Assembly (NCBI GenBank): GCA_001821135.1
Contig: MHSA01000011.1
Coordinates: forward strand, 3,042 to 67,041
Direction: 5' to 3'
Source: Candidatus Taylorbacteria bacterium RIFCSPLOWO2_01_FULL_48_100
Lineage (GTDB): Bacteria; Patescibacteriota; Minisyncoccia; Phycocordibacterales; UBA10002
DNA length: 64,000 nt
In this document: positions 1 through 64,000 of the stretch, in pieces
How the letters are laid out: every line of letters begins with the position of its first letter
Position numbering within the stretch: the first letter of the stretch is position 1
The notes under the pieces: model-generated
What the model was told of the DNA's origin: nothing
Databases searched by the model: none
The model's input: only the letters and a program-made list of their open reading frames with translations
Program-made: the position numbers and the translations under genes

Positions 1-581
1 ATTTCTTGCGGCGCGTAAAATTCAAGACGAAACACGCCGCCCCCAAAGCGCGAGCGAAGAGGCGAGGAAAGGAGCGCGATGCGCGTCGTTGCGGCGAGGA
101 GCGTAAATGGCGGAAGCTCCAGTTGAATTGTGCGCGCCGACGGCCCCTTGCCGATAATGATGTGCAGTTCTCCCGACTCCATTGCCGGATACAACACTTC
201 CTCAATGGAGCGGTTGAGGCGGTGTATTTCGTCAATAAACAAAATATCGCCCGCAGAAAGGTTCGTGAGTATGGAAGCGAGGTCGCCAACTTTCTCAATC
301 GCAGGTCCGGAAGTGGATTTCATCTGCGCGCCCATCTCTTTTGCAATTAGGTGGGCGAGTGTCGTCTTGCCGAGCCCCGGCGGTCCGTAAAAAAGAATAT
401 GCTCGGGCGGGTGACTCCGTTCGCGCGCCGCGCCGAGGAGGATTTTTAGATTTTCCGTAACTTGTTTTTGCCCAGTGTACTCATCAAACGATGCGGGGCG
501 GAGTGCCGCGTCAAGAAAGGCGTCCCGCCGCGCGCCGACATCGGCTTCCGTCTTAATCTTTTCTTTCGCAAGTTTTTGCAT
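1..581 (-). CDS. ruvB: Holliday junction helicase RuvB, truncated by the window start (N-terminal ~193 aa present)
   Basis: Minus-strand translation from the ATG at 581-579 gives [10 protein letters not shown]...GQKQV...[22 protein letters not shown]...LFIDEIHRL, which has the RuvB Walker A, Walker B and sensor motifs. The ORF runs off the window edge, so it is absent from the ORF track. Confidence 0.85.
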
Positions 582-685
582 TTAATGGACTTGTCCCGTT
601 AGAAGCAGGGAATTGTTGCAATTACCGAGGCTTCTAATGGGATTGACAATAAAATTAAACTATGCTAACCTAATTTTGGTAGAAG

Positions 686-781
686 CGTCGCAAAACACAT
701 TTTCAAAATGTCTGGAGCGAGTGGTCGCATTGCAGCGACCCGAGCGTTACCGAGGACTTTTGTAAAATGTGTTTTGCGACG
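686..781. repeat. Nested inverted-repeat element. 23-bp arms (CGTCGCAAAACACATTTTCAAAA / TTTTGTAAAATGTGTTTTGCGACG) flank a central palindrome GGTCGCATTGCAGCGACC.
   Basis: Inverted repeats read directly in the intergenic region between the pilB stop and the ruvB start. Confidence 0.6.
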
Positions 782-1035
782 CGCTGTTATTTTCAAGCGC
801 GCGAATCTCTAAGCAATAGACCTTCGGGTTTTTGACGCCCCATCGGGGATGTTCCGGTTTGATGCTTCACGGCCCCTGACGGGAACACACCCAAGAGCTG
901 CGTTTTGCTTTTCGTGTTTATATGAAAAGTATTGCTTAGAGATTCGCGTTCTGGAAACCTTTTTTCTTTTGTTACTGTACCCGCTTTCTCGGTGCGCGCA
1001 ATTGCTTGACGCGCCTTTTTTGTTTCCTAATGCAT

Positions 1036-2709
1036 TTATTCATTAAACCCGACCACGCGCTCCACTTCTTCAAGTGAAGTGATTCCCAACAACGCTTTCA
1101 GAACACCATCTTGCGGCATTGTGAGAAGTCCTTGCGGTTTTCCTGTCGCTCGGATTTCGCGCTCGCTCGGATTTTCGCGGATTATTTTCTCTATCGCAGA
1201 ATCCATCACAATTCCCTCAAACACGCCGATTCTGCCTTTGTAGCCCGTTTGCGAACACTTGTCGCACCCGACCGCCTTCCACGCGCGCGCCGTCTGCGGC
1301 ACGGATTCTTCTTTGGGAAGCCCTGCAAGCACCTGTTCAACCAACTTCTTTTCATACGCAGACAACGCGGTTTCTTTTTTGCATATAGAACAGAGCTTTC
1401 GGACGAGGCGCTGAGCGAGCGCGAGCGTAATCGCAGAGCTCATCACTTTAGAATCCGCGCCGAGGTCTATGAGGCGTGGGAAGGTGCCAGCGGCGTTGTT
1501 GGTGTGCAATGTTGAGAATACCATATGGCCAGTAAGCGAAGCGTTCAAGGCGACCCCGGCGGTCTCGCCATCGCGGATTTCACCGACCATAATCACATCA
1601 GGGTCTTGACGGAGCGCGGAACGCAAACCCTCCAAGAAAGTATACTTTTCCTCCGCGTTCACTTGCGTTTGCACGATGCCTTGCAGGTGGTATTCAATCG
1701 GGTCTTCAATTGTAATGACCTTCACGCCCGGCGTATAAATCTTCCGCAAAAAGGCGTAGAGCGTTGTCGTCTTACCACTTCCCGTCGGACCCGTTGTGAG
1801 AATCATACCGTTCGGCTTTTTAATTTCTTTTTCCACAAGTGCGTGTAACTTCGGATGCATACCTAGGTCTTCCATCGGCACCGCAATTGTCGCCGGATTC
1901 AAAACGCGTAGCACGACCGACTCGCCATACGAACCAGGAATTACCGAAGTTCGTATTTCTATTTCCGTTCCCCCTACTTTTACGCTAAATCTGCCGTCTT
2001 GCGCTTCGTCGCGCACATTGAGCTTAAGCCCCGATACGAGTTTTACGCGCGAGAGTATAAATTGGAATGAGTCCGTTGGTATGGCGATAAGGTCGTTCAG
2101 TATTCCATCTAAGCGCACGCGCACGCGCACCGAGGCGCTTTCCGGTTCAAAATGAATATCTGACGCGTCGGTTGCGAGCGCGCCGGCGAGTAATGTTTCA
2201 ACCATGCGCGAAACGCGTGAAGATTGTTTTGATGCCAGTTCTGAGCGCAAAACATTAGCAATATCCGCAACCGTCTTTAAGTTTTTCGCCTGCGCCGACA
2301 CCTCGTCGCTCTGAATGGTGATTGAACCCGCGCTTTCTTCATGTGCAAACGATAATTCTTTGTATCGCGCCCACGCTTTTTCAAGTCCCTTCCGTTCCGT
2401 CATAAAAAGCGTTGCTTCGTAGCCCGAACCCGCGAGCTTTTTCAGCGCGGCTTTCGCTTCTTTCTTTTCTGGAGAAAATGCGGCGATGCTCACTTTCTTG
2501 CCGTTCAACGCAAAGCCGGCAATATGCGCCGCGCGCGCTTCGGCTTCGGGGACAAGTCGGAGCGCGTCCAATTCAATCGGGGTGGGGATTAGGTCTATAT
2601 ATGGAATACCAGCTTTTTCCGCCTGTGTTTGCACAAGCGCACGCTCCTCGCGTTCGTGGAGTTCGGTCAGTTGCTCTTTTTGCTTTTCTTCGTCAAATGT
2701 AATGGGCAT
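1036..2709 (-). CDS. pilB: Type IV pilus assembly / type II secretion ATPase (GspE/PilB family)
   Basis: 557 aa. Has an N-terminal GSPII_E_N-like region, Walker A GPTGSGKTTT, and the conserved C-terminal tetracysteine motif (CxxC...CxxC) of the GspE family. Confidence 0.85.
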   Translation of the reverse strand: MPITFDEEKQKEQLTELHEREERALVQTQAEKAGIPYIDLIPTPIELDALRLVPEAEARAAHIAGFALNGKKVSIAAFSPEKKEAKAALKKLAGSGYEATLFMTERKGLEKAWARYKELSFAHEESAGSITIQSDEVSAQAKNLKTVADIANVLRSELASKQSSRVSRMVETLLAGALATDASDIHFEPESASVRVRVRLDGILNDLIAIPTDSFQFILSRVKLVSGLKLNVRDEAQDGRFSVKVGGTEIEIRTSVIPGSYGESVVLRVLNPATIAVPMEDLGMHPKLHALVEKEIKKPNGMILTTGPTGSGKTTTLYAFLRKIYTPGVKVITIEDPIEYHLQGIVQTQVNAEEKYTFLEGLRSALRQDPDVIMVGEIRDGETAGVALNASLTGHMVFSTLHTNNAAGTFPRLIDLGADSKVMSSAITLALAQRLVRKLCSICKKETALSAYEKKLVEQVLAGLPKEESVPQTARAWKAVGCDKCSQTGYKGRIGVFEGIVMDSAIEKIIRENPSEREIRATGKPQGLLTMPQDGVLKALLGITSLEEVERVVGFNE

Positions 2710-2726
2710 AAGAATGCCTTTATTAT

Positions 2727-2775
2727 ACCAATATACGAATGAATACCAATATACGAATGGCTACGAATGGGCTTG
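2727..2775. repeat. Tandem TACGAAT-containing element, copy 1 (ATACCAATATACGAATG x2, then GCTACGAATGG), immediately upstream of a -35 box
   Basis: Direct repeats visible in the sequence. Related copies are at 23534-23578 and 29143-29188. Confidence 0.6.
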
Positions 2776-2801
2776 ACAAGAAATACAGGAGATGCTATAC
2801 T
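2773..2801 (+). promoter_or_regulatory. Sigma70-like promoter: TTGACA, 17-nt spacer, TATACT
   Basis: Consensus -35 and -10 hexamers with a 17-nt spacer, upstream of the 2876 CDS. The same TGCTATACT -10 context recurs at 11521 and 16815. Confidence 0.6.
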
Positions 2802-2875
2802 ATATAGCAGAATCAGCACGATTCAAGATTCAATAAAAAACAAAAAACAATCAAAAAAAGAAAGTTGAGGAAAAA

Positions 2876-3661
2876 ATGAAAAAAGGACACGCAATCACTC
2901 TTGGTATCGTCGCAGGTGTAATTATTTTAATACTCACTGCGATAGTTGGATATCTTTCAGGGAAAAACACACATCGTCCGCAGGCGATTTCAGTTACTAA
3001 CACTCCACCGCCCACCATTGTGGTGCAGACGAACGCGCCAAGTCAGGTTGACATGCTTGCCGCCGAGGTGGAGGCACTGAAGGCCGCCAATGAAGAAAGG
3101 GAGGCGAGGGTGCAGAGATTGCTCGCACTCAACGAAGAAGTTCGTCGGGAGCGGGAGACCAATGTCATCACAATACCCGTCACGGTGAATGTAACCAACA
3201 CACCATCTTCGGTGACTATTAACGGCACTTTTAATGTTGGTGGTTCATCAGAGGCAAAGAAGGCGGCGACTTCGTTGATGGAGCGAAGGCGTGCACCGAA
3301 AACGCGGACCCCGATGTACACCATCACAAACTCCACCTCGTCTGTGACGGTTTCTGGAACCACTACGGTTTCGGAGACACACACCTCGGTGCAGAACTTT
3401 CTGCCACCTGGACGGCGAAGTTTGCTCGGTGTGATTCTTTGGGGTCGGGCAAACCCCATTCCGACCACGGTGCCGAGCGGGCAAAGTGTCCAACAAGGAC
3501 AACCGCCGACGCCTATCGTGGTTGTCCAGCAACCATATGGATATGGGTATCCGTCTGGGTATGGCGGTGGGTATGGATACGGATATCCATACAGCCGAGT
3601 GCCCGCATATTCGGGTTCGTGTGAACGCAAACTCTTCGGAGTTCGCTTTCATACGAGGTAG
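2876..3661 (+). CDS. Hypothetical membrane-anchored protein with a Pro/Thr-rich region and a C-terminal Gly/Tyr/Pro low-complexity tail
   Basis: 261-aa ORF downstream of a strong promoter. It has an N-terminal TM helix, a coiled-coil-like AEVEALKAANEEREARVQRLLALNEE segment and a GYGYP repeat tail. No recognisable domain. Confidence 0.5.
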   Translation: MKKGHAITLGIVAGVIILILTAIVGYLSGKNTHRPQAISVTNTPPPTIVVQTNAPSQVDMLAAEVEALKAANEEREARVQRLLALNEEVRRERETNVITIPVTVNVTNTPSSVTINGTFNVGGSSEAKKAATSLMERRRAPKTRTPMYTITNSTSSVTVSGTTTVSETHTSVQNFLPPGRRSLLGVILWGRANPIPTTVPSGQSVQQGQPPTPIVVVQQPYGYGYPSGYGGGYGYGYPYSRVPAYSGSCERKLFGVRFHTR

Positions 3662-3679
3662 CGAGAAAAAATCTCGCTG

Positions 3680-3716
3680 AGGCGCGCAAACGAAGTTTGC
3701 GCGCCTTTTTCTTTTT
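3680..3716 (+). terminator. Rho-independent terminator (GGCGCGCAAAC...GTTTGCGCGCC plus T-run)
   Basis: Perfect GC-rich hairpin followed by a TTTTTCTTTTT run. Confidence 0.7.
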
Positions 3717-3749
3717 GCGCATACTGTAAAATCACAGGTTGTTGTTTTT

Positions 3750-4217
3750 ATGAAAGAAATCCTTTCTCACAGCATCGCAGACACCGCGAAGTTTGCGCAA
3801 GAGTTTCTTGCTGGGCTGTTTCCATGTGCAGATTCGTCGACAGTTGTTGGGTTATACGGAGATCTCGGTTCGGGCAAGACCGCGTTTGTTCAGCAGATTG
3901 CGAAAGCACTCGGCGCGCGCGGCTCTGTCCAAAGCCCGACTTTTGTCATTATGAAAAAATATGCGCTAAAAAATCCCCCCTCACTCCCCCCTTTATTAAA
4001 GGGGGGATATAGAGGGGATTTACAACTTGTCCATATAGACGCCTACCGTTTAGACAGCGCCACGGATTTAAAAAAACTCGGCTGGGATGCGCTCTCAAGC
4101 GACCATAGTAATCTCATTTTCATAGAATGGGCAGACCGAGTCGCCGACATTTTACCGCTTGACCATATTAAACTCCGCTTTGAGTTTGTAGATGATACAA
4201 CTCGCAAGATATCGTAA
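3750..4217 (+). CDS. tsaE: tRNA threonylcarbamoyladenosine biosynthesis ATPase TsaE (YjeE), carrying a ~17-aa in-frame palindromic-repeat insertion
   Basis: P-loop GDLGSGKT, SPTF motif and HIDAYRL motif are present. The insertion KNPPSLPPLLKGGYRGD is encoded by the palindromic element at 3968-4021. Confidence 0.75.
   Translation: MKEILSHSIADTAKFAQEFLAGLFPCADSSTVVGLYGDLGSGKTAFVQQIAKALGARGSVQSPTFVIMKKYALKNPPSLPPLLKGGYRGDLQLVHIDAYRLDSATDLKKLGWDALSSDHSNLIFIEWADRVADILPLDHIKLRFEFVDDTTRKIS
3968..4021. repeat. G/C-rich palindromic repeat element, copy A (AAATCCCCCCTCACTCCCCCCTTTATTAAAGGGGGGATATAGAGGGGATTT), in-frame inside tsaE
   Basis: Nested inverted repeats. Shares the AAATCCCCTCC...GGAGGGGATTT module with copies at 35846, 55199 and 55722. 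Confidence 0.6.
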
Positions 4218-4285
4218 AACTTAGCGTAATCTTCCACCCGCCAACCCACCTTATTTTTATGTGCGTATAACTTATATAAAAACAC

Positions 4286-4325
4286 CACATCAATATAGTA
4301 CGCGACCGCGTACTATATTGATGTG
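4286..4325. repeat. Perfect 19-bp-arm palindrome CACATCAATATAGTACGCG-AC-CGCGTACTATATTGATGTG. Probably a terminator for the minus-strand gene 4386-4958, and related to the palindrome at 5006-5043.
   Basis: Read directly from the sequence. On the minus strand it is followed by GTGTTTTTA. Confidence 0.6.
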
Positions 4326-4385
4326 GGTAAATTGTTAGACAATCAATAATGAAATAACTAGAAGATTTACGAGAGAAGTTAGAAG

Positions 4386-4958
4386 TTACGGAGGATATAC
4401 TTCAAAATAATCACGAAGCACGCGGTCGTTTTCTATTGCTTCTGCAATCACATACAACAAATCTTTTCCTATTTTGAAATCCGCTTTGAGGAGCGCAATG
4501 AAATCCTCGCAGTCGTGTGGATACACCCACACACTATCTTGTAGCCACTTAAAACCGATTGCTTGGAGCGTGTTCCGTACTTTGTCCCGCAACTCTTTTT
4601 GTTTTTCTGGAATATCAAAAATAAGCACGCGCCATTTGCCGTCCCATTTTTCAGGTTGAGGAAGTTTATACTCGCATTTTTTCCACTCGCACAATTTCTC
4701 TTTTCCTTTCAGCGTTAATTCAAGAAATTTTTTATTCCGGCGGAGCAGTCCATTTTTTACGAGTCGTTCTCGCGCCGCAAGAACCGAGCGGTACTTTTTC
4801 TTTTGTTCGGCACTGTCCATCATTTTATACATTTTATACACACTCCCCGCGAGCATCTGTGTAGTCATTTCAACTAACGATTCTGCCGCGGCAAGCATCG
4901 TACGCTGTAGCCGTGTATTTCGTACTCGCTCCATTACTTTTTTCTCAAGCATTCCCAT
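4386..4958 (-). CDS. PaaX-like transcriptional regulator (N-terminal winged helix plus C-terminal Cas2/VapD-fold domain)
   Basis: 190 aa. The segment VLIFDIPEKQKELRDKVRNTLQAIGFKWLQDSVWVY follows the hydrophobic-FD[IV]-basic...Q.SV[FW] pattern of Cas2/PaaX C-terminal domains. Confidence 0.45.
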   Translation of the reverse strand: MGMLEKKVMERVRNTRLQRTMLAAAESLVEMTTQMLAGSVYKMYKMMDSAEQKKKYRSVLAARERLVKNGLLRRNKKFLELTLKGKEKLCEWKKCEYKLPQPEKWDGKWRVLIFDIPEKQKELRDKVRNTLQAIGFKWLQDSVWVYPHDCEDFIALLKADFKIGKDLLYVIAEAIENDRVLRDYFEVYPP

Positions 4959-5005
4959 ATTATTTGTTTTTCTTTTTGATAGATGTAGTGCAAGTTACAA
5001 GGGGT

Positions 5006-5043
5006 GTGTTTTTAAGTATATCAATATAGTGCGCGGTCGCAAG
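5006..5043. promoter_or_regulatory. Degenerate copy of the 4286-4325 palindrome (ATCAATATAGTGCGCGGTCGCAAGTTATATTGAT), about 50 bp upstream of the PaaX-like gene start. Candidate operator.
   Basis: It shares the ATCAATATA outer arms and the GCGCG-CGC centre with the downstream palindrome. Confidence 0.4.
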
Positions 5044-5270
5044 TTATATTGATATTGACTGATAGAATGAGGTTGTGGTAGGATTTTGGGCAGAGAGACA
5101 CAGAAGTTCCTCTTAGATTTCTGCGCCTCGCAGAGCGGGGGCGGGAAGCGTACGGCGTGTTGCCTGAAAGGGCGGCGCAACGGAGCGCTGAAAGGCGAAT
5201 GAACTTTGAAAACACAAGTTCCGTTTGCCCTGAAAGGGGCGAAAGAACAAAAACCTGAAAGGGTTATAGT

Positions 5271-6083
5271 ATGGACTACTGGAAAAGAGATGAACAAAAC
5301 GATGTTACGCTCCTGTTATTCAAACCAGGCGAGCAGGCATCAGAAGATTGTCATAGAGCTTTTGCGATTCTCAGGGAGGTTGAACTCACTGAAACAGAAA
5401 AGGTTCTCTCAATACTGGGAAAGAAAAATAAGCGACCACATCATGGCGGAGATTTGTACCAGTCCCCCAACTTGGGAGATGCTCCCTTGGAGACGGTGCG
5501 CCGAATCATTGCGGCAACACTCATTGTGTGCCGTGTCGAATGGTTCACTTTTGTGAATAGTATTGTTGAAATCACAAATCACAATAGTAGCAGGTCTCCT
5601 CATTTTCGTTACGGCGCGGTTCTCGGTCTTCTTGATGGGTTTTTGTATCCAGATCTGTTTTTGGGAGACGAAGATGATGAAGAAAAAACCTTGCCGTTTT
5701 ACGAGGACATTGGCCCGTGTTGCATATACACAGCAATACTGCTTTGTATATTGAAACTCACTTGGTGGTGTCCAGACGAAAACGAGGAAGACGGCCATCA
5801 ACTCTCAAAACAGCAATCTGGAGAGCTGTCTAACCTAATTAGCAAGTGTCTAGACGAACCTAAGTTAGGTGTCGTTGGAACTCACCCACGGATGCTTGCA
5901 ATATCGCGGTTCCTCACCGAAGTGGCAGTCCGTTACGATGAGGAAGACAGCGAGGGAGGTTCGTTTCGTTCTGAATGGATAGAGGCAATTGCAAATGGAT
6001 TTCTTTATAAAATGTTCGGTAAACTATCCTTCCAGAATCAAGTGGAGTTGGTGAACGAGGCCATTGTGGACTTAAACGGTTGA
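5271..6083 (+). CDS. Hypothetical protein
   Basis: 270-aa ORF with no recognisable domain. It is preceded by four CTGAAAGG repeats and followed by a terminator hairpin. Confidence 0.45.
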   Translation: MDYWKRDEQNDVTLLLFKPGEQASEDCHRAFAILREVELTETEKVLSILGKKNKRPHHGGDLYQSPNLGDAPLETVRRIIAATLIVCRVEWFTFVNSIVEITNHNSSRSPHFRYGAVLGLLDGFLYPDLFLGDEDDEEKTLPFYEDIGPCCIYTAILLCILKLTWWCPDENEEDGHQLSKQQSGELSNLISKCLDEPKLGVVGTHPRMLAISRFLTEVAVRYDEEDSEGGSFRSEWIEAIANGFLYKMFGKLSFQNQVELVNEAIVDLNG

Positions 6084-6092
6084 ATTTGCACA

Positions 6093-6124
6093 GTCGGGTG
6101 ATTTTTGTCACCCGGCTTTTTTTA
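6093..6124 (+). terminator. Rho-independent terminator (CGGGTGA-TTTTTG-TCACCCG plus T7)
   Basis: Hairpin plus T-run. It lies inside the 5' extension of the tracked polA ORF, which argues that the polA start is downstream. Confidence 0.65.
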
Positions 6125-6142
6125 TGGCGGAGCGATGTTAGA

Positions 6143-8656
6143 ATGATCTCAACGATGGCTGAAAAACAGAACAAGCGGCTGGTGCTTATAGATGCGCACG
6201 CGATACTGCATCGCGCATATCATGCGTTGCCGGAGTTTAGTAATAGCAAAGGCGAACCGACGGGCGGGCTCTATGGGCTTGCGGCGATGCTTATTAAAAT
6301 TATTGCGGATTTAAAACCCGACTATCTTGCTGCAGCGTACGATTTGCCGAAGCCGACTTTTCGGCATACTGCGTACAAAGAGTACAAAGAAGGGCGGGCG
6401 AAGGCAGACGATGCGCTCATTTCACAAATGAAACGCTCGCGCGAGATTTTTGAAGCGTTTGGAATCCCGATTTACGACAAAGAAGGGTTTGAAGCGGATG
6501 ATATTCTCGGTACGATTGTAGAAAAGTTACAAGTTACACGCTACAAGTTACAAGTTGATATAGTTATCGCGTCTGGCGATATGGACACCCTACAATTAGT
6601 TGATGGAAAAAAAGTGCAAGTGTACACACTCAAAAAAGGGATTAATGACACGGTTTTGTATGACGAAGAAAAAGTAAGAGAACGCTATGGATTTGGTCCA
6701 AAACTTTTACCGGATTTTAAGGGGTTGAAAGGCGACCCGTCGGATAATATAAAAGGAATAAAAGGGATTGGCGATAAAACTGCGACCGAACTCATACAAA
6801 AATTCGGCTCGGTTGAGGAAATCTATAAGAAGTTGAAGAAAGATAGGGGTATATTTGAGAAAGAAGGAATAAGTGCGCGAATGATTGGACTATTGGATGC
6901 GGGAAAAGAAGATGCTGAGTTTTCTAAAATACTCGGAACTATTCGGCGCGATGCGCCGATTGAATTCGCACTTCCTGAAAAGCCGTGGCGTGAGTGTGCG
7001 AATGTGGGTAATGCAGAAAAGTTATTTCAAGAGTTGGAGTTTCGCAACCTTGGGCAGAGGTTGCGGGCGGCGATATCAAAAGTTTCTTCATCTCGCCCTT
7101 TTCAAGGGGGAGTACCCGAGCGAAGCGAGGGGGAGGGGGTGGTTTCTGCAGAAATTAAATCACCCCTCCGCCCAGCACTTTCTTCAGAAAGTGCTGGGCA
7201 CCTCCCCTTAATCAAGGGCAGGATGAAAGAAAAAGAATTTTCCGACCTCTCCATCGCCCTTTGGCTCATCAATTCCAACCTAACAAACCCGACCGCGGAC
7301 GATGTGTGTAATTTTGCAGGAACGAAAGATGTGAGCGTGGCGCGCGCGAAAATTCTTGCGGAACTGAAAACGCGCGGCCTCGCGCGCGTATTTGAAGAGA
7401 TTGAAAAACCACTCATTCCTGTTGTTGAAAAAATGAACGCCCGCGGCGTGAAAATGGATACAAAGTATCTTGCCGTGCTTTCTACAGAGTACCACCGCGA
7501 GCTTGCTGCGCTGAAAAAAGAAATCTGGAGTATGGCTGGAACCGAATTTAATGTAAATTCACCAAAACAGCTTGGCGAACTTTTGTTTGTAAAAATGGGG
7601 CTTAAGGCGGCGCGACAGAAGAAGACGGCAGGAGGCGCGCTTTCAACACGCGAAAGCGAGCTTGAAAAGATGCGCGATTTGCACCCAATTATTGCGAAGA
7701 TTCTTGAGTACCGCGAGTTTCAGAAACTACTCTCAACCTATATTGACGCGCTTCCAGAATCGGTAGATACGCACGGTCGCTTGCACGCGTCGTTTTTGCA
7801 GGCGGGAACGACGACGGGGCGAATGTCGTCGCAAAATCCGAACTTGCAAAATATCCCCATTCAGACCGCGCGCGGCAGGCGGATTCGGAACGCATTCGTC
7901 GCGGATAATGGCTGTGCGCTCCTCGCGTTTGATTACTCGCAAGTAGAACTTCGCGTTGCGGCAATTCTTTCTGGAGACCAGAAACTTATTGAAATCTTCA
8001 AGAAAGGGGAAGATGTACATACTGCGGTGGCGGCGGAAGTTTTTGGTGTCGCGCCAGAAAAAGTGACTAAAGAAATGCGCCGACAGGCGAAAGTAATTAA
8101 CTTCGGAATTTTGTACGGTATGGGAGTGAATGCGTTGCGCGCTACACTCGGAGATGTAGAAACTCCAGTATCGCGCGCGGACGCGCAGAAATACTTGGAC
8201 GAATATTTCGCGCGCTTTCCAGTGCTCGCCGCGTATTTGGAAGAAACAAAAGCCGTCGCGCGCGAGCGCAGCTACACAGAGACCTTATTCGGGCGGCGCA
8301 GATATTTTGAGGCGCTCAATTCGCCGATTTCGTACATCCGCGCGGCAGCAGAGCGGCAAGTGATTAACGCGCCGATACAAGGCACTGCCGCAGATATCGT
8401 GAAAATTGCGATGGCTCGGGTGGCTGAATTTTTGCGAGACGAGAAATTAGACGAAAAAGCACGCTTGATTTTACAAGTGCATGATGAATTGGTATATGAA
8501 GTGAAAAAAGAGTCGGTTTCCGAGCTCGCGCCAAAAATACAAAAGATAATGGAGGGCGTGTTGTCTCCAGGGCAGTCGCGGGGTGTGCCGATTCTGGTAG
8601 AAGTGAGCGTCGGCGACAATTGGGGGGAGATGCGGAAGTTAGTGGAAAGTAGTTAG
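6143..8656 (+). CDS. polA: DNA polymerase I (5'-3' exonuclease domain plus family-A polymerase domain; no obvious 3'-5' proofreading domain)
   Basis: N-terminal LVLIDAHAILHRAYHA (5' nuclease). C-terminal family-A motifs DYSQVELR, the O-helix RRQAKVINFGILYG, and QVHDELV. Start placed at ATG 6143 (alternative 6155), after the upstream terminator. Confidence 0.9.
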   Translation: MISTMAEKQNKRLVLIDAHAILHRAYHALPEFSNSKGEPTGGLYGLAAMLIKIIADLKPDYLAAAYDLPKPTFRHTAYKEYKEGRAKADDALISQMKRSREIFEAFGIPIYDKEGFEADDILGTIVEKLQVTRYKLQVDIVIASGDMDTLQLVDGKKVQVYTLKKGINDTVLYDEEKVRERYGFGPKLLPDFKGLKGDPSDNIKGIKGIGDKTATELIQKFGSVEEIYKKLKKDRGIFEKEGISARMIGLLDAGKEDAEFSKILGTIRRDAPIEFALPEKPWRECANVGNAEKLFQELEFRNLGQRLRAAISKVSSSRPFQGGVPERSEGEGVVSAEIKSPLRPALSSESAGHLPLIKGRMKEKEFSDLSIALWLINSNLTNPTADDVCNFAGTKDVSVARAKILAELKTRGLARVFEEIEKPLIPVVEKMNARGVKMDTKYLAVLSTEYHRELAALKKEIWSMAGTEFNVNSPKQLGELLFVKMGLKAARQKKTAGGALSTRESELEKMRDLHPIIAKILEYREFQKLLSTYIDALPESVDTHGRLHASFLQAGTTTGRMSSQNPNLQNIPIQTARGRRIRNAFVADNGCALLAFDYSQVELRVAAILSGDQKLIEIFKKGEDVHTAVAAEVFGVAPEKVTKEMRRQAKVINFGILYGMGVNALRATLGDVETPVSRADAQKYLDEYFARFPVLAAYLEETKAVARERSYTETLFGRRRYFEALNSPISYIRAAAERQVINAPIQGTAADIVKIAMARVAEFLRDEKLDEKARLILQVHDELVYEVKKESVSELAPKIQKIMEGVLSPGQSRGVPILVEVSVGDNWGEMRKLVESS
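7095..7224. repeat. G/C-rich modular palindromic repeat element, copy B, inserted in-frame in the polA inter-domain linker (encodes ~43 aa: RPFQGGVPERSEGEGVVSAEIKSPLRPALSSESAGHLPLIKGR)
   Basis: Module GGGGGAGTACCCGAGCGAAGCGAGGGGGAGGGGGTG is identical to copy D at 39550-39642. Module CAGCACTTTCTTCAGAAAGTGCTGGGCACCTCCCC is shared with copy E. The ending CCTTAATCAAGGGCAGGAT is shared with copies C and D. Confidence 0.75.
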
Positions 8657-8696
8657 TAGTAAGTGATAAATGGGTTGAGAAACGATTAATCGGAGA

Positions 8697-9128
8697 TTGT
8701 CTGACCATGCTACAATGTCGGGCATGAAAAAGAATTATCGCGCGTGGCATAAGAAAAAGTCGGAAGTAAACGAGATAGTAACTCGGCCGTTTTTTCACGA
8801 GCGTGAGATTTGGTTTTGCTATATCGGCACTAATGTTGGTTTTGAGCAGGACGGTTCCGGCAATGATTTTTTGCGACCGGTAGTGGTGTTGAGGAAATTT
8901 AACAACGAAATCTTTTGGGCGATTCCGTTGACAAAAGCGCATAAGAAGAGAAAGAAAAAAGCAGAACAGTATTATTACGCTTTCTCTTTTATACAAGGAA
9001 TCACTAGCATCGCGCTTTTGTCTCAAATTCGTTTGATTGATGCTCGGCGTTTGAGTCGCAATATTGGCGTTATAGCAGATAAAGATTTTAAGGAACTAAA
9101 GAAAAAACTCAAAGCACTTTTGCCTTGA
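8697..9128 (+). CDS. PemK/MazF-family type II toxin (mRNA interferase-like). No adjacent antitoxin recognised.
   Basis: IWFCYIGTNVGFEQDGSGNDFLRPVVVL...AIPLTK...SIALLSQIRLIDARRL matches the PemK/MazF fold pattern. The true start may be the internal M at 8715 or 8724. Confidence 0.5.
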   Translation: MSDHATMSGMKKNYRAWHKKKSEVNEIVTRPFFHEREIWFCYIGTNVGFEQDGSGNDFLRPVVVLRKFNNEIFWAIPLTKAHKKRKKKAEQYYYAFSFIQGITSIALLSQIRLIDARRLSRNIGVIADKDFKELKKKLKALLP

Positions 9129-9227
9129 GTTTTTTCTTTTTCCTCCGCCTTGCGGCGGAGTCGGGCCGAAGCCATTTGTGGTATAAAGGTAGCAAAACGA
9201 GGTTATTAAGTCAAGCAAGTTATCAAC

Positions 9228-9884
9228 ATGTTCTATTTTTTTTACGGTACAGATGGTGTTAAGGCGCGCGAGCGGGCAAGCGCGCTTGTGGAGAGTTTGC
9301 GGAAGAGGAAGCCGCAGGCGGAAGTATTTCGCATTGAAGCGGAAAATTGGAACCCGCTCCAGTTTGATGAACTGATAGTAGGGCAGGGGTTGTTTAATAA
9401 AACATATATCGTCCATATTGTTTCTTTGTTTGAGAATGAAGAAGCGAAGGAGATTTTCTTGCAAAGGATTTCAGATGTCGCGGCCTCGCCGAATATCTTT
9501 GTCGCAGTTGAAGGCGAAATAAATAAAGAGGAATTGCGCGCTATTGCAAAGCACGCGGAAAAAGTTCAGGAATATAAGAAAGACAAATCAGGAAAAAAGA
9601 AGTTTGAGGTGTTTTCGCTCGCGGATGCGCTCGGCGCGCGCGATAAAAAGAGTTTATGGGTCGGATATCAAAAAGCGGTGATTGAAGGCATCGCGCCGGA
9701 AAACATTAACGGCATTTTGTCATGGAAAGCGCGGAGTATGCTTTCAGCGCGGTACCCCAACCGTTATTGGAGTACGGACGAATTAAAAAATCTTTCCGCG
9801 CAATTTGTCGCGCTGTATCACGATTCCCACCGCGGCAGGCATGAGTTTTCGATTGCGCTTGAACGGCTGATTTTGAGGATTTAA
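9228..9884 (+). CDS. holA: Putative DNA polymerase III delta (HolA-like) subunit, short form
   Basis: N-terminus MFYFFYGTDGVKARERAS resembles the HolA N-terminal motif. Weak overall, length 218 aa. Confidence 0.35.
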   Translation: MFYFFYGTDGVKARERASALVESLRKRKPQAEVFRIEAENWNPLQFDELIVGQGLFNKTYIVHIVSLFENEEAKEIFLQRISDVAASPNIFVAVEGEINKEELRAIAKHAEKVQEYKKDKSGKKKFEVFSLADALGARDKKSLWVGYQKAVIEGIAPENINGILSWKARSMLSARYPNRYWSTDELKNLSAQFVALYHDSHRGRHEFSIALERLILRI

Positions 9885-9917
9885 TTTTTTTCTCGGGCGT
9901 GTTATAACTTACTCGTA

Positions 9918-9990
9918 CCGCCCATAGCTCAATTGGTAGAGCAATTCCCTTTTAAGGAAGAGGTTCCTGGTTCGATTCCAGGTGGGCGGA
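9918..9990 (+). tRNA. tRNA-Lys (anticodon TTT)
   Basis: Manual cloverleaf. Acceptor CCGCCCA/TGGGCGG; D-arm GCTC-AATTGGTA-GAGC; anticodon loop CTTTTAA; T-arm CCTGG-TTCGATT-CCAGG. No encoded CCA. Confidence 0.75.
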
Positions 9991-9994
9991 TTAT

Positions 9995-10399
9995 TTACAG
10001 AGGCAAGTCAAACGCAAAGAGGCCGGCGCCTAAGACAAGGAGCGAAAGCGCGATAATAAAAAGAAGCGCTAGAAAACCGCGAGAACTCTCAATGCCATGC
10101 GGCACTTTTTTCTTGAGTATGAGCGCACAGAGTAAAATTAGCGCGACAACGAGCGCGGCGATTTGCGTGTACAAACCAACGATAAGCAAAAGCCCTGCGA
10201 TAAGCTCAATCGCCCCAAAGCCGAACGCGAAATACTCGCCTGGCTTCCAGCCGAGTGACTCAAAAAACGCTGTTTTATCCGCGCGTCCGCGCCCCAATTT
10301 ATGTAAGCCAAAATTAACAAATACCAATCCGAGCGCAACGCGCAAGAGGAATGGGGCGAGGAGCCAGAACGCAAGCAGGTCTGGGAATACGCTTAACAT
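9995..10399 (-). CDS. DoxX-family membrane protein
   Basis: 134 aa with four TM helices and a DoxX-like pattern (GLVFVNFGLHKL...AGLLLIVGL). Confidence 0.6.
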   Translation of the reverse strand: MLSVFPDLLAFWLLAPFLLRVALGLVFVNFGLHKLGRGRADKTAFFESLGWKPGEYFAFGFGAIELIAGLLLIVGLYTQIAALVVALILLCALILKKKVPHGIESSRGFLALLFIIALSLLVLGAGLFAFDLPL

Positions 10400-10434
10400 A
10401 GTGTAAGTATAGCATATACTGATATACTTACAGT

Positions 10435-11349
10435 ATGGCAGAGTTCAAAAAACCATCAAATGGTATGGAAGAAATTAAGTGGTTCATTGGATTCCTGATT
10501 TTCTTTGTCGTTGCGTGGTTTATTGGCGGCGGTATTTTGCGCGAAGTGACAAGCCCTTTCATAGAACCGCCAGTTCCGGTAACGGGAACTGCGGCAGGCA
10601 ATAAAACGGCTCCGTCAAAAACTGTTCCTCAAACTGGTTCATTTTCGGGCGACTTAAAAGCAATTGAACAAAAGAGCGGCGCGTCTTCCCTAAAAGGTTT
10701 GCTTGAATTGTCGGTCAATAATTACGGCTCCGCCGTATCGGCAAACGAAGAGTATGTGATGCTTCAGCTCTCCGACTCCGCGCCATCGCGCGTATTGCTT
10801 ACCGGAATGATTATAAAAAGTGAGGCATCTGGACGAAGCGCGACCATCGGGAAAGGCGCGTACTTACCACAACAAGGGACCATCAACGCAGAAGAACTCG
10901 TGTATCTTGAGCCGGGCGGAATTGCGTATGTCGTTACAGGCCGAGCACCCGTCGGCTATTCTCTGCGCGTGAACAAATGCACGGGCTACTTTGAGCAATT
11001 CCAAAACTTCGTGCCGCAACTCCCGATTGAATGTCCTCTTCCTAAAACAGAACCGCTCCCACCGCCGCCCAACAGCCCTTCGGATGCGTGCCTGCAATAC
11101 ATAGACAATATGCGTAGGTGCCGGATTGAGCCGAATTCGCCTGTTGAACTCGGCGAAGAGTGCCGCCGCTTTATCCGCGACTCATTCACCTATCCGCGGT
11201 GCGTTTCGGCGCACAAGAGCGATGCCGATTTTTACAAAAACGAGTGGCATCTCTACCTCTCGCGCGACCTTCCGCTCTGGAAGAGCACTCGCGAAGTGAT
11301 TACGCTTTTGGACGCAACCGGCAAGGTGGTGGATACGGTTACATACTGA
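10435..11349 (+). CDS. Hypothetical membrane-anchored secreted protein with a Cys-rich C-terminal region
   Basis: 304-aa ORF with an N-terminal TM helix. No known domain. Confidence 0.45.
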   Translation: MAEFKKPSNGMEEIKWFIGFLIFFVVAWFIGGGILREVTSPFIEPPVPVTGTAAGNKTAPSKTVPQTGSFSGDLKAIEQKSGASSLKGLLELSVNNYGSAVSANEEYVMLQLSDSAPSRVLLTGMIIKSEASGRSATIGKGAYLPQQGTINAEELVYLEPGGIAYVVTGRAPVGYSLRVNKCTGYFEQFQNFVPQLPIECPLPKTEPLPPPPNSPSDACLQYIDNMRRCRIEPNSPVELGEECRRFIRDSFTYPRCVSAHKSDADFYKNEWHLYLSRDLPLWKSTREVITLLDATGKVVDTVTY

Positions 11350-11356
11350 TCTATTT

Positions 11357-11380
11357 AATTGTGTCAAAAATGACACAATT
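11357..11380. terminator. Palindromic hairpin AATTGTGTCA-AAAA-TGACACAATT after the 10435-11349 gene
   Basis: Perfect 10-bp inverted repeat just past the stop codon. Confidence 0.45.
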
Positions 11381-11390
11381 CCGACCCTAA

Positions 11391-11448
11391 AACCACCCCT
11401 CCGCCTCGCGGACTCGGCACCTCCCCTTATGTTAAGGGCAGGATGGAA
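11391..11448. repeat. G/C-rich palindromic repeat element, copy C (intergenic)
   Basis: CACCCCTCCGCC and CCTTATGTTAAGGGCAGGATGG modules are shared with copies B and D. Confidence 0.6.
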
Positions 11449-11497
11449 GAGAATATGGCTCAAGACAAGGGTTTTCTGACAATCGCGCCAATAACTA

Positions 11498-11526
11498 TTG
11501 ACTTCTAGAATGGGGTATGCTATACT
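11498..11526 (+). promoter_or_regulatory. Sigma70-like promoter: TTGACT, 17-nt spacer, TATACT
   Basis: Consensus hexamers with 17-nt spacing upstream of the 11650 CDS. Confidence 0.55.
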
Positions 11527-11649
11527 GTATGTAGCGAACTTTGACATACGGATGTGTGTTAGGTGTAGCGGACAGTTTAACTCGTCTTCTGTTTTCAACA
11601 ACAAAAAGACGAGCGGTAACGCGCGACCGCAACAGCGCAACTCCATTGC

Positions 11650-12282
11650 ATGAAAACAAAAAATGTCATCTTCACGGTCGGTCTTCCGAAGCCTGGGACA
11701 GAGATCGAGACGGACTCACTCTGCAACTCCTACCTTACCACCCCAGACGGAAAGTCGGTGGGCGGTTCGGAAACCATTTTTTCCATGCCGGAGTGGAAGG
11801 TGGGTGATGAATTCGTCCTCGATATCCCGAGCGGGACAATCCGCGGGAAGGTGGAGACGGTGCGGGCCTACGGCGCCGCCGAAAGTGCCGAAGCACGGAG
11901 CGTCGCCTCTGTGTTCGGTGGTCCTCAACCCTCGGAAGAGGGTGTCCAACTCTTCGTCTACGGAGAGTGGAGCGGGAAAGAGGGTGGATTGCTCGGGGGG
12001 CTTTTCGGTTATGGGCGGTTCGGGGCAAATCTCGAGCAGGCGGTGGTCGTGGAAAGTTCTCTGGTGCCAAAGGGGAAACAGGTGTCCTACGGGGGATATT
12101 CCTGGGCAAAGTCCGCCCGCCACTTTCTCGGTATCGGAGATACCGAAGCCGCCAAGTTGTTGGCGGTGGTGGTGGAGCGAGAGGAGCGGACATCATCAGG
12201 GGTTGAGAACACCACCAATCAGGTGTTCTTGACTTTCGCCGTAGCGGAAGTCCACCTGAATCCGGTTTTGGCAATCGCCTAG
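11650..12282 (+). CDS. Hypothetical protein (Gly-rich) in a locally GC-rich segment
   Basis: 210-aa ORF downstream of a consensus promoter. The overlapping antisense ORFs in this segment are judged to be artefacts of the local GC richness. Confidence 0.4.
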   Translation: MKTKNVIFTVGLPKPGTEIETDSLCNSYLTTPDGKSVGGSETIFSMPEWKVGDEFVLDIPSGTIRGKVETVRAYGAAESAEARSVASVFGGPQPSEEGVQLFVYGEWSGKEGGLLGGLFGYGRFGANLEQAVVVESSLVPKGKQVSYGGYSWAKSARHFLGIGDTEAAKLLAVVVEREERTSSGVENTTNQVFLTFAVAEVHLNPVLAIA

Positions 12283-12334
12283 TGGCGGTCGCCTCGCCGA
12301 AAGGCAATGGAGACAGACGCCCTCGTGTGAGGGA

Positions 12335-12460
12335 GGGTCGGCGGGACGAAGCGTCCGCGCTTCGTCCCGCAATCATCCGTTGTTTTTTCAGTTCTTTGGT
12401 TCGGGAATTCGCGAAAGCGAATTCCCAAAAACCTCGCGCAGTCGCGAGGTTTTTTGTTTG
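12335..12460. terminator. Cluster of three consecutive hairpins (GGGACGAAGCG-TCCGC-GCTTCGTCCC; GGGAATTCGCG-AAA-GCGAATTCCC; AACCTCGCG-CAGT-CGCGAGGTTTTTT), between convergent genes
   Basis: Three perfect stem-loops, the last followed by a T-run. Likely a bidirectional terminator. A structured sRNA cannot be excluded. Confidence 0.55.
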
Positions 12461-12513
12461 CGGATTTTGTCATTAAGCTACGATCGTATCTTAATGGCAA
12501 TGAAGAATATTTT

Positions 12514-12963
12514 TTATCGGTACAGCACAATTCCCGCCGCGACCGCGACATTGAGGGATTCTTTTGTTCCACGCATAGGGATTTCGGCGACACAGTTGCA
12601 TTGCGCGAGGATTTTTTCCGGAATCCCCGTTACTTCGTTGCCGAACACGAATGCGATATTTTTTCGGCGCGGGATTTTTTTGTAATTGATGGCATGCGGA
12701 TGTTGTTCAACGGCAACCAGAAACACTTTTTCTTTTTTCAAGCGGGCGAGAAGTTTCTGAACTTTTTTAGCGCACTCCCACACCACTACTTTTTCCGCCC
12801 CCAGCGCGGTCTTGGCGATTTCTTTGTTTGTTCTCCCGAAGCGGTCAACTGGCGCAGGCGTGTAGCCCGCTAGAAATATTTTTGCAACTCCCGCCGCGTC
12901 AGCCGTTCTAAAAATTGAGCCGACATTGTGGTTGCTACGGATATTATGAAGTATGATGTACAT
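12514..12963 (-). CDS. SpoU/TrmH-family RNA 2'-O-methyltransferase
   Basis: MYIILHNIRSNHNVGSIFRTADAAG...FVFGNEVTGI...NVAVAAGIVLY are SpoU motifs. The start is taken at the internal M, which gives the canonical N-terminus. Confidence 0.7.
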   Translation of the reverse strand: MYIILHNIRSNHNVGSIFRTADAAGVAKIFLAGYTPAPVDRFGRTNKEIAKTALGAEKVVVWECAKKVQKLLARLKKEKVFLVAVEQHPHAINYKKIPRRKNIAFVFGNEVTGIPEKILAQCNCVAEIPMRGTKESLNVAVAAGIVLYR

Positions 12964-13893
12964 GTGAAAATTATTCTCTTTGTTCTTACCGCGGTACTTT
13001 TCATTTTTGCCGGCGCATGGGCGTCTGATAATTTCCAATATATGTCATTTGACGATATGCGCCGCGCGGTTGCAGGCGTATTTTTTACCGACAGTATCAC
13101 AGAAGGCGAGTTAAAAGAAGCATATGCAAAAGCCGCTCGCGGGGAGGGGAAGGTGAAGATTCTCATTGTGCCCGGGCATGATGATGACAGTTGGGGTACG
13201 GAATACAACGGCATTCGCGAGGCGGATTTGACGATGCGAGTTGGGGAGGCACTCGCTGCGCAATTTGCGAAGAATTCTGCCTATGAAGCGACGCTTTTAC
13301 GCGGCAGAGATGGATATCTGTCGGCGTTTGAGACATATTTCGCTGAGCATAGAGAAGTTGTGCGCGCCGAAGTGGTGGCGAAAAAGAAAATTATGAAGGA
13401 CTTGCTTGCCGCCGGCTCGGTAGAGCGTGTGGAAGGCGTGGGGCACAACAAAGCGGCGCTGGATGTTGCTCTGCGCCTTTATGCGATTAATAAATGGGCG
13501 AATGAAAACGCTTTTCATCTTGTCCTCCACCTTCACTTCAACGATTTCGGTGGGCGCACGGCGAGGAATATGAATCAGTATGGAGGATTTGCGCTCTATG
13601 TTCCCGATGGGCAGTATTCAAACGCGAGAGCAAGTTATGCGGTCGCCGAGTCGCTCTTTTCGGAGTTATCATCTCTCTTTACGAAAAGCAATTTACCAAA
13701 AGAAGATGCGGGCATCGTACCCGACCAGAGTTTGATTGCGATAGGCGCGTACAATACGCTGGATGCGGTATCCGTTCTTATTGAATACGCATACATTTAC
13801 GAAGCGCCACTCCGTACACCATCGGGTCGGAAAGAAGCAATTCAGCGTTTTGCCGATGCGACTTATCGCGGAGTGGAACGATTTTTCCGGTAG
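12946..13893 (+). CDS. N-acetylmuramoyl-L-alanine amidase (Amidase_3 family) with an N-terminal membrane anchor
   Basis: ILIVPGHDDDSWGTEYNGIREADLTMRVG matches the Amidase_3 zinc-site region. Confidence 0.55.
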   Translation: MKYDVHVKIILFVLTAVLFIFAGAWASDNFQYMSFDDMRRAVAGVFFTDSITEGELKEAYAKAARGEGKVKILIVPGHDDDSWGTEYNGIREADLTMRVGEALAAQFAKNSAYEATLLRGRDGYLSAFETYFAEHREVVRAEVVAKKKIMKDLLAAGSVERVEGVGHNKAALDVALRLYAINKWANENAFHLVLHLHFNDFGGRTARNMNQYGGFALYVPDGQYSNARASYAVAESLFSELSSLFTKSNLPKEDAGIVPDQSLIAIGAYNTLDAVSVLIEYAYIYEAPLRTPSGRKEAIQRFADATYRGVERFFR

Positions 13894-14457
13894 TTACTTA
13901 CCAAGTAATTTCAGCGCCGCTTTGATGCGCGCGTTCGTGCCGACAATTCCTCCGTCAACTTTTTTTAGCGCTTCACGCGCTTCTTCATGTGAATAGCCGA
14001 GGGCTTTGAGAGCTTCTAGCGCATCCACTTCTTCTTTAAGTGTAGTGCCTTCTTCGCTTGCGCCTAACTTCTCGCGCAACTCCAAAATTATTTTGTCAGC
14101 GGTCTTCTTGCCGATACCCGATATTTTCGTAAGGTACGCAGTTTCGCCGGAGGTGATGGAGCGGCGGAGGGTTTCTGGTGTGGCGACATTGAGGATATTC
14201 AGTGCGGTTTTCGGCCCAATGCCGGAAATCTTTATCAGTAATTCAAAAAGCCGCAAATCATTTTCGTCCAAAAAGCCGAACAGTTCTTGCGCGTCTTCGC
14301 GCACGGTGTGGTGTGTGCGAAGCTTCGTCTTTGCGCCAACAGCGAGATTATTGAGCGTATCGTCGGTTGCCCACACATTGTATCCGATGCCTCCGGCGTC
14401 AATGATCGCGCTCCGCACTCTTTTTTCCGCGACGGTTCCGGAAATGAAAGAAATCAT
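13894..14457 (-). CDS. ruvA: Holliday junction DNA helicase RuvA
   Basis: N-terminal OB domain MISFISGTV...GIGYNV, two HhH motifs (ISGIGPKTA, ISGIGKKTA), and a C-terminal domain. Confidence 0.85.
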   Translation of the reverse strand: MISFISGTVAEKRVRSAIIDAGGIGYNVWATDDTLNNLAVGAKTKLRTHHTVREDAQELFGFLDENDLRLFELLIKISGIGPKTALNILNVATPETLRRSITSGETAYLTKISGIGKKTADKIILELREKLGASEEGTTLKEEVDALEALKALGYSHEEAREALKKVDGGIVGTNARIKAALKLLGK

Positions 14458-14517
14458 AGGTTTAGTATATAGAAAAGTTGCGCTTTTGTGTAATTTTTGT
14501 TATGTTGCTTTAACACT

Positions 14518-14781
14518 ATGGCTATAACGAATTCAGCAAAGAAGGCGCATCGGGTCTCACTTCGCAGGCGTGTTTTCAACTTGCGCCGCAAGCATGCAGT
14601 TAGCGAGGCGGTAAAAAATATAAAAAAGCTTGTCGCTGAAAAGAAAATTGCGGAGGCGGCGAAGCTCCTTCCGCTTGCGTACAAGGCGTACGATAAGGCG
14701 GCAAAAGAGCACACCATCCACAAAGGCGCGGCTGATAGAAAGAAATCACGGCTTGCGCGACTTGTCTGCAGTGTCTCTTAA
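14518..14781 (+). CDS. rpsT: 30S ribosomal protein S20
   Basis: MAITNSAKKAHRVSLRRRVFNLRRK... matches the S20 N-terminus. Confidence 0.8.
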   Translation: MAITNSAKKAHRVSLRRRVFNLRRKHAVSEAVKNIKKLVAEKKIAEAAKLLPLAYKAYDKAAKEHTIHKGAADRKKSRLARLVCSVS

Positions 14782-14783
14782 AT

Positions 14784-14810
14784 GTCTCGCAGAAGCGAGG
14801 CGTTTTTGTT
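14784..14810 (+). terminator. Terminator hairpin CTCGC-AGAA-GCGAG plus T-run after rpsT
   Basis: Stem-loop followed by GCGTTTTTGTT. Confidence 0.5.
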
Positions 14811-14823
14811 ATAGTTCGGAGAA

Positions 14824-14895
14824 CCTCTCGTCGTTCAATGGAAAGGATACCGGCCTGCGAAGCTGGAAATACAGGTTCGATTCCTGTCGAGAGGA
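14824..14895 (+). tRNA. tRNA-Arg (anticodon reads GCG, which is unusual for bacteria; the D-stem has wobble pairs)
   Basis: Manual fold. Acceptor CCTCTCG/CGAGAGG; anticodon stem CCGGC/GCTGG with loop CTGCGAA; T-arm ACAGG-TTCGATT-CCTGT. Confidence 0.5.
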
Positions 14896-14897
14896 TC

Positions 14898-15353
14898 CTA
14901 GAAGCCGAGATACTCCATTATTTTCTGCGGGAGCGGTTCATGGAGTTCTTCTTCTTGTAAACGCTCGGCAAGCGCGGCGCGAATAATATTCGGATGTATT
15001 TCTTCAATCGGAATTGAGACGAGCAGAGATAGTTTCTTTTTTTGTTTAAGAATTAGGCGAGGAAATCCGTCGCGTGCTTCAACCCAAAAGGAAGTAAGTA
15101 TGTCGTACGGATAATGCGAATCGCCAAAAACAATTTCTGTATCAGTAATGAACACGCGAACCGCGCGTGGCGCGCGGTTCGCAAAAAAGAAGAAACTGAG
15201 CGCCGCGAGCGCGATAACGATTGCAAACAAGATATTACCTAGAAGCGCGGATGCGGCAATGAGCGCAAGCGCAATAATACCGCTCGCCAGAAACCACTCC
15301 GCGGTCTTTTCCGTATGCCTATATTCCGGAGTTGTCCATGAGATGTGGGGCAT
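14898..15353 (-). CDS. Hypothetical small membrane protein (two TM helices)
   Basis: 151-aa ORF; hydrophobic helices at residues 20-70. Confidence 0.45.
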   Translation of the reverse strand: MPHISWTTPEYRHTEKTAEWFLASGIIALALIAASALLGNILFAIVIALAALSFFFFANRAPRAVRVFITDTEIVFGDSHYPYDILTSFWVEARDGFPRLILKQKKKLSLLVSIPIEEIHPNIIRAALAERLQEEELHEPLPQKIMEYLGF

Positions 15354-15367
15354 GATATGAAAAGTTT

Positions 15368-15793
15368 TTAACTTTTTGTCTTTGGTGAAGGCGACAACTC
15401 AAAGACATCGTGGTCTTTTTCAAATTTTACGCGGAAATACTCAAAGAAGTCCTCCTGTCCGAGGAGTATATCGACCGATGGACTGTCAATAAAAGCAACC
15501 AAAGCCGCTACCGGTTTATCAAAGTGTTTGACTTTGAGCGTTATTGACGAAAGGTAGCAAGGTATGCGCGCGCCGCTGATGCCGATAAATTCTTTTTTCC
15601 TTTCTGTATCCAACACAGCATCCAACGCTTTGGCGTACTCAAGATTTATGAGAGTCGTGTCAGCACCCGAATCTAAAAGACCAAGTGCTTTGATATTTTT
15701 ATTTTTACCGATTAACTCGAGTTCAACAAGCGGCCGTTTGAGCAAACGACCTTTCGCATTCGTTCCGAACACGGAAGTATATTCAAATTTCAT
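15368..15793 (-). CDS. Clan AA (retropepsin-like) aspartic protease, module 1
   Basis: Catalytic LLDSGAD (D-S-G-A) motif and a later I-G-x-D-type flap/dimerisation region, at retropepsin length (141 aa). Paralogous to 25373-25921. Confidence 0.7.
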   Translation of the reverse strand: MKFEYTSVFGTNAKGRLLKRPLVELELIGKNKNIKALGLLDSGADTTLINLEYAKALDAVLDTERKKEFIGISGARIPCYLSSITLKVKHFDKPVAALVAFIDSPSVDILLGQEDFFEYFRVKFEKDHDVFELSPSPKTKS

Positions 15794-15993
15794 GCACGAC
15801 AGCCAGGAGCGTACCCGACATCTGAAGGCAACACTCGCATAATGATTGATTCTTTCTCACCGACCTTTTGCTGTAATGACCGCAATGTGTCGTCTACAGC
15901 AACTACTTTTTTATAATCAGAAGAAACCGCCACCCACTTATTTTCGTGGGTTTTATTGAGGACTTTGAGGTTTGGAGCTTTTACTGTTTCCAT
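15790..15993 (-). CDS. DUF5678-like small protein, partner of the retropepsin-like protease (module 1)
   Basis: 67 aa; NKWVAVSSDYKKVVAVDD...IIMRVLPSDVGY. Overlaps the protease start by 4 nt (ATGA). Homologous to 25121-25369. Confidence 0.6.
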   Translation of the reverse strand: METVKAPNLKVLNKTHENKWVAVSSDYKKVVAVDDTLRSLQQKVGEKESIIMRVLPSDVGYAPGCRA

Positions 15994-16227
15994 AATAACT
16001 TTAGTATATCTAATCCATTATTCGTTTGCAATTAAAGATTTTCAGTCAGAAATTCAATGTCTTAAACTGCTCATCGTTTGCGCCAGTCAAAATAATCTTC
16101 TTATTAGGAAATGTCTCAAGTAAATCGTACATTTCTTTAAAAATTCCCTCGCCTTTAATAATAAATACTTGTACCGCATCAACAAGAATTGTTTTCATGG
16201 TTTTTTCATTTTTAATTTCAATAAAAA

Positions 16228-16314
16228 CGGAGGGGGTGAGATTCGAACTCACGAACGGTGTAAACCGTTAGAAGTTTTCAAGACTTCCGCACTAGACCTC
16301 TATGCGACCCCTCC
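16228..16314 (-). tRNA. tRNA-Ser (anticodon TGA), class II with a long variable arm
   Basis: The reverse complement folds as GGAGGGG...GAAGT-CTTGAAA-ACTTC...long variable arm...GTGAG-TTCGAAT-CTCAC-CCCCTCC-G. Confidence 0.75.
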
Positions 16315-16345
16315 CTCGCTACGATACTATCAAAATGAGCCGATA

Positions 16346-16741
16346 ATGTATAATGGCGCAATGCGCTTTATAGGCATTGATTACGGAACAAAGCGGGTGG
16401 GGGTGGCGGTGTCGGACGAGGAGGGGAAAATTGCGTTTCCGCATGTGGTCTTGGCGAATGACGAGAATCTGGTAACCGCGCTCGCGGCGCTGTGCCGCGA
16501 GCGCGGCGTGTCGGAAATTGTTGTCGGCGACTCGCGCGATTTTGCAGGCGAGCCGAATAAAATAACTGCGCACGTTAAAAAGTTTACAAAAGAAATTGTA
16601 GATGCAACGGGGCTTCCGGTACACAGCGAACCCGAGTTTTGGTCTTCGGCGCAAGCCGAGCGGTGGCAAGGCAAGACCGAAAAATTAGACGCTTCCGCCG
16701 CCGCTATTATTTTGCAAAGTTTTTTGGATAGAAATTGTTAA
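16346..16741 (+). CDS. ruvX: Holliday junction resolvase-like protein RuvX/YqgF
   Basis: MRFIGIDYGTKRVGVAVSD...IVVGDSRDF is the YqgF signature. The 5' extension of the tracked ORF overlaps the tRNA-Ser, so the start is set at the internal ATG 16346 (alternative 16361). Confidence 0.8.
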   Translation: MYNGAMRFIGIDYGTKRVGVAVSDEEGKIAFPHVVLANDENLVTALAALCRERGVSEIVVGDSRDFAGEPNKITAHVKKFTKEIVDATGLPVHSEPEFWSSAQAERWQGKTEKLDASAAAIILQSFLDRNC

Positions 16742-16790
16742 CCAAAACATACTTCTACAAAGCCGTATTCTCGCTGTTCCTCCACGGCAC

Positions 16791-16820
16791 TTGACAAAAA
16801 AGCATCAGTTATGCTATACT
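16791..16820 (+). promoter_or_regulatory. Sigma70-like promoter: TTGACA, 18-nt spacer, TATACT, upstream of the DGR target gene
   Basis: Consensus hexamers, with the same TGCTATACT -10 context as the promoters at 2796 and 11521. Confidence 0.55.
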
Positions 16821-16888
16821 GTTAGGTAGTTCAATGTACCTTGTAAGGTTACGGAGGACTGTTAAATCAACAACTCAAAAAAGAAAGG

Positions 16889-17674
16889 ATGGCTATGAAT
16901 AAAGTAGTCGTCGGTCAATCGGTTACGGCTGGCCAAATGAAGGACTTCTGGCGTCAGGTTGACGATGGAAGTATTGGTGGAGATTATTTTCAAGATTTTC
17001 TCGCACACAAACTGGAAAGGAAAGATGGGAACACGGTATCAGAAGTGACAACACCAAAAATCGTCATCCCAAACCTCCTCTCCACCCCTCCCACCCTCGC
17101 CGACTGGCTCAAAGCCCGAGAGGAACTGCACAAGTTCCTTACAGGTGAGCAGGTGATTCTGCGCGATATCTTCGCCCTCACGGACGAAGAACTCGCCAGC
17201 ACCACGCTGATGCCCGCCTTTCGTCCTGCAGGTGCCACCAACCGTAATGCGATTTATTGGAAAATCAAAATTGGGGAGAACAAACCCTATGAAGAAATAG
17301 ATGTAATGAAGTACACAAACAGTCAAGGTCCAAAACAACCCGAGCTGTACATCATCAACCGCTCCGTTACACCAGATGACGACACGGTCGGCGACAAAGC
17401 CAAGAGTCCCAACCAACTCATCGCTCACAACAAGCTATGGCTCGGACTCTTCTGCTGGTGCGATGCAGATACTCTGCATCATGTCATTACCGGAGAGACC
17501 CTTGACCAAAAAACTTGGACATGGTTCCCAAACGACCGTCTCCGCTACGCCAAGGTTGCGCTCGGCTACTGGAACCCGCTCAACCGCCGGGTCTACCTCT
17601 ACTGGCGCTATGCCGTCTATTGCAATCCGAACAACGGCGCTCGCTCAGCAAAAAAAGTTCCCATTAAATCTTGA
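16889..17674 (+). CDS. DGR target (variable) protein; the C-terminal ~35 aa are encoded by the VR
   Basis: 261 aa. The C-terminus ...RYAKVALGYWNPLNRRVYLYWRYAVYCNPNNGARS aligns with the TR-encoded NGKVANGNWNPNNRQVYLNWNYADNCNPNNGARS. Confidence 0.8.
   Translation: MAMNKVVVGQSVTAGQMKDFWRQVDDGSIGGDYFQDFLAHKLERKDGNTVSEVTTPKIVIPNLLSTPPTLADWLKAREELHKFLTGEQVILRDIFALTDEELASTTLMPAFRPAGATNRNAIYWKIKIGENKPYEEIDVMKYTNSQGPKQPELYIINRSVTPDDDTVGDKAKSPNQLIAHNKLWLGLFCWCDADTLHHVITGETLDQKTWTWFPNDRLRYAKVALGYWNPLNRRVYLYWRYAVYCNPNNGARSAKKVPIKS
17542..17648 (+). repeat. DGR variable repeat (VR)
   Basis: About 84% identical to the TR at 17938-18044. It differs from the TR only where the TR has A (apart from one edge position). 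It ends in the shared GC-rich CGGCGCTCGCTCAG (IMH-like). Confidence 0.85.
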
Positions 17675-17937
17675 ACCTTTCCCCCTTAAATCTTACTCGC
17701 TTCTTCGGTGGGTAGGTCATCGCCACTGTGGATACCCATGGTGGCGATTTTGTTACACTAACAACGGCTGTGAAATTGGTCCAGCACTTACCGTAAGTGC
17801 TGGATAACAATTTGCCAAAAAAGAAATTGCTTGCTGCATTTTTATACAATGCTCGCTCTACCCCGAGATAACACAGAAAACTGTGTAAACGATTTTCGGT
17901 GATACGGATGAAGACGCGGCACAATGAGGCACCGTCT

Positions 17938-18044
17938 CCACAACGGCAAGGTTGCGAACGGCAACTGGAACCCGAACAACCGCCAGGTCTACCTCAACTG
18001 GAACTATGCCGACAATTGCAATCCGAACAACGGCGCTCGCTCAG
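17938..18044 (+). repeat. DGR template repeat (TR)
   Basis: Non-coding copy of the VR with many AAC codons. All informative mismatches are TR-A to VR-N. Confidence 0.85.
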
Positions 18045-18066
18045 AAATTTCTCGTACCAAGGAGCC

Positions 18067-18386
18067 GTTACGGCTCCTTGGTCGTTTCGTAAGTTATCCA
18101 ACCGTTTAACATCTTTGCGATTTCAACGAGTTGCGATGACAAGCGGAGATATATTTTTTCCGTGAAAATACCAAGTTCATATTCTGTTCGAATGAGGTGA
18201 ATTACTCGGTGAACTTGAATGCGCGCCCCCTTTAAGAATAGGAATCTTTTCTTTTCTTGAAGTCAAAGATGCCGCAATCGTTGTGGCGAGTAATTCTAGA
18301 GTATATTTCTCAACCGTCGCATGAATTCCTAATTTGTCTCCCTTCGGCAATTTCTTCCCAATCTCGTAAATCTCTTTATGCAACAA
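18067..18386 (-). pseudogene. avd: DGR accessory variability determinant (avd, four-helix bundle), interrupted by a frameshift at a C5/G5 homopolymer near 18226-18230
   Basis: The N-terminal 69-aa ORF (EIYEIGKKLPKGDKLGIHATVEKYTLELLATTIAAS) matches the Avd/23S-IVS family. The +1 frame continues as ...YELGIFTEKIYLRLSSQLVEIAKMLNGWI, which resembles the Avd C-terminal helix. Confidence 0.55.
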
Positions 18387-18393
18387 TCGAATC

Positions 18394-19281
18394 TTGAGAA
18401 TAACTGATGGTGTCTTGTCGGGGGGGCGTCATAGTAGTGATTTTTATGATGTAATCTCGCTCGAACATCTACTCTGTGCATGGCGGAAGTTCTCCAAGGG
18501 AAAGCGAACCGACAGTGAAGTTGCAAAGTTTGAATTATGTTTGGAAGAAAATCTTTTCTCTCTCCACGAACGATTGGCGCAAGGAGTATGGACAAACGAC
18601 CCCTACCGACGCCAACCAGTTGCTGACCTCAAACCTCGCGTCATTCATATTCCGAGCGTTCGCGACCGAGTTCTTTTTCAAGCCGTATATCAAGCATTGT
18701 ATCAGATATTTGATAAGACATTTATCCACGACTCGTACGCTTCCGGGAAATGCAAAGGAACGCATACAGGCGTGAACCGATTTGAGACATTTGCACAAAA
18801 AGTATCTGCAAATCATACCAAACCCGCTTTTGTCTTGAAATGCGATATCAAAAAGTTTTTTGCAAATATCTACCTGAATGAACTAGACCAATTCGTAAAA
18901 CACAAACTTAAGGTGCGGTACTATATTCGTTACTGCGATGATTTCGTGATTTTAGACAATTCACACAAACAACTTCTGTCGCACATTTCTGCACTCCGCG
19001 CATTTCTCAATGAAAAACTCTTGCTAGAACTGCATCCGAGCAAGGTAACCATACGAAAATTGCATCAGGGAACCGATTTTCTTGGTTATGTCTCTCTCCC
19101 ACACTATCGCGTATTGCGGACAAAGACAAAACAGAGGATGCTCGCGCGAGTGAGTGAGAAGAATGTTGCGTCATATCTCGGAATGTTATCTCATTGCTGT
19201 TCCCACAATTTAACGAAAAAAATTTTGGCGGGTTATACTAAGGCGGTACAACATCATGCAATTCATACAATCTATTATTGA
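18394..19281 (+). CDS. DGR reverse transcriptase
   Basis: RT motifs present: PRVIHIPSVRDRVLFQAV (motif 1/2), LKCDIKKFF, the YCDDFVIL (YxDD) motif, and LELHPSKVTIRKLHQGTDFLGY. The tracked ORF starts at a TTG. Confidence 0.8.
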   Translation: MRITDGVLSGGRHSSDFYDVISLEHLLCAWRKFSKGKRTDSEVAKFELCLEENLFSLHERLAQGVWTNDPYRRQPVADLKPRVIHIPSVRDRVLFQAVYQALYQIFDKTFIHDSYASGKCKGTHTGVNRFETFAQKVSANHTKPAFVLKCDIKKFFANIYLNELDQFVKHKLKVRYYIRYCDDFVILDNSHKQLLSHISALRAFLNEKLLLELHPSKVTIRKLHQGTDFLGYVSLPHYRVLRTKTKQRMLARVSEKNVASYLGMLSHCCSHNLTKKILAGYTKAVQHHAIHTIYY

Positions 19282-19894
19282 TTTTCTAAATCCTACTTTT
19301 CTCATTACCGCGGTCGGTATTTTCGGGGTTTTTGCGATTGTGTTTGCCGAGTCGGGACTCTTTTTCGGTTTTTTCTTGCCGGGGGATTCGCTCCTTTTTA
19401 CTGCGGGGCTTCTCGCGTCGCTCGGGCACTTCAATATAGTGTGGCTATGGCTTGGCTGTATGGCGTGCGCAATTTTAGGCGATAGCGTTGGATATGCGTT
19501 TGGAAAGAAGATTGGACAGAAAATCTTCACGCGCGAGGATTCGCTCTTTTTTCACAAAAAACATATAGAGCGTACGCAGAAGTTTTATGCACGCTACGGC
19601 AAGAAGACCGTCGTGCTTGCGCGCTTCGTGCCGATTGTCCGCACTTTCGCGCCAATTCTAGCGGGGGTAGGGAAGATGGAGTATCGTACTTTTCTTGCGT
19701 ACAATATTATCGGAGGTATGTTATGGGCGACTCTTCTAATTTTTCTCGGTTTTTTTCTCGGTATGTTCATTCCAGACCCCGACCGTTACTTGATGCCGCT
19801 AATATTCGTTATTATTTTCATCTCCTTCCTTCCGATTTTTCGCGAATGGTGGAAAAGTAGAAAAAAGAGAGGTGATATACTGGAAGTATGGTGA
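19256..19894 (+). CDS. DedA-family (SNARE-associated) membrane protein
   Basis: FFLPGDSLLFTAGLLA and ARFVPIVRTFAPILAGVGKM are DedA motifs. Confidence 0.75.
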   Translation: MQFIQSIIDFLNPTFLITAVGIFGVFAIVFAESGLFFGFFLPGDSLLFTAGLLASLGHFNIVWLWLGCMACAILGDSVGYAFGKKIGQKIFTREDSLFFHKKHIERTQKFYARYGKKTVVLARFVPIVRTFAPILAGVGKMEYRTFLAYNIIGGMLWATLLIFLGFFLGMFIPDPDRYLMPLIFVIIFISFLPIFREWWKSRKKRGDILEVW

Positions 19895-20868
19895 ATGCGC
19901 TCATGAAGTTGTTTACTCCTCCGCGATTTCTTGCGATGCCCGCGCCGGGCATTGAAATTTCGGACGCATTTGTGCGCGCGCTTTCTTTTTCTGGGGCACC
20001 TGGAAATCTGCGCGTTGCGTGGTGGGAAGAAACAGCACTCCCTACTGGCGCGGTAGTCGGCGGAGTCATAAGCGATAAAAAAGCGGTTATTGAGATATTG
20101 AAAAAGATGCGGAGCGCACACCGCTTTAGTTTTGCGCATATCGCACTTCCAGAACAGCAGGTGTATTTATTTGAGATGTCCGCGCCAGTAGTTTCTAATG
20201 AGGAAACACACGCCGCGATTGAACTTCGTCTTGAAGAACATGTGCCGGTGCGCTCTACAGAAGCAGTGTTTGATTTTGATATGCAACGCGCCAATGCGGG
20301 TGCGCCAGGAGTAGAACGATTATTCCGCGTCGCAGTCGCTTCGCGAAGGACTTCTGAGATGTATGCGAGCGTATGCGAGGAAGCGGGTATTGCGCCGCTT
20401 TCGTTTGACAGCGAGGCGAACGCTGTCGCGCGCGCCGTGGTTGGAATACATGACCCTCGCGCGATTTTAGTCGCGCACCTCTCTGAAGATGATACTGGTT
20501 TGTATATTGTGAGTGACGGGGCGGTTCGTTTCGCGTCTACTGTGCCTCTCTCAGCAGAAAAGCTGGCATCTGACCCTGCGGCGCAAGAGGCGCTCGCGAG
20601 CGAAGCGGCGCGCGTATGCTCATTTTGGGAAGCGCATCGCGATAAAAAGAGCCGCGCGATTGAGAGTGTAGTTGCGTGCGGGCGCGGCGCGGCATTTCCG
20701 CGCATCCTTTCTGCGCTTTCGTCCACGCTTCATATTACGGCGGAGCCCGCGCTTGTGTGGGGCAATGCATTTTCTTTGGAGCGCACGGTACCTTCTTTGC
20801 CGCGCGACGAGTCGCTCCGTTTCTCTGTTCCTGCGGGTCTTGCGCTCCGCTCATTCATTTATGTTTAA
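19888..20868 (+). CDS. pilM: Type IV pilus assembly protein PilM-like (actin-fold ATPase)
   Basis: 326 aa. The call rests mainly on context, directly upstream of the PilN-like and PilO-like genes. Confidence 0.5.
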   Translation: MVNALMKLFTPPRFLAMPAPGIEISDAFVRALSFSGAPGNLRVAWWEETALPTGAVVGGVISDKKAVIEILKKMRSAHRFSFAHIALPEQQVYLFEMSAPVVSNEETHAAIELRLEEHVPVRSTEAVFDFDMQRANAGAPGVERLFRVAVASRRTSEMYASVCEEAGIAPLSFDSEANAVARAVVGIHDPRAILVAHLSEDDTGLYIVSDGAVRFASTVPLSAEKLASDPAAQEALASEAARVCSFWEAHRDKKSRAIESVVACGRGAAFPRILSALSSTLHITAEPALVWGNAFSLERTVPSLPRDESLRFSVPAGLALRSFIYV

Positions 20869-21406
20869 CTTACTTACCGAACATGCGAAAAGAGGTGCGA
20901 TGCGCGAATATCGCGCGCGACTTATAACAGTTCTATGTGTTTTTGTTGGCGCAGAGTTATTGCTTGCTGCGAGCGGCGGCGTATTTTCTTTTGTCGCATT
21001 GCGCGAAGAAGGGAAGCGTCTCGCGAGCGAGTTGGAAGTGCTCCACAGCACGCGCGCTTTGACTGAAGAAACTGTGATGATTGAAGAAGTGAAAAAAACA
21101 AAAGCTCGTCTTGGTTTTCTAGTGTCGCCGCATCCAATTCAGGTAGCAGAAGCGGTGTCTGCGTTTGCGTCATTACGCACCGCCGGGATTCATCTTGTTG
21201 CAATCAATGTGATACTGAACGCAGAAATAGAGTGGACGATTTCTGTAAGCGGGGTTGCGGCAACGCGAGATGCGCTTGCCGAGTTTGAGAGTGCCGTGAA
21301 GGCGGACCGCCGATTTGCGGATTCCGATTTTCCACTCGGAAGTCTCGCAAAAGAGAAAGATATAGCTTTTAATATTTCCGCGATGTATCTCGGAGATTCT
21401 ATATAA
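20861..21406 (+). CDS. pilN: Type IV pilus assembly protein PilN-like
   Basis: N-terminal MFNLLTE resembles the conserved PilN INLLP motif; a single TM helix follows, then a periplasmic domain. The 5' extension of the tracked ORF (from 20672) is rejected. Confidence 0.5.
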   Translation: MFNLLTEHAKRGAMREYRARLITVLCVFVGAELLLAASGGVFSFVALREEGKRLASELEVLHSTRALTEETVMIEEVKKTKARLGFLVSPHPIQVAEAVSAFASLRTAGIHLVAINVILNAEIEWTISVSGVAATRDALAEFESAVKADRRFADSDFPLGSLAKEKDIAFNISAMYLGDSI

Positions 21407-21408
21407 CT

Positions 21409-21951
21409 ATGACGCCCTTTCGTTCAACGAAGTTCCTTTTGTGGGTTAGCGCAGGACTTGCGCTCGCGGCAGTAACACTGTATGCCGCGCTTTGGTTTGT
21501 GTTTACACTGGAACAGTCGCGAGTGTCTGCCGCTGCTGGCGCGCTTGCGGATGCGGCACAAGCGCGCATTTCCGACACTGCGCTCCGCGCGCTTTTGTCT
21601 GAAACCGAGGAAAAGCGCGCGCAGGCGAACGAATTGTTTGTTGGGAGGGGCGATACTGTCGCATTTCTGAAAGATCTTGAAGTGGTTGGCGCGGATGCGG
21701 GAGTTAAGACGAAAGTTGTCAGTGTTGCAAAAGCCGAAAGCGTTGAAGACGCTGATACACTTGCGGAGGCGGGTCTTGAAACGCTTGCAATCGCAGTTGA
21801 GGCAAGCGGCAGCTTTTCTGGTACGCACCGCTTCCTTGTGTTATTGGAACGAATGCCGCGCACAATTTCCATTCGGCGCGCGTCGTTTGCTATGGACGAT
21901 AACGGTATTTGGAACGGCGTATTTGAGATTCAAGTTCTCAAGATTAAATAG
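21409..21951 (+). CDS. pilO: Type IV pilus assembly protein PilO-like
   Basis: N-terminal TM helix, a coiled-coil region and a C-terminal domain; sits after pilM and pilN in the same orientation. Confidence 0.45.
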   Translation: MTPFRSTKFLLWVSAGLALAAVTLYAALWFVFTLEQSRVSAAAGALADAAQARISDTALRALLSETEEKRAQANELFVGRGDTVAFLKDLEVVGADAGVKTKVVSVAKAESVEDADTLAEAGLETLAIAVEASGSFSGTHRFLVLLERMPRTISIRRASFAMDDNGIWNGVFEIQVLKIK

Positions 21952-21970
21952 ATTATTCTTGTAAAATATT

Positions 21971-22228
21971 ATGAAGTCCTTTTTTCAAAAATGCCGCGAC
22001 TGGATGCTCATCTTGGCGGGAGCGGTGCTGTTTGCGCTTGTCCTCGCATTACTCAATTGGTTTCTGTTTATAAGAAATATAAAACCGGAACCGGTTCAGA
22101 GTACGGCGCGCGCCGTGTCGTTTTCGCGAGAGAAGTTGGACGAAGTACTTGGCGCGTTTGAACAGCGGGAAGCGCAATACGACAGCGCGCGCCGAACGCT
22201 TCCTTCAATTGCCGACCCGTGGAAATAG
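21971..22228 (+). CDS. Hypothetical small membrane protein (possible pilus-assembly accessory)
   Basis: 85-aa ORF with one TM helix, immediately after the pilO-like gene. Confidence 0.35.
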   Translation: MKSFFQKCRDWMLILAGAVLFALVLALLNWFLFIRNIKPEPVQSTARAVSFSREKLDEVLGAFEQREAQYDSARRTLPSIADPWK

Positions 22229-22245
22229 GGGTATTGTTTTTATAC

Positions 22246-22317
22246 CCCCTTGTAGTTCAATGGATAGAACAACGCTCTTCTAAGGCGTTGATGTAGGTTC
22301 GATTCCTACCAAGGGGA
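22246..22317 (+). tRNA. tRNA-Arg (anticodon TCT)
   Basis: Acceptor CCCCTTG/CAAGGGG; D-arm GTTC-AATGGATA-GAAC; anticodon stem ACGCT/GGCGT with loop CTTCTAA; T-arm GTAGG-TTCGATT-CCTAC. Confidence 0.75.
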
Positions 22318-22426
22318 TTAAAATGTATCTGTGCATATCTCGCGCTTGCGGTGAAATTGGCGTGTTATAATAAATGGCGCAAAGGTCTTTGTATTTATTA
22401 TGCAGTTTTTTTAGTATTTAATTTTT

Positions 22427-22645
22427 ATGAAAGGAATTCATGTTATTTCTTGGATTTTGCTCGTGGTCGGCGGTCTAAACTGGGGACTCCTAGCGCTTAC
22501 CGGTTGGGAAGTTGGGTCGCTCTTCGGCGGTATGGATGCGGGAATTTCTAAGACAATCTATGTCTTGGTAGGCCTCGCGGCACTCTATGAGCTCTTCACG
22601 CACAAGAAGGGGTGCAAGGTATGCGCGGGCAGTTCGTCAATGTAA
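22427..22645 (+). CDS. DUF378-family small membrane protein
   Basis: ISWILLVVGGLNWGLLAL and YVLVGLAALYELF; two TM helices typical of DUF378. Confidence 0.6.
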   Translation: MKGIHVISWILLVVGGLNWGLLALTGWEVGSLFGGMDAGISKTIYVLVGLAALYELFTHKKGCKVCAGSSSM

Positions 22646-22663
22646 TGGTGAAATGTGCGGCAG

Positions 22664-22703
22664 AAAAACAGATCATCTCCCGTCGGGAGATGATCTGTTT
22701 TTT
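22664..22703. terminator. Bidirectional rho-independent terminator (AACAGATCATCTCCCG-TCGGGAGATGATCTGTT flanked by A-run and T-run)
   Basis: Perfect 15-bp stem with poly-A/T on both sides, between the DUF378 gene (+) and tRNA-Val (-). Confidence 0.8.
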
Positions 22704-22705
22704 GA

Positions 22706-22778
22706 TGGACGGTGCAGGGCTCGAACCCGCGACCCCCTCAGTGTAAATGAGGTGCTCTACCAACTGAGCTAACCGTCC
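22706..22778 (-). tRNA. tRNA-Val (anticodon TAC)
   Basis: The reverse complement folds as GGACGGT-TA-GCTC-AGTTGGTA-GAGC...CCTCA-TTTACAC-TGAGG...GCGGG-TTCGAGC-CCTGC-ACCGTCC-A. Confidence 0.8.
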
Positions 22779-22855
22779 GTATCTGTAAGGATACGCAACG
22801 CGGAGCATTTTGCAAAGGTTGTACAAAGGCGTATAACCCTATAAGATACACTCTT

Positions 22856-23533
22856 ATGTCCTCACCCCAATGCATAGGCATCATTATGGACGGCAATCGG
22901 CGCTTCGCGCGCGAGCGCGGGCTCTCGCTCCTTGAAGGGCACAATGCTGGTTCGGAGAAGTTGAAAGAGGTGATGCGCTGGGCGCGCGAGGCGGGCATCA
23001 AACATGTCATTGTGTACGCATTTTCCACAGAAAATTGGAATCGCTCAAAAAGCGAAGTTCTTTACCTCCTCCGTTTGTTCAAAAGAATTTTGACTCGCGA
23101 ACTTACGGCGATTAAGCGCGATGGTTTTCGCGTGCGCTGTGTCGGGCTCCTCTCGCGCTTCTCGCGCGAATTGCAAAAAATTATGCAGAATGCGGAAGCG
23201 GAAACCGCCAATCTTCCAGGACCAACGCTCGCGCTAGCGCTCTCGTATGGCGGCAGAGCCGAGATTCTTGACGCCGCAAATCGCGCGCTCAAAAACGGAG
23301 AGAAGAATTTGGACGAAAAGACATTTCGCAAATACTTGTGGACGCAAGACCTTCCGGACCCCGACTTAATTATACGAACTTCAGGGGAGAAGCGGCTTTC
23401 TGGGTTTCTGCCGTGGCAGGGCGTGTATAGTGAGCTATTCTTTACAAAAACCTACTGGCCCGCGCTCTCGCGCAATGAATTTTTCGGCATTCTGAAAGAG
23501 TTTGGCGACCGCGAGCGTAGAATGGGTAGATAA
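22856..23533 (+). CDS. uppS: Undecaprenyl diphosphate synthase (isoprenyl transferase)
   Basis: GIIMDGNRRFARERG...GH.AG...VYAFSTENWNR... is the UPPS signature. Confidence 0.85.
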   Translation: MSSPQCIGIIMDGNRRFARERGLSLLEGHNAGSEKLKEVMRWAREAGIKHVIVYAFSTENWNRSKSEVLYLLRLFKRILTRELTAIKRDGFRVRCVGLLSRFSRELQKIMQNAEAETANLPGPTLALALSYGGRAEILDAANRALKNGEKNLDEKTFRKYLWTQDLPDPDLIIRTSGEKRLSGFLPWQGVYSELFFTKTYWPALSRNEFFGILKEFGDRERRMGR

Positions 23534-23578
23534 ACATACGAATATACGAACAATACGAATCTACGAATGGCTACGAAT
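23534..23578. repeat. Tandem TACGAAT element, copy 2 (CATACGAATATACGAACAATACGAATCTACGAATGGCTACGAAT); its 3' end forms the rluA-like start codon (ATGGCTACGAAT = MATN)
   Basis: Near-identical to the inverted copy at 29143-29188; related to 2727-2775. Confidence 0.6.
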
Positions 23579-24271
23579 AAAATCCAAATTCTTTATGAAG
23601 ATAATGATGTGTTGGTTATCAACAAACCAGCTGGCTTAATTGTGCATGCAGACGGACGCACGAACGAACCAACGCTCGTTGATTGGGTTTTGGGAAAATA
23701 TCCGGAAATTAAGATGGTCGGCGATGCGGCTAGACCTGGAATTGTGCATCGTCTAGACCGCGACACTTCAGGTGCGCTAGTTATTGCGAAAAATCAAAAG
23801 GCGTACGATTTTTTGAGAGAGCAATTTCAATCGCGGAAAGTAGAAAAAATCTATCATGCGTTTGTATATGGGCGCGTGAAAAATGACGAGGGGGTTATTG
23901 ACCGCCCTATTGCGCGGAGCAAGCGCGGAGGCGCGCTTTGGAGCGCGACGCGCGGGAAAAAAGGTAAAGAGCGCGATGCTGTAACGGAATACAAGGTCTT
24001 GAAGAGAGGAGATGGCTATTCGCTGATTGAATTGCGGCCGCTGACAGGTAGGACACACCAACTTCGCGTGCACCTGAAAGCGATTAATTATCCGGTGGTG
24101 TGCGATAAGTTGTATGCGCCTAAAAAAGAATGTTTGCTGGGCTTTAACCGTCTCGCGCTCCACGCGCGCTCGCTCACGCTCGCGCTAATATCTGGAAAAA
24201 AGATAAAAATAGAAGCGCCGTACCCGAATGACTTTGAGGAAGCGTTAAAAATTGCAAATCTTGAATCTTGA
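23567..24271 (+). CDS. RluA-family pseudouridine synthase
   Basis: VLVINKPAGLIVH and the catalytic HRLDRDTSGALVIAKN motif. Confidence 0.8.
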   Translation: MATNKIQILYEDNDVLVINKPAGLIVHADGRTNEPTLVDWVLGKYPEIKMVGDAARPGIVHRLDRDTSGALVIAKNQKAYDFLREQFQSRKVEKIYHAFVYGRVKNDEGVIDRPIARSKRGGALWSATRGKKGKERDAVTEYKVLKRGDGYSLIELRPLTGRTHQLRVHLKAINYPVVCDKLYAPKKECLLGFNRLALHARSLTLALISGKKIKIEAPYPNDFEEALKIANLES

Positions 24272-24298
24272 AGTAAGTCATGCTAGATTGATTCTGTT

Positions 24299-24739
24299 AT
24301 GCCGATTACTATTTCATCCGTAAATATGGAGGAGCGCAGAAAGCTTGACTTGCGCGCGGGCGACACTGTGCGCGTTACGCAGAAAATTACCGAGCGCGTT
24401 ATGGAAAAGGACAAAGTGAAGGAAAAGAAACGCTTGCAGGCGTTTGAGGGGCTCGTGCTCGCGCGCAAGCACGGGCGCGAGGCAGGCAGCTCGTTTACAG
24501 TGCGGCGCATTATCGGCGGTATTGGCGTGGAGCGAATTTTCCCTTTGTATGCGCCAACTATTGAAAAAATTGAAGTATTGAAGCGCGCGAAAGTGCGCCG
24601 CGCGAAGCTCTACCACATTCGCCGTAAAGCGGCGAAGGAAATCCGCAAGGCGATGCGCCACGAGCGGATGGAACAAAAAGAAATAAAAACAGAAACGACG
24701 CCCGTTGCCTCTGTTGCAGAAACGCCCCACACAGCATAG
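24299..24739 (+). CDS. rplS: 50S ribosomal protein L19 with a C-terminal Lys/Glu-rich extension
   Basis: AGDTVRV...[15 protein letters not shown]...[27 protein letters not shown]...[10 protein letters not shown] is the L19 signature. Confidence 0.8.
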
Positions 24740-24752
24740 GATAATTGAAGTC

Positions 24753-24833
24753 GCGCGGGTGTTGTAATGGTAGCCAAGCACGCTTGAGGTGCGTGTGCCG
24801 AAAGGCGTGGAGGTTCAAATCCTCTCCCGCGCA
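24753..24833 (+). tRNA. tRNA-Leu (anticodon GAG), class II
   Basis: Acceptor GCGCGGG/CCCGCGC; anticodon stem CACGC/GCGTG with loop TTGAGGT; long variable arm TGCCGAAAGGCGTG; T-arm GGAGG-TTCAAAT-CCTCT. Confidence 0.7.
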
Positions 24834-25120
24834 TTTAGATCTTAAAAAAATACTTATTAACATGACTTTTTGGGCAAAGATTTCTTGGGCTTCCGTATTT
24901 ATTTTTGGAACTACATGGTTTGTTGAAGGAGTATGCGACAATCCACCGCCAAGTTTGTGGCTCCAAGGAATACTGGCATTTCCTTGTTGGGATATTATAT
25001 GGTTTTGGGGGTACATGGCCGGAATAGCATTTTTGTATGGTGCTGTGACGGGTGAATAATGGGAAACTATAAAATTATAAAATATTGTAAAATTACCCAA
25101 GATATATTAATATATAGAAT

Positions 25121-25369
25121 ATGAAAGATAATTATCTTCAAATACAACTTGACTATTTTAAAGCACATCAAAATGAACTCGTAAAAAAATACGATGGAAA
25201 GTTTCTTGTCATCAAAGATCAAGAAGTTCATGGCGTTTATGATACAGAAATGGAGGCATACACAGATGCTAAGAAGAAATTTGAGATGGGTACTTTTTTA
25301 ATTCAACTATGCCTCCCTGGTCAAGAAAGTTATACCCAGACATTTCATTCTCGGGTTGCATTTTCTTAA
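25121..25369 (+). CDS. DUF5678-like small protein, partner of the retropepsin-like protease (module 2)
   Basis: 82 aa; GKFLVIKDQEVHGVYDTE...FLIQLCLPGQESY aligns with the module-1 protein (NKWVAVSSDYKKVVAVDD...IIMRVLPSDVGY). Confidence 0.6.
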   Translation: MKDNYLQIQLDYFKAHQNELVKKYDGKFLVIKDQEVHGVYDTEMEAYTDAKKKFEMGTFLIQLCLPGQESYTQTFHSRVAFS

Positions 25370-25372
25370 CCG

Positions 25373-25921
25373 ATGAAACATCACGCATTCACCACTAGAT
25401 ATAGCGGACGAGCACGGATGTTGTTTAATGAAGTTGGTGTGTGTTTACCAATTATTCCAACTGAAACACAAACGCCAAAAGTTGATTTCAGGAAGTATGT
25501 TGCGATATGGGATACAGGAGCAACACATTCTGCTATAACAAAAAAAGTTGCAGACGATTTGGGCTTGAAAGCAACAGGCATTGTAGAAGTCAGATATGGC
25601 GATGGAAAGTCTTCAACTAATACTTATCTCGTGAATATTTCATTGCCAAACAAAGTGATGGTTCCCCATGTGCGAGTAACAGAAGTAAAGCTTATTCCTG
25701 ACGACAACATTTCAGATGATAAACAACTTCAACTTTTAATCGGAATGGACATAATCGGTCTTGGCGATTTTGCTGTTACCAATGTCAACGGAAAAACGGT
25801 TTTTTCGTTTCGCATCCCATCAGTTGAGGAAATAGATTTTATACCTAGTGCTCAAGAAAATAATGTAATGGACAGTGGAAATAGACATGCACGGCGCGTT
25901 ATTCAAGCGAGAAAGAAATAG
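25373..25921 (+). CDS. Clan AA (retropepsin-like) aspartic protease, module 2
   Basis: Catalytic IWDTGAT motif and a later LLIGMDIIG region; 182 aa. It lies in an AT-rich islet immediately 3' of tRNA-Leu. Confidence 0.7.
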   Translation: MKHHAFTTRYSGRARMLFNEVGVCLPIIPTETQTPKVDFRKYVAIWDTGATHSAITKKVADDLGLKATGIVEVRYGDGKSSTNTYLVNISLPNKVMVPHVRVTEVKLIPDDNISDDKQLQLLIGMDIIGLGDFAVTNVNGKTVFSFRIPSVEEIDFIPSAQENNVMDSGNRHARRVIQARKK

Positions 25922-25976
25922 TGCTATACTACCCTCGCGTCGAGAACTATTATAAACCTCTTAATTTTTTCATTTT

Positions 25977-26234
25977 ATGGCGGAAAAAAAGGAAAAAGAA
26001 ATAGGAAAGGTGATTCATTGGTACGGCAAAATCAATGTCGCCGTGGTTAAGCTCGCGGGTGCATTAAAAGTGGGTGATGCAATAAAAGTGCGGCATGGCG
26101 AGAGCGAGTTTAAGGATGCGGTGTCGTCTATGCAACTGGACCATAAGCCGGTTGAAGCGGGGAAGAAAGGGCAGGAAATCGCCATCCAACTCTCGCAAGA
26201 AGCAAAAGACGGCTCGCTCGTGTATAAAGCGTAA
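25977..26234 (+). CDS. Hypothetical small protein (possible EF-Tu domain-2-like beta-barrel)
   Basis: 85-aa ORF; VGDAIKVRHGESEFKDAVSSMQLDHKPVEAGKKGQEIAI weakly resembles translation-factor beta-barrel domains. Confidence 0.35.
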   Translation: MAEKKEKEIGKVIHWYGKINVAVVKLAGALKVGDAIKVRHGESEFKDAVSSMQLDHKPVEAGKKGQEIAIQLSQEAKDGSLVYKA

Positions 26235-26236
26235 GT

Positions 26237-26821
26237 ATGTGGTACACACGCAAGGGCGACAAAGGAGATACGAAAACGCTACGCGAGAAAACGGGCGCGC
26301 GCATTTCTAAATCCTCGTGCGCCACTGAAGCACTCGGCGCGGTGGACGAACTCAATTCTTTTTTGGGGTTGCTCAAAGTGCAGTCGCTTAACCTTCCATT
26401 TGAGGTGCGCGGCGTTTCGCTTCCCGCGCTCTTTCATGCGATGCAGGAAAACCTTTTTATCGTTCAAGCAGAACTGGCGGGTGCTGACAAACGGGTCGCT
26501 CCGGAAAAGGTGAAAGAAATTGAAGACATCATACACTCAATTGAAAAGAAACTTCCGCCCGTGAAGTCGTTTTTTATAGGCGGTGGCGCTCCGCGCGGAA
26601 AGTTTTCTGCCGGCAGAGAGCTTGCCGCCCATATTGATGTCGCGCGCGCGATTGCGCGCCGCGCAGAGCGGCGCGTTATTGCAGGAGTTGAAAAGAAGGA
26701 ATTAAAAATATCAGCAGGGACGCTCGCGTATCTCAACCGTCTCTCTTCTCTTTTGTACGCGCTTGTGCGGTTTTTAAACCATAATGCTGGAGTGCCCGAA
26801 GCGGCGCCGAGTTACAAGTAG
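26237..26821 (+). CDS. ATP:cob(I)alamin adenosyltransferase, PduO/MMAB type
   Basis: MWYTRKGDKGDTKTL...ISKSSCATEALGAVDELNSFLG matches the PduO-type ATR N-terminus. Confidence 0.65.
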   Translation: MWYTRKGDKGDTKTLREKTGARISKSSCATEALGAVDELNSFLGLLKVQSLNLPFEVRGVSLPALFHAMQENLFIVQAELAGADKRVAPEKVKEIEDIIHSIEKKLPPVKSFFIGGGAPRGKFSAGRELAAHIDVARAIARRAERRVIAGVEKKELKISAGTLAYLNRLSSLLYALVRFLNHNAGVPEAAPSYK

Positions 26822-26848
26822 TTTATTTTGTGTTATTTTGATGCTTAT

Positions 26849-26922
26849 GGTGCCTATAGTGTAGCGGCTCTGCACGAGGGTTTGTGGAACCCTAAGTTCC
26901 GGATCGACACCGGATAGGCACC
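26849..26922 (+). tRNA. tRNA-His (anticodon GTG) with a 5' G-1 and a genomically encoded CCA (26923-26925)
   Basis: G-1 then GTGCCTA/TAGGCAC acceptor; anticodon stem AGGGT/ACCCT with loop TTGTGGA; T-arm TCCGG-ATCGACA-CCGGA; then CCCA. Confidence 0.65.
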
Positions 26923-26936
26923 CCAAATTATTGCGC

Positions 26937-26964
26937 TTGTTGTTGCGTGTCGGAGTGGTACAAT
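26937..26964 (+). promoter_or_regulatory. Sigma70-like promoter: TTGTTG, 16-nt spacer, TACAAT
   Basis: Hexamers upstream of a ~200-nt unit that ends at the 27146-27172 terminator. Confidence 0.4.
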
Positions 26965-26992
26965 TGATGCGGAATTGAACATGGAGGTTTAA

Positions 26993-27184
26993 ATGAAAAA
27001 GAAAAGACTGCATTGCAGAAGAAATGGCCGTTTCGTCAAAATTACCGAGGCGATGATTCATCGCGCTTTCCACGCACTCGCACTCGCAGAATGCAGAAAG
27101 TGGGAGCGCGAAGTTGGCACTAATACGCACATTCGCGGTTTGGTCGGGGGCAGATTTTTCTGCCCCCTTTTTGCGCTTTCTTAG
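26993..27184 (+). other. Candidate small transcript (63-aa basic ORF, or an sRNA/leader) with its own promoter and an intrinsic terminator embedded in its 3' end, immediately upstream of folD
   Basis: ORF MKKKRLHCRRNGRFVKITEAMIHRAFHALALAECRKW... has no family match. The terminator hairpin GGGGGCAGATTTTTCTGCCCCC-TTTTT lies inside the ORF's 3' end. Confidence 0.3.
27146..27172 (+). terminator. Rho-independent terminator
   Basis: GGGGGCAGA-TTTTT-CTGCCCCC followed by TTTTT. Confidence 0.75.
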
Positions 27185-27190
27185 CAAACG

Positions 27191-28105
27191 ATGCAGAATA
27201 AAGAAATGAAAGCACAGACGCTCATATTGGACGGACGCACTGCGCGCGATGAAATACGCGCGCGGCTTAAAAAAGAATTCAACGCGCTTACACAGCCGCG
27301 CGCGCTCGCCATTGTGCAAGTAGGCGACGACCACGCGTCATCTGCGTACATTCGGCAAAAAATCTTGTTTGGAAAAAGTGTCGGTGTAGAGGTGATTCAT
27401 GAAAAATTGCCCTCGGACTCGCGCGAGCAAGCGGTTGCGGATTGCATTTTCGCGCTGTCTGCGAATCCGTCTGTTGCAGGAATTATCGTGCAGTTGCCTT
27501 TGCCAGCGCATTTGGAGCGCGAGCGCATTTTGGATTTAGTTCCTCACGAAAAAGATGTTGACGGACTTTCTTCCGCGAGCCGCACTCGGCTCGCGGCTGT
27601 GGATGCATCAGGTTTTGTACCTGCGACAGCGCGCGGAGTCGGCGAACTTCTTTCGCGTTACGGTATCTCGGTTGTAGGAAAGAAAGTTGCCGTGTTCGGG
27701 CGCTCGCTTATTGCGGGCAGGCCGATTGCGCAACTACTATCTGCAAAGGGCGCGCGCGTTACTGTTCTACACAGCAAAACCCCTAAAGCAGAAGCGCAAA
27801 GGATTTCGCGCGCGAGCGATATTGTCATTGTCGCAATCGGAAAACCGTGTTTTATAGGAAGCGAATATTTCAGGAGCGACAAAACACAAGTTGTTGTTGA
27901 TGTAGGAATCAATCGCACTGCAACAGGCGTAGCGCTTTTTGAAGAAGTTCCACGAGTAAATCTGATTGGAGATGTTGATTTTGATATTGTGAAAAATATG
28001 GTCGTGGCCATCTCGCCCGTCCCTGGTGGGGTCGGTCCCATGACCGTCGCATGCTTGTTTGAGAATCTCCGCGATGCTGTGTATAATCAAAGCAATGTTA
28101 AATAA
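27191..28105 (+). CDS. folD: Bifunctional 5,10-methylene-THF dehydrogenase/cyclohydrolase
   Basis: ILDGRTARDEIRARLKKE..., the conserved YIRQK lysine motif, the GKK.AV.GRSLIAGRP Rossmann loop, and PVPGGVGPMTVA. Confidence 0.9.
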   Translation: MQNKEMKAQTLILDGRTARDEIRARLKKEFNALTQPRALAIVQVGDDHASSAYIRQKILFGKSVGVEVIHEKLPSDSREQAVADCIFALSANPSVAGIIVQLPLPAHLERERILDLVPHEKDVDGLSSASRTRLAAVDASGFVPATARGVGELLSRYGISVVGKKVAVFGRSLIAGRPIAQLLSAKGARVTVLHSKTPKAEAQRISRASDIVIVAIGKPCFIGSEYFRSDKTQVVVDVGINRTATGVALFEEVPRVNLIGDVDFDIVKNMVVAISPVPGGVGPMTVACLFENLRDAVYNQSNVK

Positions 28106-28883
28106 CATCAAAATACAAAAGGCGGTTTTTGCGGTTTTAATAATTTTGGCGGTATTGTTACTCGGCAAGGTGTTTGCGGAGTTTGGCTCGCTCCGCTATA
28201 TCGGCACGAATCCACAGGCGCAAAGCATCATTTCCGTTTCGGGGAAGGGTGAGGTTGTCGCCGTGCCAGACATAGCAACTTTTTCATTTTCCGTAGAAAA
28301 GGAGTCGCTTTTGGTCGCGGACGCGCAAGCGGATGTCGCGAAGCGCACTAACGACATTATCGCGTTTCTGAAGAAAAATAAAGTTGAGGAAAAAGACATC
28401 AAAACCGCCGGCTACAACATTTACCCGCGTTACGAATACCAGACGATAGGTGATAGCGTGTCGGTGCTTTACCAAGGCGGCGGCAAGCGGTACCTCGCGG
28501 CGTATGTGGTGAGCCAAAGCATTTCAGTAAAGGTGCGTACGGTTGGTGATGCGGGAAAATTGCTGTCGGGCATCGGCGAACTGGGAGCGGAAAATGTGTC
28601 GGGTCTTTCATTTGATTTTGACAAGCGCGACGAGATGATTAAAGAGGCGCGCGGCAAAGCAATTGCGGAGGCGCGCGCAGAAGCGGAAAATCTCGCTAAG
28701 GCGCTCGGCGTGCGGCTCGTGCGCATCGTGTCGTACAACGACAATGGCAGATACCCGATTTACTACGCGAAAGCAGAAGCCGCATCGTACAGCATTGGAG
28801 GCGGTGGGCGCGTTACGCCCGAGATTCCCGTTGGAGAAGATAAAATAATTTCTCAAGTAAATATCACATACGAAATCAAGTAG
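28095..28883 (+). CDS. SIMPL-domain (DUF541) periplasmic protein
   Basis: Signal anchor followed by SIMPL-like repeats (ISVSGKGEVVAVPDIATFSFSVE...). Start taken at the internal M 28095. Confidence 0.55.
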   Translation: MLNNIKIQKAVFAVLIILAVLLLGKVFAEFGSLRYIGTNPQAQSIISVSGKGEVVAVPDIATFSFSVEKESLLVADAQADVAKRTNDIIAFLKKNKVEEKDIKTAGYNIYPRYEYQTIGDSVSVLYQGGGKRYLAAYVVSQSISVKVRTVGDAGKLLSGIGELGAENVSGLSFDFDKRDEMIKEARGKAIAEARAEAENLAKALGVRLVRIVSYNDNGRYPIYYAKAEAASYSIGGGGRVTPEIPVGEDKIISQVNITYEIK

Positions 28884-28957
28884 AGTTTGACAGCCGTTTT
28901 GTTTGGCGTATGATATAAAAAACGGCCGAAAGGCCTTTTTTATTAGGAAACGCGTTT

Positions 28958-29137
28958 ATGTCTAGAATTACCGAATATCTCAAGGAAACGCGCGGGGAAC
29001 TGCGCCATGTGAACTGGCCGACGCGCAAGCAAGCGTCAGTGTTTACCGCGCTCGTAGTTGCCGTGTCGCTTATTACCGCGGCGTATCTCGGTGTGTTTGA
29101 TTATCTTTTTTCCCTAATTCTTCGGCAAATTTTTTAA
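28958..29137 (+). CDS. secE: Preprotein translocase subunit SecE (59 aa)
   Basis: MSRITEYLKETRGELRHVNWPTRKQASVFTALVVAVSLITAAYLGVFDYLFSLILRQIF. This is the SecE pattern, directly upstream of nusG. It is below the ORF-track length cutoff. Confidence 0.8.
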   Translation: MSRITEYLKETRGELRHVNWPTRKQASVFTALVVAVSLITAAYLGVFDYLFSLILRQIF

Positions 29138-29142
29138 TCCAT

Positions 29143-29188
29143 TTTCGTAGCCATTCGTAGATTCGTATTGTTCGTATATTCGTATATG
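29143..29188. repeat. Tandem TACGAAT element, copy 3, in inverted orientation (reverse complement CATATACGAATATACGAACAATACGAATCTACGAATGGCTACGAAA), directly before the nusG start
   Basis: About 95% identical to copy 2 on the opposite strand. Confidence 0.6.
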
Positions 29189-29728
29189 TCTAAACAGCAA
29201 ACAGCAGAGCGGAATTGGTACGCGATTCATACCTACGCAGGGTATGAAAACGCCGTTGCGCGCAACTTAAAACAGCGCATTGAGTCCCTCGGTATGGAAG
29301 GTAAGATTTTTAATGTAGTTGTGCCGGTAGAAAAGAAGATAAAAATAAAAGGCGGCAAGCGCGCGGAGGAGGAAGAAAAGATTTACCCTGGGTATGTGCT
29401 GGTGGATATGATTGTAACCGACGACTCGTGGTATGTGGTGCGCAACACGCCGCGCGTGACGGGCTTCGTCGGTTCGGGCGTTTTTCCAGTTCCGCTTGAT
29501 AAAAAAGAGGTGGAAGGTCTGTTTACGCGGATGAGCGCGGAACAGGTGGAACACAACATTGACTTATCTGCGGATGATGCGGTAATCATTACCGACGGAC
29601 CGTTTAAGGAGCTTGAAGGGAAGGTTGCCGAAGTGGATAAGAGCCGCGGCAAGGTGAAGGTACTCGTGTCTATGTTTGGAAGAGAGACCCCGGTAGAATT
29701 GGACTTTTTACAAGTGAAGAAAATATAA
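29186..29728 (+). CDS. nusG: Transcription termination/antitermination factor NusG
   Basis: WYAIHTYAGYENAV (NGN domain) ... C-terminal KOW motif FKELEGKVAEVDKSRGKVKVLVSMFGRETPVELDFLQV. Confidence 0.9.
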   Translation: MSKQQTAERNWYAIHTYAGYENAVARNLKQRIESLGMEGKIFNVVVPVEKKIKIKGGKRAEEEEKIYPGYVLVDMIVTDDSWYVVRNTPRVTGFVGSGVFPVPLDKKEVEGLFTRMSAEQVEHNIDLSADDAVIITDGPFKELEGKVAEVDKSRGKVKVLVSMFGRETPVELDFLQVKKI

Positions 29729-29732
29729 TTTT

Positions 29733-30155
29733 ATGGCAAAGAAATTACTGCGAAAGTTGAAGTTGATTGTTCCAGGTGCGGCGGCAACGCCCGCGCCGCC
29801 TTTGGGTCCCGCTTTGGGGCAGGCGAAGGTAAACATCGGTGAGTTCGTGACTCGCTTCAATGCGGCGACGCAAAAGATGAAGGGCGAGACGCTTCCTGTG
29901 GAAGTGCATATTTTTGACGACAAGTCGTTTGACCTAAAAATAAAAGCGCCGACTGTTTCCAGTATGCTTCTCAAGGCAATCGGCAAAGAGAAAGGTGCGG
30001 GCAAGCCGCCGGTAGAAAAAGCGGGAACAATTACTAAGGCGAAATTGCGCGAAATTGCAGAAAAGAAAATGCAGGACTTGAATACAACCACAATTGAAGC
30101 CGCCGAAAAAATAGTCGCCGGTAGCGCGCTGTCTATGGGGATAGAAATTAAATAG
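29733..30155 (+). CDS. rplK: 50S ribosomal protein L11
   Basis: KLIVPGAAATPAPPLGPALGQAKVNIGEFV...FDLKIKAPTVSSMLLKA is the L11 signature. Confidence 0.9.
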   Translation: MAKKLLRKLKLIVPGAAATPAPPLGPALGQAKVNIGEFVTRFNAATQKMKGETLPVEVHIFDDKSFDLKIKAPTVSSMLLKAIGKEKGAGKPPVEKAGTITKAKLREIAEKKMQDLNTTTIEAAEKIVAGSALSMGIEIK

Positions 30156-30708
30156 CGCGTTCCAAATCAACCCACACATATCTTAATCCAGTTTTCGTGT
30201 CAGTTCTTTCTTCGCGGAATACTTCGTGCGTGAAGTCCTTGTTCCAGTCGTGGAAGAAAACATCACCCTCCGCATCGCTTTCAACGAGCGTGAGGTAGAG
30301 TTTGTCGGTGAGCGGGAGCGCTTGTTTATAAATCTCTCCGCCACCGATGATGAAGATTTCCTTTTTGTTTTCCTCCTGCCCTTTTCCAAAGGGGAGGTGT
30401 CTCCCATAGGGAGACGGAGGGGTGTCTTCTGTTTTCTGCGCAATTTGTATCGCTTCTTCAAGCGACCCCGCAACCACCACTCCTTCCTTCTTAAAATACG
30501 GATTGCGCGTTATAACGATATTTGTGCGGTTTGGAAGTGCTTTGCCGATAGAGTCAAATGTCTTTCTGCCCATAATAACCGTATGTCCAGTCGTGAGCAC
30601 CTTAAACCGCTTAAGGTCGTCCGAAATGCGCCAAAGGAGCGCGCCCGCCTTTCCAATCGCGCGATTGTTCCTCCCCACCGCGGCAATGATGCTGATGCAC
30701 GCTTCCAT
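30148..30708 (-). CDS. folA: Dihydrofolate reductase carrying a ~24-aa in-frame palindromic-repeat insertion
   Basis: ISIIAAVGRNNRAIGKAGALLW...DLKRFKVLTTGHTVIMGRKTF ... IGGGEIY are DHFR motifs. The insertion EDTPPSPYGRHLPFGKGQEENKKE is encoded by the palindromic element at 30379-30426. Confidence 0.85.
   Translation of the reverse strand: MEACISIIAAVGRNNRAIGKAGALLWRISDDLKRFKVLTTGHTVIMGRKTFDSIGKALPNRTNIVITRNPYFKKEGVVVAGSLEEAIQIAQKTEDTPPSPYGRHLPFGKGQEENKKEIFIIGGGEIYKQALPLTDKLYLTLVESDAEGDVFFHDWNKDFTHEVFREERTDTKTGLRYVWVDLERAI
30379..30426. repeat. G/C-rich palindromic repeat element, copy H (CCCTTTTCCAAAGGGG ... GTCTCCCATAGGGAGAC), in-frame inside folA
   Basis: Two inverted-repeat modules in the style of the CCCTTATCATAAGGGGG modules of copies B, C and D. 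Confidence 0.55.
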
Positions 30709-30709
30709 T

Positions 30710-31342
30710 TTATTTTACCGCATGCTCTGCTTTAAGTTTTCTTATATCACCCTTAAAGATAAGCCGTGACTCCAGTGCTCTTTCTTTTTTAATGCCTTCT
30801 ATAATGTCGCGCTTGTGGTATTTGCTCTTTCGAGGGGCGACTGGTTCGGTGAGTTCTTCAAAAACAATTTGGCATAGCCGTTCTCCCGGGTAAAGGCGGA
30901 CAATTTGCGAACTGGTGTTGTTGCGGATGGGGAGCGTCAATTGTCCTTCATATCCAGAATCAATAATCCCAGTGAGGTCAAGCGAGAGCCCTTTGCGGTT
31001 GGTAGACGAACGAGGATACAAAATCGCCATAATATCGTTCGGCACTTTTATTGATTCAAGGGTTGAGACAAGCACATATTCGTTTGGCAATAGGTCAAAA
31101 TACTGGCCTTGTTCAAGTTCTATAATCTCAAAATAGTCGGCGTTCACTTTGTCAAAATTGAGTATGTCTAGCGATTCGCGACCGCGCGCCGTGATGTGCC
31201 AGATTTTGGGAATTAGAAAGGTGAAGCCGAGCCGCAAGTCCACTGCGTGGTCTTGCAGTTGGAACGAATCCAGATTCGGCGAGAAGCCGATTTCTTTTTT
31301 TGCAACCCGCTCAAGAATTCCTTTTTTGGTCAGTATAGCCAT
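30710..31342 (-). CDS. dcd: dCTP deaminase (Dcd/dUTPase superfamily)
   Basis: MAILTKKGILERV...DLRLG...DSGYEGQLTLPIRN... gives Dcd-like length and motifs. Confidence 0.7.
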   Translation of the reverse strand: MAILTKKGILERVAKKEIGFSPNLDSFQLQDHAVDLRLGFTFLIPKIWHITARGRESLDILNFDKVNADYFEIIELEQGQYFDLLPNEYVLVSTLESIKVPNDIMAILYPRSSTNRKGLSLDLTGIIDSGYEGQLTLPIRNNTSSQIVRLYPGERLCQIVFEELTEPVAPRKSKYHKRDIIEGIKKERALESRLIFKGDIRKLKAEHAVK

Positions 31343-31354
31343 AAGTATTGTATG

Positions 31355-32191
31355 TTATAGCACAATTTTGATTCCCTTAATGTGTTCAAGCGGTTCATAT
31401 TGACTTTGCAGATTTCCAACAATTTCTTTTACAAGCTTTTTATCTTTCTTTTCAGCGCGCTCAAATGTTTTTGGCGGAAGATTCAAAATGACTTTTTTAT
31501 GCTCGTTACTCCTTCGTAAGATTTCTTCAGCTGCAAAGTAATGCGTGTCATAAATATGTGCGTTAGAGATTGAATGGCTGTATATTCCGGGTTTTACGCA
31601 GAGTCGCTCGGCAAGAATACATTGCAGAAGCGCAAAACCCGCGACATCGGAAGGAGTACCAAGTATTACATCATTTGAACGAATGATATTATGCAGATTA
31701 AGCCGCCCCCCGATTATATTAACCGTAAAGGTATATGGGCACGGCACATTTTTTTTCACCGCTCCGCCAAGTCCGTCGCCACTTGGGTCCCATGCAATAA
31801 CAACTCCATGCCGCGAACTCGGGTCCTTTTCCAAAAGTTTTACCAAAAGCCCGAGTTGGTCGCGGCCAAAATGTTTTCGCCATCGGTAGCCGTAGGCGAC
31901 TGTAACTACATCGCCGGGATTGGTGAAGTCATCCCAGATTTTGGTGAACTCGCGTAGAAAATCTTCGGGTTTGCGCCCGCCGGAGATAAACCATAGTTGT
32001 TCCGCGACAAACATCTGAATTGGAATCTTTCTGAGCGTCAGAAGCGGGAAGCCGTCTTTTTCAATATCCACGGAGAAATGCATGCCAGGAATTGCTCGCG
32101 TTTCGTGCCCAGTGCGCTTGTTCACATCGGCAATACCCTCGGTCATAATACGCCGAACCAACCCCTGATAAATCTCATCAAATTTTGTCAT
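31355..32191 (-). CDS. thyA: Thymidylate synthase ThyA (divergent: PCP instead of PCH, RSND instead of RSCD, and a C-terminal extension)
   Basis: NKRTGHETRAIPGMHFSV...FPLLTLRKIPIQMFVAEQLWFISG ... VPCPYTFTVNIIGGRLNLHNIIRSNDVILGTPSDVAGFALL are ThyA/dCMP-hydroxymethylase family motifs. It sits with folA, dcd, tmk and glyA. Confidence 0.75.
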   Translation of the reverse strand: MTKFDEIYQGLVRRIMTEGIADVNKRTGHETRAIPGMHFSVDIEKDGFPLLTLRKIPIQMFVAEQLWFISGGRKPEDFLREFTKIWDDFTNPGDVVTVAYGYRWRKHFGRDQLGLLVKLLEKDPSSRHGVVIAWDPSGDGLGGAVKKNVPCPYTFTVNIIGGRLNLHNIIRSNDVILGTPSDVAGFALLQCILAERLCVKPGIYSHSISNAHIYDTHYFAAEEILRRSNEHKKVILNLPPKTFERAEKKDKKLVKEIVGNLQSQYEPLEHIKGIKIVL

Positions 32192-32207
32192 AGCAGTTTT
32201 ATACTAT

Positions 32208-32675
32208 ATGCTGTTTCGTATGGTCATTCAATACCCATACTTACCTAGTGGAAGGGAAATAAAATATGTCTCAGAAGATAATGTGTTTATGCGCGCGGCG
32301 CGCGAATATATACACACACACAAAAAAGATATCGTTCACCCAACAGGAAGTGTGATTGTAAAAGACGAGCTTATTATTGGACGAGGCGCGAACGGAAGCG
32401 ATTATCACGAACGACACGGCTGTGAGCGGAAACGAAAGAATATCCCGACGGGCGAACGGTATGATTTATGCGAGGGATGTCATCCGAAAAATCACAGTGA
32501 ACCAAAGGCGATTGCGGACGCTATTTCTCATGGCGAAGATACGCACGGTGCGGATTTATATTTATACGGCCATTGGTGGTGCTGTAAGCCGTGTTGGGAC
32601 GCAATGATTGACGCAGGTATTCGCGATGTGTATCTTATGGAAGGAAGCGAACGGATATTCAACAGTAAAAGGTGA
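32208..32675 (+). CDS. dCMP (cytidine/deoxycytidylate) deaminase, zinc-dependent
   Basis: HSEPKAIADAI (HxE) and CKPCWDAM (PCxxC) zinc-binding motifs. The start is uncertain (32208 or 32220). Confidence 0.7.
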   Translation: MLFRMVIQYPYLPSGREIKYVSEDNVFMRAAREYIHTHKKDIVHPTGSVIVKDELIIGRGANGSDYHERHGCERKRKNIPTGERYDLCEGCHPKNHSEPKAIADAISHGEDTHGADLYLYGHWWCCKPCWDAMIDAGIRDVYLMEGSERIFNSKR

Positions 32676-33307
32676 TTATGAAAAATAAAAAAGGAAAGTT
32701 CTTTGTACTTGAAGGCGGCGAGGGTTCGGGGAAAAGTAGCCAGCTTAAGAAATTAAGCGAGTATTTTGGCGAGCGTGTTTTGATAACACGCGAACCCGGC
32801 GGCTCTCCTTATGCCGAAGAAATTCGTTCACTTATCCTCAATTCAGAAAACGCGAAACAAGCTGACGCGAAAACCCATTTTGCTCTGTTCTGGGCAGCAC
32901 GGGCAGACCATTTGAAAAACACCATTCTTCCGGCTTTAGCGCGAAGACAAAATGTTCTTGTGGACCGATTTGATTCGTCTACTTATGCGTATCAAGTTTT
33001 TGCGCAAGAAGCATCTGAACTAAAAGATTTTTTCTGGAAGATGCGGCAGTTTTATCTAGGTAAAAATATCCCAAGTAGATATTTTTTTCTTGATGTAGAA
33101 CCAAGTATCGGCTTGGCGCGCAAACAAAAACAAAAAAGAGAAGTATTAAATCATTTTGACGAACGCGATGTGCAATTTCATACACGAATGCGCAAAGGAT
33201 TTCTTGATTTTTTTAAACAAGTCCCATACTCCACGATTGACGCCAATCAACCATTTGATACCGTAACCATGACGCTTGTAACCGAACTGAAAAAATATAT
33301 TATATAA
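32672..33307 (+). CDS. tmk: Thymidylate kinase
   Basis: FFVLEGGEGSGKSSQ P-loop, ITREPGGS, and DRFDSSTYAYQ (DRY-like) motif. Confidence 0.9.
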   Translation: MIMKNKKGKFFVLEGGEGSGKSSQLKKLSEYFGERVLITREPGGSPYAEEIRSLILNSENAKQADAKTHFALFWAARADHLKNTILPALARRQNVLVDRFDSSTYAYQVFAQEASELKDFFWKMRQFYLGKNIPSRYFFLDVEPSIGLARKQKQKREVLNHFDERDVQFHTRMRKGFLDFFKQVPYSTIDANQPFDTVTMTLVTELKKYII

Positions 33308-33310
33308 ACA

Positions 33311-34498
33311 ATGAAAGACCTACAAATCAAAAAATTGATGGATGCCGAGAAAAAGCGGCAGAAAAGCGTGATTAACCTAATTGCCTCGGAAAATTATGTT
33401 TCCAAAGATGTGCTTGAGGCACTTGGAAGCGAGCTCACCAATAAATACGGCGAAGGGTATCCTGGTAAACGCTACTATCGCGGGTGCGCGGTTGTTGACG
33501 AGGTAGAGCGCGCAGCGCGGAAGCGCGCGCTTGATTTGTTTGGGCTTACCGAAAAAGAATGGGGAGTTAATGTGCAACCATTATCGGGTTCGCCCGCCAA
33601 CTTCGCAGTGTATGCTGCACTTGTTCCAATTGGTGGAAAGGTGATGGGTATGTCGCTTGACCACGGCGGACACCTCACTCACGGCCAGCCCGTTTCTATG
33701 ACTGGAAAGGTGTGGAAGCAAGTGCCGTACGGATTGGATAAGGAAACCGAAAGATTGGATTACGAACACATTAAAAAGATTGCGACAGAAAACAAGCCCG
33801 CTCTTATCGTTGCGGGTTTTACTGCATACGCGCACATCATTGATTTTAAGAAGTTTCGCGAAATCGCGGATTTATGCAACGCGATTTTAATGGTAGATAT
33901 GTCGCATTTTGCTGGGCTAGTTGCAGGTGGAGAGTATCCATCGCCGTTTGCATATGCGGACATTGTAACGACGACAACTCACAAAACTCTACGAGGACCG
34001 CGCTCGGCGCTCATTTTCTCAAAAGAAGACGAACGAAAGTTGCCTAGAAAAATTGATAAAGCAATTCTACCAGGATTGCAGGGCGGTCCGCACTTCAACC
34101 AAATTGCGGCGGTGGCGGTGGCGCTCAAAGAGGCGAGTACGCCTTCGTTTAAGAAATACGCGGCGCAAGTGGTAAAGAACGCGCGCGCGCTCGCGGATGA
34201 ATTGCAAAAGCTCGGACACAGGATTGTAGAAGGCGGAACGGAAACGCACCTCTTGCGCATTGACACTTGGCTCGGCGGCCGCGGAATCGGGGGGCGGGAA
34301 GCCGCCGACAAACTTGAGGCGGCGGGGATTATCGTGAGTGAAAGCACTCTTCCATTTGATACGCGCGGTCCGGTAGACCCATCGGGCATACGGCTCGGCA
34401 GTGCGGCAGAGACCACGCGTGGCAAAAAAGAGAAGGACTTTATAGCAATCGCGCGGAAAGTTGATAGAATACTCCGTAATGGTAACAGAGAGCATTAA
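33311..34498 (+). CDS. glyA: Serine hydroxymethyltransferase
   Basis: LIASENYVSKDVLEALGSELTNKYGEGYPGKRYY ... VTTTTHKTLRGPR (PLP lysine region). Confidence 0.95.
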   Translation: MKDLQIKKLMDAEKKRQKSVINLIASENYVSKDVLEALGSELTNKYGEGYPGKRYYRGCAVVDEVERAARKRALDLFGLTEKEWGVNVQPLSGSPANFAVYAALVPIGGKVMGMSLDHGGHLTHGQPVSMTGKVWKQVPYGLDKETERLDYEHIKKIATENKPALIVAGFTAYAHIIDFKKFREIADLCNAILMVDMSHFAGLVAGGEYPSPFAYADIVTTTTHKTLRGPRSALIFSKEDERKLPRKIDKAILPGLQGGPHFNQIAAVAVALKEASTPSFKKYAAQVVKNARALADELQKLGHRIVEGGTETHLLRIDTWLGGRGIGGREAADKLEAAGIIVSESTLPFDTRGPVDPSGIRLGSAAETTRGKKEKDFIAIARKVDRILRNGNREH

Positions 34499-36152
34499 AC
34501 AGGCGGTTGCGGAAGCACTCACAAAACTTGGGATTAAAAATCCCGATGTGTCGTTGGAACACCCAGAGGAATTGTCGCACGGCGATTATTCCACGAATGT
34601 TGCGCTTCGGTATGCGAAAGAACTTAAAAAAAGCCCGCAGACAATCGCAGAAGATATAATACGATATATCGTACTACAGAAGATTCCAGCACTTGCGCGC
34701 GCGGAAGCGGCGGCAGGTTTTGTGAACTTTTTTCTCGCCGGAGAATTCTTTGCGGAACGAATACAAGAGATTTTGGAAAAGAAAGATGGTTTTGGAAAGC
34801 AGGATGTTGGAAAGGGAAGGAAAGTGGTTGTAGAATTTTCGTCTCCGAACATTGCAAAGCCGTTTACGATTGGGCATTTGCGCTCAACAATTATCGGAGA
34901 CGCAGTTGCGAAAACGCTCTCTTTTCTAGGATATTCTGTTATCCGCGACAATCACCTCGGTGATTGGGGTACGCAATTCGGAAAAATGATTGTTGCGATT
35001 AAGAAGTGGGGAGATATTCAGAAAATTGCAGAAAACGCGGCTCCTGTTAGAGCGTTGGTGGATTTGTATGTCTGTTTTCACGCTGAAGCAAAAACGAACA
35101 TCGCGCTTGAAGATGAGGCGCGTGAGTGGTTTGTGAAATTGGAGAAAGGAGATGAAGAAGCGCGCGGTTTGTGGAAGCAGTGCGTAGCGTGGTCAATGAA
35201 GGAGTTTGAGTCGCTGTACAAACGGCTTGGCGTTTCTTTTGATACGATGCATGGAGAGAGTTTTTTTGAAGATAAAATGCGCGCTGTGGTGGAGGATCTT
35301 GAACGGAAAAATCTCTTAAAAGAAAGCGAAGGCGCGCGGCTTGTATTTTTTCCTAGCGATTCCTTGCCGCCGCTTATGATAATAAAAAAAGACGGCGGGA
35401 CATTGTACGCGACTCGCGACCTGGCGACTGATGCATGGAGGAAAAGAGAGTATGGCGACGGGGTAATTATCGTCAATGAGACGGGCGGAGAGCAATCGCT
35501 GTATTTCAAGCAGGTTTTTATGCTGGAAGAAATGCTCGGCTGGTTTGCGCGCGGCGAGCGGGTGCACATCGGGCACGGGCTCACGCGTGGGAAAGAAGGG
35601 AAGATGAGCACGCGGGAGGGCAACACGATTTGGCTTGAAGATGTGCTTGACGAGGCAGTGAAGCGCGCGGAAGCAATAAATAAAGAGACGGCAGAAATAG
35701 TTGGAATCGGCGCGCTTAAGTTTAACGACTTGAAGCGGGAGGCGAAACAAGACACCATTTTTGATTGGAATGATGTGCTGAATATGAAAGGCGACTCTGG
35801 ACCGTACTTGCAGTATTCTTATGCGCGGGCAATGTCGGTAATCAGAAAATCCCCTCCTCAGTTGAGGAGGGGTGCCGAGTTCGCGAGGCGGGGTGGTGGT
35901 GTTACTACATTAGAACGCCTCCTTTACCGATTTCCTGAAGTCGTACTGCGCGCGGGCAAGGACTACGCGCCGCATTTTATTGCGACTTATCTTATTGAAT
36001 TAGCGGGCGCGTTTAACAATTGGTATGCGAAGGAGCGCATTCTTAATGCTGGGGAGGAAACGGAATACCGCCTCGCGCTCACCGCCGCATTCGCGCAGGT
36101 TATGAAAAATGGACTTTGGCTACTTGGCATCGCCGCGCCGGAGAAGATGTAA
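34479..36152 (+). CDS. argS: Arginine--tRNA ligase carrying a ~19-aa in-frame palindromic-repeat insertion near residue 455
   Basis: SSPNIAKPFTIGHLRSTIIGDA (HIGH-like), GDWGTQFGKMI, and a C-terminal DALR domain. The insertion SPPQLRRGAEFARRGGGVT is encoded by repeat copy G. Confidence 0.9.
   Translation: MVTESIKQAVAEALTKLGIKNPDVSLEHPEELSHGDYSTNVALRYAKELKKSPQTIAEDIIRYIVLQKIPALARAEAAAGFVNFFLAGEFFAERIQEILEKKDGFGKQDVGKGRKVVVEFSSPNIAKPFTIGHLRSTIIGDAVAKTLSFLGYSVIRDNHLGDWGTQFGKMIVAIKKWGDIQKIAENAAPVRALVDLYVCFHAEAKTNIALEDEAREWFVKLEKGDEEARGLWKQCVAWSMKEFESLYKRLGVSFDTMHGESFFEDKMRAVVEDLERKNLLKESEGARLVFFPSDSLPPLMIIKKDGGTLYATRDLATDAWRKREYGDGVIIVNETGGEQSLYFKQVFMLEEMLGWFARGERVHIGHGLTRGKEGKMSTREGNTIWLEDVLDEAVKRAEAINKETAEIVGIGALKFNDLKREAKQDTIFDWNDVLNMKGDSGPYLQYSYARAMSVIRKSPPQLRRGAEFARRGGGVTTLERLLYRFPEVVLRAGKDYAPHFIATYLIELAGAFNNWYAKERILNAGEETEYRLALTAAFAQVMKNGLWLLGIAAPEKM
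35846..35903. repeat. G/C-rich palindromic repeat element, copy G (AAATCCCCTCCTCAGTTGAGGAGGGGTGCCGAGTTCGCGAGGCGGGGTGGTGGTGTT), in-frame inside argS
   Basis: Shares the AAATCCCCTCCTCA(A/G)(C/T)TGAGGAGG module with copies E and F. Confidence 0.65.
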
Positions 36153-36159
36153 AATATAT

Positions 36160-39100
36160 ATGAACACAGACAATCAACAACAAAAAAAGACGATTGCCGA
36201 GAAAGAGAAAGAAATCTTGAAGTTTTGGAAAGAAAACAGGGTTTTTGAAAAAACATTGGAGAAAAAAGCTCCAAAAGGCGATTTCGTTTTTTACGACGGG
36301 CCGCCGTTTGCGACGGGGCTCCCGCACCACGGCTCGCTCCTCTCGTCTGTCATTAAAGATGTAGTACCGCGCTACAAGACAATGCGCGGGTTCCGCGTCG
36401 AGAGGCGGTGGGGGTGGGACTGCCACGGGCTTCCGATTGAGAGCTTGGTAGAAAAACGGCTTGGACTTAAAACGAAAAAAGACATTGAAAAAATCGGCGT
36501 TGCGGCGTTCAACGAAGCGGCGCGCGAGAGCGTGCTTGAATTTGAGAAAGAGTGGGAGAAATATATTGAACGGGTTGGGCGGTTTGTTGATTTCAAGAAC
36601 TCCTACAAGACGATGGACAACTCTTATATGGAGAGCGTGTGGGGCGCGCTGAAAAAGCTTCACGAAAAGAAATTGCTATACGAAGGAAAGAAAGTGCTTA
36701 TGTATTGCCCGCACTGTGAGACCCCGCTCGCAAAAGCGGAAATCGCGATGGATAATACCTATAAGAAAATTACTGAGGAGGCAGTTACTGTGAAGTTTAA
36801 GGTCAAAAATGAACCAAATACACATCTTTTGGCGTGGACGACGACGCCGTGGACATTGCCGGGGAATGTCGCTCTTGCTGTCGGTAAAAAGATTGTCTAT
36901 GTAAAAGCAAAAGTTGGTAGCGAGATTTTTATTATTGCAAAAGACCGTTTGGAAATATTGGATGGAAAACAATATGAAATTATTGAAGAGGTTGTCGGTA
37001 AAGATTTGGTGGGCTTGGAATACGAACCAGTTTACGGAGTACCTAAAATACTTAAACAATTTAAAATAAATGCAATTGAGCCGCATCGTATTCTTGAGGC
37101 AGGGTTTGTAAATACCAATGAGGGTACAGGAATTGTACACATTGCGCCAGCATACGGAGAAGAAGATTATCAGTTAGCGGGTCGCAATGATTTACCAATA
37201 GTGCAACTACTTGATGCTGGCGCGAAGTACAACGATAGCGCGCCTGAATTTTTGCGCTGTAAGTATGTAAAGAGCGCGGAAAAAGAAATAAAAGAGGATT
37301 TGGAAAAGCGCGCGTTTTTGTTTGCGCGCGCGATGAATACGCACGAGTACCCGCACTGTTACCGATGCGGCACCCCACTGATTTACAATGCGGTCCCGTC
37401 ATGGTTTATCGCTATACAAGATGCGAAAAAGAAGATGCTTTCGGAGAACGAAAAGATACAATGGGTGCCTGAGCACCTGAAGCATGGGCGCTTCAAGAAC
37501 ATCGTTGAAGGCGCGCCCGATTGGAACATTTCGCGAAGCCGCTTTTGGGCAACGCCATTGCCGATTTGGAAAGAAAAAGGTGGCGAGCGCGTAATGGTTG
37601 TTGGCTCGCTTGAAGAACTAAAAAAGCGCGTGAAAAAGTCGGGCAATCAATATTTTGTAATGCGGCATGGCGAGGCGGTAGATAATGCTGAACATAAAGA
37701 AGACATTTATGGCGACCCGCAGAATCATCTAACTGATAAAGGAAAGAAAGGTGCTGTGCATACAGCCGCTAATCTTAAAAAGGAGCGTATTGACCTCATT
37801 ATCACCTCGCCATTTGTGCGCACGCGCGAAACCGCTCTGCTTATCCAAAAAGAGCTCGGATTGTCGGACGATACGGTGGTAGTTGATGAACGCTTACACG
37901 AGCGCAACGAGCCGACCTTAGTAGAAGTGCGTCGGCGCGTGGGCGAATTCTTGTTTGAAATAGAGCGCCGCGAGCAAAACAAAAACATACTTATTGTCGG
38001 ACACGGCAGTCCGCTTTGGGTTTTGTCCCAAGTTGCGGAAGGCAAACCGTCGGACGATTTTCAAGACAGAGTGATGTTGGAACTTGCCAAAGCGCGCGCG
38101 CTTCCGTTTATTCCGTTTCCACATAACAAGGACTATGAGATTGATTTACACCGTCCGTGGATTGATGCACTGACGCTTGTTGATGAAGGTGGGAGAGAAT
38201 ACGAGCGCATTCCGGAAGTGGTTGATTGTTGGGTGGAATCGGCAGCGATGCCGTTTGCGTCCGGCACTGCGAAATACCCTGCGGACTTTATTGCAGAGTA
38301 TATTGCGCAAACGCGCACTTGGTTTTACTACCTCCACGCGCTCGGCATTTTGCTTGTGGGCAAGCGAGCGTTTAACGCAGTCGTGTCTACAGGAACGCTT
38401 CTCGCAGAAGATGGCGCAAAGATTTCTAAATCAAAAGGCAACTACACCGACCCGTTTCTTCTTATGGACAAGTATGGCGCAGATGCGTACCGCTTTTACC
38501 TTATGGGAAGCGTGGTGATGCAAGGCGAGGACCTTTCTTTTCGCGATAGCGATGTGCGCGAAGCGCACAATCGCGTTGTCGGAATACTCCGCAACTGCCT
38601 CGCTTTTTTTGAGTTGTATAAAAATAAATATGACGGAAATACGAAGGCGGAAGAAAGCGCGCACATTTTGGATAAATGGATTCGCGCGCACCTTAGGCGG
38701 AGTACGGCAGTAATTACGGATGCGATGGAGGCGTACGACACGCCTTCCGCATGCCGCGAGATTCGTGCGTTCACAGAAGATTATTCTACATGGTACATTC
38801 GCCGCTCGCGCGAACGGGTGAAGTCCGCCTCTTCTGCGGACGAGGCAGGTAGCGCTGACGCGCAACACTGCCTCGCAACCCAACGCGAAGTTCTTCTCGC
38901 GCTCTCAAAACTCATTGCGCCGATAATGCCGTTCTTGGCGGAGGAGATATATAAATCGGTTGACGGAGAAAAAGAGAGCGTGCATCTAGACGGATGGCCG
39001 GAAGTCGGAAGTCGAAAGTCGGAAGAAAAATTGTTTGAAGAAATGGAAAAAGTGAGGAAGATTGTGTCGCTCGCGCTGGAAGCGCGTGCGAAGGCGAATA

Positions 39101-39522
39101 TCAAAATACGGCAACCACTCGCTTTGCTCAAAATCCGAAATCCGAAATCCGAAATCCGAAATAAACCAGAATTACTTAATTTAATAAACGAAGAAATAAA
39201 TGTTAAGAAAATAATTTTTGATGAAGAAGTTGCAGGAGAAGTGGAATTAGATACAGCGATAACGCCAGAACTAAAAGAAGAAGGCGAGTTTCGCGGGCTT
39301 TTGCGCGCGGTACAGAATTTGCGCAAGAAAAAAGGTCTCACCATTTCCGATGTTGCAACGCTTCTTGTGGACACGAGCGCGGATGGCAAAAGGTTTGTTG
39401 AAAAGTTTTCAAGTGAACTCAAAAAATCCGCATTACTCAAAGATATTGAGTTTGTTTCGGTTGCGTATGGGGAAGCGGTTGCTGTTGGCGAACATACAGC
39501 CAAACTTGACATTCGGAAGTGA
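36160..39522 (+). CDS. ileS: Isoleucine--tRNA ligase with a ~165-aa histidine-phosphatase (PGM/SixA-like) domain inserted inside the catalytic core
   Basis: HIGH (PHHG), WNISRSRFWATPLPIW, DCWVESAAMPF and KMSKS (KISKSKG) are all present in order. Between PIW and DLHRPW lies YFVMRHGEAVDN ... ITSPFVRTRETALLI ... ILIVGHGSPLWVL, the RHG / SP.RA.ET / GHG motifs of the histidine phosphatase superfamily. Confidence 0.9.
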   Translation: MNTDNQQQKKTIAEKEKEILKFWKENRVFEKTLEKKAPKGDFVFYDGPPFATGLPHHGSLLSSVIKDVVPRYKTMRGFRVERRWGWDCHGLPIESLVEKRLGLKTKKDIEKIGVAAFNEAARESVLEFEKEWEKYIERVGRFVDFKNSYKTMDNSYMESVWGALKKLHEKKLLYEGKKVLMYCPHCETPLAKAEIAMDNTYKKITEEAVTVKFKVKNEPNTHLLAWTTTPWTLPGNVALAVGKKIVYVKAKVGSEIFIIAKDRLEILDGKQYEIIEEVVGKDLVGLEYEPVYGVPKILKQFKINAIEPHRILEAGFVNTNEGTGIVHIAPAYGEEDYQLAGRNDLPIVQLLDAGAKYNDSAPEFLRCKYVKSAEKEIKEDLEKRAFLFARAMNTHEYPHCYRCGTPLIYNAVPSWFIAIQDAKKKMLSENEKIQWVPEHLKHGRFKNIVEGAPDWNISRSRFWATPLPIWKEKGGERVMVVGSLEELKKRVKKSGNQYFVMRHGEAVDNAEHKEDIYGDPQNHLTDKGKKGAVHTAANLKKERIDLIITSPFVRTRETALLIQKELGLSDDTVVVDERLHERNEPTLVEVRRRVGEFLFEIERREQNKNILIVGHGSPLWVLSQVAEGKPSDDFQDRVMLELAKARALPFIPFPHNKDYEIDLHRPWIDALTLVDEGGREYERIPEVVDCWVESAAMPFASGTAKYPADFIAEYIAQTRTWFYYLHALGILLVGKRAFNAVVSTGTLLAEDGAKISKSKGNYTDPFLLMDKYGADAYRFYLMGSVVMQGEDLSFRDSDVREAHNRVVGILRNCLAFFELYKNKYDGNTKAEESAHILDKWIRAHLRRSTAVITDAMEAYDTPSACREIRAFTEDYSTWYIRRSRERVKSASSADEAGSADAQHCLATQREVLLALSKLIAPIMPFLAEEIYKSVDGEKESVHLDGWPEVGSRKSEEKLFEEMEKVRKIVSLALEARAKANIKIRQPLALLKIRNPKSEIRNKPELLNLINEEINVKKIIFDEEVAGEVELDTAITPELKEEGEFRGLLRAVQNLRKKKGLTISDVATLLVDTSADGKRFVEKFSSELKKSALLKDIEFVSVAYGEAVAVGEHTAKLDIRK

Positions 39523-39549
39523 TTCGTGATTTTTTGTATTCTTTCCTCT

Positions 39550-39642
39550 CGCCCTTATCATAAGGGGGAGTACCCGAGCGAAGCGAGGGGGAGGGGGTGT
39601 CAGAAAAAAAACACCCCTCCCTTTCCCTCCCCTTAGGTAAAG
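39550..39642. repeat. G/C-rich modular palindromic repeat element, copy D (intergenic, between ileS and recO)
   Basis: CCCTTATCATAAGGGGGAGTACCCGAGCGAAGCGAGGGGGAGGGGGTG ... ACACCCCTCCC ... CCCCTTAGGTAAAGGGCAGGGTAT. The GGGGGAGTACCCGAGCGAAGCGAGGGGGAGGGGGTG module is identical to copy B. Confidence 0.75.
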
Positions 39643-39661
39643 GGCAGGGTATAAAGAAAAT

Positions 39662-40252
39662 ATGTATCACCTCTATCACACCCCCGCGTTGGTTCTCGGA
39701 AGCTCGCCGACTGGCGAAGGAAGCCGCACTGTGGAACTTTTTACGCGGGAACTCGGATTAGTTTCAGCGCGCGCGCAAGGCGTGCGCCTTGCGCGTTCTA
39801 AACTCCGCTATCACTTGACCGATTTTTCCTACACCGATGCGTGGCTTGTGCGCGGGCGCGAAGTGTGGCGGCTTGCAAACGCCGTGTCGCGCGCGAATTT
39901 CTTCTCGGAACTTGTGGGGGATTCCGCCGCGCGCGCGGTTCTCGCGCGCGCGGCGCTGCTTCTGCGGCGACTCCTTCCGCCCGAAGAAAAGCATGAAAAG
40001 CTTTTTGACGCCGTTGTGTCGTGCGCTGCGTTTTTTCAGAGCCGCACCTGTTCGGCGGGTGAATTTCGCGATATTGAGATTTTGCTCGCGCTTCGCATTT
40101 TGTTCCACTTGGGTTACTTAGGTGAGCCGAAAGAATTTTTGGAAGTCGCGGCTGGCGAGAGTTTCGGTGCGTTTGAGATTTCGTCAATTGCGCCGCTTCG
40201 GCGTCAGTTGGTTTCAATAATAAATTCGTCTCTGCGAATAACTGGTTTGTGA
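39662..40252 (+). CDS. recO: DNA repair protein RecO
   Basis: Has the N-terminal OB-fold pattern ALVLGSSPTGEGSRTVELFTRELGLVSARAQGVR.ARSKL typical of RecO. Confidence 0.7.
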   Translation: MYHLYHTPALVLGSSPTGEGSRTVELFTRELGLVSARAQGVRLARSKLRYHLTDFSYTDAWLVRGREVWRLANAVSRANFFSELVGDSAARAVLARAALLLRRLLPPEEKHEKLFDAVVSCAAFFQSRTCSAGEFRDIEILLALRILFHLGYLGEPKEFLEVAAGESFGAFEISSIAPLRRQLVSIINSSLRITGL

Positions 40253-40264
40253 TATACTTTTCGT

Positions 40265-42187
40265 ATGGACGGATTGGAAAAAATACGCAAAGGTCTTTAC
40301 GCGCGCGAGCAGGAGCCGAACGAAAATGAAAATACTCAGCACTCGCCTCTATTTCATTCCGAAAAAATAGAATCAAAATCCTCGTGGGAACGCGAGCCGC
40401 TTTCTCCCGAGACGCCGACAGTTGAGCTGCGCAACGCTATGTCTCTAGCAAAAAAACTTTTTATCGGGTCCGCTATTTTTTTTGCGTGCGCAGTCGCGTT
40501 CGCCGGGTTCGTGATGTTTCGCGGCGGCAATGTGGTGAGTTCGGAAAAGGTGTTCGTGCAATTTGCTGGTCCGCTTTCAGTTGCCGGTGGCGAGCCGTTT
40601 AATTTTGAGGTGTCGGTACGGAACGACAACAGTTCGCAGATTGAGGCAGCCGATTTGTTGTTGGAATTTCCTGAAGGTACGCGCCGCGCTAACAACCCGC
40701 TCGCAGAGATGCGCCGCTTCCGCGAAGCACTCGGCGAGATTGCGCCGGGCGAGAGCTTGTCTAAAAAACATGAAGCAATTCTATTTGGCGAAGAAGGCGA
40801 ACATCTGGTTATTTCTGCAACTCTTGAATATCGCGTGCGCGGTTCCAACGCGCTTCTCAAAAAGACATCGCGGTACGAAGTGGCGCTCGGCACCGCGCCG
40901 CTTTCCATTTCAATTACCGGTATGCGCGAGACAGCGAACAAAAGCGAGTTTTCGCTGGAGCTTGAAGTGAAATCAAACAGTACGACCGCGCTTCGCGACA
41001 TTATTGTTGAAGCGGACTATCCGTTCGGGTTCGCATTTAAAAACTCGTCACCACGCCCAACATCGGGCGAGCGCGCGTGGGCACTAGGTGATCTGTCCGC
41101 GGGAGGAACGCGCCGCATTACGCTCTCCGGAATCGTGTCTGGTGCGGAGGGCGACGAACGGGTTTTTAGATTTCGCGCAGGTCCAGCACAAAGCGGTAGC
41201 GGTTCCAATATTGGTACAGCGCTAGTATCAGCATCTCATGCAGTTCTTCTTCGCAGGCCGTTTTTAGCCATCTCGCTTATTGTTAATGGGGAAGAAGGAA
41301 CTGAATTTATTACCGAAAAAGGAAAAACGGTGCGCGTAGGTGTCGCGTGGGAAAACAATTTACCAACGCGCGCGACTGACGCGCAAATTACCGTGCGACT
41401 AGACGGCGCACTTTACGACCCGGCTTCGGTTGTTCCAGATGGCGGCAGCTATTACCGCGCGCAGGACGGAACGATTGTGTGGGACAGGAGCGCAGACGGC
41501 TCGCTCGCCACAATGGAGCCGGGCGCTCGCGGGCAGAAGCAATTCTCCGTAAATGTGCGCGGTCCTGGTACTGGCGTGTATGCGCTAAAAAATCCGTCGT
41601 TTGGAATAAGCGCGTCAATTTCCGCGCGTGGCCCCGCGGGCGCAAGCGAGGCGGGTGGCGCGATTGAAACGAAAACGCGCGCGGAAGTAAAACTTCTCGC
41701 AGACCTTTCGCTCTCTGCGCGGCTCGCGCGTTGGAGCGGGACGTTCACCAACCGCGGACCGATTCCACCGAAAGTCGGCGAAGAAACAACATACACAGTT
41801 GTGTGGTCGCTTTCTAATGCCTTTAACGAGCTTTCGGATGCGCGTGTTTCCGCAACGCTTCCGTCTTATGTAAGGTTTGTCGGCGCGGTGTCGCCGGCGG
41901 GTGAGCGCGTCAGCTACGATGCAATAAGCGGCGTAGTTATGTGGGAAGCGGGGGAAGTTAAAGCGGGAGTCGGTATCGGCGGTATCCCACGCGAAGTTGC
42001 GTTCCAAGTCGCGCTCGTTCCGGCGAGCAGTCAAGCCGGCTCCATACCGACTCTTGTCGGCGAGGCGTCAGCAGAAGGCAACGACCGCTTTACAGGCCGC
42101 TCGGTCTCCAGCGCAACCCGCCCCGCACTCTCCACCGCCTTTTCCGATGCATCATTCGTAAGTGGGCAGGATGTGGTAGGAAAATGA
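40265..42187 (+). CDS. Hypothetical large membrane-anchored, surface-exposed protein
   Basis: 640 aa with an N-terminal TM helix (residues 65-85), then a Ser/Gly/Ala-rich extracellular region resembling DUF11-like repeats. Confidence 0.5.
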   Translation: MDGLEKIRKGLYAREQEPNENENTQHSPLFHSEKIESKSSWEREPLSPETPTVELRNAMSLAKKLFIGSAIFFACAVAFAGFVMFRGGNVVSSEKVFVQFAGPLSVAGGEPFNFEVSVRNDNSSQIEAADLLLEFPEGTRRANNPLAEMRRFREALGEIAPGESLSKKHEAILFGEEGEHLVISATLEYRVRGSNALLKKTSRYEVALGTAPLSISITGMRETANKSEFSLELEVKSNSTTALRDIIVEADYPFGFAFKNSSPRPTSGERAWALGDLSAGGTRRITLSGIVSGAEGDERVFRFRAGPAQSGSGSNIGTALVSASHAVLLRRPFLAISLIVNGEEGTEFITEKGKTVRVGVAWENNLPTRATDAQITVRLDGALYDPASVVPDGGSYYRAQDGTIVWDRSADGSLATMEPGARGQKQFSVNVRGPGTGVYALKNPSFGISASISARGPAGASEAGGAIETKTRAEVKLLADLSLSARLARWSGTFTNRGPIPPKVGEETTYTVVWSLSNAFNELSDARVSATLPSYVRFVGAVSPAGERVSYDAISGVVMWEAGEVKAGVGIGGIPREVAFQVALVPASSQAGSIPTLVGEASAEGNDRFTGRSVSSATRPALSTAFSDASFVSGQDVVGK

Positions 42188-42207
42188 TTTTATGGTAAAG
42201 TGTTGTT

Positions 42208-43599
42208 ATGAAAAATGAAGACAATCTATTAGATAAAATCGTATCGCTCTGCAAACGACGCGGGTTTATTTATCCTGGTTCGTCTATTTACGGTGGATTT
42301 GCCGGGACTTACGACCTTGGACCTTACGGTGTAATGCTTCGTCGCAATCTTGTTGATGAGTGGAAACGAGCGATAGAAGAAGAGGATTCTATCGCTTTTA
42401 TTGAATCCAGTATATTTACTTCGCGTAAGGTATGGGAGGCAAGCGGGCATGTGAGCGGCTTTTCTGATCCGCTTGTGGTGTGCAATTCCTGTCATACGAA
42501 ACAACGGGCTGACCATTTACTTGAATCTATAGGTGCCTTTGCTGACGAGAAGATGACAGAAAAAAAGATTAATGAAGTCTTTGATGCGCACCGAAAAGAA
42601 CTCACTTGTACAATATGTGGTAAAAAGGATTTTGGAAAAGTCAGGGCCAAAAATCTCCTAGCAACATCTACACTCGGTGTTTTTGAAGAAGATGACCAAG
42701 AAGTGTATCTGCGCGCGGAGACGGCACAAGGGATTTATATAAATTTTAAGAATGTTTTTGATGTTGGTTCTTATGAGATACCATTTGGTATCGCGCAAAT
42801 CGGTAAGGTTTTCCGCAATGAAATTAGTCCGCGGCAGTTTCTTTTTCGGATGCGTGAATTTGAGCAGATGGAAATGCAATATTTCGTCAGACCGAAAGAC
42901 GCTCCTGCGGCGTATGCGCGCTGGAAACAAAAACGCTTTGAGTATTATCCAACGCTTGGCATTAAAAAAGAAAAGTTGCGTCTTAAACAGCATGACAATC
43001 TGGTATTTTATGCTAAGGATGCATGGGATATTCAGTACGAATTTCCTTTCGGGTGGAATGAACTTGAAGGACTCCATTACCGAGGCGATTATGACCTTTC
43101 TCAACATCAGAAATTTTCTGGCGCAGATGCCGGTGTATATGACGAAGAAACAAAAGAGCGTTACATTCCACATGTTGTGGAGACATCAGTTGGCGTAGAA
43201 AGGACTATGCTTATGGTTCTATGTGATGCGTATAGTGAGGATGAAATGAATGGAGAAAAAAGAGTAGTACTTCGCTTCCATCCCCGAATAGCCCCAATTA
43301 AGACCGCTGTTTTCCCTTTATTGAGGAACAAACCACAATTAGTAGAAAAAGCGCAGGAAGTTTACCGGATGTTAAGACAAAATCCAGCTTTTGGCGGAGC
43401 AGTGAGATTTGACGACAACGGCAATATCGGCAAACGCTATCGGAGACAAGACGAAATCGGCACCCCGTTTTGCGTTACGGTGGATTTTGATTCTCTGGAA
43501 AAAGACGATGTTACTGTACGTGACCGCGATACGGGGAAGCAGGAACGTATAGATGTAAAAAGCCTTACCCTGCATATCAAGGAAGAATTGACAAAGTAG
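42208..43599 (+). CDS. glyQS: Glycine--tRNA ligase (alpha2 dimeric type)
   Basis: IVSLCKRRGFIYPGSSIYGGFAGTYDLGPYGVMLRRNL ... class II motifs, including the FRNEISPRQF-containing motif 2 region. Confidence 0.9.
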   Translation: MKNEDNLLDKIVSLCKRRGFIYPGSSIYGGFAGTYDLGPYGVMLRRNLVDEWKRAIEEEDSIAFIESSIFTSRKVWEASGHVSGFSDPLVVCNSCHTKQRADHLLESIGAFADEKMTEKKINEVFDAHRKELTCTICGKKDFGKVRAKNLLATSTLGVFEEDDQEVYLRAETAQGIYINFKNVFDVGSYEIPFGIAQIGKVFRNEISPRQFLFRMREFEQMEMQYFVRPKDAPAAYARWKQKRFEYYPTLGIKKEKLRLKQHDNLVFYAKDAWDIQYEFPFGWNELEGLHYRGDYDLSQHQKFSGADAGVYDEETKERYIPHVVETSVGVERTMLMVLCDAYSEDEMNGEKRVVLRFHPRIAPIKTAVFPLLRNKPQLVEKAQEVYRMLRQNPAFGGAVRFDDNGNIGKRYRRQDEIGTPFCVTVDFDSLEKDDVTVRDRDTGKQERIDVKSLTLHIKEELTK

Positions 43600-43624
43600 C
43601 CACTATGGCTATAATGGCTACTAT

Positions 43625-43909
43625 ATGATTACGACAACCTTCTCAGCGAAAGAGGCAAAGAATAATTTTGGGCGGCTTTTGGACGAAGCCCGCCGGTTTC
43701 CTGTGTTTGTTAAAAAGAACGGTCGTCAGGTTGCGGTGGTAATGTCTTCTGAAGAATATGAGTTTTTGGAGGCACTTTCGGACGCTTATTGGGGAAAGCG
43801 CGCACAGCAAGCCGCTAAAGGAGGGTTTATTGGGGTTAATGCGTCTATGAAATATCTGATGTCTATTCTTAAGAGAAATGCCAATAAAACTATCAAAACA
43901 CGCGATTAA
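43625..43909 (+). CDS. Phd/YefM-family type II antitoxin
   Basis: 94 aa; the SAKEAKNNFGRLLDEARRFPVFVKKNGRQVAVVMSSEEYEFL pattern of Phd/YefM. Confidence 0.7.
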   Translation: MITTTFSAKEAKNNFGRLLDEARRFPVFVKKNGRQVAVVMSSEEYEFLEALSDAYWGKRAQQAAKGGFIGVNASMKYLMSILKRNANKTIKTRD

Positions 43910-44147
43910 ATTTCTAAAACACCTGCCTCCCAAGCAGGAATATCAGTTAGTGAGGAGAATTACAGAACTGGCTCAAAATCCGATTGCACCCGATGTGAGA
44001 AAGATGTCCGGTTTCGATTGCCTGCGTGTTGATAGTGGAGAATACCGAATTGTCTATTCTATGCGGGACGACAGCATTTTTGTGTGGTTGGTCGGCAAGC
44101 GAAACGACGATGAGGTGTACAGAAAACTAAAACGCATGTTAAAGTAG
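43878..44147 (+). CDS. RelE/ParE-family type II toxin (YoeB/RelE-like mRNA interferase)
   Basis: 89 aa; EYRIVYSMRDDSIFVWLVGKRNDDEVYRKL matches the RelE C-terminal core. It overlaps the antitoxin's 3' end. Confidence 0.65.
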   Translation: MPIKLSKHAIKFLKHLPPKQEYQLVRRITELAQNPIAPDVRKMSGFDCLRVDSGEYRIVYSMRDDSIFVWLVGKRNDDEVYRKLKRMLK

Positions 44148-45424
44148 TGTTCACGATGAAATTTTCTAAAACAATTCTTCCGAACAGGTTGCGGCTCATT
44201 ATCGTGCCAATGAAGGATAGCCAAACGGTTACCGTTATGGCGCTGGTGGAAGCGGGGAGCAAGTACGAAACTAAAAACATAAACGGCATCTCGCACTTTT
44301 TGGAACATATGTGCTTCAAGGGGACGGCAAAGCGGCCGCGCGCCATAGACATCTCACGCGAACTGGACGCCATAGGCGCGCAGTATAACGCTTTCACTTC
44401 GCAGGAGTTTACAGGATATTTTGCGAAATCCGCTAAACAACATTTCGGGAAGATTCTTTCCGTAGTGTCGGATATATATCTCAACCCCACATTTCCCGAG
44501 GCAGAAATTGAAAAAGAAAAAGGCGTGATTGTTGAAGAAATAAATATGTACAGAGACCTGCCGCAAAGGCATGTGCAGGATTTGTTTTTGGAACTCTTGT
44601 ATGGAGCTCAGCCCGCTGGGTGGAACATTGCAGGAACGCCCGATACGGTGCGCTCAATGACGCGCACTGACTTCGTAACATACCGCGCTCAGCATTATGT
44701 ATCAAGCGCAACCTCTATGATTATTGCGGGCGCGGTTTCCGAACCGGAAGCGGAAGAAGCTGTTCTGCACGCGTTTGAAGGAATGTCCGCAGAAAAAAAG
44801 CATACGAAAATCGCTGTTGTTGAAAAACAAAATGCACCCGCTGTGCGTGTTGAAACACGCAAAACTGACCAAACGCACTTCGTTTTAGGTGTACGCACAT
44901 TTAACGCTTACGACAAGAAACTGCCAGCACTCAAAGTGCTTGCGGGTGTGCTCGGCGTGGGAATGAGCTCGCGTTTGTTTCAGAAAATGCGCGAGGAACT
45001 CGGTATTTGCTACTATGTGAAGACAGATATGGACGCGCTGACCGACCACGGACTGCTCACGGTATCTGTTGGCGTTGCGCCGAGCCGCGCAGAAGAGGCG
45101 GTGCGCGCGATTCTCGCCGAGTTCGCGCGCCTTGCGCGCGAACCGCTCGCGGACGCAGAATTGAACAAAGTGAAAGATTGTCTTATTGGAAATATGTATT
45201 TGTCGCTGGAATCAACAGACGAACTCGCTGAGTTTTACGGTATGCAAGAGATTTTACGGAAGGACTTAAAACAGCCGGACGAGCTCGCGGCAGAAGTTAC
45301 AAAGGTAACGAGTGGGGAAGTTCAAGCGACCGCGCGCGAGATATTTACGCTGGAAAGGCTCAACCTTGCCGTTGTCGGGCAAGCACCCGCCGAATCGCGC
45401 TTGCGGGAGATTTTGACCTTGTAA
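44147..45424 (+). CDS. M16-family (pitrilysin/insulinase-like) zinc peptidase
   Basis: Inverted zinc-binding motif HFLEHMCFKGT (HxxEH), and the NAFTS..T.Y pattern. Confidence 0.8.
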   Translation: MFTMKFSKTILPNRLRLIIVPMKDSQTVTVMALVEAGSKYETKNINGISHFLEHMCFKGTAKRPRAIDISRELDAIGAQYNAFTSQEFTGYFAKSAKQHFGKILSVVSDIYLNPTFPEAEIEKEKGVIVEEINMYRDLPQRHVQDLFLELLYGAQPAGWNIAGTPDTVRSMTRTDFVTYRAQHYVSSATSMIIAGAVSEPEAEEAVLHAFEGMSAEKKHTKIAVVEKQNAPAVRVETRKTDQTHFVLGVRTFNAYDKKLPALKVLAGVLGVGMSSRLFQKMREELGICYYVKTDMDALTDHGLLTVSVGVAPSRAEEAVRAILAEFARLAREPLADAELNKVKDCLIGNMYLSLESTDELAEFYGMQEILRKDLKQPDELAAEVTKVTSGEVQATAREIFTLERLNLAVVGQAPAESRLREILTL

Positions 45425-45547
45425 TGTAGTGTGGTACACTTTTATTATATGCAATCCCGTTAGAAATCCAAGCGTTATATTTGGTGTATATGTAAGAAAT
45501 TGATAAAATGATATACTATATAGCAACTTATCAAATAACAAACAGAA

Positions 45548-46672
45548 ATGCTTTTAGCGTTTCCTATTTCTAACGGGATGCAACCAAACACTCCTACTCA
45601 ATTTTCGGTTTCCGCAGGCACTGTTGCCAAAGCGATTTTGGTGGGTCTCTTGGCGTGGGGGCTTTTTCACCTTCGCGATGTTTTACTTGTTGTGCTGACC
45701 GCCGTCGTGCTCGCGTCCGCCATTGAGCCATTCGCGCGCGCTCTCGGAAAATGGCACATCGCGCGCTTACCTTCGGTTATTTTAATCTACCTCGTGTTCG
45801 CGCTCGTTGCCGTTTCTATTTTCTATTTCTTCATACCAACACTCGTATCAGATGTAGTGGGTCTATTCAGCAATGTACCGATGCTTATTGACACAGTGTC
45901 AGGATGGAGCCCATTTGGCGCATTAAGCGCCGGTGCTGTTCTTGGTGTGGAAGGCGACAGCGTTGCTTCTACAGGAAGTTTCGCATTCGGCGATATGCTT
46001 CAAGCGTTTCGCATTGTTGCCGAGAATGTGTCTGAAGGATTTCTCCCAACATTGTCAGTATTTTTCGGTGGCGCGGTGTCGTTTGTTCTTATTATCGTGC
46101 TCTCATTTTATCTTGCGGTGCAGGACGATGGCATTGCGAAATTTCTACGCATCGTAACGCCCATTAAACACGAAACATATGTCATTGGGCTTTGGCGGCG
46201 CGCGCAAGAAAAAATAGGGCTTTGGATGCAAGGCCAACTTTTGCTGGCGGCGCTTGTCGGTCTCCTTGTGTACCTCGGGCTTACCGTGCTCGGCGTTGAA
46301 AACGCGCTTGCGCTGGCGTTCCTTGCGGCGCTTATGGAAACCATTCCGCTCTTCGGTCCGATTATCGCCGCAATTCCAGCCGTATTTGCGGCGTATCTTT
46401 CGGGCGGCTTTTCAACAGGGCTTATGGTGGTAGGCCTCTACATCATTATTCAACAATTTGAGAATCATCTCTTTTATCCTCTTGTTGTGAAAAAGATTAT
46501 CGGCGTGCCGCCCATCCTTGTTATTCTCTCGCTCATTATCGGCGCAAAGCTCGCAGGATTTCTCGGATTGCTTCTCTCTGTGCCGGTCGCGACGACGGTT
46601 ATGGAGTACTTGAACGACCTCCAGCGTAGCAAGATTACTCCGCCTTCCTCCCCCGTTTCTGCAAATGTATAA
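45548..46672 (+). CDS. AI-2E-family (UPF0118/PerM-like) transporter
   Basis: 374 aa, about 8 TM helices, with the conserved C-terminal LSVPVATTVMEY-type segment. Confidence 0.65.
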   Translation: MLLAFPISNGMQPNTPTQFSVSAGTVAKAILVGLLAWGLFHLRDVLLVVLTAVVLASAIEPFARALGKWHIARLPSVILIYLVFALVAVSIFYFFIPTLVSDVVGLFSNVPMLIDTVSGWSPFGALSAGAVLGVEGDSVASTGSFAFGDMLQAFRIVAENVSEGFLPTLSVFFGGAVSFVLIIVLSFYLAVQDDGIAKFLRIVTPIKHETYVIGLWRRAQEKIGLWMQGQLLLAALVGLLVYLGLTVLGVENALALAFLAALMETIPLFGPIIAAIPAVFAAYLSGGFSTGLMVVGLYIIIQQFENHLFYPLVVKKIIGVPPILVILSLIIGAKLAGFLGLLLSVPVATTVMEYLNDLQRSKITPPSSPVSANV

Positions 46673-48092
46673 GCGCTCCTACATTACGACGCCGATTTTT
46701 TACCCCAATGCGCGGCCTCATCTTGGGCACGCCTATACCGCGACGATTGCGGATATTCTCGCGCGCTATCGTAGGGCAGTGGGAGACGAAGTGTATTTCC
46801 TAACAGGCGTTGATGAGAATACCGAAAAAGTCGCGCGCGCGGCGCGCGCGGCGGGGCAGGAGACGGGAGCATACCTCAATACTGTCGTGTCTTCGTTTAA
46901 GGACTTGTTTTCGGAGAAGAAACTCAATATCTCGTACGATCAATTTATCCGGACTTCCGATGAAAAAGTTCATTGGCCTGGAGCACAGGCGCTCTGGCGC
47001 AAACTTGTGGAAGCGGGGGATATTTATCCGTCCTCGTATGAAGGTTTGTACTGCGTCGGACACGAGGCGTTTGTGACGGAAAAGAATTTAGTGGGTGGGA
47101 AATGCCCCGACCACAACGAAGCGCCGCAACATCTCAAAGAAACGAATTATTTTTTTCGCCTCTCAAAATACACCAAAGAGATAAAAAAGAGAATTGAATG
47201 CGCCGAACTTCAGATAATTCCCGAGGAGCGAAAAAATGAAATCATCGCTTTACTTGAGCGTGGGCTTGAAGATGTGAGTTTCTCTCGTCCTTCCGACAAG
47301 GTGTCGGTTGGGATTCCAGTGCCGGACGACTCAACGCAAAAAATGTATGTGTGGTGCGACGCGCTCACGAATTATATAAGTGCTTTAGGGTATGGACGCG
47401 ATGATGAATTGTTCCGTAAGTTTTGGCCAGCGGATTTGCACATTATCGGCAAAGATATTTTGCGTTTTCATGCTGGTATTTGGCCAGGAATGCTTCTCTC
47501 GGCAGGCCTGCCTCTCCCGAAAAAGATTTTGGTTCATGGTTTTATAACAAGCGGCGGGAAGAAAATGTCCAAGACCCTAGGCAATGTGATAGACCCCGAC
47601 ACACTCATTGAGGAATACGGTGGGGAGGCGGTGCGGTATTTCCTCGCGCGACATATTTCTCCGTTTGAAGATGGCGATATCACACTTACAAGATTCAAAG
47701 AGACCTACAACGCAGACCTTGCGAACGGGTTGGGGAATTTGGTTGCGCGAATATTGCAAATGTCGAGCCAATGTTTTGAACATCCTGTAGATTTGTCGGA
47801 AAAAAGAAAACCATTTTCTGTAAGTCAGTATATAGAGAAATTCGAACTTAATAATGCTCTTATTGCAATATGGAGCGATATGTCGGTACTCAATGATTTT
47901 ATTCAAGAAAACAAGCCATTTGATGTTATAAAAACCGATAAGAAAAAAGCTCAATTGCAGATCTCGTATTTGGTAAAAGAGCTATTTAGAATCGCAGAGA
48001 TCCTTGAACTTTTTATGCCCGAGACAAGCAAGAAAATAAAAGAAGCAATTCAGCAAAACAAAAAACCGGAGAATCTATTTCCGCGAAAATGA
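46665..48092 (+). CDS. metG: Methionine--tRNA ligase (short form lacking the C-terminal tRNA-binding appendix)
   Basis: ITTPIFYPNARPHLGHAYTATIADILARY (HLGH) and KMSKTLGN. Confidence 0.9.
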   Translation: MYKRSYITTPIFYPNARPHLGHAYTATIADILARYRRAVGDEVYFLTGVDENTEKVARAARAAGQETGAYLNTVVSSFKDLFSEKKLNISYDQFIRTSDEKVHWPGAQALWRKLVEAGDIYPSSYEGLYCVGHEAFVTEKNLVGGKCPDHNEAPQHLKETNYFFRLSKYTKEIKKRIECAELQIIPEERKNEIIALLERGLEDVSFSRPSDKVSVGIPVPDDSTQKMYVWCDALTNYISALGYGRDDELFRKFWPADLHIIGKDILRFHAGIWPGMLLSAGLPLPKKILVHGFITSGGKKMSKTLGNVIDPDTLIEEYGGEAVRYFLARHISPFEDGDITLTRFKETYNADLANGLGNLVARILQMSSQCFEHPVDLSEKRKPFSVSQYIEKFELNNALIAIWSDMSVLNDFIQENKPFDVIKTDKKKAQLQISYLVKELFRIAEILELFMPETSKKIKEAIQQNKKPENLFPRK

Positions 48093-48925
48093 ATTATCGC
48101 TACATAGACATCCACACGCACACGAACTTCGCGGCGTTTGAAGGCGACCGCGCGGAGGCGATACGGCGCGCACAGGAGGCGGGCGTTGCGCTAATAAATG
48201 TCGGGACGCAGAAAGATACTTCGCAGAAAGCGGTTGAGATTGCGGAAAAATACGAAAACGGAGTGTACGCGACAGTAGGGCTTCACCCGATCCATACGGC
48301 AAAATCCTTTCATAATGAAGAAGAAATTGGCGAAGGCGGAAAAGAATTCACATCACACGAAGAACAGTTTGATTATGAATATTACAAAAAACTTGCAATA
48401 CACACGAGAGTGGTGGCGATCGGGGAGTGCGGGCTTGATTTTTATAGACAAGACGCGGGTGCCGCGAATGTAAGAAAACAAGAAGAAGTGTTTAGAAAAC
48501 AGATTGAGTTAGCGATAGAAATAAAAAAACCGCTTATGTTACACATTCGGAAGGCATACAAAGAAGCATACGATATTCTAAAATCGTACACAGGCATTGC
48601 TGGCAATCTGCATTTCTTCTCTGGAACTCCCGAAGAAGCAAGACCGTTTTTGGATAAAGGATTTTCTTTTTCATTTACTGGTGTGATTACATTCGCGCGC
48701 AGTTACGACAGCGTCATATGCTACATTCCGCTCAATCGCATTATGTCGGAAACAGACGCGCCGTTTGTCGCGCCCGCGCCGTACCGAGGGAAACGGAATG
48801 AGCCGGCGTATGTTATAGAAGTGGTAAAGAAAATAGCAGAAATTCGCAATGAGGACCATGAGACGGTTCGCGCGCAACTCCTAAAAAACGCCGAGCAGTT
48901 TTTCGGTATTTCGCTTGCCCGATAG
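48089..48925 (+). CDS. tatD: TatD-family metal-dependent hydrolase/DNase
   Basis: YIDIHTHTN, GECGLD and SETDAPF motifs. Confidence 0.85.
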   Translation: MNYRYIDIHTHTNFAAFEGDRAEAIRRAQEAGVALINVGTQKDTSQKAVEIAEKYENGVYATVGLHPIHTAKSFHNEEEIGEGGKEFTSHEEQFDYEYYKKLAIHTRVVAIGECGLDFYRQDAGAANVRKQEEVFRKQIELAIEIKKPLMLHIRKAYKEAYDILKSYTGIAGNLHFFSGTPEEARPFLDKGFSFSFTGVITFARSYDSVICYIPLNRIMSETDAPFVAPAPYRGKRNEPAYVIEVVKKIAEIRNEDHETVRAQLLKNAEQFFGISLAR

Positions 48926-48950
48926 GGCGTGCCGTGCTATTCTTTTTTGC

Positions 48951-49454
48951 ATGTCCGAAAATAAAATAATTGACCCAGAGATCGTTCGGCTTTATGAGAT
49001 TTCATACCTCGTGAGTCCTGCGCTTGCTGAAGACAAAGCGCCTGCGGCGCTACTTCCGCTTAAAGACCTGCTCGCGGGGAAGAATGTTGTTGTGTCTGCA
49101 GAGGAATCTCCGAAGTTTCGACGGTTGGCGTACCCGATACGGGTCGCGGCTCACGGGGAGAAAAAGCAGGTTTTTGATTCAGCGTCATTCGGTTGGATTC
49201 GTTTTGAATCGGATGCCGATACGATTTTTGAGGCGAATAAACTCCTTGCATCTTCCGCGGATATTATTCGTTTTCTTATAGTGAAGGCGGAAAAAGCGGT
49301 ACCTGTAAAGCCATTTCAGAGCTACCGCACGCGACCTGAACGGGAAGTTCCTATTTCGGTTTCTGAAAAAGGCACGATTGGCGAAGAGGACAAGAAGCCG
49401 CATGTGTCGCAAGAAGAATTAGACCGCAAGATTGATGAATTAGTCGGCGCATAA
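48951..49454 (+). CDS. rpsF: 30S ribosomal protein S6 with a C-terminal extension
   Basis: YEISYLVSP ... RRLAYPI are S6 motifs. It sits in the conserved rpsF-ssb-rpsR arrangement. Start taken at the internal M 48951. Confidence 0.7.
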   Translation: MSENKIIDPEIVRLYEISYLVSPALAEDKAPAALLPLKDLLAGKNVVVSAEESPKFRRLAYPIRVAAHGEKKQVFDSASFGWIRFESDADTIFEANKLLASSADIIRFLIVKAEKAVPVKPFQSYRTRPEREVPISVSEKGTIGEEDKKPHVSQEELDRKIDELVGA

Positions 49455-49466
49455 TATCATAATGGT

Positions 49467-49931
49467 ATGTACTTAAACAAAGCATTAATTTACGGCAATT
49501 TAACTCGCGATCCGGAGCTTAAGGCGCTTCCGAACGGCGGGAAGGTTGCAGAGTTCGGAGTGGCGACAAATCGCGTTTTTAAAGACCGCGACGGCAACAA
49601 TCAAGAGGAAGTAGAGTTCCACAATGTCGTTTGTTTCGGCAAGCAAGCAGAAGTCGTCGGGCAATATTTAAAAAAAGGGCGCGGCGTCTTTATTGAAGGC
49701 AGAATCCGCACGCGCAACTGGGAGGCAAAGGACGGAAGCGGTAAGCGCTACCGAACCGAGATTGTCGTAGACCGCTTTCAATTTGGTCCGCGACCACCTG
49801 GAGAGGGAAGTGGTGGCGCGTGGCAGGGGAGGAAAAAGACAACTTCTCCCGAATCGCAAGAGCCGAAGGACTCCGGTGAGGCGATACAGTACCCCGAAGA
49901 AGACATTAAGCCAGAAGATATTCCATTTTAA
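49467..49931 (+). CDS. ssb: Single-stranded DNA-binding protein
   Basis: [19 protein letters not shown]...[14 protein letters not shown]...GRIRTRNWE is the OB-fold pattern; the acidic C-terminal tip is [11 protein letters not shown]. Confidence 0.9.
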
Positions 49932-49936
49932 TTATT

Positions 49937-50131
49937 ATGAATCCAAACTCATCCCACACCCATAAGTCGTTTGATTACAAAAATACCGAACTTCTTAAGA
50001 AGTTCCTCAATCCGCACGGCAGGATTCTTTCGTGCAAGCGAACAGGGCTTACAGCAAAAGCCCAGCGCAGTTTAGCACTTGCCGTCAAGCGCGCGCGCTT
50101 TATGGCGCTCCTACCTTTTGTGGCTCGTTAG
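49937..50131 (+). CDS. rpsR: 30S ribosomal protein S18
   Basis: [50 protein letters not shown]. Confidence 0.9.
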
Positions 50132-50688
50132 ACCCTTTCTACATACTCTCCAGTATCGGTATTGATGCGTAGCACATCTCCTTCGTTTATAAAAAGGGGA
50201 GCGTTGATAGTCGCGCCGTTTTCCAATGTTACTGTCTTTGAGCCACCTTTCGCGGTGTCGCCTTTGACAGCAGGCGGTGCCTCGGTGACTTTCAGCTCAA
50301 CTTTAATCGGTAGCTTAACGCCGATGGTCTGCTCGTTAAACACAAGAAGTTCAATAAGCGAGTTTTGCTTTAGGAACTTACTTGCGCTTCCTATCATTTC
50401 TTCCGCAATCTTAAAGCGGTTTGACGGAACGGTTGGGTCACAAAACCACCAATCACCGCGGTTGGTGTAAAGATATTTCGCTTCTTTTTTTTGCAGGTCG
50501 GCTTCAACAACCTTGTCCGCTTGATGAAAAGTTGTCTCGGCGATTTTGCCTGTAATGAGGTTCTTCAACTTCGTCTGGTTCACGGGCTTGCGCTGTTGCA
50601 TACGGAAAATATGCGCGTCCAATACCTCATACGGCGCGCCGTCCATCACAATAAACTTCTTCGGCAAAATTTCGTTGTAATTCAGCAT
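50128..50688 (-). CDS. efp: Elongation factor P
   Basis: From the internal start [48 protein letters not shown]. This is the KOW-like domain I, which carries the conserved Lys loop. Confidence 0.8.
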
Positions 50689-50731
50689 ACAAGAAAAACA
50701 GTGTAGCAGAACAGATGAAAAAGTCCAGATA

Positions 50732-51583
50732 TCATACACGAACAAACCGGTAATCATATGTACGAGATGTACCTTTTTGACTCTTTTCGATCATTTTTAG
50801 ACCCGCGTTTTCAATCAAGTCTACAATCTGAATACACCCCTCGTCTTTCTCGTCTATTTCTACCTGAATTGTCTTTAAGTACGGACTTTTAATAACATCA
50901 TGTGCACCCCTTATGACTTGCAATTCGTGCCCGTCCACATCAATTTTCATTATTGTTGGATATGGAAGATTTGCTAGCCGCACTAAGTCATCCAAAGAAT
51001 ACGCTTGTACAAGATGTGAAAAACAGCAGTTTAAGGTCGGATTCATATTAACTCCTGGATGTACAGCAGATCCAGCTCTTAAAGTTCCATACGAAAAGTA
51101 AGTAAGACGGGTTGCATCTGATAGTGGAAACGGTATTGGAAATATTGTTTTCATCTTGTTTAAAAAAATATTTTCACATAAGACCGCAAAAGTACACTGA
51201 CCCGGTTCAAAAGAATAAATAGGAATGGCGATTTCGGATAACATTAAAGCGATAAACGAATACGCCCCGATGTTTGCACCTATGTCATAAAAAACTGAAT
51301 TGGCCGAGATATTTTTCTCTAGCCACCGTATCGTTGCAGGCTCTTTTTTATACGCTCGTAAATATTTATACGCAATAGTTGACGATACATTCATTTTTAT
51401 TACCCTGTTTTTATAATGAAGATTGCCTATGGGGGGGGTATGAGTCGTTATATACGATTGAGTATAAAGAGGTAACACACTCCATAATCTACCAACGAAT
51501 GCAGATAGGATATTTTTAATACCACCATATATTTTCCACAACGCCACCTGTATTTTTTTGATTTTCTTCATTTTCATACACAC
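50732..51583 (-). CDS. FkbM-family SAM-dependent methyltransferase, in a locally AT-rich segment
   Basis: SVFYDIGANIGAYS motif I. The region is visibly AT-rich relative to its flanks. The start could be the internal M at 51394. Confidence 0.6.
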   Translation of the reverse strand: MCMKMKKIKKIQVALWKIYGGIKNILSAFVGRLWSVLPLYTQSYITTHTPPIGNLHYKNRVIKMNVSSTIAYKYLRAYKKEPATIRWLEKNISANSVFYDIGANIGAYSFIALMLSEIAIPIYSFEPGQCTFAVLCENIFLNKMKTIFPIPFPLSDATRLTYFSYGTLRAGSAVHPGVNMNPTLNCCFSHLVQAYSLDDLVRLANLPYPTIMKIDVDGHELQVIRGAHDVIKSPYLKTIQVEIDEKDEGCIQIVDLIENAGLKMIEKSQKGTSRTYDYRFVRV

Positions 51584-51620
51584 AATATAAAGATTATAAA
51601 GAGTTCATGGTGTGTCCTTA

Positions 51621-52661
51621 TTACACCACCCCTTCTTTTAGTTTCTCGCGGATTTGTTTGAGGATTTCGGCTTTGAGTTTTGGATTTTCAAGAAGAAAGG
51701 TGCGGGTTGCGTCGTAGCCCCTGCCGAGTTTCGTCTCGCCGTAGGCGTACGAGCCCGCGCCGGCTTTTTGGACAATCCCGTACTTTTCGCCAAGCGCGAT
51801 TATTTCTCCTTCTTCTGAAATACCCTCGTTGTAGAGCAAGTCAAACTCTGTCTGCTTAAATGGAGCGGCGACTTTGTTTTTCACTATTTTCGCTCTTATT
51901 CTTCCGCCGACAATTTCCTCACCTTTTTTAATTTGCGCAATGCGGCGCACATCAATTCGGACGGAGGTGTAAAACTTGAGCGCCTTGCCGCCAGGCGTTG
52001 TCTCTGGGTTGCCCCACATCACGCCTATCTGCATTCGTATTTGGTTGATGAAAATGACAATGGTCTTTGAGCGCGCGACAATCGCCGTGAGCTTGCGGAG
52101 TGCCTGCGACATCAGCCGCGCCTGCTTGCCGACATGCTGTTGCCCCATATCGCCCTCAATTTCGTCTTTGGGGGTGAGCGCGGCGACCGAATCCACGACA
52201 ATCACATCAATCTTTCCGCTTCGCACGAGCGATTCCACGATTTCCAACGCCTGCTCGCCCGTGTCCGGCTGAGAAATGAGGAGCTCGTCTATGTTCACGC
52301 CGATTTTCTTTGAGTACTCCGGGTCCATTGCTTGCTCTGCGTCAATGTACGCGCAAATGCCGCCCAGCTTTTGCGCTTCGCGCACCACATGGAGGGAGAT
52401 GGTGGTCTTACCTGACGATTCAGGTCCGAAGATTTCAATAATGCGACCGCGCGGGAGCCCGCCGATACCTAGTGCGGCATCCAGCCCTATAGAGCCCGTT
52501 GGTACGGCGTTTACATCCACGCGCGGCTTCTCGCCGAGCTTCATAATCGCGTCATCCCCGAATTTCGTCTTAATCGCCGCGATGGCATCTTCAATTTTCT
52601 TATCCGCGCCGGCAATCGTCTTCGGCTCTTTCACTACTTTTTTCTTTGATCCAAATGCCAT
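51621..52661 (-). CDS. recA: Recombinase RecA
   Basis: [34 protein letters not shown], and both L1 and L2 loops. Confidence 0.95.
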
Positions 52662-52681
52662 AAGTTCTTGTAAATAGATTA

Positions 52682-53026
52682 TTAAATATTATCTGCTGTG
52701 CGATACGCATCAAGATATTTTTCGTTCGTTCTTCCGAAGCGGTCGCTCGCCGCGACTGTAATACTATTATATCCCGGTAAGAGTAGTGCCGTCTCTTGCC
52801 AGAGCCCGTTTTCATCGGTGAAAATCTGTTTGCCATTCAGCGATAAAAACGCAATCCGTTTCGCCTCGCCCCCGATATGTACAAGTGCTCCGTCCTGCGC
52901 GGTGCTTTCAATATAGAGGGAAGGGCCGCGTAAATATTCACGCGCCTGATATGTGCCGTACGACGCAAGTCCGGCAAGAGTGATAACCGCAAGCGCGAAC
53001 GCAAGCCGTGTGCGGAGATTTCTCAT
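52682..53026 (-). CDS. Hypothetical signal-anchored small protein
   Basis: 114-aa ORF between recA and ftsK on the same strand, with an N-terminal TM helix. Confidence 0.4.
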
Positions 53027-55164
53027 ACCGTTTCGGCCGGTTCTGTTGGCGCGATCGGCACTTCGGATTCCACCGCGCCACGTACCATTCGCGGCTTCGC
53101 GCCGTCTGCGGGCCCGATGACGCCGCGCTCCTCAAGAATATCCATTAAGCGCGCGGCGCGGGCGTATCCAACGCGTAATTTCCTTTGCAAGTATGAAGTA
53201 GATGCTTTACCAGCTCGTTCCACTTCTTCTTTTGCCGCTGCGTACAGGTCGTCATCAACATCTCTGTCGTCCGTAAACGCACTCTCCAATTGGTGTGGCG
53301 CGGAGATGTCTTGCACTGGTAGCTCCGCGCCGCCGCCGTCCGGATAGCGCTTTGTCAGAAAGCCCGCCACTTTTTTGACCTCATGTTCTGAAATGTATGA
53401 CGATTGAATACGCTCAGGTTTTGAGCGTTCTCCTGAAAGGAATAGCATATCGCCGCTTCCGAGCAGTTTTTCCGCGCCTCCTGTGTCTAAAATGGTTCGC
53501 GAGTCAATTTGCGAAACGACCTGCAGGGCAATACGGGAAGGAATGTTTGCTTTTATGAGACCTGTGATTACATTGACCGACGGACGCTGAGTGGATAGCA
53601 CGAGATGTATACCGACCGCGCGGCTCATTTGCGCGAGGCGCACCACGGCGGCTTCCAGCTCGCGCGGGTACGAAGACATAATGTCTGCAAGTTCATCAAT
53701 CACAACAACGAGGAAGGGAAGCGGGTCCTGCTTTTCGGGCGCGGGTAGAAATATGTTTTTATGATACGAATCAATGTCGCGGACCGATTCTTGTTCCAAA
53801 ATGTCGTAGCGTCTATCCATTTCTTTCGCGGTCCAGCGCAGGGCTTGTATAGCTTTCTTTGCATCCGTAATAACTGGAGTTAGGAGATGGGGTATGCCGT
53901 TGTAAAGCGTTAATTCAACGCGCTTCGGGTCAATAAAAATAAAGCGGAGTTGTTCGGGAGAATTGCGATAGAGTAGCGACGCGATAAGAGTATGTATGGC
54001 GACGGATTTTCCCGAGCCAGTCGCTCCGGCGATAAGAAGGTGAGGCATTTTTGCAAGGTTGGCGAAGTGGAGTTTACCTGCGACGCTTTTCCCAAGCGCG
54101 AAGAAAAGTTGTTTTTCCGCACTCGCAAACTCTTCGCTCCCAAGAAGGTTTCCGAGCCGCACGGTCGCGCGCGCGGTGTTCGGAATCTCAATGCCGACGA
54201 GCGAGCGGCCCGGAATCGGCGCTTCAATGCGAATGGAGTGTGCGGCAAGCGCGAGCGCAAGGTCGTTTTGCCGCGCGACTATTCCAGTCAACTTTACTCC
54301 CTCGGCTGGTTTTAGTGCGTAACGAGTTACCGATGGTCCAATAGACACCTCATCCATTTCAACATCAATGCCAAAGTTGCGGAGCGTACGCTTAATAATA
54401 TTGGAATTTGCTTTGATGTCTCCAACATCTGGTTTGCCGTGATCACGCTCAAGCATTGAAAGCGGCGGTGGCTCGTACGCTCCGAAGCGCACACGCATTT
54501 TTTTCTTAGGTTCCCATGCGGCTTCTTCCGCTTCTGCAACAAGATTAGGTGTTTGCTCGCTAGTCGTCTCATTTTCGGTTTCAGGATTTTCTTTTTCAGT
54601 TTCATTTATATTATCTTCTTCTACAACATCAGTATCTTCTTCACCGTGTATTTTTATTGGAGGACGCGCGAAGCGCGCGATAAAATTCCATACGCGCGTA
54701 AGCGGGGAGAGCGAAATGCGCACATTAAAGGCGAGCGAGAGCGTTACGAGCGCGATTGCGCCAAGAAGCACAATACTCGCGTAGCGGTCAAACAAAGATA
54801 CGAACGCGTCTGCGATTCCAGCTCCGGCGAGCCCGCCGCGCGACGGGAGTACGAGCTCGGTGAGCCCAAGTGTTGCCGCGATAAAAAGCAGTACGCCCAC
54901 TGTTTTAACAAAAGAAATCTTTTTACTGTCTTCGCTTGAGCGGAATATCGTGATTGCGCCATATAGAAGCGCGAGCGGGAATAGGAAATACGCCCTTCCT
55001 AAAAACGCCTCAAAAGTGCCGAGCAGGAGAGTGCCTACAAATCCCGCTTTTCCGATTCCCGCGAGCACTGCAAAAAGAGCGAGTGCAAAAAGAATTATCG
55101 CGCCAACCCTGCGACCTATTGCCGGTTTAATCCACGGATCAGTTTCTTTTTTTCGTTTAGCCAT
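53023..55164 (-). CDS. ftsK: DNA translocase FtsK/SpoIIIE
   Basis: N-terminal TM helices, a linker, the motor domain with PHLLIAGATGSGKSV Walker A, and a C-terminal gamma (wHTH) domain. Confidence 0.9.
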   Translation of the reverse strand: MAKRKKETDPWIKPAIGRRVGAIILFALALFAVLAGIGKAGFVGTLLLGTFEAFLGRAYFLFPLALLYGAITIFRSSEDSKKISFVKTVGVLLFIAATLGLTELVLPSRGGLAGAGIADAFVSLFDRYASIVLLGAIALVTLSLAFNVRISLSPLTRVWNFIARFARPPIKIHGEEDTDVVEEDNINETEKENPETENETTSEQTPNLVAEAEEAAWEPKKKMRVRFGAYEPPPLSMLERDHGKPDVGDIKANSNIIKRTLRNFGIDVEMDEVSIGPSVTRYALKPAEGVKLTGIVARQNDLALALAAHSIRIEAPIPGRSLVGIEIPNTARATVRLGNLLGSEEFASAEKQLFFALGKSVAGKLHFANLAKMPHLLIAGATGSGKSVAIHTLIASLLYRNSPEQLRFIFIDPKRVELTLYNGIPHLLTPVITDAKKAIQALRWTAKEMDRRYDILEQESVRDIDSYHKNIFLPAPEKQDPLPFLVVVIDELADIMSSYPRELEAAVVRLAQMSRAVGIHLVLSTQRPSVNVITGLIKANIPSRIALQVVSQIDSRTILDTGGAEKLLGSGDMLFLSGERSKPERIQSSYISEHEVKKVAGFLTKRYPDGGGAELPVQDISAPHQLESAFTDDRDVDDDLYAAAKEEVERAGKASTSYLQRKLRVGYARAARLMDILEERGVIGPADGAKPRMVRGAVESEVPIAPTEPAETV

Positions 55165-55198
55165 GATGTAAATAATAGTAGCATATTTAATTTGTTTC

Positions 55199-55346
55199 CA
55201 AATCTCCCACTCAGTTGAGGGGGAGTACTTGAGTCCGTCTAATGCGGACGAATAGGAAGGGTGGGTTCGGGAAAAACACCACCACCTCCCCCAGCACTTT
55301 CTAAAGAAAGTGCTGGGTACTCCTCCTCAATTAATGAGGAGATTTA
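55199..55346. repeat. G/C-rich modular palindromic repeat element, copy E (largest, ~148 bp)
   Basis: AAATCTCCCACTCAGTTGAGGGGGAG ... CAGCACTTTCTAAAGAAAGTGCTGGGTACTCCTCCTCAATTAATGAGGAGATTT. Shares modules with copies B, F and G. Confidence 0.7.
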
Positions 55347-55409
55347 AATATAACACAAAAGAAAAACCGCCGTTCGCAAAAGATGTATGGCGGTTTCTGT
55401 AACATCAGT

Positions 55410-55652
55410 TTATTTGTAGCATTTTTTTTCGTTTGATTTACAAACCTCCTCGTAACTTATCCAGAACACTAAAACAAAGAGTATTGCCGCAAACGCAGGT
55501 AGTGTCCACAGTGTTCCCTCAAAAGAGAGGAATAAAAGACAACCCAATAAAAGCAGCAAAAACATTTTCGGTTTCCTTATCACCGCAATTGCTATGCTAA
55601 AGGCATCTTTTATGTTTTTTCGATTATTCTTCATAGCGTCCACTTTCTTCAT
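55410..55652 (-). CDS. Hypothetical small membrane protein flanked by repeat copies E and F
   Basis: 80-aa ORF with one or two TM helices. Confidence 0.35.
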   Translation of the reverse strand: MKKVDAMKNNRKNIKDAFSIAIAVIRKPKMFLLLLLGCLLFLSFEGTLWTLPAFAAILFVLVFWISYEEVCKSNEKKCYK

Positions 55653-55721
55653 TACACAAAACTGTCCAGTAAAGAATATACACTACACCGTTTATCGCGT
55701 CAACATTTTGTATATGTTCCA

Positions 55722-55751
55722 AAATCCCCTCCTCAACTGAGGAGGAGATTA
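55722..55751. repeat. Palindromic repeat element, copy F (AAATCCCCTCCTCAACTGAGGAGGAGATT)
   Basis: Minimal module also present in copies E and G. Confidence 0.6.
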
Positions 55752-55813
55752 AAGAGAAGCACCTTGCCTTGCTCACCCTTCTGTTTCCCATCGCAAAAAA
55801 CGCTTGAAAGAAC

Positions 55814-56650
55814 AAATGTCTTTTATGTATAATACAAATGTCCTTTATAAATGTCCGTTAGATTTTATAAACGACATTCATATATGTATAAAAAGAGCAT
55901 AAAGGACATTAGAAGAAATACAAATGTCCTTTATAAAAAGACAGAATATCCCGATATGTCCTTTATAGGCGGAGAGTACTTGATTTTCCTTGTTAAAAAG
56001 GTAGAAAACTTTGTTCGCGCTATATACCTAATAACAAATTTTCTATCGGACAGTGAGCCGTTAAAATGGAGATTACGGACAATCTCAACTGAATTAATTG
56101 ATAAGTTAATGTCCTTTATAAAAAGTGAAGTAAATCAAGTGAATATTCGTTTGTACCGCGCGGACTTTTTAGGGTGTCTCTCCGGTATTGTATCTCTGTT
56201 GAATGTAGGAGAAGAGGGCGGCGTTATTTCTGAAGCGAATGTTGCGCTTCTAAAGAGGGAAATACAAAGCTTTTTCCCCATTTTTAATGAGAGAATCTTT
56301 GTGATGCGCAAGGACGATATTGAAAATCTTCCGCTTGCAAAAAATAAAGAGGCGTCTTTTCGGCACAAACCTGCGCGCGGAAGACCCCGTCTTATGCGGA
56401 GGTTGTCCGTTAGAAACACTGAAGATGTTTTAATAAGTCCTATACAGGATTCTGATAACATACAAAATGTCTTTTATAAACATAAAGGACAAGACAATGT
56501 AAGCGTTCGTAAAAGAAATAAAAGAACAAGAAACATAGAAGACATAAGGTCAAAACTGCGCATCACTCGCCAGAAATCAATTATGGATATTCTAAAGGAC
56601 AAAAAGAAGTTAACAATTCGTGAGTTAATGTCCTTTATAAAGGACTGCGG
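55814..56650. repeat. Iteron-like array: at least 8 copies of ATGTCCTTTATAAA (and its inverse ATAAAGGACAT) in the promoter region and within the coding sequence of the 55851-56774 gene
   Basis: Copies at approximately 55819, 55838, 55898 (inverted), 55924, 55957, 56109, 56468 with adjacent inverted copy 56481, 56593 (inverted, partial: TAAAGGACAAAAAG) and the perfect palindrome GTCCTTTATAAAGGAC at 56631. Confidence 0.7.
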
Positions 56651-56774
56651 TGAGAAAACACTTCAGCGGGATTTATACGAATTGTCCGATAAGGGCGTGT
56701 TAAAAAAAGAGGGAGAAAAAAGGTGGAGTGCTTATTCTTTTGTTCAGCCGCTTCTATTATTTGATGGAAAATGA
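55851..56774 (+). CDS. Hypothetical DNA-binding protein with a C-terminal winged helix-turn-helix; the coding sequence itself contains the iteron motif (MSFIK peptide repeats)
   Basis: The C-terminal SIMDILKDKKKLTIRELMSFIKDCGEKTLQRDLYELSDKGVLKKEG is a DeoR/MarR-like wHTH. AT-rich gene. Confidence 0.5.
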   Translation: MSVRFYKRHSYMYKKSIKDIRRNTNVLYKKTEYPDMSFIGGEYLIFLVKKVENFVRAIYLITNFLSDSEPLKWRLRTISTELIDKLMSFIKSEVNQVNIRLYRADFLGCLSGIVSLLNVGEEGGVISEANVALLKREIQSFFPIFNERIFVMRKDDIENLPLAKNKEASFRHKPARGRPRLMRRLSVRNTEDVLISPIQDSDNIQNVFYKHKGQDNVSVRKRNKRTRNIEDIRSKLRITRQKSIMDILKDKKKLTIRELMSFIKDCGEKTLQRDLYELSDKGVLKKEGEKRWSAYSFVQPLLLFDGK

Positions 56775-57275
56775 GTTAAATAATTGACCATTTTTTGTGT
56801 ATATGCGATACTTATCGATGTGGATTCACGCGGGTTTCTACAAGAAACCTTTAGTTATCCACACATATATTTTGCGCATAAAAACTATGCGTCTTATAAT
56901 GTTTTATCAGCCCTTTGACAATTTAATAGTACACAGGTAAGATAGACAAAGTTGCATTGCGCCATATACCATTAAAACGACATTGCGCACATGCTTGTTA
57001 CGAAAGTAGTAATTATTCACCTTACCAACAATCCCTTTTTGTTTCTGTTGGCGATGACAGAAACCAAAGAAAAAGGGCGTTGGACCCGCATCATTTTTTT
57101 TATAAAAAAGTGATACTGGGTGCCAAACCGCTTTGAGCGTGTGCGCGTCGAACGCGCGCGCTCCGCAGTTGCGGTTTATAGAAAAAATCGTAGTTTGTTT
57201 TTCGGCATTATTGTTTTTTTATTAATAAATACCGAAAAGCAAATTATCCCTTAGTATTAATTTTTAGCTTTATTT

Positions 57276-60200
57276 ATGGATACCATTATTACATCCAAGA
57301 CAAAATGGCTTGCAGTAGGACTTGTGGGTGTGGGAGTGGCGGCGGTTCTCTTTGCGGGTGCGTTCGCTCAAACAGCGAGCGCGCAAAGCTTGACGCTCAA
57401 AGACCTGGTGGAACTTTTCATCAGCTTGGGCATCATTGCTCCTGACAAAGCGGCACAGGCGCGCACAGCGGTCTCATCACCTTCTACTACCGTAAGCACG
57501 ACATTTACCAAAAACCTCACTGTCGGTTCTACCGGTAGTGATGTGAAGGCGCTTCAGCAATTCCTTAACGGTAAGGGATACACTGTGGCTTCTTCGGGTC
57601 CGGGTTCAGCTGGGAACGAATCAATGTATTTCGGTCCGGCAACTCGGGCGGCTCTCGCAAAATATCAGGCGGCACAGGGTATTTCCCCGGCAGTCGGATA
57701 TTTCGGTCCTGCCACTCGTGCCAGTGTTAATTCAATGACGGGCGGCACGCCAATAACTACGCCAGGCACGACACCAGGGACATCTCCGGTTGTCACGGTT
57801 CCTGCGGGAACGGGGCTTGTTGTATCTTCAACGGAACAGCCGGCGGCAGGTCTTGCGCCTGAAAACGCAGCGCGCGTTCCGTTTACCAAATTCACCCTCA
57901 CCGCTGGCTCAAGCGATGTTGTGGTGAGCAACTTGACGATTGAGCACTCAACTTTGGCGGGAGATGCGATATTCTCCGGCGTTATTCTCCTTGATGAGAA
58001 CGGCACGCAAGTTGGTGTTTCCAAAACCTTCAATTCCAATCACCAAGCAACGCTCGGCGAAGCATTCACGGTGAAAGCGGGCACTTCCAAAATGATGACG
58101 ATTGCCGGCAACATGGCGGCAAACAACGATGCGCGCGCCGGCGAAATCTCAAGCATTAAACTGCTTGCGGTGAACACCTCGGCGACAGTATCGGGCTCGC
58201 TACCGATTTCAGGCGCATCGCATACGGTCAACTCAACGCTTGCGCTTGGTTCTGTAACGAACGAGCGCGGTCCGCTTGACCCGAATGCGGCAGTTAACAA
58301 GAATGTCGGCGTAACAGGGTACACTTTCTCGTCTATCCGAGTTACTGCCGGTTCGCAGGAAGACATCCGCATTCATTCCATTCGTTGGAATCAGGCGTCT
58401 TCCGTTGGCGCATCCGACCTTGCAAATGTGAAGACAATTGTTGACGGTACTGAATACGCAGCCACGATTTCTTCAGACGGCAAGTATTACACATCAACAT
58501 TCGGAACCGGCATTGTTGTTGCAAAAGGTCTCAACAAGGAGCTTTCCGTGAAAGCAGATATTGTCGGTGGCTCTGGACGCACTATTGCGTTCAATGTTGA
58601 AAAAACAACCGACATCTACATTACCGGCGAACGGTATAAGTACGGCATTACGCCCGCCACATCAGGCACGGGCTTTACGGCAGGCGTAATCTGGTACCCG
58701 GGAAAAACGGTAACGGTTGATACAGGTTCTCTGACGGTTGAAAATGCCACTTCGGTTTCAGCAACCAACATTGCTGTTACACTTGCAAACCAAGCACTAG
58801 GCGGCTTTACGGTTGACATAAAAGGTGAGCCGATTACAGTTGCATCCAGCGCTTTCACCTTTACGACGACCGGCACCGCAACTGCGGGCGGAGATGCACA
58901 AATCACCAATGTAACGCTTGTTGACGAAAACGGCACCGTCGTTGCTGGTCCTTCAGATGTAGGACACACAGGAACTCTAACCTTAGCTGACACTATTCTT
59001 TATAGTGTTGGTAAGAAGGCCTACACACTTAAAGGTAAGGTTGGCTCGGGCTTCGGTTCAAATGGAACGGTTGCCGTAACATTTGTACCTTCAACAGCTT
59101 GGACGACCGTAACAGGACAAGTAACGGGTAAGACGATTTCAACATCGTCAATGACCACATCATCCGTTGCGCTCAGCACAATGACCGTGAAGACCGCATC
59201 GCTTGCGATCAGCGTTTCTTCACAGCCGGCGGCGCAGACGATTGTTGCGGGTGCACAGCAGTTCACCTTTGCGAACATTCAATTGTCCGCAATTGATTCA
59301 GGCGAAGATGTGTCTATGAACGCTCTTCCGCTTGACTATGAATTGGTGTCCGGTACTACCAATGTAACGAGTTGCAACCTGTACAACGGTTCAGTTCAAC
59401 TCACTTCGGGTACGAACACGGTTGACCCGTCAGGCGACGACAATTCCAAGAGCTTTACCTTTGATTCCCAGATAACAGTTCCGAAGGGAACAGTGTTAAC
59501 GCTTGCGGTAAAGTGCAACATCCCGTCTTCAATTACCTCGGGCTCATTCTCGTTCGGCTACAACGACGCTTCGTCTCCGACGGCGACTGGAAAGGTTTCC
59601 GGTTCATCGGTAACGGTAACGGAGAACACTTCAGCTGGACAGACGATTACCATAACGAGCAGCGGTTCGCTCACAGTTGAGCTTTCCGGCCAAAGCCCGT
59701 CATACACGCTCGCGTCAGCAGGAACGACCGACTATGTCGCAAGCATCTTGCGCGTTCGGGCGACCAACGAAGCGGTGCGCATTGACGACCTTGCGCTCTC
59801 GCTCGCGGCAGCAGATGTGAACGCCGCTTCCAGCTCCCTTTCTGATTTGGCGGGCGGTAAAGTAACTCTCTGGGACGGCGTAGACAAAGTCGGCGAGGCA
59901 ACCTTCGTAACAAGCGCGTACTTCAATACAGCTTCTACGACAGTTTCTACCTGCGCTGGCTGCAAAGAGTTCATTGTTCCGAAAGATGAGTACAAGGACA
60001 TCACGGTAAAAGTTGACCTCTCGGCGCAAGGAACCAGCCAAGCAGGCACTCCAGGCGCGTTCGTTAGAGTTGATTACGAGAATGCGCGCGGCACCTTCGG
60101 CGGTATAAAGGGCACCGGTTCGCAGAGCGGCACGAAAGTTACAGGAACGAGTGCTGATACTGCGGCTTCGGGCTTCCGCGTTGTGAAATCGGTACCGACG

Positions 60201-60911
60201 GTGAAGTTTATCTCGCTCCCGACAGGCACTTCGCTTACGGGTGCATCAGACAAACCTCTGTATCGCTTCAGCGTTACAGCATCTCCGAAGGGTCCTGTCG
60301 GCGTGAGCCAATTGACCTTCCGGTTCTCAACTTCATCAGCCACAACGATTATTGACCTTCTGGACAACATCAATGTGAAGGTCTACACCGATTCCGCCTA
60401 TTCAGTGCTAGCAAGCGGCATTCAGACCGACGGCACGATGCAGGCGAACGACCAACCACTTGACAGTGTATGGGCAAGCTCAGATACGGAATTCAAAATC
60501 GGCGCGGCAACTGCGGCAAACGCATCCACGACGATTGAAATTCCATCAGGCGGCTCAAGGTACTTTGAGGTTATCGGAGATGTATCGCTCTCTGGCGCGG
60601 GTACGACCTACTCGGTTACGACCCAACTCCAAGGCGATGCCAGGTTCTACTCAAACATTCTGCCTTATGCAATCGCAACTTCAGCGCCAGCAGGAGGTAG
60701 TGGAGTAACTTCTAATTCCTTCCTTGCGACCTCAACCTTCTTCACGGAGCCGACCTTCCCAGCAACTGACTCCAATAACTTCATCTGGAGTCCGTTCTCA
60801 ACAACAACGATTACGAGCTGGAATGCGAACGACTACTTGAACGGCTACGGCGTATCAGGACTCCCGGCGAGCAACCTTACTCCGCAGACCATAAGCGACA
60901 AAGCGCTCTAA
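57276..60911 (+). CDS. Giant cell-surface protein (1211 aa): signal anchor, a peptidoglycan-binding (PG_binding_1-like) domain, then a long Thr/Ser/Gly/Ala/Val-rich repetitive beta region
   Basis: TFTKNLTVGSTGSDVKALQQFLNGKGY...YFGPATRAALAKYQAAQGI matches PG-binding domain repeats. The remainder is low-complexity beta-rich and S-layer-like. Confidence 0.75.
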   Translation: MDTIITSKTKWLAVGLVGVGVAAVLFAGAFAQTASAQSLTLKDLVELFISLGIIAPDKAAQARTAVSSPSTTVSTTFTKNLTVGSTGSDVKALQQFLNGKGYTVASSGPGSAGNESMYFGPATRAALAKYQAAQGISPAVGYFGPATRASVNSMTGGTPITTPGTTPGTSPVVTVPAGTGLVVSSTEQPAAGLAPENAARVPFTKFTLTAGSSDVVVSNLTIEHSTLAGDAIFSGVILLDENGTQVGVSKTFNSNHQATLGEAFTVKAGTSKMMTIAGNMAANNDARAGEISSIKLLAVNTSATVSGSLPISGASHTVNSTLALGSVTNERGPLDPNAAVNKNVGVTGYTFSSIRVTAGSQEDIRIHSIRWNQASSVGASDLANVKTIVDGTEYAATISSDGKYYTSTFGTGIVVAKGLNKELSVKADIVGGSGRTIAFNVEKTTDIYITGERYKYGITPATSGTGFTAGVIWYPGKTVTVDTGSLTVENATSVSATNIAVTLANQALGGFTVDIKGEPITVASSAFTFTTTGTATAGGDAQITNVTLVDENGTVVAGPSDVGHTGTLTLADTILYSVGKKAYTLKGKVGSGFGSNGTVAVTFVPSTAWTTVTGQVTGKTISTSSMTTSSVALSTMTVKTASLAISVSSQPAAQTIVAGAQQFTFANIQLSAIDSGEDVSMNALPLDYELVSGTTNVTSCNLYNGSVQLTSGTNTVDPSGDDNSKSFTFDSQITVPKGTVLTLAVKCNIPSSITSGSFSFGYNDASSPTATGKVSGSSVTVTENTSAGQTITITSSGSLTVELSGQSPSYTLASAGTTDYVASILRVRATNEAVRIDDLALSLAAADVNAASSSLSDLAGGKVTLWDGVDKVGEATFVTSAYFNTASTTVSTCAGCKEFIVPKDEYKDITVKVDLSAQGTSQAGTPGAFVRVDYENARGTFGGIKGTGSQSGTKVTGTSADTAASGFRVVKSVPTVKFISLPTGTSLTGASDKPLYRFSVTASPKGPVGVSQLTFRFSTSSATTIIDLLDNINVKVYTDSAYSVLASGIQTDGTMQANDQPLDSVWASSDTEFKIGAATAANASTTIEIPSGGSRYFEVIGDVSLSGAGTTYSVTTQLQGDARFYSNILPYAIATSAPAGGSGVTSNSFLATSTFFTEPTFPATDSNNFIWSPFSTTTITSWNANDYLNGYGVSGLPASNLTPQTISDKAL

Positions 60912-60932
60912 ACGAAATAGGCCAACTTGTGT

Positions 60933-61000
60933 CCAGCCCCTTTCTCAAGGGGCTGGAGGCCACCCCCACACTTGATGCTATCAAGTGTGGGGGTTTTCGT
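60933..61000 (+). terminator. Tandem terminator hairpins after the surface-protein gene
   Basis: CCAGCCCCTTTCTCAAGGGGCTGG and CCCCCACACTTGATGCTATCAAGTGTGGGGG, followed by TTTT. Confidence 0.75.
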
Positions 61001-61049
61001 TTTGGTGAAATTGTTTTTTTCTAGAAAAACAGATATACTGATACACATT

Positions 61050-61862
61050 ATGTATTGGAAAATAATGAGTATAGTCGCTATATTAGGTATCTCGGCTCTT
61101 GTGCAGTATGTGCTGTTGCAAAAAGAAACCGACGAACCTGCTGGAACTTCTAGCACTACGCCATTTGCGTCTTCTACTATCCCAGATGTACACATTACAG
61201 ATTCATCTGGTGGCGGATATATCGTTACACCTGAGCCGCTTCCGAATGACTCCGCTCGCCCGAAGGCGCCGGATGTTAATGCGCTTATTGCCGATATTGT
61301 TCCAAAAAACGATTATGAAAAACTTGTGTTTTCTAATCTTACAAAAGCGCGCGACGCGCTCCGCGACGACCCTAAGAGTTACAATGATTGGCTCACGGTC
61401 GGCACATCGCTCAAGCAGTTGGAAGAATACAAAGGCGCGAGCGATGCCTGGTTCTATGTCGCCGCGCTGTGGCCTGACCAGCCGGTGCCGCACGGCAATC
61501 TCGGCTCTCTTTACCATTTGTATCTGAAAGATTTTCCAAAATCGGAGGCCGAATACAATAAAGCGATTGCATTGGACCCGACGCAGAGCGCGTGGCACCG
61601 AGGACTTTATGAGTTGTATGTCTATTCTTACAAAACAAAAACAAATCTATGGGAAGAAGCACTCAAAGCGGGTATTTCACAAAGCGGCTCTATTGACCTG
61701 CGCGTAGTACTTGCCGAACGATATGAAAAAGCGGGGCGTTTTACGGATGCGGTTGCTCTGTATGATGACGCGCTTGCCGTTGCAGAGGCGTACCCCAATA
61801 CAGAAGCGATTATTAACCAGATTATCGGGCTTCGCGCCGCCGCGCGTGCGAACATAAAATAG
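61050..61862 (+). CDS. Membrane-anchored TPR-repeat protein
   Basis: N-terminal TM helix (IVAILGISALVQYVLL), then TPR-like helical repeats. Start set downstream of the terminator, since the 5' extension of the tracked ORF overlaps it. Confidence 0.55.
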   Translation: MYWKIMSIVAILGISALVQYVLLQKETDEPAGTSSTTPFASSTIPDVHITDSSGGGYIVTPEPLPNDSARPKAPDVNALIADIVPKNDYEKLVFSNLTKARDALRDDPKSYNDWLTVGTSLKQLEEYKGASDAWFYVAALWPDQPVPHGNLGSLYHLYLKDFPKSEAEYNKAIALDPTQSAWHRGLYELYVYSYKTKTNLWEEALKAGISQSGSIDLRVVLAERYEKAGRFTDAVALYDDALAVAEAYPNTEAIINQIIGLRAAARANIK

Positions 61863-61863
61863 T

Positions 61864-63951
61864 ATGGCTATTTCTTTTGAAAAAGTCCTTCGCTTCACCT
61901 CGCTCGGCGCGCTGTTTGCGGCTCTTCTCGTTCCGCTTTATGTTTCGGGAGAACTCTTCTTCCCGTTTATCAGCGGAAAGAATTTTGCATTTCGGATTCT
62001 TATTGAGATTGCATTTGCAGCGTGGCTTGTATTGGCGTTTCGTAATCCATCATACCGCCCCAGGAAATCATGGCTTATGTGGAGTATTTTGTTTTTTGTC
62101 GCGGCACTTGGCGTTTCTGTTATTCTTGCGGAAGACCCATATAAAAGCTTCTGGTCAAACTTTGAACGGATGGAAGGATTTATCGGCATAGCGCATTTTG
62201 CGCTTGCGTTTCTGGTAGCAGGAAGCGTCTTTCGCGCCGCCGATTGGCGGAGGTTTGTCCTCGGGTCGCTTGGCGTCAATGTTTTTATTCTCGGTTACGC
62301 ATTGCTTCAATTCTCGGGTATTCTTTCTATTAACCAGGGCGGGGTGCGCGTAGACGCAACTCTCGGTAATGCTATTTATCTAGGTGTCTATGCTCTTTTT
62401 CATATATTTTTCTCCATTCTTGCCGCGTATAATGCACGCAAAGAAGGCAGAAGCGTATGGCTGATTGGCTGTTTCGCGGCACTTGCGTTCGGTAATGTTG
62501 TACTTGTATTTCTTTCCGCGACTCGCAGTATCGTTCTTGGGCTTTTCGCGGCGTTTGTCGTTTCTTCCCTTTTTCTTGTATTTTCGCGCGCCGCGCCGCG
62601 GCGCACGCGGATGGTTGGAGCAGTCGGTCTCGTTCTCGCAGCGCTCGCTGTTGGCGGGTTTTTTGCGGCGCGCGAAATAACCGTACTCCGCAATCACCCT
62701 ATGTTCGGTCGCATTCTTTCAATCTCTTTCGTAAATGATGATGCCGCTGCGCGGTTCACGATATGGAACATTGCCCTAAAAGGATTCGCGGAACGGCCGC
62801 TTTTTGGCTGGGGGCAGGAGGGTTTCAGTTTCCCATTCAGCAAACACTATGACCCGAGCTTGTATGGCAGGGAACAATGGTTTGACCGCGCGCATAACAC
62901 TTATTTGGATTGGCTGGTGGCGGCGGGCATATTCGGGTTTCTTGCATATCTTGCTCTTTGGATTTCCGCAGGCCGCGCCGTTTTTCGCAGAGATAGATTT
63001 TCTCCTGCGGAGCGCGCGCTCTTCGCCGGTTTTGGCGCGGCGTACGCAGTCAACAGCATATTTGTGTTTGACAACGGTGTGAGTTATTTCTTGTTGTGTA
63101 TGCTTCTTGCCTACATACATTTTCGCGAAACAGAAGGGGCGGCTCCTCTCTTTTCAACAACCGCTATTCTTCAGAATGGCGCGCTGGCGCGCGCATTCGC
63201 GCCGACCGTTTTGATAATACTTTCGGTGTCGCTCTATTGGTTTAATGCGCGGCCTGCGTATGCAGGAGCCATGCTTCTTAATGCGCTTCATCCTCATCCC
63301 GACGGACCTCTGGAAAATCTAGCAATTTTCCGCAGGGCGCTCGCGCTCAACTCGTTTGCAACTGCGGAAATACGGGAACAACTTGCGCAAGTAACGACTG
63401 CGGTCGCCCAAATTGCCGATGTTCCGGTCGCCGTCAAGCAGGAATTTTTAGCTCTCGCCGCAAGCGAGTTGGACAAAGAAATCAAAAAACGCCCCGCTGA
63501 CGCTCGTTACTATACTTTTATGGGAGCGTTGCTTGACGCTTTCCACTTATATGAACAAGGATTTCCCTATTGGAAAGAGGGTCTCGCGCGCTCGCCTAAA
63601 AAGCAAATGCTTCTCTTTCAGATAGGCACTAATCGGTTTAATGCTGGGAAACTTGAAGATGCCGCGGCATATTTCAGAGATGCATATCTGTTGAATCCCA
63701 ACAATCACGAAGCAGTTATTGTGTATGCATCCGTCCTTATATATGCCGGCGATAAAGAAACCGAACAAAAAGTATTAGCGACGCCGTCGTATGCGCAAAA
63801 TTCTTCCGATGATGTGCGGCTCGTTACTGCGTACGAAACCGTTGGCCGTATCAGTGATGCGATTACGCTGATTATGAGGCGTCTTGAGCGTGAACCGAAC
63901 AATAAAACATTTCAGCAAAAATTAGAGCAATTGGAAAAACTTAAGCGATGA
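61864..63951 (+). CDS. O-antigen ligase/Wzy_C-family polytopic membrane protein fused to C-terminal TPR repeats (candidate O-oligosaccharyltransferase, e.g. for pilin or surface-protein glycosylation)
   Basis: About 12 TM helices with the Wzy_C loop motif RAHNTYLDWLVAAGIFG. C-terminal TPR region (NAGKLEDAAAYFRDAYLLNPNNHEA...). Confidence 0.65.
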   Translation: MAISFEKVLRFTSLGALFAALLVPLYVSGELFFPFISGKNFAFRILIEIAFAAWLVLAFRNPSYRPRKSWLMWSILFFVAALGVSVILAEDPYKSFWSNFERMEGFIGIAHFALAFLVAGSVFRAADWRRFVLGSLGVNVFILGYALLQFSGILSINQGGVRVDATLGNAIYLGVYALFHIFFSILAAYNARKEGRSVWLIGCFAALAFGNVVLVFLSATRSIVLGLFAAFVVSSLFLVFSRAAPRRTRMVGAVGLVLAALAVGGFFAAREITVLRNHPMFGRILSISFVNDDAAARFTIWNIALKGFAERPLFGWGQEGFSFPFSKHYDPSLYGREQWFDRAHNTYLDWLVAAGIFGFLAYLALWISAGRAVFRRDRFSPAERALFAGFGAAYAVNSIFVFDNGVSYFLLCMLLAYIHFRETEGAAPLFSTTAILQNGALARAFAPTVLIILSVSLYWFNARPAYAGAMLLNALHPHPDGPLENLAIFRRALALNSFATAEIREQLAQVTTAVAQIADVPVAVKQEFLALAASELDKEIKKRPADARYYTFMGALLDAFHLYEQGFPYWKEGLARSPKKQMLLFQIGTNRFNAGKLEDAAAYFRDAYLLNPNNHEAVIVYASVLIYAGDKETEQKVLATPSYAQNSSDDVRLVTAYETVGRISDAITLIMRRLEREPNNKTFQQKLEQLEKLKR

Positions 63952-64000
63952 ATACTCACCTCTTATCTCGCGCAGGTGCCGGCGCACTTTTTCTAGTTCC

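What the first reader, a model, noticed from the sequence alone, without database searches (positions are those of the whole stretch)
3968..4021. Palindromic repeat inserted in-frame in tsaE (family copy A)
TsaE keeps its P-loop and HIDAYRL motifs but contains an extra KNPPSLPPLLKGGYRGD segment. That segment is encoded exactly by a nested G/C-rich palindrome (ATCCCCCCTC...GAGGGGGAT around CCCCCCTTTA-TT-AAAGGGGGG). This is the same module style as seven other copies in the window. Intact in-frame insertions of palindromic repeats into essential genes are the hallmark described for Rickettsia palindromic elements. Seeing it in a CPR-like genome is notable.
Basis: partly seen in the sequence, partly recalled or inferred. 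Interest (0 to 1): 0.55.

Follow-up and report, generated by a model that had tools for sequence, protein, structure and literature searches.

The report
Palindromic repeat inserted inside tsaE
A 50-base hairpin-forming repeat sits in frame inside the tRNA-modification gene tsaE of a tiny groundwater (CPR) bacterium, adding about 12 floppy residues to a surface loop, and the same hairpin core is scattered through genomes and genes of at least ten other bacterial phyla.

Summary
Window 3971-4021 is a nested palindrome, in frame in a bona fide tsaE (3750-4217) of a Candidatus Taylorbacteria genome.

It is an insertion. The loop between the SPTF and HxDxYRL motifs is 17 residues in half of 112 homologues and 29 here. 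Close relatives lack the segment.

The same loop carries at least three other, unrelated palindromic inserts in other Parcubacteria. One is a clean 33-nt hairpin with a matching empty site.

Across six tsaE orthologues, silent sites are 90% identical inside the element and 48% in the flanks. The element uses rare codons.

The inner hairpin TCCCCCCTTTANTAAAGGGGGGA occurs in 99 stretches of genomes from at least 10 other phyla. About a third show the same nested AATCCCCCC/GGGGGGATT architecture, and some sit in frame in carB, mnmA and pyrC-like genes.

It reads open in two of three frames on both strands. It is not a Rickettsia RPE by length or sequence, and has no REP tag, no target duplication and no linked transposase.

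Verdict: a new family of a known kind, the protein-coding palindromic repeat. How it moves, and why its stems are frozen, remain open.

The parts
3750..4217 (+). tsaE ORF (155 aa), host gene of the insert
   Evidence: Pfam PF02367 E=2e-29. TIGR00150 matches in two stretches. 100% identical to a Candidatus Taylorbacteria protein. AF2 pLDDT 85.9, pTM 0.84. Foldseek top hits are TsaE/YjeE structures.
3971..4021 (+). Whole nested palindromic element (AAATCCCCCCTCACTCCCCCCTTTATTAAAGGGGGGATATAGAGGGGATTT), translated as N75-D90
   Evidence: Stems are nearly invariant in six orthologues.
3971..3981 (+). Outer stem, left arm (AAATCCCC.CT)
   Evidence: MFE structure pairs 3971-3978 with 4014-4021 and 3980-3981 with 4011-4012. 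The equivalent AATCCCCCC arm recurs in cross-phylum copies.
3982..3984 (+). Internal loop, left side (CAC); free to vary among orthologues
   Evidence: Per-column table.
3985..3994 (+). Inner stem, left arm (TCCCCCCTTT)
   Evidence: Perfect 10-bp stem. It is the core used for the collection scans.
3995..3997 (+). Apical loop (ATT); the central base varies (T/G/C/A) among orthologues
3998..4007 (+). Inner stem, right arm (AAAGGGGGGA)
4008..4010 (+). Internal loop, right side (TAT); variable among orthologues
4011..4021 (+). Outer stem, right arm (AG.GGGGATTT)
3933..3944 (+). SPTF motif (residues 62-65) at the base of the beta-hairpin, upstream of the insert
   Evidence: Invariant in alignment A1. 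Strand 68-73 follows it in the model.
4032..4052 (+). HIDAYRL motif (residues 95-101) at the base of the beta-hairpin, downstream of the insert
   Evidence: H95, D97, Y99, R100 and L101 are invariant. It lies on strand 92-97.
7092..7222 (+). Related composite of four hairpin modules, in frame in polA (linker between the 5'-3' exonuclease and polymerase domains)
   Evidence: Translation. Absent or different in three orthologues. DNA fold z=-6.2. The 36-nt stretch 7106-7141 is identical to intergenic 39564-39599.
30375..30415 (-). Related double-hairpin module, in frame in the dihydrofolate reductase gene (about 18 extra residues)
   Evidence: Translation. Pfam and PDB matches are split into two stretches around it. 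Fold z=-3.7.
35846..35872 (+). Related hairpin AAAATCCCCTCCTCAGTTGAGGAGGGG inside argS; it shares the outer-arm 15-mer with the tsaE element
   Evidence: It lies in a naturally variable linker, so a net insertion is not shown.
39548..39649 (+). Intergenic composite copy of the polA-type modules
55201..55344 (+). Intergenic composite of about 145 nt that folds into one long hairpin with nested hairpins
   Evidence: family D12; z=-6.95.
55721..55750 (+). Intergenic single hairpin AAAATCCCCTCCTCAACTGAGGAGGAGATT

Best explanation
A short, non-autonomous palindromic repeat became inserted into the DNA that encodes the tip of a beta-hairpin of TsaE. It belongs to a widespread family of modular G/C-run hairpins with core TCCCCCCTTTANTAAAGGGGGGA nested in AATCCCCCC/GGGGGGATT.

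The palindrome has no stop codon in two of three frames on either strand. In those frames it encodes a Pro/Gly-rich peptide (PPL.KGG or PPF.KGG). An insertion that keeps the frame therefore only lengthens a disordered surface loop, and the enzyme survives. The two catalytic motifs lie at the base of the hairpin, away from the tip (inferred from the model's topology).

The insert was then inherited in a small group of Taylorbacteria-like tsaE genes.

The same loop has been colonised independently by at least three other palindromic elements in other Parcubacteria. It is therefore a tolerant site, and possibly a preferred A/T-rich target.

The stems of the element have stayed almost unchanged while the surrounding gene diverged to saturation at silent sites. 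My reading is that the hairpin is being maintained. Each silent third-codon base in one arm pairs with a second-codon base in the other arm. Keeping the pairing therefore ties silent sites to protein constraint.

Shown: palindrome, frame, insertion polarity, loop position, hot spot, silent-site freezing, cross-phylum family. Inferred: how it moved and why the stems are frozen. The absence of a target duplication suggests a single-strand hairpin route of the IS200/REP type.
For: - Palindrome and stability.
- Insertion polarity: the modal loop is 17 aa in 56 of 112 homologues and 29 aa here. Solved TsaE structures have even shorter loops. Relatives at 64-71% identity lack the segment.
- Loop position: the insert lies between strands 68-73 and 92-97, with pLDDT 51-68.
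- Hot spot: type B is a clean 33-nt hairpin, CCCGCCCGTACCGAAACGGTACGTTCAGGCGGG, in L108, with an otherwise collinear empty site in L109. Type C is a hairpin in L110. L008 carries a 99-nt triple hairpin. All lie in the same loop, and their distribution on the tree is patchy.
- Silent-site freezing: pairwise third-position identity is 0.90 in the element against 0.48 in the flanks. Third positions of conserved-residue codons are invariant in 11 of 12 element codons against 9 of 52 flank codons (Fisher p=2e-6).
- Rare codons: the element uses CCC (14% of Pro codons), GGG (17%), TTA (8%) and AGA (7%).
- Dispersed family within this genome: a 36-nt exact repeat is shared by the polA coding sequence and an intergenic site. 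A shared outer-arm 15-mer occurs at 3969, 35846 and 55721, and 0 of 100 shuffles reach 3 matches.
- Cross-phylum family: 99 stretches contain the core, against about 0.03 expected for 22 fixed bases in 596 Gb. Both nested outer arms are present in 31 of 99 copies and one arm in 47.
- In-frame copies elsewhere: carB, mnmA, a cbiE/T-like gene and a dihydroorotase gene carry it in frame.
- Open frames: two of three frames are open on both strands.
Against: - No transposase, target-site duplication or polymorphic empty site was found for this copy, so mobility is inferred from family distribution only.
- The exact inner hairpin occurs once in the 64 kb window.
- The tsaE-specific variant (four-G right arm, non-complementary internal loop) was found only in tsaE in the metagenome scan, with 3 hits, all tsaE. 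This fits vertical inheritance of one old insertion better than an active element.
- None of the 99 stretches in the species-representative genomes had a tsaE-like flank, and none of the 80 titles shown is a CPR genome.
- 149 ORFs neighbouring cross-phylum copies show no enriched transposase family.
- The stems are invariant rather than covarying, so there is no covariation proof of structural selection.
- One orthologue (L114) tolerates a silent stem-breaking change.
- The hot spot could reflect protein tolerance alone, rather than DNA targeting.
Confidence: 0.8

Rival explanations
1. Recurrent, site-specific insertion. An active hairpin element with a preference for this A/T-rich stretch (…AAAAAT|…) has entered tsaE several times independently or by lateral transfer. 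The element is therefore younger than the gene divergence, and that is why its sequence is so uniform.
For: Identity drops sharply at the element borders, from 0.91 to 0.66 overall and from 0.91 to 0.48 at third positions. The element is present in P0013/L002, which groups with a different TsaE clade. Its element is 49/51 identical to that of L007 while the flanks are 61% identical. Other palindromes entered the same codon position. AAAAT precedes the C-rich arm at 3969, 35846 and 55721.
Against: All six tsaE copies share derived oddities: a four-G right outer arm, 3-nt non-complementary internal loops, and an identical position and frame. This variant was found nowhere but in tsaE. The internal-loop and apical bases differ among copies about as freely as flanking silent sites, as expected for old copies. 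The NJ tree of a 140-aa protein is weak evidence for the placement of P0013.
Confidence: 0.25
2. Exapted nucleic-acid signal. The hairpin is kept in tsaE because it does something as RNA or DNA, for example a protein-recognition or processing site, an mRNA stability or translation-pausing element, or a replication-related hairpin. Its translation is incidental.
For: Silent sites are frozen in rare codons across orthologues whose flanks are saturated. The same stem sequences, not merely stems, are conserved across phyla. The hairpin is very stable.
Against: No Rfam family matches; the only hits are sub-threshold chance hairpins. No U-tract or other recognisable signal is present. Close relatives do without it. 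Other lineages carry unrelated palindromes at the same place, which argues against a tsaE-specific function. One stem-breaking silent change is tolerated.
Confidence: 0.2
3. Ancestral or adaptively evolved protein loop. The Pro/Gly-rich segment is ordinary protein sequence, and the palindrome is a by-product of PP…GG codons.
For: The peptide is conserved among carriers.
Against: The modal loop is 12 residues shorter, and solved structures are shorter still. The codons used are the rare ones, yet they are invariant. The same 23-nt sequence occurs in 99 unrelated loci, mostly outside long ORFs. The segment has low model confidence.
Confidence: 0.03
4. Assembly or sequencing artefact, or a chimeric contig.
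For: Repeats can mislead assemblers. One related database protein (P0018) looks chimeric, with its break just upstream of the element.
Against: The identical protein is recorded on 23 contigs from several sources and on an independent JGI contig, L111. Orthologous copies come from unrelated samples. The frame is intact in all of them.
Confidence: 0.01

Closest known systems
Rickettsia palindromic elements (RPE-1 to RPE-10; Ogata et al. 2000, as summarised in PMC10969869)
   Same: A palindromic, hairpin-forming repeat dispersed in a small genome. It is inserted in frame into unrelated housekeeping genes, is translated, and sits at positions compatible with the fold.
   Different: RPEs are about 100-150 bp and were described in Rickettsia (in Wolbachia too, from my own recollection, not checked here). 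This element is about 50 nt, built of G/C-run nested hairpins, sits in a CPR bacterium, and shares its core with many phyla. No RPE-domain model matches TsaE, PolA, ArgRS or DHFR here.
REP / REPIN elements and their RAYT transposases (PMC3116915, PMC3733652)
   Same: Short (20-40 bp) imperfect palindromes that are highly repeated and often arranged as nested or inverted doublets forming larger hairpins. Intragenic copies in replication and repair genes have been reported. No target duplication is seen, which is compatible with a single-strand hairpin transposition route.
   Different: There is no GTAG or CGTC tag at either end; the sequence shows AAAT/AATC. No RAYT or Y1 transposase was seen near 99 copies or in what was examined of the window. 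REP families are usually species- or genus-specific, whereas this core is shared across phyla.
Bacterial MITEs (e.g. Correia/NEMIS, ERIC, BOX, cyanobacterial MITEs; review PMC10969869)
   Same: Non-autonomous, inverted-repeat-bounded and hairpin-forming, with occasional in-frame fusions to host ORFs. The composites of about 130-145 nt at 7092-7222 and 55201-55344 are of MITE size.
   Different: The tsaE copy is at the very bottom of the MITE size range. No target-site duplication is seen in the clean filled/empty pair for the sister element. No parent insertion sequence has been identified.
Small dispersed repeats (SDR) of heterocyst-forming cyanobacteria (Elhai et al. 2008, Genome Res; recalled from memory, only seen cited)
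   Same: Very small (about 20-30 nt) palindromic mobile repeats that are found nested inside one another and occasionally inside genes without destroying them.
   Different: A different sequence and a different host range. No sequence comparison was run here, so this is a lead, not a test.

Membership tests
TsaE (YjeE) ATPase, host gene | Match to the family profile above the curated cut-off | tested here: met
   PF02367 scores 102.6 bits against a cut-off of 26.6. TIGR00150 scores 87.9 bits against 60.1.
TsaE (YjeE) ATPase, host gene | P-loop GxxGxGKT, SPTF and HxDxYRL motifs, and the TsaE fold | tested here: met
   G37, G40, K43, T44, S62-F65, H95, D97, Y99, R100 and L101 are invariant. Foldseek gives TM 0.69-0.74 to 5np9, 1htw, 6s84 and 6n9a.
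Rickettsia palindromic elements (RPE) | Palindromic repeat able to form a stable hairpin | tested here: met
Rickettsia palindromic elements (RPE) | In-frame insertion into a protein-coding gene, with the ORF kept and the insert at a surface position | tested here: met
Rickettsia palindromic elements (RPE) | Length of about 100-150 bp | tested here: not met
   The element is 49-51 nt.
Rickettsia palindromic elements (RPE) | Sequence similarity to an RPE family or RPE-encoded peptide domain | tested here: not met
   No RPE-named NCBIfam/TIGRFAM model is among the hits at E<=0.01 for TsaE, PolA, ArgRS or DHFR. A nucleotide comparison with RPE consensus sequences was not run.
REP / REPIN | Imperfect palindrome of 20-40 bp, repeated in the genome | tested here: inconclusive
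   The inner hairpin is 23 nt and the whole element 51 nt. Only one copy of this hairpin occurs in 64 kb, although sister modules are repeated.
REP / REPIN | Unpaired GTAG or CGTC tag at one end | tested here: not met
   The sequence at both ends is AAAT…ATTT.
REP / REPIN | Association with a RAYT (Y1/HUH) transposase gene | not testable with these tools
   The whole genome is not available. No transposase family is enriched among 149 ORFs near cross-phylum copies, but RAYTs are single-copy, so this says little.
MITE | Terminal inverted repeats | tested here: met
   The outer arms are AAATCCCC…GGGGATTT.
MITE | Target-site duplication flanking the insert | tested here: not met
   The clean filled/empty pair for the sister element (L108 against L109) shows a 33-nt gain with no duplication. 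For the tsaE element itself the flanks are inverted (AAAT/ATTT), not direct, and no close empty site is available.
MITE | A related autonomous insertion sequence supplying the transposase | not tested
   None was identified. This needs complete genomes.
Known structured RNA families (Rfam) | Match at or above a family's gathering score | tested here: not met
   Only five tRNAs are found in the window. At 3700-4300 there are only chance hairpin matches, at 17-25 bits against thresholds of 37-77.

The most novel reading that the evidence does not exclude
The tsaE hairpin is one visible tip of an undescribed, cross-phylum family of modular G/C-run hairpin repeats. The core is TCCCCCCTTTANTAAAGGGGGGA, nested in AATCCCCCC/GGGGGGATT. 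The family is built so that two of three frames are open on both strands, it repeatedly colonises loops of essential proteins, and its stem sequence is held constant by something that reads the nucleic acid: a conserved enzyme or host factor. On this reading the element is maintained at the DNA or RNA level even while it is being translated.
Probability: 0.3. Interest if true: 0.75.

Novelty: new member of a known kind. Interest (0 to 1): 0.55.

Why it matters
In-frame 'coding palindromes' are usually presented as a peculiarity of Rickettsia and Wolbachia. Here the same phenomenon appears in a CPR bacterium with a very small genome. It affects several housekeeping genes at once: tsaE, polA, folA and possibly argS. 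One TsaE loop has been hit by at least four different palindromes.

The same 23-nt hairpin core is found, sometimes in frame, in genes of at least ten unrelated phyla from similar groundwater and sediment habitats. That raises three testable questions:
- What moves or regenerates these hairpins across phyla?
- Why are their stems frozen at silent sites?
- How much of the lineage-specific loop variation in CPR proteins is repeat-derived rather than adaptive?

In practice, such inserts split profile matches and can mislead annotation, alignment and assembly.

Tried and rejected
- Rfam, at gathering and at permissive thresholds, finds no known RNA family.
- A scan of 2.9 million viral contigs for the inner hairpin gave 0 hits, so there is no evidence for a phage vector.
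- The metagenome scan with the tsaE-type variant gave only 3 hits, all in tsaE. It therefore gave no non-tsaE copies and no recent empty/filled pair.
- Pfam on 149 ORFs within 2.5 kb of cross-phylum copies found no enriched transposase.
- Literature searches turned up no description. I searched for CPR plus palindromic repeats, for the encoded peptides (PPLLKGG and related) and for the DNA motif.
- NCBIfam found no RPE domain.
- I considered RNA-level removal of the insert. I rejected it because every insert type in this loop keeps the frame and is stop-free: +33, +36 and +99 nt. Excision would not require this.
- I considered codon bias as the cause of silent-site identity. I rejected it because the element uses rare codons.
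- I tried to show a net insertion in ArgRS against solved structures. The module lies in a naturally variable linker, so the result is inconclusive.
- The NJ tree of TsaE is too weakly resolved to count insertion events reliably.

Full report
**Observation**

The window holds a 155-codon ORF at 3750-4217 (+). It is TsaE by several measures. Pfam PF02367 gives E=2e-29. NCBIfam TIGR00150 scores above its cut-off, matched in two stretches. The AlphaFold model has pLDDT 85.9 and pTM 0.84. Foldseek gives TM 0.69-0.74 to solved TsaE/YjeE structures.

Positions 3971-4021 form a nested palindrome. The 25-nt arms are 84% complementary. The perfect inner stem TCCCCCCTTT/AAAGGGGGGA spans 3985-3994 and 3998-4007 around a 3-nt loop. 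An outer stem spans 3971-3981 and 4011-4021, and 3-nt internal loops separate the two stems.

It is the strongest close-spaced inverted repeat in the 64 kb window. The inner motif is expected 0.00 times in shuffles. The fold is far more stable than shuffles: RNA -31 kcal/mol, z=-4.7, and DNA -17 kcal/mol, z=-4.8. The segment KNPPSLPPLLKGGYRGD (K74-D90) is encoded by 3969-4019.

The right outer arm has four G, not five. The inner hairpin itself is unique in the window.

**Source**

The protein is 100% identical to a hypothetical protein of Candidatus Taylorbacteria bacterium RIFCSPHIGHO2_02_FULL. That protein is recorded on 23 contigs from several sources. An independent JGI contig, L111, carries the same gene and neighbours. 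An assembly artefact is therefore very unlikely, and the 'CPR-like' guess is right.

**Insertion or ancestral sequence**

Among 112 of the 120 best homologues in which both motifs could be located, the stretch between SPTF and HxDxYR is 17 residues in 56. It is 29 residues here. Solved TsaE structures have still shorter loops.

Eight close relatives carry the same segment, NPPS[LF]PPL[LVI]KGG[YHK]RGD. These are P0002-P0008 and P0013. P0009, P0010, P0012, P0014 and P0015, at 64-71% identity, lack it cleanly. The derived state is therefore the long loop, with a net gain of 12 residues.

In the model the segment lies between strands 68-73 and 92-97. Its confidence is low: block means are 68 and 51, and residues 81-86 fall below 50. 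It is thus the tip of a beta-hairpin. The catalytic SPTF and HxD motifs sit at the base of that hairpin. That the tip is remote from the ATP site follows from this topology and is an inference. I did not measure it on coordinates.

**A hot spot**

The same loop carries other, unrelated inserts in other Parcubacteria. I fetched DNA for several of them, and each insert is itself a palindrome.
- L108 has CCCGCCCGTACCGAAACGGTACGTTCAGGCGGG, 33 nt. The closely related L109 is collinear but empty at exactly that codon, and there is no target duplication.
- L110 has CTCTCCCCCTTTTCTAAGGGGGAGA.
- L008 has a 99-nt triple hairpin.

On a (weak) NJ tree the insert types are patchily distributed and interleaved with empty genes. 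At least four different palindromic elements have therefore entered this one loop. All of them keep the frame.

**Nucleotide-level behaviour**

I obtained tsaE DNA for six carriers and aligned them.

The element is about 91% identical among carriers and the flanks 66%. Pairwise third-codon-position identity is 0.90 inside the element against 0.48 in the flanks. For codons whose residue is identical in all six genes, the third base is invariant in 11 of 12 element codons against 9 of 52 flank codons (Fisher p=2e-6).

The element's codons are rare in this genome: CCC is 14% of Pro codons, GGG 17% of Gly, TTA 8% of Leu and AGA 7% of Arg. Codon bias and peptide selection therefore cannot explain the pattern.

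Variation is confined to the apical base and the two internal loops. The one exception is a silent CCT-to-CCC change in L114 that breaks a stem pair.

The coordinates add one point. The palindrome is symmetric about 3996, so paired positions sum to 7992. Every third-codon base in a stem therefore pairs with a second-codon base of the other arm. If pairing is maintained, silent sites inherit protein constraint. This is my inference, not a shown mechanism.

**Family in this genome**

The window holds several G/C-run hairpin modules.
- A composite of about 130 nt lies in frame in polA (7092-7222), in the exonuclease-polymerase linker. It is absent or different in three orthologues.
- A double hairpin lies in frame in the DHFR gene and adds about 18 residues between the matched halves.
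- A hairpin lies in argS, in a naturally variable linker, so a net insertion is not shown.
- Intergenic copies lie at 39548-39649, 55201-55344 and 55721-55750.

A 36-nt stretch is identical between the polA coding sequence and an intergenic site. The outer-arm 15-mer AAAATCCCCYCCTCA links the tsaE, argS and 55721 copies, and 0 of 100 shuffles reach three matches.

**Family elsewhere**

I scanned one genome per bacterial and archaeal species for the inner hairpin, which has 22 fixed bases. About 0.03 matches are expected by chance in 596 Gb. The scan found 99 stretches. By record title they come from Nitrospirota, Desulfobacterota/'delta', Aminicenantes, Bacteroidota/Ignavibacteria, Nitrospinota, Planctomycetota (Brocadiia), Chloroflexota, Omnitrophota, KSB1 and others. 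Several genomes hold multiple copies.

Both outer C-run and G-run arms are present in 31 of 99 copies, one arm in 47 and neither in 21. The pooled flank consensus is AA(T)CCCCCC. This is the same nested architecture as in tsaE.

The hairpin is stop-free in two of three frames on both strands, giving PPL.KGG or PPF.KGG. The third frame has TAA. 21 of 100 copies lie inside open stretches of 150 or more codons. Pfam confirms real genes carrying it in frame: carB, mnmA, a cbiE/T-like methylase and a dihydroorotase.

No copy was found in 2.9 million viral contigs. No transposase family is enriched among 149 neighbouring ORFs. The tsaE-specific variant (four-G right arm, non-complementary internal loops) was found only in tsaE in the metagenome collection.

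**Interpretation**

The best-supported reading is an RPE-like event. A non-autonomous palindromic repeat inserted in frame into a tolerant surface loop of TsaE. It is translated as a disordered Pro/Gly-rich extension and is inherited in a small clade.

Two points remain open. The first is how it moves. The missing target duplication and the hairpin nature point to a single-strand route of the IS200/REP type, but no enzyme was found. The second is why the stems are frozen. The candidates are maintenance of the hairpin by selection or conversion, or recurrent site-specific insertion.

The shared derived oddities of all tsaE copies, and their absence elsewhere, favour one old insertion. The presence in the distant P0013 lineage favours at least one lateral event.

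**Comparison with known systems**

The element works like a Rickettsia palindromic element: in frame, translated and on the protein surface (PMC10969869). It fails RPE membership on length and on sequence.

It resembles REP/REPIN elements in being a short palindrome that nests and is occasionally intragenic (PMC3733652, PMC3116915). It lacks the GTAG or CGTC tag and has no known RAYT.

It resembles MITEs in having inverted termini, but shows no target duplication.

The cyanobacterial small dispersed repeats are a further analogue. I recall these from memory and did not test the comparison.

No paper in the searchable library describes this element, its peptides, or coding palindromes in CPR. 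That is absence of evidence in a limited library.

**Verdict**

It is a new family of a known kind of element. Two features lift it above routine: the multi-element hot spot in TsaE, and the cross-phylum, silent-site-frozen hairpin core.

Noticed in passing
window 4285-4326: A perfect 20+20-nt A/T-rich palindrome (CCACATCAATATAGTACGCG / CGCGTACTATATTGATGTGG). It lies between the tsaE stop and the convergent PaaX_M/Cas2-like ORF 4386-4958 (-). Its style differs from the G/C-run modules, and it could be a bidirectional terminator or an operator.
   Followed up: no
window 4386-6083: Two ORFs separate tsaE from polA here: a PaaX_M/Cas2-like ORF (4386-4958, -) and an ORF with no Pfam match (5271-6083, +). 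In most relatives tsaE and polA are adjacent (L001, L004, L005, L006). L108 has the same PaaX_M gene after tsaE.
   Followed up: partly
window 7092-7222 (polA): A four-hairpin composite of about 130 nt is translated in the linker between the 5'-3' exonuclease and polymerase domains. Orthologues carry shorter, different repeat-derived linkers. 36 nt are identical to intergenic 39564-39599.
   Followed up: partly
window 30375-30415 (folA, - strand): A double hairpin is translated as about 18 extra residues (…DTPPSPYGRHLPFGKGQE…) just before the conserved IIGGG motif of dihydrofolate reductase. Profile and PDB matches are split around it.
   Followed up: partly
window 55809-56480: Five copies of a 21-mer (AATACAAATGTCCTTTATAAA, 76-100% identical) lie at irregular spacing. 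They start upstream of and run into ORF 55851-56774, next to the composite repeat 55201-55344.
   Followed up: no
window 17535-17651 and 17931-18047: A 117-nt direct repeat, 87% identical, with copies 396 nt apart.
   Followed up: no
protein P0018 (ENA contig, 148 aa): The first 69 residues are identical to the window's TsaE up to …SPTFVIMK. After that the sequence diverges strongly and has no insert. It is either a chimeric assembly or a recombinant whose breakpoint lies five codons upstream of the element.
   Followed up: no
L114 96-599 (P0005 tsaE): This gene carries a second, different palindromic insert (PRLPSTLLRTSRSGQ; CCCCTCGACTT…AAGTCGCTCGGGG) before the P-loop strand, in addition to the type-A element.
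   Followed up: no
L027, L079, L089 (Ignavibacteria/Bacteroidota); L052 (Thermodesulfobacteriota): The same hairpin sits inside type-IX-secretion C-terminal sorting domains, at the same position in three genomes. A 1449-residue histidine kinase ORF contains long arrays of PPLEKG-type repeat units on both sides of the hairpin.
   Followed up: no
L010, L026, L046, L075, L083, L104 (Aminicenantes, Omnitrophota): In these genomes the hairpin is nested inside a larger palindrome, GTCATCGCGAGGAGCGAAGCGACGCGGC…GCCGCGTCGCTTCGCTCCTCGCGATGAC. A similar 'CGAGCGAAGCGAGG' motif occurs in the window's polA and 39564 modules. This suggests shared building blocks across phyla.
   Followed up: no

What the first reader, a model, noticed from the sequence alone, without database searches (positions are those of the whole stretch)
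7095..7224. 130-bp modular palindromic repeat inserted in-frame in the polA inter-domain linker (family copy B)
The polA ORF stays open through a 130-bp G/C-rich composite palindrome. It adds about 43 aa (RPFQGGVPERSEGEGVVSAEIKSPLRPALSSESAGHLPLIKGR) between the 5'-nuclease and polymerase domains. Its first module is 38/39 identical to intergenic copy D (39550-39642). Its CAGCACTTTCTTCAGAAAGTGCTGGG hairpin module recurs in copy E. So the same mobile palindrome family exists both intergenically and inside an essential gene without disrupting the frame.
Basis: partly seen in the sequence, partly recalled or inferred. Interest (0 to 1): 0.65.

Follow-up and report, generated by a model that had tools for sequence, protein, structure and literature searches.

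The report
Triplex-motif palindrome translated inside polA
A repeated, hairpin-forming DNA element of the BoxC / triplex-motif kind sits in-frame in the flexible linker of DNA polymerase I of a Candidatus Taylorbacteria (CPR) bacterium, and copies of the same family also sit in-frame in three other essential genes of this window, much as the palindromic elements of Rickettsia do.

Summary
polA (6155..8656, +) reads through a nested palindrome at about 7083-7235. The palindrome folds at -82 kcal/mol (z = -8), and only one of its six frames is open. It is an inverted pair of about 40-60-nt units. Each unit has a pyrimidine block, a complementary purine block and a mirror purine block. That is the design of the E. 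coli BoxC/PIT/"TMECO" intrastrand-triplex repeats, except that the second loop is expanded into an extra hairpin.

The window holds eight copies, and four are in-frame in essential genes: tsaE, polA, folA and argS. Orthologs show empty sites for the tsaE, folA and polA copies. AlphaFold models the polA insert as a disordered loop.

A relative whose polA differs at 18.6% of nucleotides has 0/130 differences inside the element, so the constraint acts on the DNA and not on the peptide.

The closest known kinds are BoxC/TMECO for the design and the Rickettsia palindromic elements for the in-frame behaviour. I rate it a new variant of a known kind.

One unexpected lead emerged. In relatives, a DUF559 (Vsr-like) endonuclease gene lies exactly between two inverted units. 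The same pairing recurs in E. coli (ycjD), Deinococcus, Sinorhizobium and other taxa. This suggests a cognate nuclease, comparable to the RAYT transposase that is associated with REP repeats.

The parts
6155..8656 (+). polA CDS (833 aa): 5'-nuclease domain, short linker and polymerase domain. The 3'-5' exonuclease-like domain is almost absent.
   Evidence: ORF list. 100% match to P0001 with Pfam PF02739/PF01367/PF00476. Gene call. Taq alignment: query 7-281 and 409-824.
7083..7091 (+). T-rich left tail (TTTCTTCAT). It is the inverted counterpart of the right tail, and its boundary is uncertain.
   Evidence: Pairs with 7223-7235 in the fold. Comparable tails flank other copies.
7092..7112 (+). 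Left unit, hairpin 1: pyrimidine block CTCGCCCTT, loop TTC, purine block AAGGGGGAG, with one conserved G.G mismatch.
   Evidence: Sequence. Fold. Triplex-motif finder hit 7092-7135.
7115..7131 (+). Extra hairpin CCCGAGCGAAGCGAGGG. It occupies the position of the 3-nt second loop of a canonical triplex motif.
   Evidence: Identical at 39573-39589. Related CCGAG-N-CGAGG modules in other copies.
7132..7141 (+). Left unit 'head': GGAGGGGGTG, the mirror repeat of the purine block. It pairs with the head of the right unit.
7142..7160 (+). Central A/T-rich loop GTTTCTGCAGAAATTAAAT. It is the only part that varies between near-identical strains (positions 7146 and 7160).
7161..7169 (+). Right unit 'head': CACCCCTCC.
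7171..7198 (+). Extra hairpin CCCAGCACTTTCTTCAGAAAGTGCTGGG (12-13-bp perfect stem), in the second-loop position of the right unit.
   Evidence: Perfect hairpin. 27/28 identity with 55290-55317.
7201..7222 (+). Right unit hairpin: CCTCCCCTT, loop AATC, AAGGGCAGG, with one conserved C.C mismatch.
   Evidence: Pattern match. Triplex-motif finder hit 7161-7222 on the minus strand.
7223..7235 (+). A-rich right tail (ATGAAAGAAAAAG). Its boundary is uncertain and it may be native linker.
3971..4021 (+). Family copy inside tsaE (3750..4217). It adds a net 36 nt (12 aa, PPSLPPLLKGGY) that are absent from two orthologs.
11394..11442 (+). Single unit, intergenic, after the gene ending at 11349. It has the commonest unit sequence of the family.
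30375..30424 (-). Single unit in-frame inside folA (30148..30708, -). It lies within an insert of about 19-21 aa in the alphaE-betaE loop.
35846..35900 (+). Left-type unit in-frame inside argS (34461..36152). It occupies a variable loop and adds no net length.
39548..39649 (+). Intergenic inverted pair with the same architecture as the polA copy but without the second extra hairpin.
55199..55335 (+). Diverged intergenic inverted pair upstream of ftsK. It shares the CAGCACTTTC...GAAAGTGCTG hairpin.
55721..55750 (+). Short intergenic hairpin of the same sub-type as the argS copy.
   Evidence: (D14).

Best explanation
The 7083-7235 stretch is an inverted, head-to-head pair of two short repeat units that belong to a dispersed family.

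Design of the units (shown). Each unit is built like a BoxC/PIT/TMECO intrastrand-triplex motif. It has a pyrimidine block, a short loop, the complementary purine block, a second loop, and a mirror-repeat purine block. In the polA copy, the second loop of each unit has been expanded into an additional small hairpin.

Where the family sits (shown). Most copies lie between genes. A minority survive inside genes. All verified genic copies preserve the reading frame, carry no stop codon in the frame used, and lie in a linker or variable loop (six of the seven genes; the N-terminal low-complexity region of the LTD protein in L024). In polA the element is translated into about 43-51 residues rich in Gly, Pro, Ser, Arg and Glu. 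AlphaFold models them as a disordered tether between the 5'-nuclease and polymerase domains.

Where the constraint acts (shown). The nucleotide sequence is maintained far better than the host gene. Where genic copies do differ, the changes lie in hairpin loops and alter the amino acid. The constraint is therefore on the DNA or RNA element, not on the peptide.

How copies arrive (inferred). Lineage-specific filled and empty sites show gain and loss. The mechanism is unknown. The best candidate is a DUF559 (Vsr-like PD-(D/E)xK) endonuclease whose gene is bracketed by two inverted units in relatives and in distant phyla. It may act by structure- or sequence-specific cleavage followed by copying during repair. 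This has not been demonstrated.
For: Anatomy and non-randomness. The loose triplex-motif finder gives 11 hits at 8 sites in the window, including both halves of the polA insert, and 0 in 20 shuffles.

In-frame genic copies:
- polA, folA and argS ORFs.
- tsaE carries a 12-aa insert absent from two orthologs.
- folA carries an insert of about 19-21 aa relative to solved DHFRs and to basal Parcubacteria orthologs.
- Relatives carry copies in ComEC and in LTD surface proteins, in both orientations.

Only 1 of 6 frames of the polA element is open. In the LTD gene, the unit's loop is AAAA instead of the usual AGGTT. In that frame the usual loop would create a TAA stop.

Permissive position:
- The PolA linker is hypervariable.
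- The insert falls between the Taq-aligned domains.
- In the AlphaFold model, residues 316-360 are coil with pLDDT 22-33, while the flanks are at 80-90.
- The DHFR insert is also coil with lowered pLDDT.
- The peptide signature of the hairpin is enriched 40-230-fold in these same loops across orthologs.

Conservation:
- 0/130 and 1/153 differences in the element against 18.6% in the rest of polA.
- The folA copies differ only in hairpin loops, and those changes are non-synonymous (sequences).

Turnover: the spacer upstream of tsaE is empty here, filled in L001, and filled differently in L002.

Similarity to BoxC/TMECO:
- The published consensus is CCCTCNCCC N3-6 GGGNGAGGG N3 GGGNGAGGG, and inverted pairs always combine two subtypes.
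- The CPR unit reads CCCTCTCGCCCTT-TACCT-AAGGGGGAGAGGG-TAG-GGTGAGGGGGTG.

DUF559 link:
- 9 of about 65 loci that were fetched only for containing a unit carry a DUF559 gene bracketed by units.
- E. coli ycjD lies 168 nt from published TMECO no. 9.
- 8 of 10 DUF559 loci from other phyla have a triplex motif within 600 nt, and 6 of 10 within 52 nt. Background is 1-3 further motifs per 50 kb.
Against: - No expression data exist. Translation of the insert is inferred from the open frame and its conservation.
- The halves of the polA copy meet the triplex-motif definition only if the second loop may be 19-31 nt long. Published searches allow 1-6 nt (the ITxF finder) or 0-10 nt (Hoyne et al.). Triplex formation by this copy is therefore doubtful, and it may act simply as a hairpin or cruciform.
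- I saw no target-site duplication at the two sites where filled and empty alleles could be compared. No transposase or DUF559 gene lies in the 64-kb window.
- No empty polA allele of this species was found in metagenomes.
- Near-identity of the element between lineages that are 18.6% diverged could also reflect recent transfer or gene conversion rather than selection.
- The argS copy adds no net length, so at least there 'insertion' is not the whole story.
Confidence: 0.8

Rival explanations
1. Sequencing or assembly artefact. A collapsed or chimeric palindrome, or a hidden frameshift, would make the open frame illusory.
For: Strong hairpins are error-prone. Two near-identical strains differ only inside the element, with 2 differences in 153 nt against 0 in 2319 nt.
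Against: The same insert, at the same site and in the same frame, occurs in four independent assemblies from different projects. The downstream polymerase domain stays in frame and is fully conserved.
Confidence: 0.02
2. The stretch is a native, selected protein segment. Under this reading the linker extension has a function in PolA, for example as a tether, an interaction site or a regulatory segment, and the DNA repeats elsewhere are secondary.
For: The peptide is identical in a relative with 86% protein identity. Inter-domain linker length can matter for coordination of the 5'-nuclease and polymerase domains (general knowledge).
Against: - Orthologs at 73-77% identity lack it or carry unrelated palindrome-coded peptides at the same place.
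- The conservation extends to synonymous positions and loops, with 0/130 nucleotide differences.
- In the folA copies the stems are kept while the loop changes alter amino acids.
- AlphaFold gives pLDDT 22-33 and no structure.
- The same DNA modules occur between genes.
Confidence: 0.07
3. The element acts at RNA level inside polA. The -82 kcal/mol structure, with its SD-like and anti-SD-like runs (GGAGGGGGTG / CACCTCC), would pause ribosomes between the two domains. Alternatively, the right end (AAGGGCAGG-ATG) would allow internal initiation of a Klenow-like fragment.
For: Strong predicted structure. An ATG directly follows the right hairpin at 7223. The nucleotide-level conservation exceeds what coding requires.
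Against: - The spacing between AGG and ATG is essentially zero, which is unlike a Shine-Dalgarno arrangement.
- Identical units occur in non-coding positions and in both orientations within genes. A polA-specific RNA role therefore cannot explain the family.
- E. coli PIT elements showed no promoter or terminator activity, as reported in PMC4666352.
Confidence: 0.06
4. The element is an ordinary MITE or REP mobilised by a classical transposase (an IS element or a RAYT) encoded elsewhere in the genome. Under this reading the DUF559 association is incidental.
For: Terminal inverted repeats, inverted doublets, presence/absence polymorphism, and mostly extragenic positions after stop codons.
Against: - No target-site duplication was seen.
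- There is no GTAG or CGTC head.
- No transposase appears among the Pfam-annotated genes of the window and its flanks.
- The only gene repeatedly bracketed by units is DUF559, in at least 3 genomic contexts in CPR and in several other phyla.
Confidence: 0.1

Closest known systems
BoxC / PIT elements / TMECO intrastrand-triplex motifs of E. coli and other bacteria (Hoyne et al. 2000; Holder et al. 2015, PMC4666352)
   Same: - Three-block design: pyrimidine block, complementary purine block and mirror purine block.
- Nearly the same core sequence: E. coli GGGGAGAGGGTTAGGGTGAGGGG against CPR GGGGGAGAGGGTAGGGTGAGGGGG.
- One conserved mismatch in the hairpin.
- Dispersed in many copies, with very high identity between copies.
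- Frequent inverted pairs made of two subtypes.
- Flanking DNA is hypervariable between strains.
- No known mobilising gene.
   Different: - In E. coli the motifs are reported as always intergenic. Here four of eight copies in 64 kb are translated inside essential genes.
- In the polA copy the 3-nt second loop is replaced by hairpins of 17 and 28 nt. Triplex folding of this copy is therefore uncertain.
- The association with DUF559 genes is not reported in that literature.
Rickettsia palindromic elements (RPE; Ogata et al. 2000 Science; Ogata et al. 2002 Genome Res; summarised in PMC10969869)
   Same: - Palindromic repeats of about 100-150 bp.
- Inserted in-frame in unrelated housekeeping genes as well as between genes.
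- The insertion points are compatible with the protein fold.
- Copies are ancient enough to be shared by related species.
   Different: - Different phylum, and the design differs: the CPR units are G/C-rich triplex-type units that are modular and variable in length, with no fixed-length family. I made no direct sequence comparison with RPEs.
- Each RPE family encodes a conserved peptide. Here the stems are conserved, and the frames used differ between genes.
- The CPR element is more conserved than its host gene.
REP / BIME / REPIN elements and their RAYT transposases (PMC2817692, PMC3333891)
   Same: - Short imperfect palindromes, single or in inverted doublets, and mosaic arrangements.
- Mostly located just after stop codons.
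- A small nuclease gene bracketed by two inverted repeats: RAYT there, DUF559 here.
   Different: - No GTAG or CGTC tetranucleotide head.
- The bracketed gene is a PD-(D/E)xK Vsr-like endonuclease (PF04480), not a HUH Y1 transposase.
- REPs are extragenic by definition.
G/C-rich palindromic clusters and hairpin elements of organelle genomes (for example sponge mitochondria, PMC2800124; Volvox organelle genomes, PMC2670323)
   Same: Selfish-looking hairpin repeats that spread in compact genomes.
   Different: They occur in eukaryotic organelles, have unrelated sequences and have no associated nuclease gene. I considered them only as an analogy and did not test them here.

Membership tests
BoxC/PIT/TMECO intrastrand-triplex motif repeats | Three consecutive blocks: a pyrimidine block, its complementary purine block after a 3-6-nt loop, and a mirror-repeat purine block. 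| tested here: met
   My own finder (9-nt blocks, at most 1 hairpin mismatch, at most 2 mirror mismatches) hits both halves of the polA insert (7092-7135 +, 7161-7222 -) and 6 other sites. It gives 0 hits in 20 shuffles.
BoxC/PIT/TMECO intrastrand-triplex motif repeats | A short second loop (3 nt in the TMECO consensus; 1-6 nt in the ITxF finder and 0-10 nt in Hoyne et al.), so that the third block can fold back onto the hairpin. | tested here: not met
   In the polA copy the second loops are 19 and 31 nt long and form hairpins of their own. The feature is met by other copies of the same family: 39613-39649, 3973-4007, and the doublets in L017, L027, L030 and L034.
BoxC/PIT/TMECO intrastrand-triplex motif repeats | Match to the consensus CCCTCNCCC N3-6 GGGNGAGGG N3 GGGNGAGGG. 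| tested here: inconclusive
   Related CPR units come close, for example CCCTCTCGCCCTT..AAGGGGGAGAGGG-TAG-GGTGAGGGGG. The polA blocks are CTCGCCCTT / AAGGGGGAG / GGAGGGGGTG and CCTGCCCTT / AAGGGGAGG / GGAGGGGTG. They are similar to the consensus but do not match it exactly.
BoxC/PIT/TMECO intrastrand-triplex motif repeats | Dispersed multicopy family with very high identity between copies, and inverted pairs that combine two subtypes. | tested here: met
   8 sites in the window. 39 and 26 further stretches in genome and metagenome scans. An identical 49-mer occurs in many contexts. Pairs combine the CTCGCCC-type and CCTGCCC-type units.
BoxC/PIT/TMECO intrastrand-triplex motif repeats | Intergenic location ('always located intergenically' in E. 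coli MG1655). | tested here: not met
   The polA, folA, argS and tsaE copies lie inside ORFs and in frame.
BoxC/PIT/TMECO intrastrand-triplex motif repeats | Formation of an intrastrand triplex by the isolated strand (CD/NMR). | not testable with these tools
   Only Watson-Crick folding could be computed.
Rickettsia palindromic elements (RPE) | A palindromic repeat of about 100-150 bp that is inserted in-frame in unrelated protein-coding genes and also occurs between genes. | tested here: met
Rickettsia palindromic elements (RPE) | The insertion site is compatible with the fold, in a surface loop or linker. | tested here: met
   PolA: pLDDT 22-33 and coil, between domains. DHFR: alphaE-betaE loop. 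TsaE and ArgRS: variable loops.
Rickettsia palindromic elements (RPE) | Sequence homology to one of the RPE families, with a conserved encoded peptide. | not tested
   No RPE sequences were available for comparison. The host is a CPR bacterium. The frames used differ between genes (sequences), so there is no single conserved peptide.
REP/REPIN with RAYT | Short imperfect palindromes, often as inverted doublets. | tested here: met
REP/REPIN with RAYT | A conserved GTAG or CGTC head, and a Y1 (RAYT) transposase gene flanked by the repeats. | tested here: not met
   The heads are CACCCCTCC / GGAGGGGTG. No Y1 transposase appears among the Pfam-annotated genes of the window. The bracketed gene is DUF559. 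The rest of the genome could not be searched.
MITE | Terminal inverted repeats, a target-site duplication, and a parent IS with the same ends. | tested here: inconclusive
   Inverted ends are present. No duplication was seen at the two sites where filled and empty alleles could be compared. There is no IS. A possible gene-bearing parent is the unit-DUF559-unit arrangement of about 0.5 kb.

The most novel reading that the evidence does not exclude
DUF559 (YcjD-like, Vsr-fold) endonucleases may be the long-missing cognate proteins of BoxC/PIT/triplex-motif repeats across bacteria.

Under this reading, 'unit - DUF559 gene - inverted unit' is the autonomous form. The heads face outward, and the gene's last codons and stop codon lie in the hairpin. 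Gene-less doublets and single units would be its non-autonomous derivatives, and these include the copies translated inside polA, folA, tsaE and argS. The system would parallel RAYT-REP but use a different nuclease fold. In CPR bacteria it would remodel loops of essential proteins.
Probability: 0.35. Interest if true: 0.82.

Novelty: new variant of a known kind. Interest (0 to 1): 0.62.

Why it matters
- In-frame 'protein-coding palindromes' were described as a peculiarity of Rickettsia. Here a second, unrelated reduced-genome lineage (CPR/Parcubacteria) shows the same behaviour. Four of eight copies in 64 kb lie in essential genes, and the same permissive loops are occupied repeatedly across many orthologs.
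- The result connects that behaviour to BoxC/PIT/TMECO triplex motifs. These repeats have been known since the 1990s, but their origin, spread and function remain unexplained.
- The bracketing of DUF559 genes by these units in CPR, E. coli, Deinococcus and Sinorhizobium, and the motifs lying next to DUF559 genes in several other taxa, gives that old question a directly testable candidate.
- There is also a practical consequence. These inserts inflate and diversify the loops of CPR housekeeping proteins, and they can mislead alignment, phylogeny and domain annotation.

Tried and rejected
- Rfam. No family matches the element. At gathering threshold the window gives only 5 tRNAs. At E <= 1 the region gives one weak chance hit, BTnc231, at 20 bits against a gathering score of 80.
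- Empty polA allele of this species. An exact-flank pattern found 0 hits in metagenome contigs.
- Literature. I found no report of such elements in CPR/Patescibacteria. I found no report linking DUF559 or ycjD to repeats.
- Viral contigs. No DUF559 relative was found.
- Empty site for the DUF559 unit next to secG. None of the loci I held provided one.
- Shine-Dalgarno idea. The right tail is 14-30 nt from the next start codon in D and L001, and essentially 0 nt from the ATG in polA. I did not pursue it.
- Terminator idea for head-to-head pairs. They are flanked by a T-rich run on the 5' side and an A-rich run on the 3' side, so no U-tract follows the hairpin on either strand. Tail-to-tail doublets do have T-runs after the hairpin on both strands, but I did not test this further.
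- Candidate genic copies on the opposite strand in L021, L038, L051 and L063. Their ORFs look spurious on inspection of the translations.
- Intein or intron. The insert is only 43-51 aa, and the Rfam search gave no intron match. I ran no protein-domain search on the insert.
- Target-site duplications. I looked for them at the tsaE site and at the spacer upstream of tsaE. None was convincing.


Full report
**What is there**

The window is contig MHRG01000015 of a Candidatus Taylorbacteria (Parcubacteria, CPR) metagenome-assembled genome. polA runs from 6155 to 8656 on the + strand (833 aa) and stays open through the reported stretch.

The element is a nested palindrome. RNA folding of 7085-7235 gives -82.3 kcal/mol, against -48.9 +/- 4.1 for shuffles (z = -8.1). 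Its inverted T-rich and A-rich tails pair as well, so the element spans about 7083-7235 (153 nt, 51 codons) rather than 130 nt. Only one of its six reading frames is free of stops, and polA uses that frame.

**It is a repeat, and a genic one four times over**

- The 38-nt module 7104-7141 is repeated exactly at 39562-39599.
- The hairpin 7171-7198 recurs at 55290-55317 with one loop difference.
- A right-half pattern matches 4 times in the window and never in 100 shuffles.

In all I count eight sites in the window. Four are intergenic: 11394-11442, 39548-39649, 55199-55335 and 55721-55750. Four lie inside essential genes and in frame: tsaE (3971-4021), polA, folA (30375-30424, minus strand) and argS (35846-35900).

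**Anatomy**

All copies reduce to one unit, which I call U. It reads CACCCCTCC, then a short spacer or a variable small hairpin, then CCTCCCCTT, a 4-5-nt loop, AAGGGCAGG and an A-rich tail. A sister subtype reads CACCCCCTC ... CTCCCCCTT ... AAGGGCGAG.

Units occur in three arrangements:
- singly;
- head-to-head, as in polA and at 39548-39649;
- tail-to-tail, as in L017, L027, L030, L034, L006 and L013.

The head is a mirror repeat of the hairpin's pyrimidine arm. On the other strand the unit therefore reads pyrimidine block, loop, purine block, loop, mirror purine block.

**Closest known family**

This is the design of the E. coli BoxC / PIT / TMECO intrastrand-triplex motifs. Their consensus is CCCTCNCCC N3-6 GGGNGAGGG N3 GGGNGAGGG. 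E. coli MG1655 has 23 copies, which are 'always intergenic'. Five inverted pairs always combine two subtypes. The flanks are hypervariable between strains. No link to mobile elements or to the function of flanking genes was found (PMC4666352).

CPR units such as CCCTCTCGCCCTT-TACCT-AAGGGGGAGAGGG-TAG-GGTGAGGGGGTG are close to the E. coli motif CCCTCGCCCCTTTGGGGAGAGGGTTAGGGTGAGGGG, even in sequence.

A finder I wrote for the three-block design hits both halves of the polA insert and six other sites in the window, and nothing in 20 shuffles. The polA halves qualify only if the second loop may be long. In the left half it is 19 nt (TAC plus CCGAGCGAAGCGAGGG), and in the right half it is 31 nt. In both it forms an extra hairpin. 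I therefore describe the polA copy as built on the BoxC/TMECO design, not as a canonical member.

**Position in the proteins**

PolA:
- Alignment to Taq polymerase covers residues 7-281 (5'-nuclease) and 409-824 (polymerase). The insert is residues 314-357, and the intervening exonuclease-like domain is almost absent.
- Among 28 orthologs the linker slice ranges from 61 to 121 residues.
- The ortholog at 86% identity has the same insert. Several orthologs at 70-76% identity (P0005, P0007, P0008, P0009, P0039) have short linkers without it. P0003 (75%) carries other palindromic modules at the same place.
- AlphaFold, with the ortholog alignment, models residues 316-360 as coil with pLDDT 22-33, between helices at 80-90. 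Its numbering starts 4 residues earlier than the gene call.

DHFR: the insert is about 19-21 residues in the alphaE-betaE loop, relative to solved DHFRs and to basal Parcubacteria orthologs. It is coil with lowered confidence.

TsaE: it has 12 extra residues that are absent from two orthologs.

ArgRS: the unit occupies a variable loop with no net gain in length.

Relatives: units also sit in frame in ComEC, in the opposite orientation, and in LTD-domain surface proteins.

Across orthologs: a peptide signature of the CCCTT...AAGGG hairpin is 40-230 times denser in these three loops than elsewhere in the same proteins. It is present in 11/28 PolA, 13/36 DHFR and 3/20 ArgRS orthologs. Some inserts share whole modules. 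For example, DHFR 'GVPESARAGVV' resembles PolA 'GVPERSEGEGVV'.

**Selection acts on the nucleic acid**

- The polA genes of the window and of L001 differ at 18.6% of positions outside the element.
- Two strains whose polA genes are otherwise identical (0/2319) differ at two positions of the central loop.
- The folA copies of two lineages differ only in hairpin loops, and those changes alter amino acids (sequences).
- In the LTD gene the unit has the loop AAAA in place of the usual AGGTT. In that frame the usual loop would give a TAA stop.

The stems and heads are thus maintained, the peptide is not, and genic copies are filtered for an open frame.

**Gain and loss**

- tsaE is filled here and empty in L001 and L002.
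- The spacer upstream of tsaE is empty here. It carries a 125-nt pair in L001 and a different set of modules in L002.
- I saw no convincing target-site duplication.
- An exact-flank search for an empty polA allele of this species in metagenomes found nothing.
- No transposase is annotated in or around the window.

**An unexpected association**

Nine of the roughly 65 loci that were fetched only because they contain a unit also encode a protein of 117-124 aa that matches PF04480 (DUF559, E = 1e-34). This protein is related to the solved N. gonorrhoeae 'endonuclease-like protein' 3HRL. It is weakly related to the mobile-intron homing endonuclease 3R3P and to Vsr.

In every complete case the gene lies exactly between a unit and an inverted unit, with the heads outward. 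The start codon is about 40 nt after the A-rich tail of the upstream unit. In five of the six loci that include the gene's 3' end and its downstream flank, the last codons (TCP/SCP) and the TAA stop lie in the hairpin of the downstream unit. The exceptions are L053, where no unit hairpin follows the stop, and L019, where the ORF stops just before the hairpin. The arrangement occurs in at least three genomic contexts, two of them in one MAG. The gene-less tail-to-tail doublets look like this arrangement without the gene.

I then tested the idea outside CPR.
- E. coli ycjD (DUF559) lies 168 nt from TMECO no. 9 of the published list. Its own stop codon lies in a degenerate copy. The chance expectation for a TMECO that close to one gene is about 0.4%.
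- Ten DUF559 loci from other phyla were taken from the plasmid collection. Eight have a strict triplex motif within 600 nt, and six have one within 52 nt.
- In 50 kb around the gene, Deinococcus proteolyticus has three motifs. Two of them bracket the gene at 18 and 3 nt, in the same heads-out orientation as in CPR.
- Sinorhizobium meliloti has six motifs in 50 kb, three of them within 150 nt of the gene.

The searchable literature does not mention this link, and Holder et al. state that they found none. I treat it as a solid association and as a candidate mechanism, not as a demonstrated one.

**Verdict**

The feature is an inverted pair of BoxC/TMECO-like units, with expanded loops, translated as a disordered tether in the PolA linker. 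It is one of four such in-frame copies in this window.

It behaves like a Rickettsia palindromic element and is designed like a triplex motif. It departs from both: it is genic where BoxC is intergenic, and it is more conserved than its host gene. I rate it a new variant of a known kind, with moderate to high interest. Much of that interest comes from the DUF559 lead.

Noticed in passing
window 17535-17651, 17931-18047, and the gene starting near 18415 (+): This is a diversity-generating retroelement. Two 117-nt repeats lie 396 nt apart, and 14 of their 15 mismatches are an A in the second copy (the template repeat) against another base in the first (the variable repeat). A reverse-transcriptase gene (RVT_1) lies next to them. 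Perfect hairpins follow each repeat, at 17780-17804 and 18056-18082.
   Followed up: yes
L018 288-641, L023 4642-4995 (-), L063 7975-8328, L019 5959-6333, L004 6874-7230, L053, L056, L065, L047; E. coli L072 6204-6761; L083 38722-39148; L084 24887-25528: DUF559 (PF04480, Vsr-like endonuclease) genes are bracketed by inverted triplex-motif units in CPR relatives, Deinococcus and Sinorhizobium. Such motifs also lie close to the gene in E. coli (ycjD, TMECO no. 9), Neisseria, Photobacterium, Azospirillum, Sphingomonas and Synechocystis. In five of the six CPR loci that include the gene's 3' end and downstream flank, the stop codon lies in the hairpin of the downstream unit.
   Followed up: partly
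window 12341-12370, 15156-15182, 16476-16506, 27573-27596, 39772-39795, 39925-39955, 45121-45143 and others: The window has 25 perfect hairpins with stems of at least 9 bp, against about 1.6 in shuffles. Many are CGCG-rich palindromes unrelated to the family studied here. Several lie inside coding regions, for example in ruvX and in the gene at 39663-40252. I have no explanation for them.
   Followed up: no
L061 5196-5410, L065 217-348, L071 191-322: These loci carry tandem arrays of the commonest 49-nt unit with an 83-nt period (2-3 copies). In L065 the array lies next to the 3' end of a DUF559 gene.
   Followed up: no
window 36160-39522 (IleRS; L044 11700-15062): The isoleucyl-tRNA synthetase is 1120 aa long and has a histidine-phosphatase (His_Phos_1) Pfam hit between its two tRNA-synt_1 stretches. 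This would be an unusual domain insertion.
   Followed up: no
window 4386-6083 compared with L001 1580-1585: Two extra genes lie between tsaE and polA in this genome, whereas the two genes are adjacent in L001. One is a PaaX_M/Cas2-like protein (4386-4958, -). The other is a 270-aa ORF with no Pfam match (5271-6083). Perfect palindromes flank them, at 4285-4326 and 5011-5053.
   Followed up: partly
Genome contigs records CAYIUC01, CAYORD01, CAYTVT01: MAGs titled 'uncultured Candidatus Saccharibacteria' carry this repeat family. At least one of them (CAYORD01, locus L025) carries a folA copy at the same site as in this window. They are probably mislabelled Parcubacteria close to Taylorbacteria.
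   Followed up: no
window 2724-2768, 23536-23578, 29144-29185: A separate A/T-rich repeat (ATACGAAT-type; 42 nt, with 100% complementary arms 5.6 kb apart) is unrelated to the G/C-rich family.
   Followed up: no

Follow-up and report, generated by a model that had tools for sequence, protein, structure and literature searches.

Does the cassette at 16889-19281 of this window, the whole 64-kb stretch of Candidatus Taylorbacteria DNA that was analysed, still diversify its target gene? An earlier note had described it as a complete diversity-generating retroelement (DGR), which implies a working one. The data described below do not support a working element, given a deletion in the reverse transcriptase (RT), a frameshift in avd and an invariant VR. 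We propose instead, with a probability of about 0.8, that the locus is a chromosomal CPR 'B3' DGR that was recently inactivated and whose VR is a fixed allele.

The gene order itself is familiar. A target gene with a C-terminal VR is followed by the TR, by avd (accessory variability determinant) on the opposite strand and by the RT gene. The intact relatives L007 and L008 have the same layout, with a target, a TR, a reverse-strand avd of 103-105 aa that carries PF22296 and an RT of 328-338 aa, and the architecture matches that of 65 of the 83 loci examined. The arrangement TR, reverse-strand avd, RT is that of type B3, TR-(avd)-RT, to which 90% of CPR DGRs belong (Wu et al. 2018, PMC5758913). 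The cassette is therefore not of unknown type.

The repeat pair, its target and the surrounding RNA elements

A repeat search returned a direct repeat, 17535-17651 against 17931-18047, with a spacing of 396. The upstream copy contains the VR (17535-17648, plus strand), which lies at the 3' end of the target gene and encodes residues ~217 to 253; the downstream copy contains the TR (17931-18044, plus strand), which is intergenic. Both placements agree with the earlier note, which had one copy ending the ORF 16889-17674 and the other lying between genes. The TR holds 33 adenines and 10 AAC codons, and all but one of these adenines (32 of 33) occupy the first or second codon position of the VR frame. 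Over the 107 nt first compared, the two repeats differ at 14 positions and are 87% identical, which corrects an initial count of 17 differences and 84% identity. The adenine bias stands: 13 of the 14 mismatches are at TR adenines (A to T seven times, A to G three times and A to C three times; hypergeometric P = 1.5e-7, given that 33 of the 114 nt are A), and the only other mismatch is a G to C change at TR 17946. All 13 A-site changes hit the first or second base of a codon, most often AAC, and they alter 10 VR residues relative to the TR-encoded sequence; the non-A change alters one (G221A). These adenine-specific differences had rightly been recognised as a DGR signature, and DGR mutagenesis clearly wrote the present VR, with its 13 A-site changes and 10 recoded residues.

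Both repeats end, as had been noted, in the same GC-rich CGGCGCTCGCTCAG, at 17635-17648 in the VR and 18031-18044 in the TR (plus strand). Judged by sequence, this element is IMH-like and may represent the IMH and IMH* at the 3' ends of the two repeats. TR/VR homology stops 1-3 nt past it, and the VR has no A-site change 3' of 17618.

The target gene (16889-17674, plus strand) encodes a protein of 261 aa with the VR at its C-terminus. Structure prediction gives residues ~66 to 261 a C-type-lectin/FGE-like fold, with the VR on the predicted C-terminal ligand-binding face; this supports the C-type-lectin-like target suggested previously, with Foldseek E-values for the fold that are not significant. 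The protein has no Pfam domain in a Pfam search and no match in a PDB sequence search. A surface location had also been considered, and the protein shows no signal peptide, TM segment, or lipoprotein or secretion signal. Its family is small (43 proteins from the search), and the named members are all from CPR/Patescibacteria.

Several non-coding elements flank the TR. The hairpin previously reported downstream of the VR is present, at 17719-17748 rather than ~17737-17767 (plus strand). It starts 71 nt past the VR end, not ~90 nt, and 45 nt past the target stop codon, and it has 13 pairs, including G-T pairs, around a 4-nt loop. Because the stem is followed by TTTTGTT, which extends the element to 17755, it looks like a terminator and is better read as that of the target gene. 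The alignment with L007 and L008 shows that L008 has a stem of other sequence at this position, followed by the same conserved TTTTGTTA. The next stretch, 17756-17930 (plus strand), is a non-coding block 5' of the TR with conserved columns in the alignment with L007 and L008; it contains a TATACAAT box at 17844-17851 and TTTTCGGTGATACGGATGAAG at ~17893-17913, and more distant loci have a related motif containing GGTGATACGGA on the 5' side of their TR. A consensus promoter scan made no promoter call in this block, which we regard as a candidate promoter and 5' leader of a TR RNA.

On the other side, 13 nt past the TR, a GC-rich stem-loop, CCAAGGAGCC-GTTAC-GGCTCCTTGG, is predicted at 18057-18081 (plus strand), and the avd stop codon (TAA, minus strand, 18068-18070) lies within its loop. 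The stem is kept in L007 and L008 although its sequence differs, and a hairpin soon after the TR, usually with a T-run, occurs in most of the 65 CPR cassettes checked. Stem-loops directly 3' of the TR have been described in 207 of 278 DGRs (bioRxiv 10.1101/2023.10.23.563531). The present one is a candidate Avd-binding stem-loop and/or TR-RNA terminator; such roles for the RNA elements around the TR are ones that we infer. Rfam returned no family within 17600-18500, even at E <= 1, and only tRNAs over the whole window. For a duplex between the upstream and downstream sides of the TR (a 'cPRT stop') we make no claim, as RNA duplex folding gave over-extended, uninterpretable pairings.

Lesions in the reverse transcriptase and avd genes

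The RT gene (18394-19281, plus strand) encodes 295 aa with YCDD at 18931-18942, just as had been read from the ORF. The catalytic D151 and the YCDD are retained, the best match among solved structures is Bordetella bRT (8ub7, E 7.5e-27), and the nearest homologues sit in cassettes with A-biased TR/VR pairs; its sequence identifies it as an RT of the DGR clade. DNA alignment with homologues reveals an exact 150-bp in-frame deletion in this gene. The 50 missing residues (FDSIDH...GLPLGNVTSQ), present in all 11 aligned homologues, span the second half of motif 3 and the whole of motif 4 (GLPLGNVTSQ). The junction is at ~18856-18862, in AAGTTTTTTGCAAAT, and TTTT(T/C)G stands at both breakpoints as a 6-nt microhomology. 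PF00078 accordingly matches the RT in two pieces, the alignment to bRT 8ub7 skips bRT residues ~155 to 186, and the RT core is left without a motif 4 of the form [LIV]GxxxSQ. From 597 confirmed RT relatives we kept 80, nearly all titled CPR/Patescibacteria; 79 of these 80 retain the G[NS]xx[ST]Q motif together with at least 46 extra residues, and the pattern G[NSTAQ]xx[ST]Q, present in 79 of the 80, is absent from this RT. In bRT, contacts to the template base and to the incoming dNTP come from residues I181, G182 and Q187 (bioRxiv 10.1101/2023.10.23.563531). We infer that the RT has lost its polymerase activity.

The RT carries further changes: R118G (18745-18747), in a column that is invariant across 57 homologues, P79L, and the in-frame loss of one GGG codon in the G-run 18420-18426. 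Outside the deletion there is no excess of private substitutions, and the ORF is still open. Together with the kept aspartates, this pattern fits a very recent loss, and it would also fit continued constraint. The exact 295-aa RT is encoded on 23 contigs. No intact allele was seen; among 5.8 billion proteins, the RT that comes next reaches only 63% identity.

The avd gene (18068-18386, minus strand) is broken by a +1 frameshift, which six-frame translation and tblastn place best in the C5 run 18226-18230, which reads as G5 in the coding direction, and the frameshifted, minus-strand Avd-like gene of the earlier note is thereby confirmed. The 5' part reads to 18231, and the 3' part occupies 18253-18068 in another frame; tblastn with the intact Avd of L008 recovers the two in their separate frames at 88% and 80% identity. 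A full-length PF22296 (bAvd) match appears only after repair, at E 4.7e-8 and over profile positions 12-105 of 107; its 33.9 bits are below the Pfam cut-off of 40 bits, as is the intact L008 Avd, which scores at the same level. The repaired Avd had no match in a PDB sequence search. We also considered a second avd frameshift, located in the G7 run 18420-18426 and combined with an ATG start near 18433, and rejected it: the Avd proteins of L007 and L008 start at the same TTG/LHKEIY, and the difference in this run is the lost GGG codon of the RT, not an avd lesion. The element is thus not the complete DGR first described, with an RT that lacks 50 residues including the DGR-defining motif 4 and an avd that is frameshifted.

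The avd frameshift occurs in all fetched contigs. That its extra base is best placed in a homopolymer could be taken to mean that the frameshift is a reversible on/off phase-variation switch of the DGR. A 5-nt run is short for frequent slippage, however, the run is of equal length in all seven fetched contigs, and the 150-bp RT deletion cannot revert, so that we consider such a switch highly improbable. The same homopolymer, and the fact that MAG assemblies can collapse repeats, could point to an assembly or sequencing artefact behind both lesions. This explanation is scarcely credible, because the same sequence recurs in independent ENA, NCBI and JGI assemblies made with different assemblers from different samples, and the deletion is flanked by no long repeats, only by the microhomology.

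Invariance of the VR among assembled contigs

The same VR is found on at least 25 contigs, compared as contig consensus, that is, by the majority allele only, so that low-frequency variants could be missed. Six independently assembled contigs match the region 16700-19400 at 100% identity, as does a seventh (L089) over 17339-19667. Among four variants of the target protein, carried by 23 contigs, no VR column varies, and a scan of metagenome contigs with the VR 5' flank added one further contig, again identical. As a control, the variation within six of eight homologous protein clusters is nearly confined to the VR, with 12/13, 13/13, 13/14, 24/27, 22/32 and 33/45 of their variable columns in the last 50 residues. 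In a related Taylorbacteria target, 17 of 100 VR nucleotides differ, whereas the remainder of the gene differs at 1 of 690. The other two control clusters are likewise without VR variation, and VR invariance alone is therefore weak evidence. Moreover, the sampled population is nearly clonal, most of it belongs to a single aquifer system, and its contigs differ by only about one SNP per 7-10 kb, so that many contigs do not amount to many independent lineages.

At the level of contig consensus, then, there is no sign of ongoing VR diversification, and the population variability that the earlier note had looked to speaks, as far as the assemblies show, against activity. A complete DGR that currently diversifies its target would account for the adenine signature, the IMH, the RNA elements flanking the TR, the RT ORF with its YCDD and the presence of an Avd-like gene. 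It would have to do so with an RT lacking motif 4 and half of motif 3, with a frameshifted avd and with a VR that is identical on all these contigs when homologous clusters vary in theirs, and we judge it very unlikely.

An alternative accepts that the local RT and Avd are dead and supposes that an intact RT-Avd pair elsewhere services the TR and VR in trans, which would make the target conditionally or rarely diversified. There are precedents that make this conceivable: a related genome carries two cassettes of the same family, and in one homologous Taylorbacteria target the VR differs between strains although no TR, avd or RT lies within 3 kb of it. Here the TR, the IMH and the flanking RNA elements are also undamaged. 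Against service in trans, no contig or cluster member shows any VR variation, and a scan of the 64-kb window found no second VR, RT or avd; we regard it as unlikely. Separately, the TR of the Taylorbacteria cassette L095 was tried as the template for the orphan target in L092 and did not match.

Related to this is the idea that the shortened RT ORF, the undamaged TR and RNA elements and the fixed VR are retained on purpose, either as a locus serviced in trans or for a non-mutagenic role of the RT and TR RNA. Either version would explain why the rest of the cassette has not degenerated. The second, if true, would imply a function such as RNA binding or regulation by the truncated RT and the TR RNA. 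We consider retention of this kind unlikely.

We therefore return to a recently inactivated B3 DGR. By the standard mechanism, as proposed for intact relatives, the TR would be transcribed as a short RNA from the conserved upstream block, with the stem-loop a few nucleotides past the TR. The RT-Avd complex would copy this RNA into cDNA, misincorporating opposite template adenines, and exchange of the VR for this cDNA, as far as the IMH, would recode about a dozen Asn-type codons that belong to the ligand-binding face of a C-type-lectin-like protein. Later, the microhomology-flanked 150-bp deletion removed an RT palm segment, in frame, and R118G in the RT and the +1 frameshift in the homopolymer run of avd would have added to the disabling. 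Given the RT and avd lesions, the VR would now be a frozen allele, and the target would persist as an ordinary gene of fixed sequence. The inactivation is probably recent, because the RT outside these lesions is still intact, as are the TR, the IMH and the RNA elements, and a single non-A mismatch separates TR from VR.

The element is of an ordinary kind and points to no new mechanism. It does offer a natural snapshot of early DGR decay, in which the protein machinery would go first, the TR, VR and RNA elements stay intact and the target is kept as a fixed allele. With an RVT_1 match, an A-biased TR/VR pair, an IMH and an Avd-like gene, the locus would probably be called a functional DGR by criteria built on an RT plus TR/VR; checking RT motif 4 and the integrity of avd would improve estimates of the number of active DGRs.

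Comparison with known DGRs

The DGR of Bordetella phage BPP-1 (mtd-avd-TR-brt) is phage-borne, whereas the present element is chromosomal, with its avd inverted and downstream of the TR. Its IMH and IMH* are identical, unlike those of BPP-1, and its hairpin lies 71 nt from the VR and is terminator-like, where that of BPP-1 abuts the IMH. Relative to bRT (8ub7), the RT lacks the equivalent of residues ~155 to 186, with I181 and G182 among those lost, and where bRT has Q187 it carries Lys. The known variable proteins TvpA (2y3c) and TaqVP (5vf4), and the FGE-sulfatase/CLec fold, have no detectable sequence similarity to the target, in line with its lack of Pfam and PDB matches.

The closest known systems are the CPR B3 DGRs (Wu et al. 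2018, PMC5758913; DGR clade 2, Roux et al. 2021, PMC8144416), with which the cassette shares gene order, orientation and RT clade. Their spacings agree as well (VR to TR 350-520 nt, TR to RT ~350-450 nt), and the post-TR hairpin, the phylum and the groundwater habitat are held in common. Unlike these elements, the present copy is missing motif 4 and the rest of a 50-residue RT segment, its avd is frameshifted and its VR is invariant; its nearest intact relatives, L008 and L007 (61-68% RT identity), carry none of these RT and avd lesions.

The repeat pair, its flanking RNA elements and the target gene

A repeat search of the window recovers a direct repeat at 17535-17651 and 17931-18047, spaced 396 nt apart. 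The template (TR) and variable (VR) repeats of the diversity-generating retroelement (DGR) described in the earlier note are thus present, one copy forming the 3' end of the target ORF (16889-17674, plus strand) and the other being intergenic. The 17 differences and 84% identity over 107 nt reported there become, on recounting those 107 nt of VR (17535-17648) and TR (17931-18044), 14 mismatches and 87%; the bias toward adenine sites holds. Thirteen of the 14 mismatches lie at TR adenines (seven A to T, three A to G, three A to C), and the sole exception is a G to C difference at TR 17946. With 33 adenines in the 114-nt TR, at least 13 of 14 would fall on A by chance with P = 1.5e-7. All 13 A-site changes occupy codon positions 1 or 2, as do 32 of the 33 TR adenines; the TR carries 10 AAC codons, and 10 residues are recoded in the VR. 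Both repeats end in the GC-rich, IMH-like sequence CGGCGCTCGCTCAG (VR 17635-17648; TR 18031-18044). The substitution bias is much stronger in a cassette of another Taylorbacteria genome (L095, 3162-3284 versus 3520-3642), where A to G accounts for 16 of 19 TR/VR differences.

Ahead of the TR lies a conserved non-coding block with a TATACAAT box (17844-17851), and 13 nt behind it starts a GC-rich stem-loop (18057-18081); because of these two elements, the TR RNA would probably be a short self-contained transcript. Matching hairpins stand behind the TR in the related cassettes L007 and L008, and a comparable hairpin shortly past the TR, usually with a T-run, was found in most of the 65 CPR (Patescibacteria) cassettes checked. 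Of 278 DGRs, among them CPR elements, 207 are reported to have stem-loops just downstream of the TR, to which binding of the accessory protein Avd was assigned (bioRxiv 10.1101/2023.10.23.563531). The loop of 18057-18081 contains the avd stop codon, so that in the window, at any rate, the same stretch of DNA specifies the C-terminus of Avd on one strand and the RNA hairpin behind the TR on the other.

The target protein (GenBank OHA18981.1) has no match in Pfam and none in a PDB sequence search. Its family is small (43 proteins found, all named sources being CPR) and combines a conserved core with a hypervariable C-terminus. Contigs carrying exactly this protein and the reverse transcriptase (RT; OHA18980.1), from Candidatus Taylorbacteria MAGs, originate from groundwater metagenomes. 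The hairpin previously placed at about 17737-17767 does exist, but at 17719-17748, 45 nt past the target stop codon. Since TTTTGTT directly follows its 13-pair stem (4-nt loop), it is best read as the terminator of the target gene. At the equivalent site of L008, which with L007 represents the closest intact cassettes, a stem of other sequence precedes an identical TTTTGTTA.

Lesions in the reverse transcriptase and avd

The RT ORF (18394-19281, plus strand; 295 aa, PF00078) has as its best solved-structure match the Bordetella DGR enzyme bRT (8ub7, E 7.5e-27). The cassette had been described as complete, which it is not: avd is frameshifted, and alignment with the 11 closest RT homologues (55-73% identity) reveals that 50 consecutive residues (FDSIDH...GLPLGNVTSQI) are absent. 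The missing stretch, nearly invariant among those homologues, comprises the end of motif 3 and the whole of motif 4. Relative to L007 and L008, the DNA gap is exactly 150 bp, between AAGTTTTTTG and CAAAT, and TTTT(T/C)G stands at both breakpoints in these two loci. The HMMER alignment to bRT breaks at the same site, omitting bRT residues ~155 to 186; the structure of bRT with Avd and RNA shows the palm residues I181, G182 and Q187 touching the template base and the incoming dNTP (bioRxiv 10.1101/2023.10.23.563531). The motif G[NS]xx[ST]Q, with at least 46 additional residues, is retained in 79 of 80 CPR relatives and is lacking in the window RT. Two substitutions accompany the deletion, with no excess of private changes beyond them: R118G, at a position where 57 homologues show no variation, and P79L, where conservation is at least 95%. 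One GGG codon is also lost from the N-terminal SGGG(R/H)H, the G-run at 18420-18426 being G7 versus G10 or G11 in relatives.

The Avd homologue, on the minus strand between TR and RT, is divided over two frames, its pieces being 88% and 80% identical to the intact L008 Avd. Removing one base of the C5 run at 18226-18230 repairs this +1 frameshift, and the restored protein matches PF22296 (bAvd) at the level of L008 Avd (E 4.7e-8, profile positions 12-105 of 107). As in L007 and L008, avd (minus, TTG at 18386 or 18383) and RT (plus, TTG at 18394) begin nearly back to back, so the upstream region of each gene lies inside the other.

The deletion, point changes, frameshift and G-run loss are not artefacts, an explanation excluded because independent assemblies agree: six contigs assembled independently (ENA, NCBI, JGI) show 100% identity over 16700-19400, a seventh (L089) does so over 17339-19667, and 23 contigs carry the exact 295-aa RT. 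Among 5.8 billion proteins, the next-best RT reaches no more than 63% identity, and thus no intact allele was seen. Phase variation at the avd C5 run is unlikely, as the run has the same length everywhere and the RT deletion is incapable of reverting.

In intact relatives, we infer a standard DGR cycle, in which RT-Avd would copy the TR RNA with misincorporation at adenines and the cDNA would then replace the VR up to the IMH. In the window genome this cycle is inferred to be disabled, because Avd is truncated and the RT lacks the part of the palm that binds template and dNTP; the present VR would be the last allele written. Judged from sequence, the loss is probably recent, because TR, IMH, RNA elements and remaining RT sequence are intact and there is a single non-A mismatch (0-3 in intact relatives).

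Variation in the population and genomic surroundings

Variability of the VR in the population had been proposed as a test, and none appears among contigs, which report majority alleles from a nearly clonal population (about one SNP per 7-10 kb). The target's 90% cluster comprises four protein variants from 23 contigs, differing in start site, an alternative N-terminus and D169N, and at no VR position. Among eight homologous clusters used as controls, two likewise lack VR variation, and in the other six the differences between members are nearly confined to the final 50 residues (13/13, 13/14, 12/13, 24/27, 22/32 and 33/45 variable columns). Between two strains of another Taylorbacteria population (L090-L094), 17 of 100 VR nucleotides differ, every one at codon position 1 or 2, versus a single difference in the remaining 690 nt of the gene. 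Active diversification is therefore picked up by this method where present, and none is found here. Together with the RT deletion and avd frameshift, this invariance contradicts an active, complete DGR. It also speaks against a second DGR acting in trans on this TR/VR pair, as does the lack of a second RT or avd within the 64-kb window; we consider such complementation improbable, even though one relative genome (GCA_030697445.1) carries two cassettes, L007 and L008, and orphan targets exist.

Those orphans, in L090-L094 (e.g. L092:3001-3819; GCA_001822505.1, MHRC01000020.1), are flanked by a Mur-ligase gene and ruvA-rpsT and have no TR, avd or RT within 3 kb; their VR appears to be diversified in trans. 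The L095 TR does not serve the L092 target, a sequence match having been sought and none found.

The window cassette lies among the housekeeping genes ruvA, rpsT, ruvX and uppS, with no phage genes nearby. The RT ORF overlaps a DedA/VTT-domain membrane protein gene (19256-19894) by 26 nt (19256-19281). Upstream, the mechanically called ORF 16169-16741 overlaps tRNA-Ser(TGA) (minus strand, 16228-16314), and its RuvX match covers residues 65-187 only, placing the true ruvX start near 16361. Because type IV pilus or type II secretion-like genes adjoin the target family in several loci, there are hints of a link between target and pili: PilM_2 and small ORFs downstream of the cassette (19888-21951), T2SSF and N_methyl prepilin genes upstream of the L008 target (L008:1-1016), and T2SSE near the L093 target (L093:5423-6598). 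L007 has no such neighbours.

Relation to known CPR retroelements

L007 and L008 share the window layout (target-VR, TR, reverse avd, RT), with avd of 103-105 aa and RT of 328-338 aa. The same arrangement with an A-biased TR/VR pair was found in 65 of 83 loci examined, nearly all from CPR relatives. The arrangement corresponds to architecture B3, TR-(avd)-RT, found in 90% of CPR DGRs (Wu et al. 2018, PMC5758913), and a DGR clade restricted to Patescibacteria has been described (Roux et al. 2021, PMC8144416). An RT match plus a TR/VR pair, taken as criteria, would probably count this dead cassette as functional; its value is chiefly to warn DGR surveys and to show decay at an early stage. The literature covers CPR DGRs of B3 architecture well, and the MAGs are public; particular to this case is the clean documentation of a dead copy.
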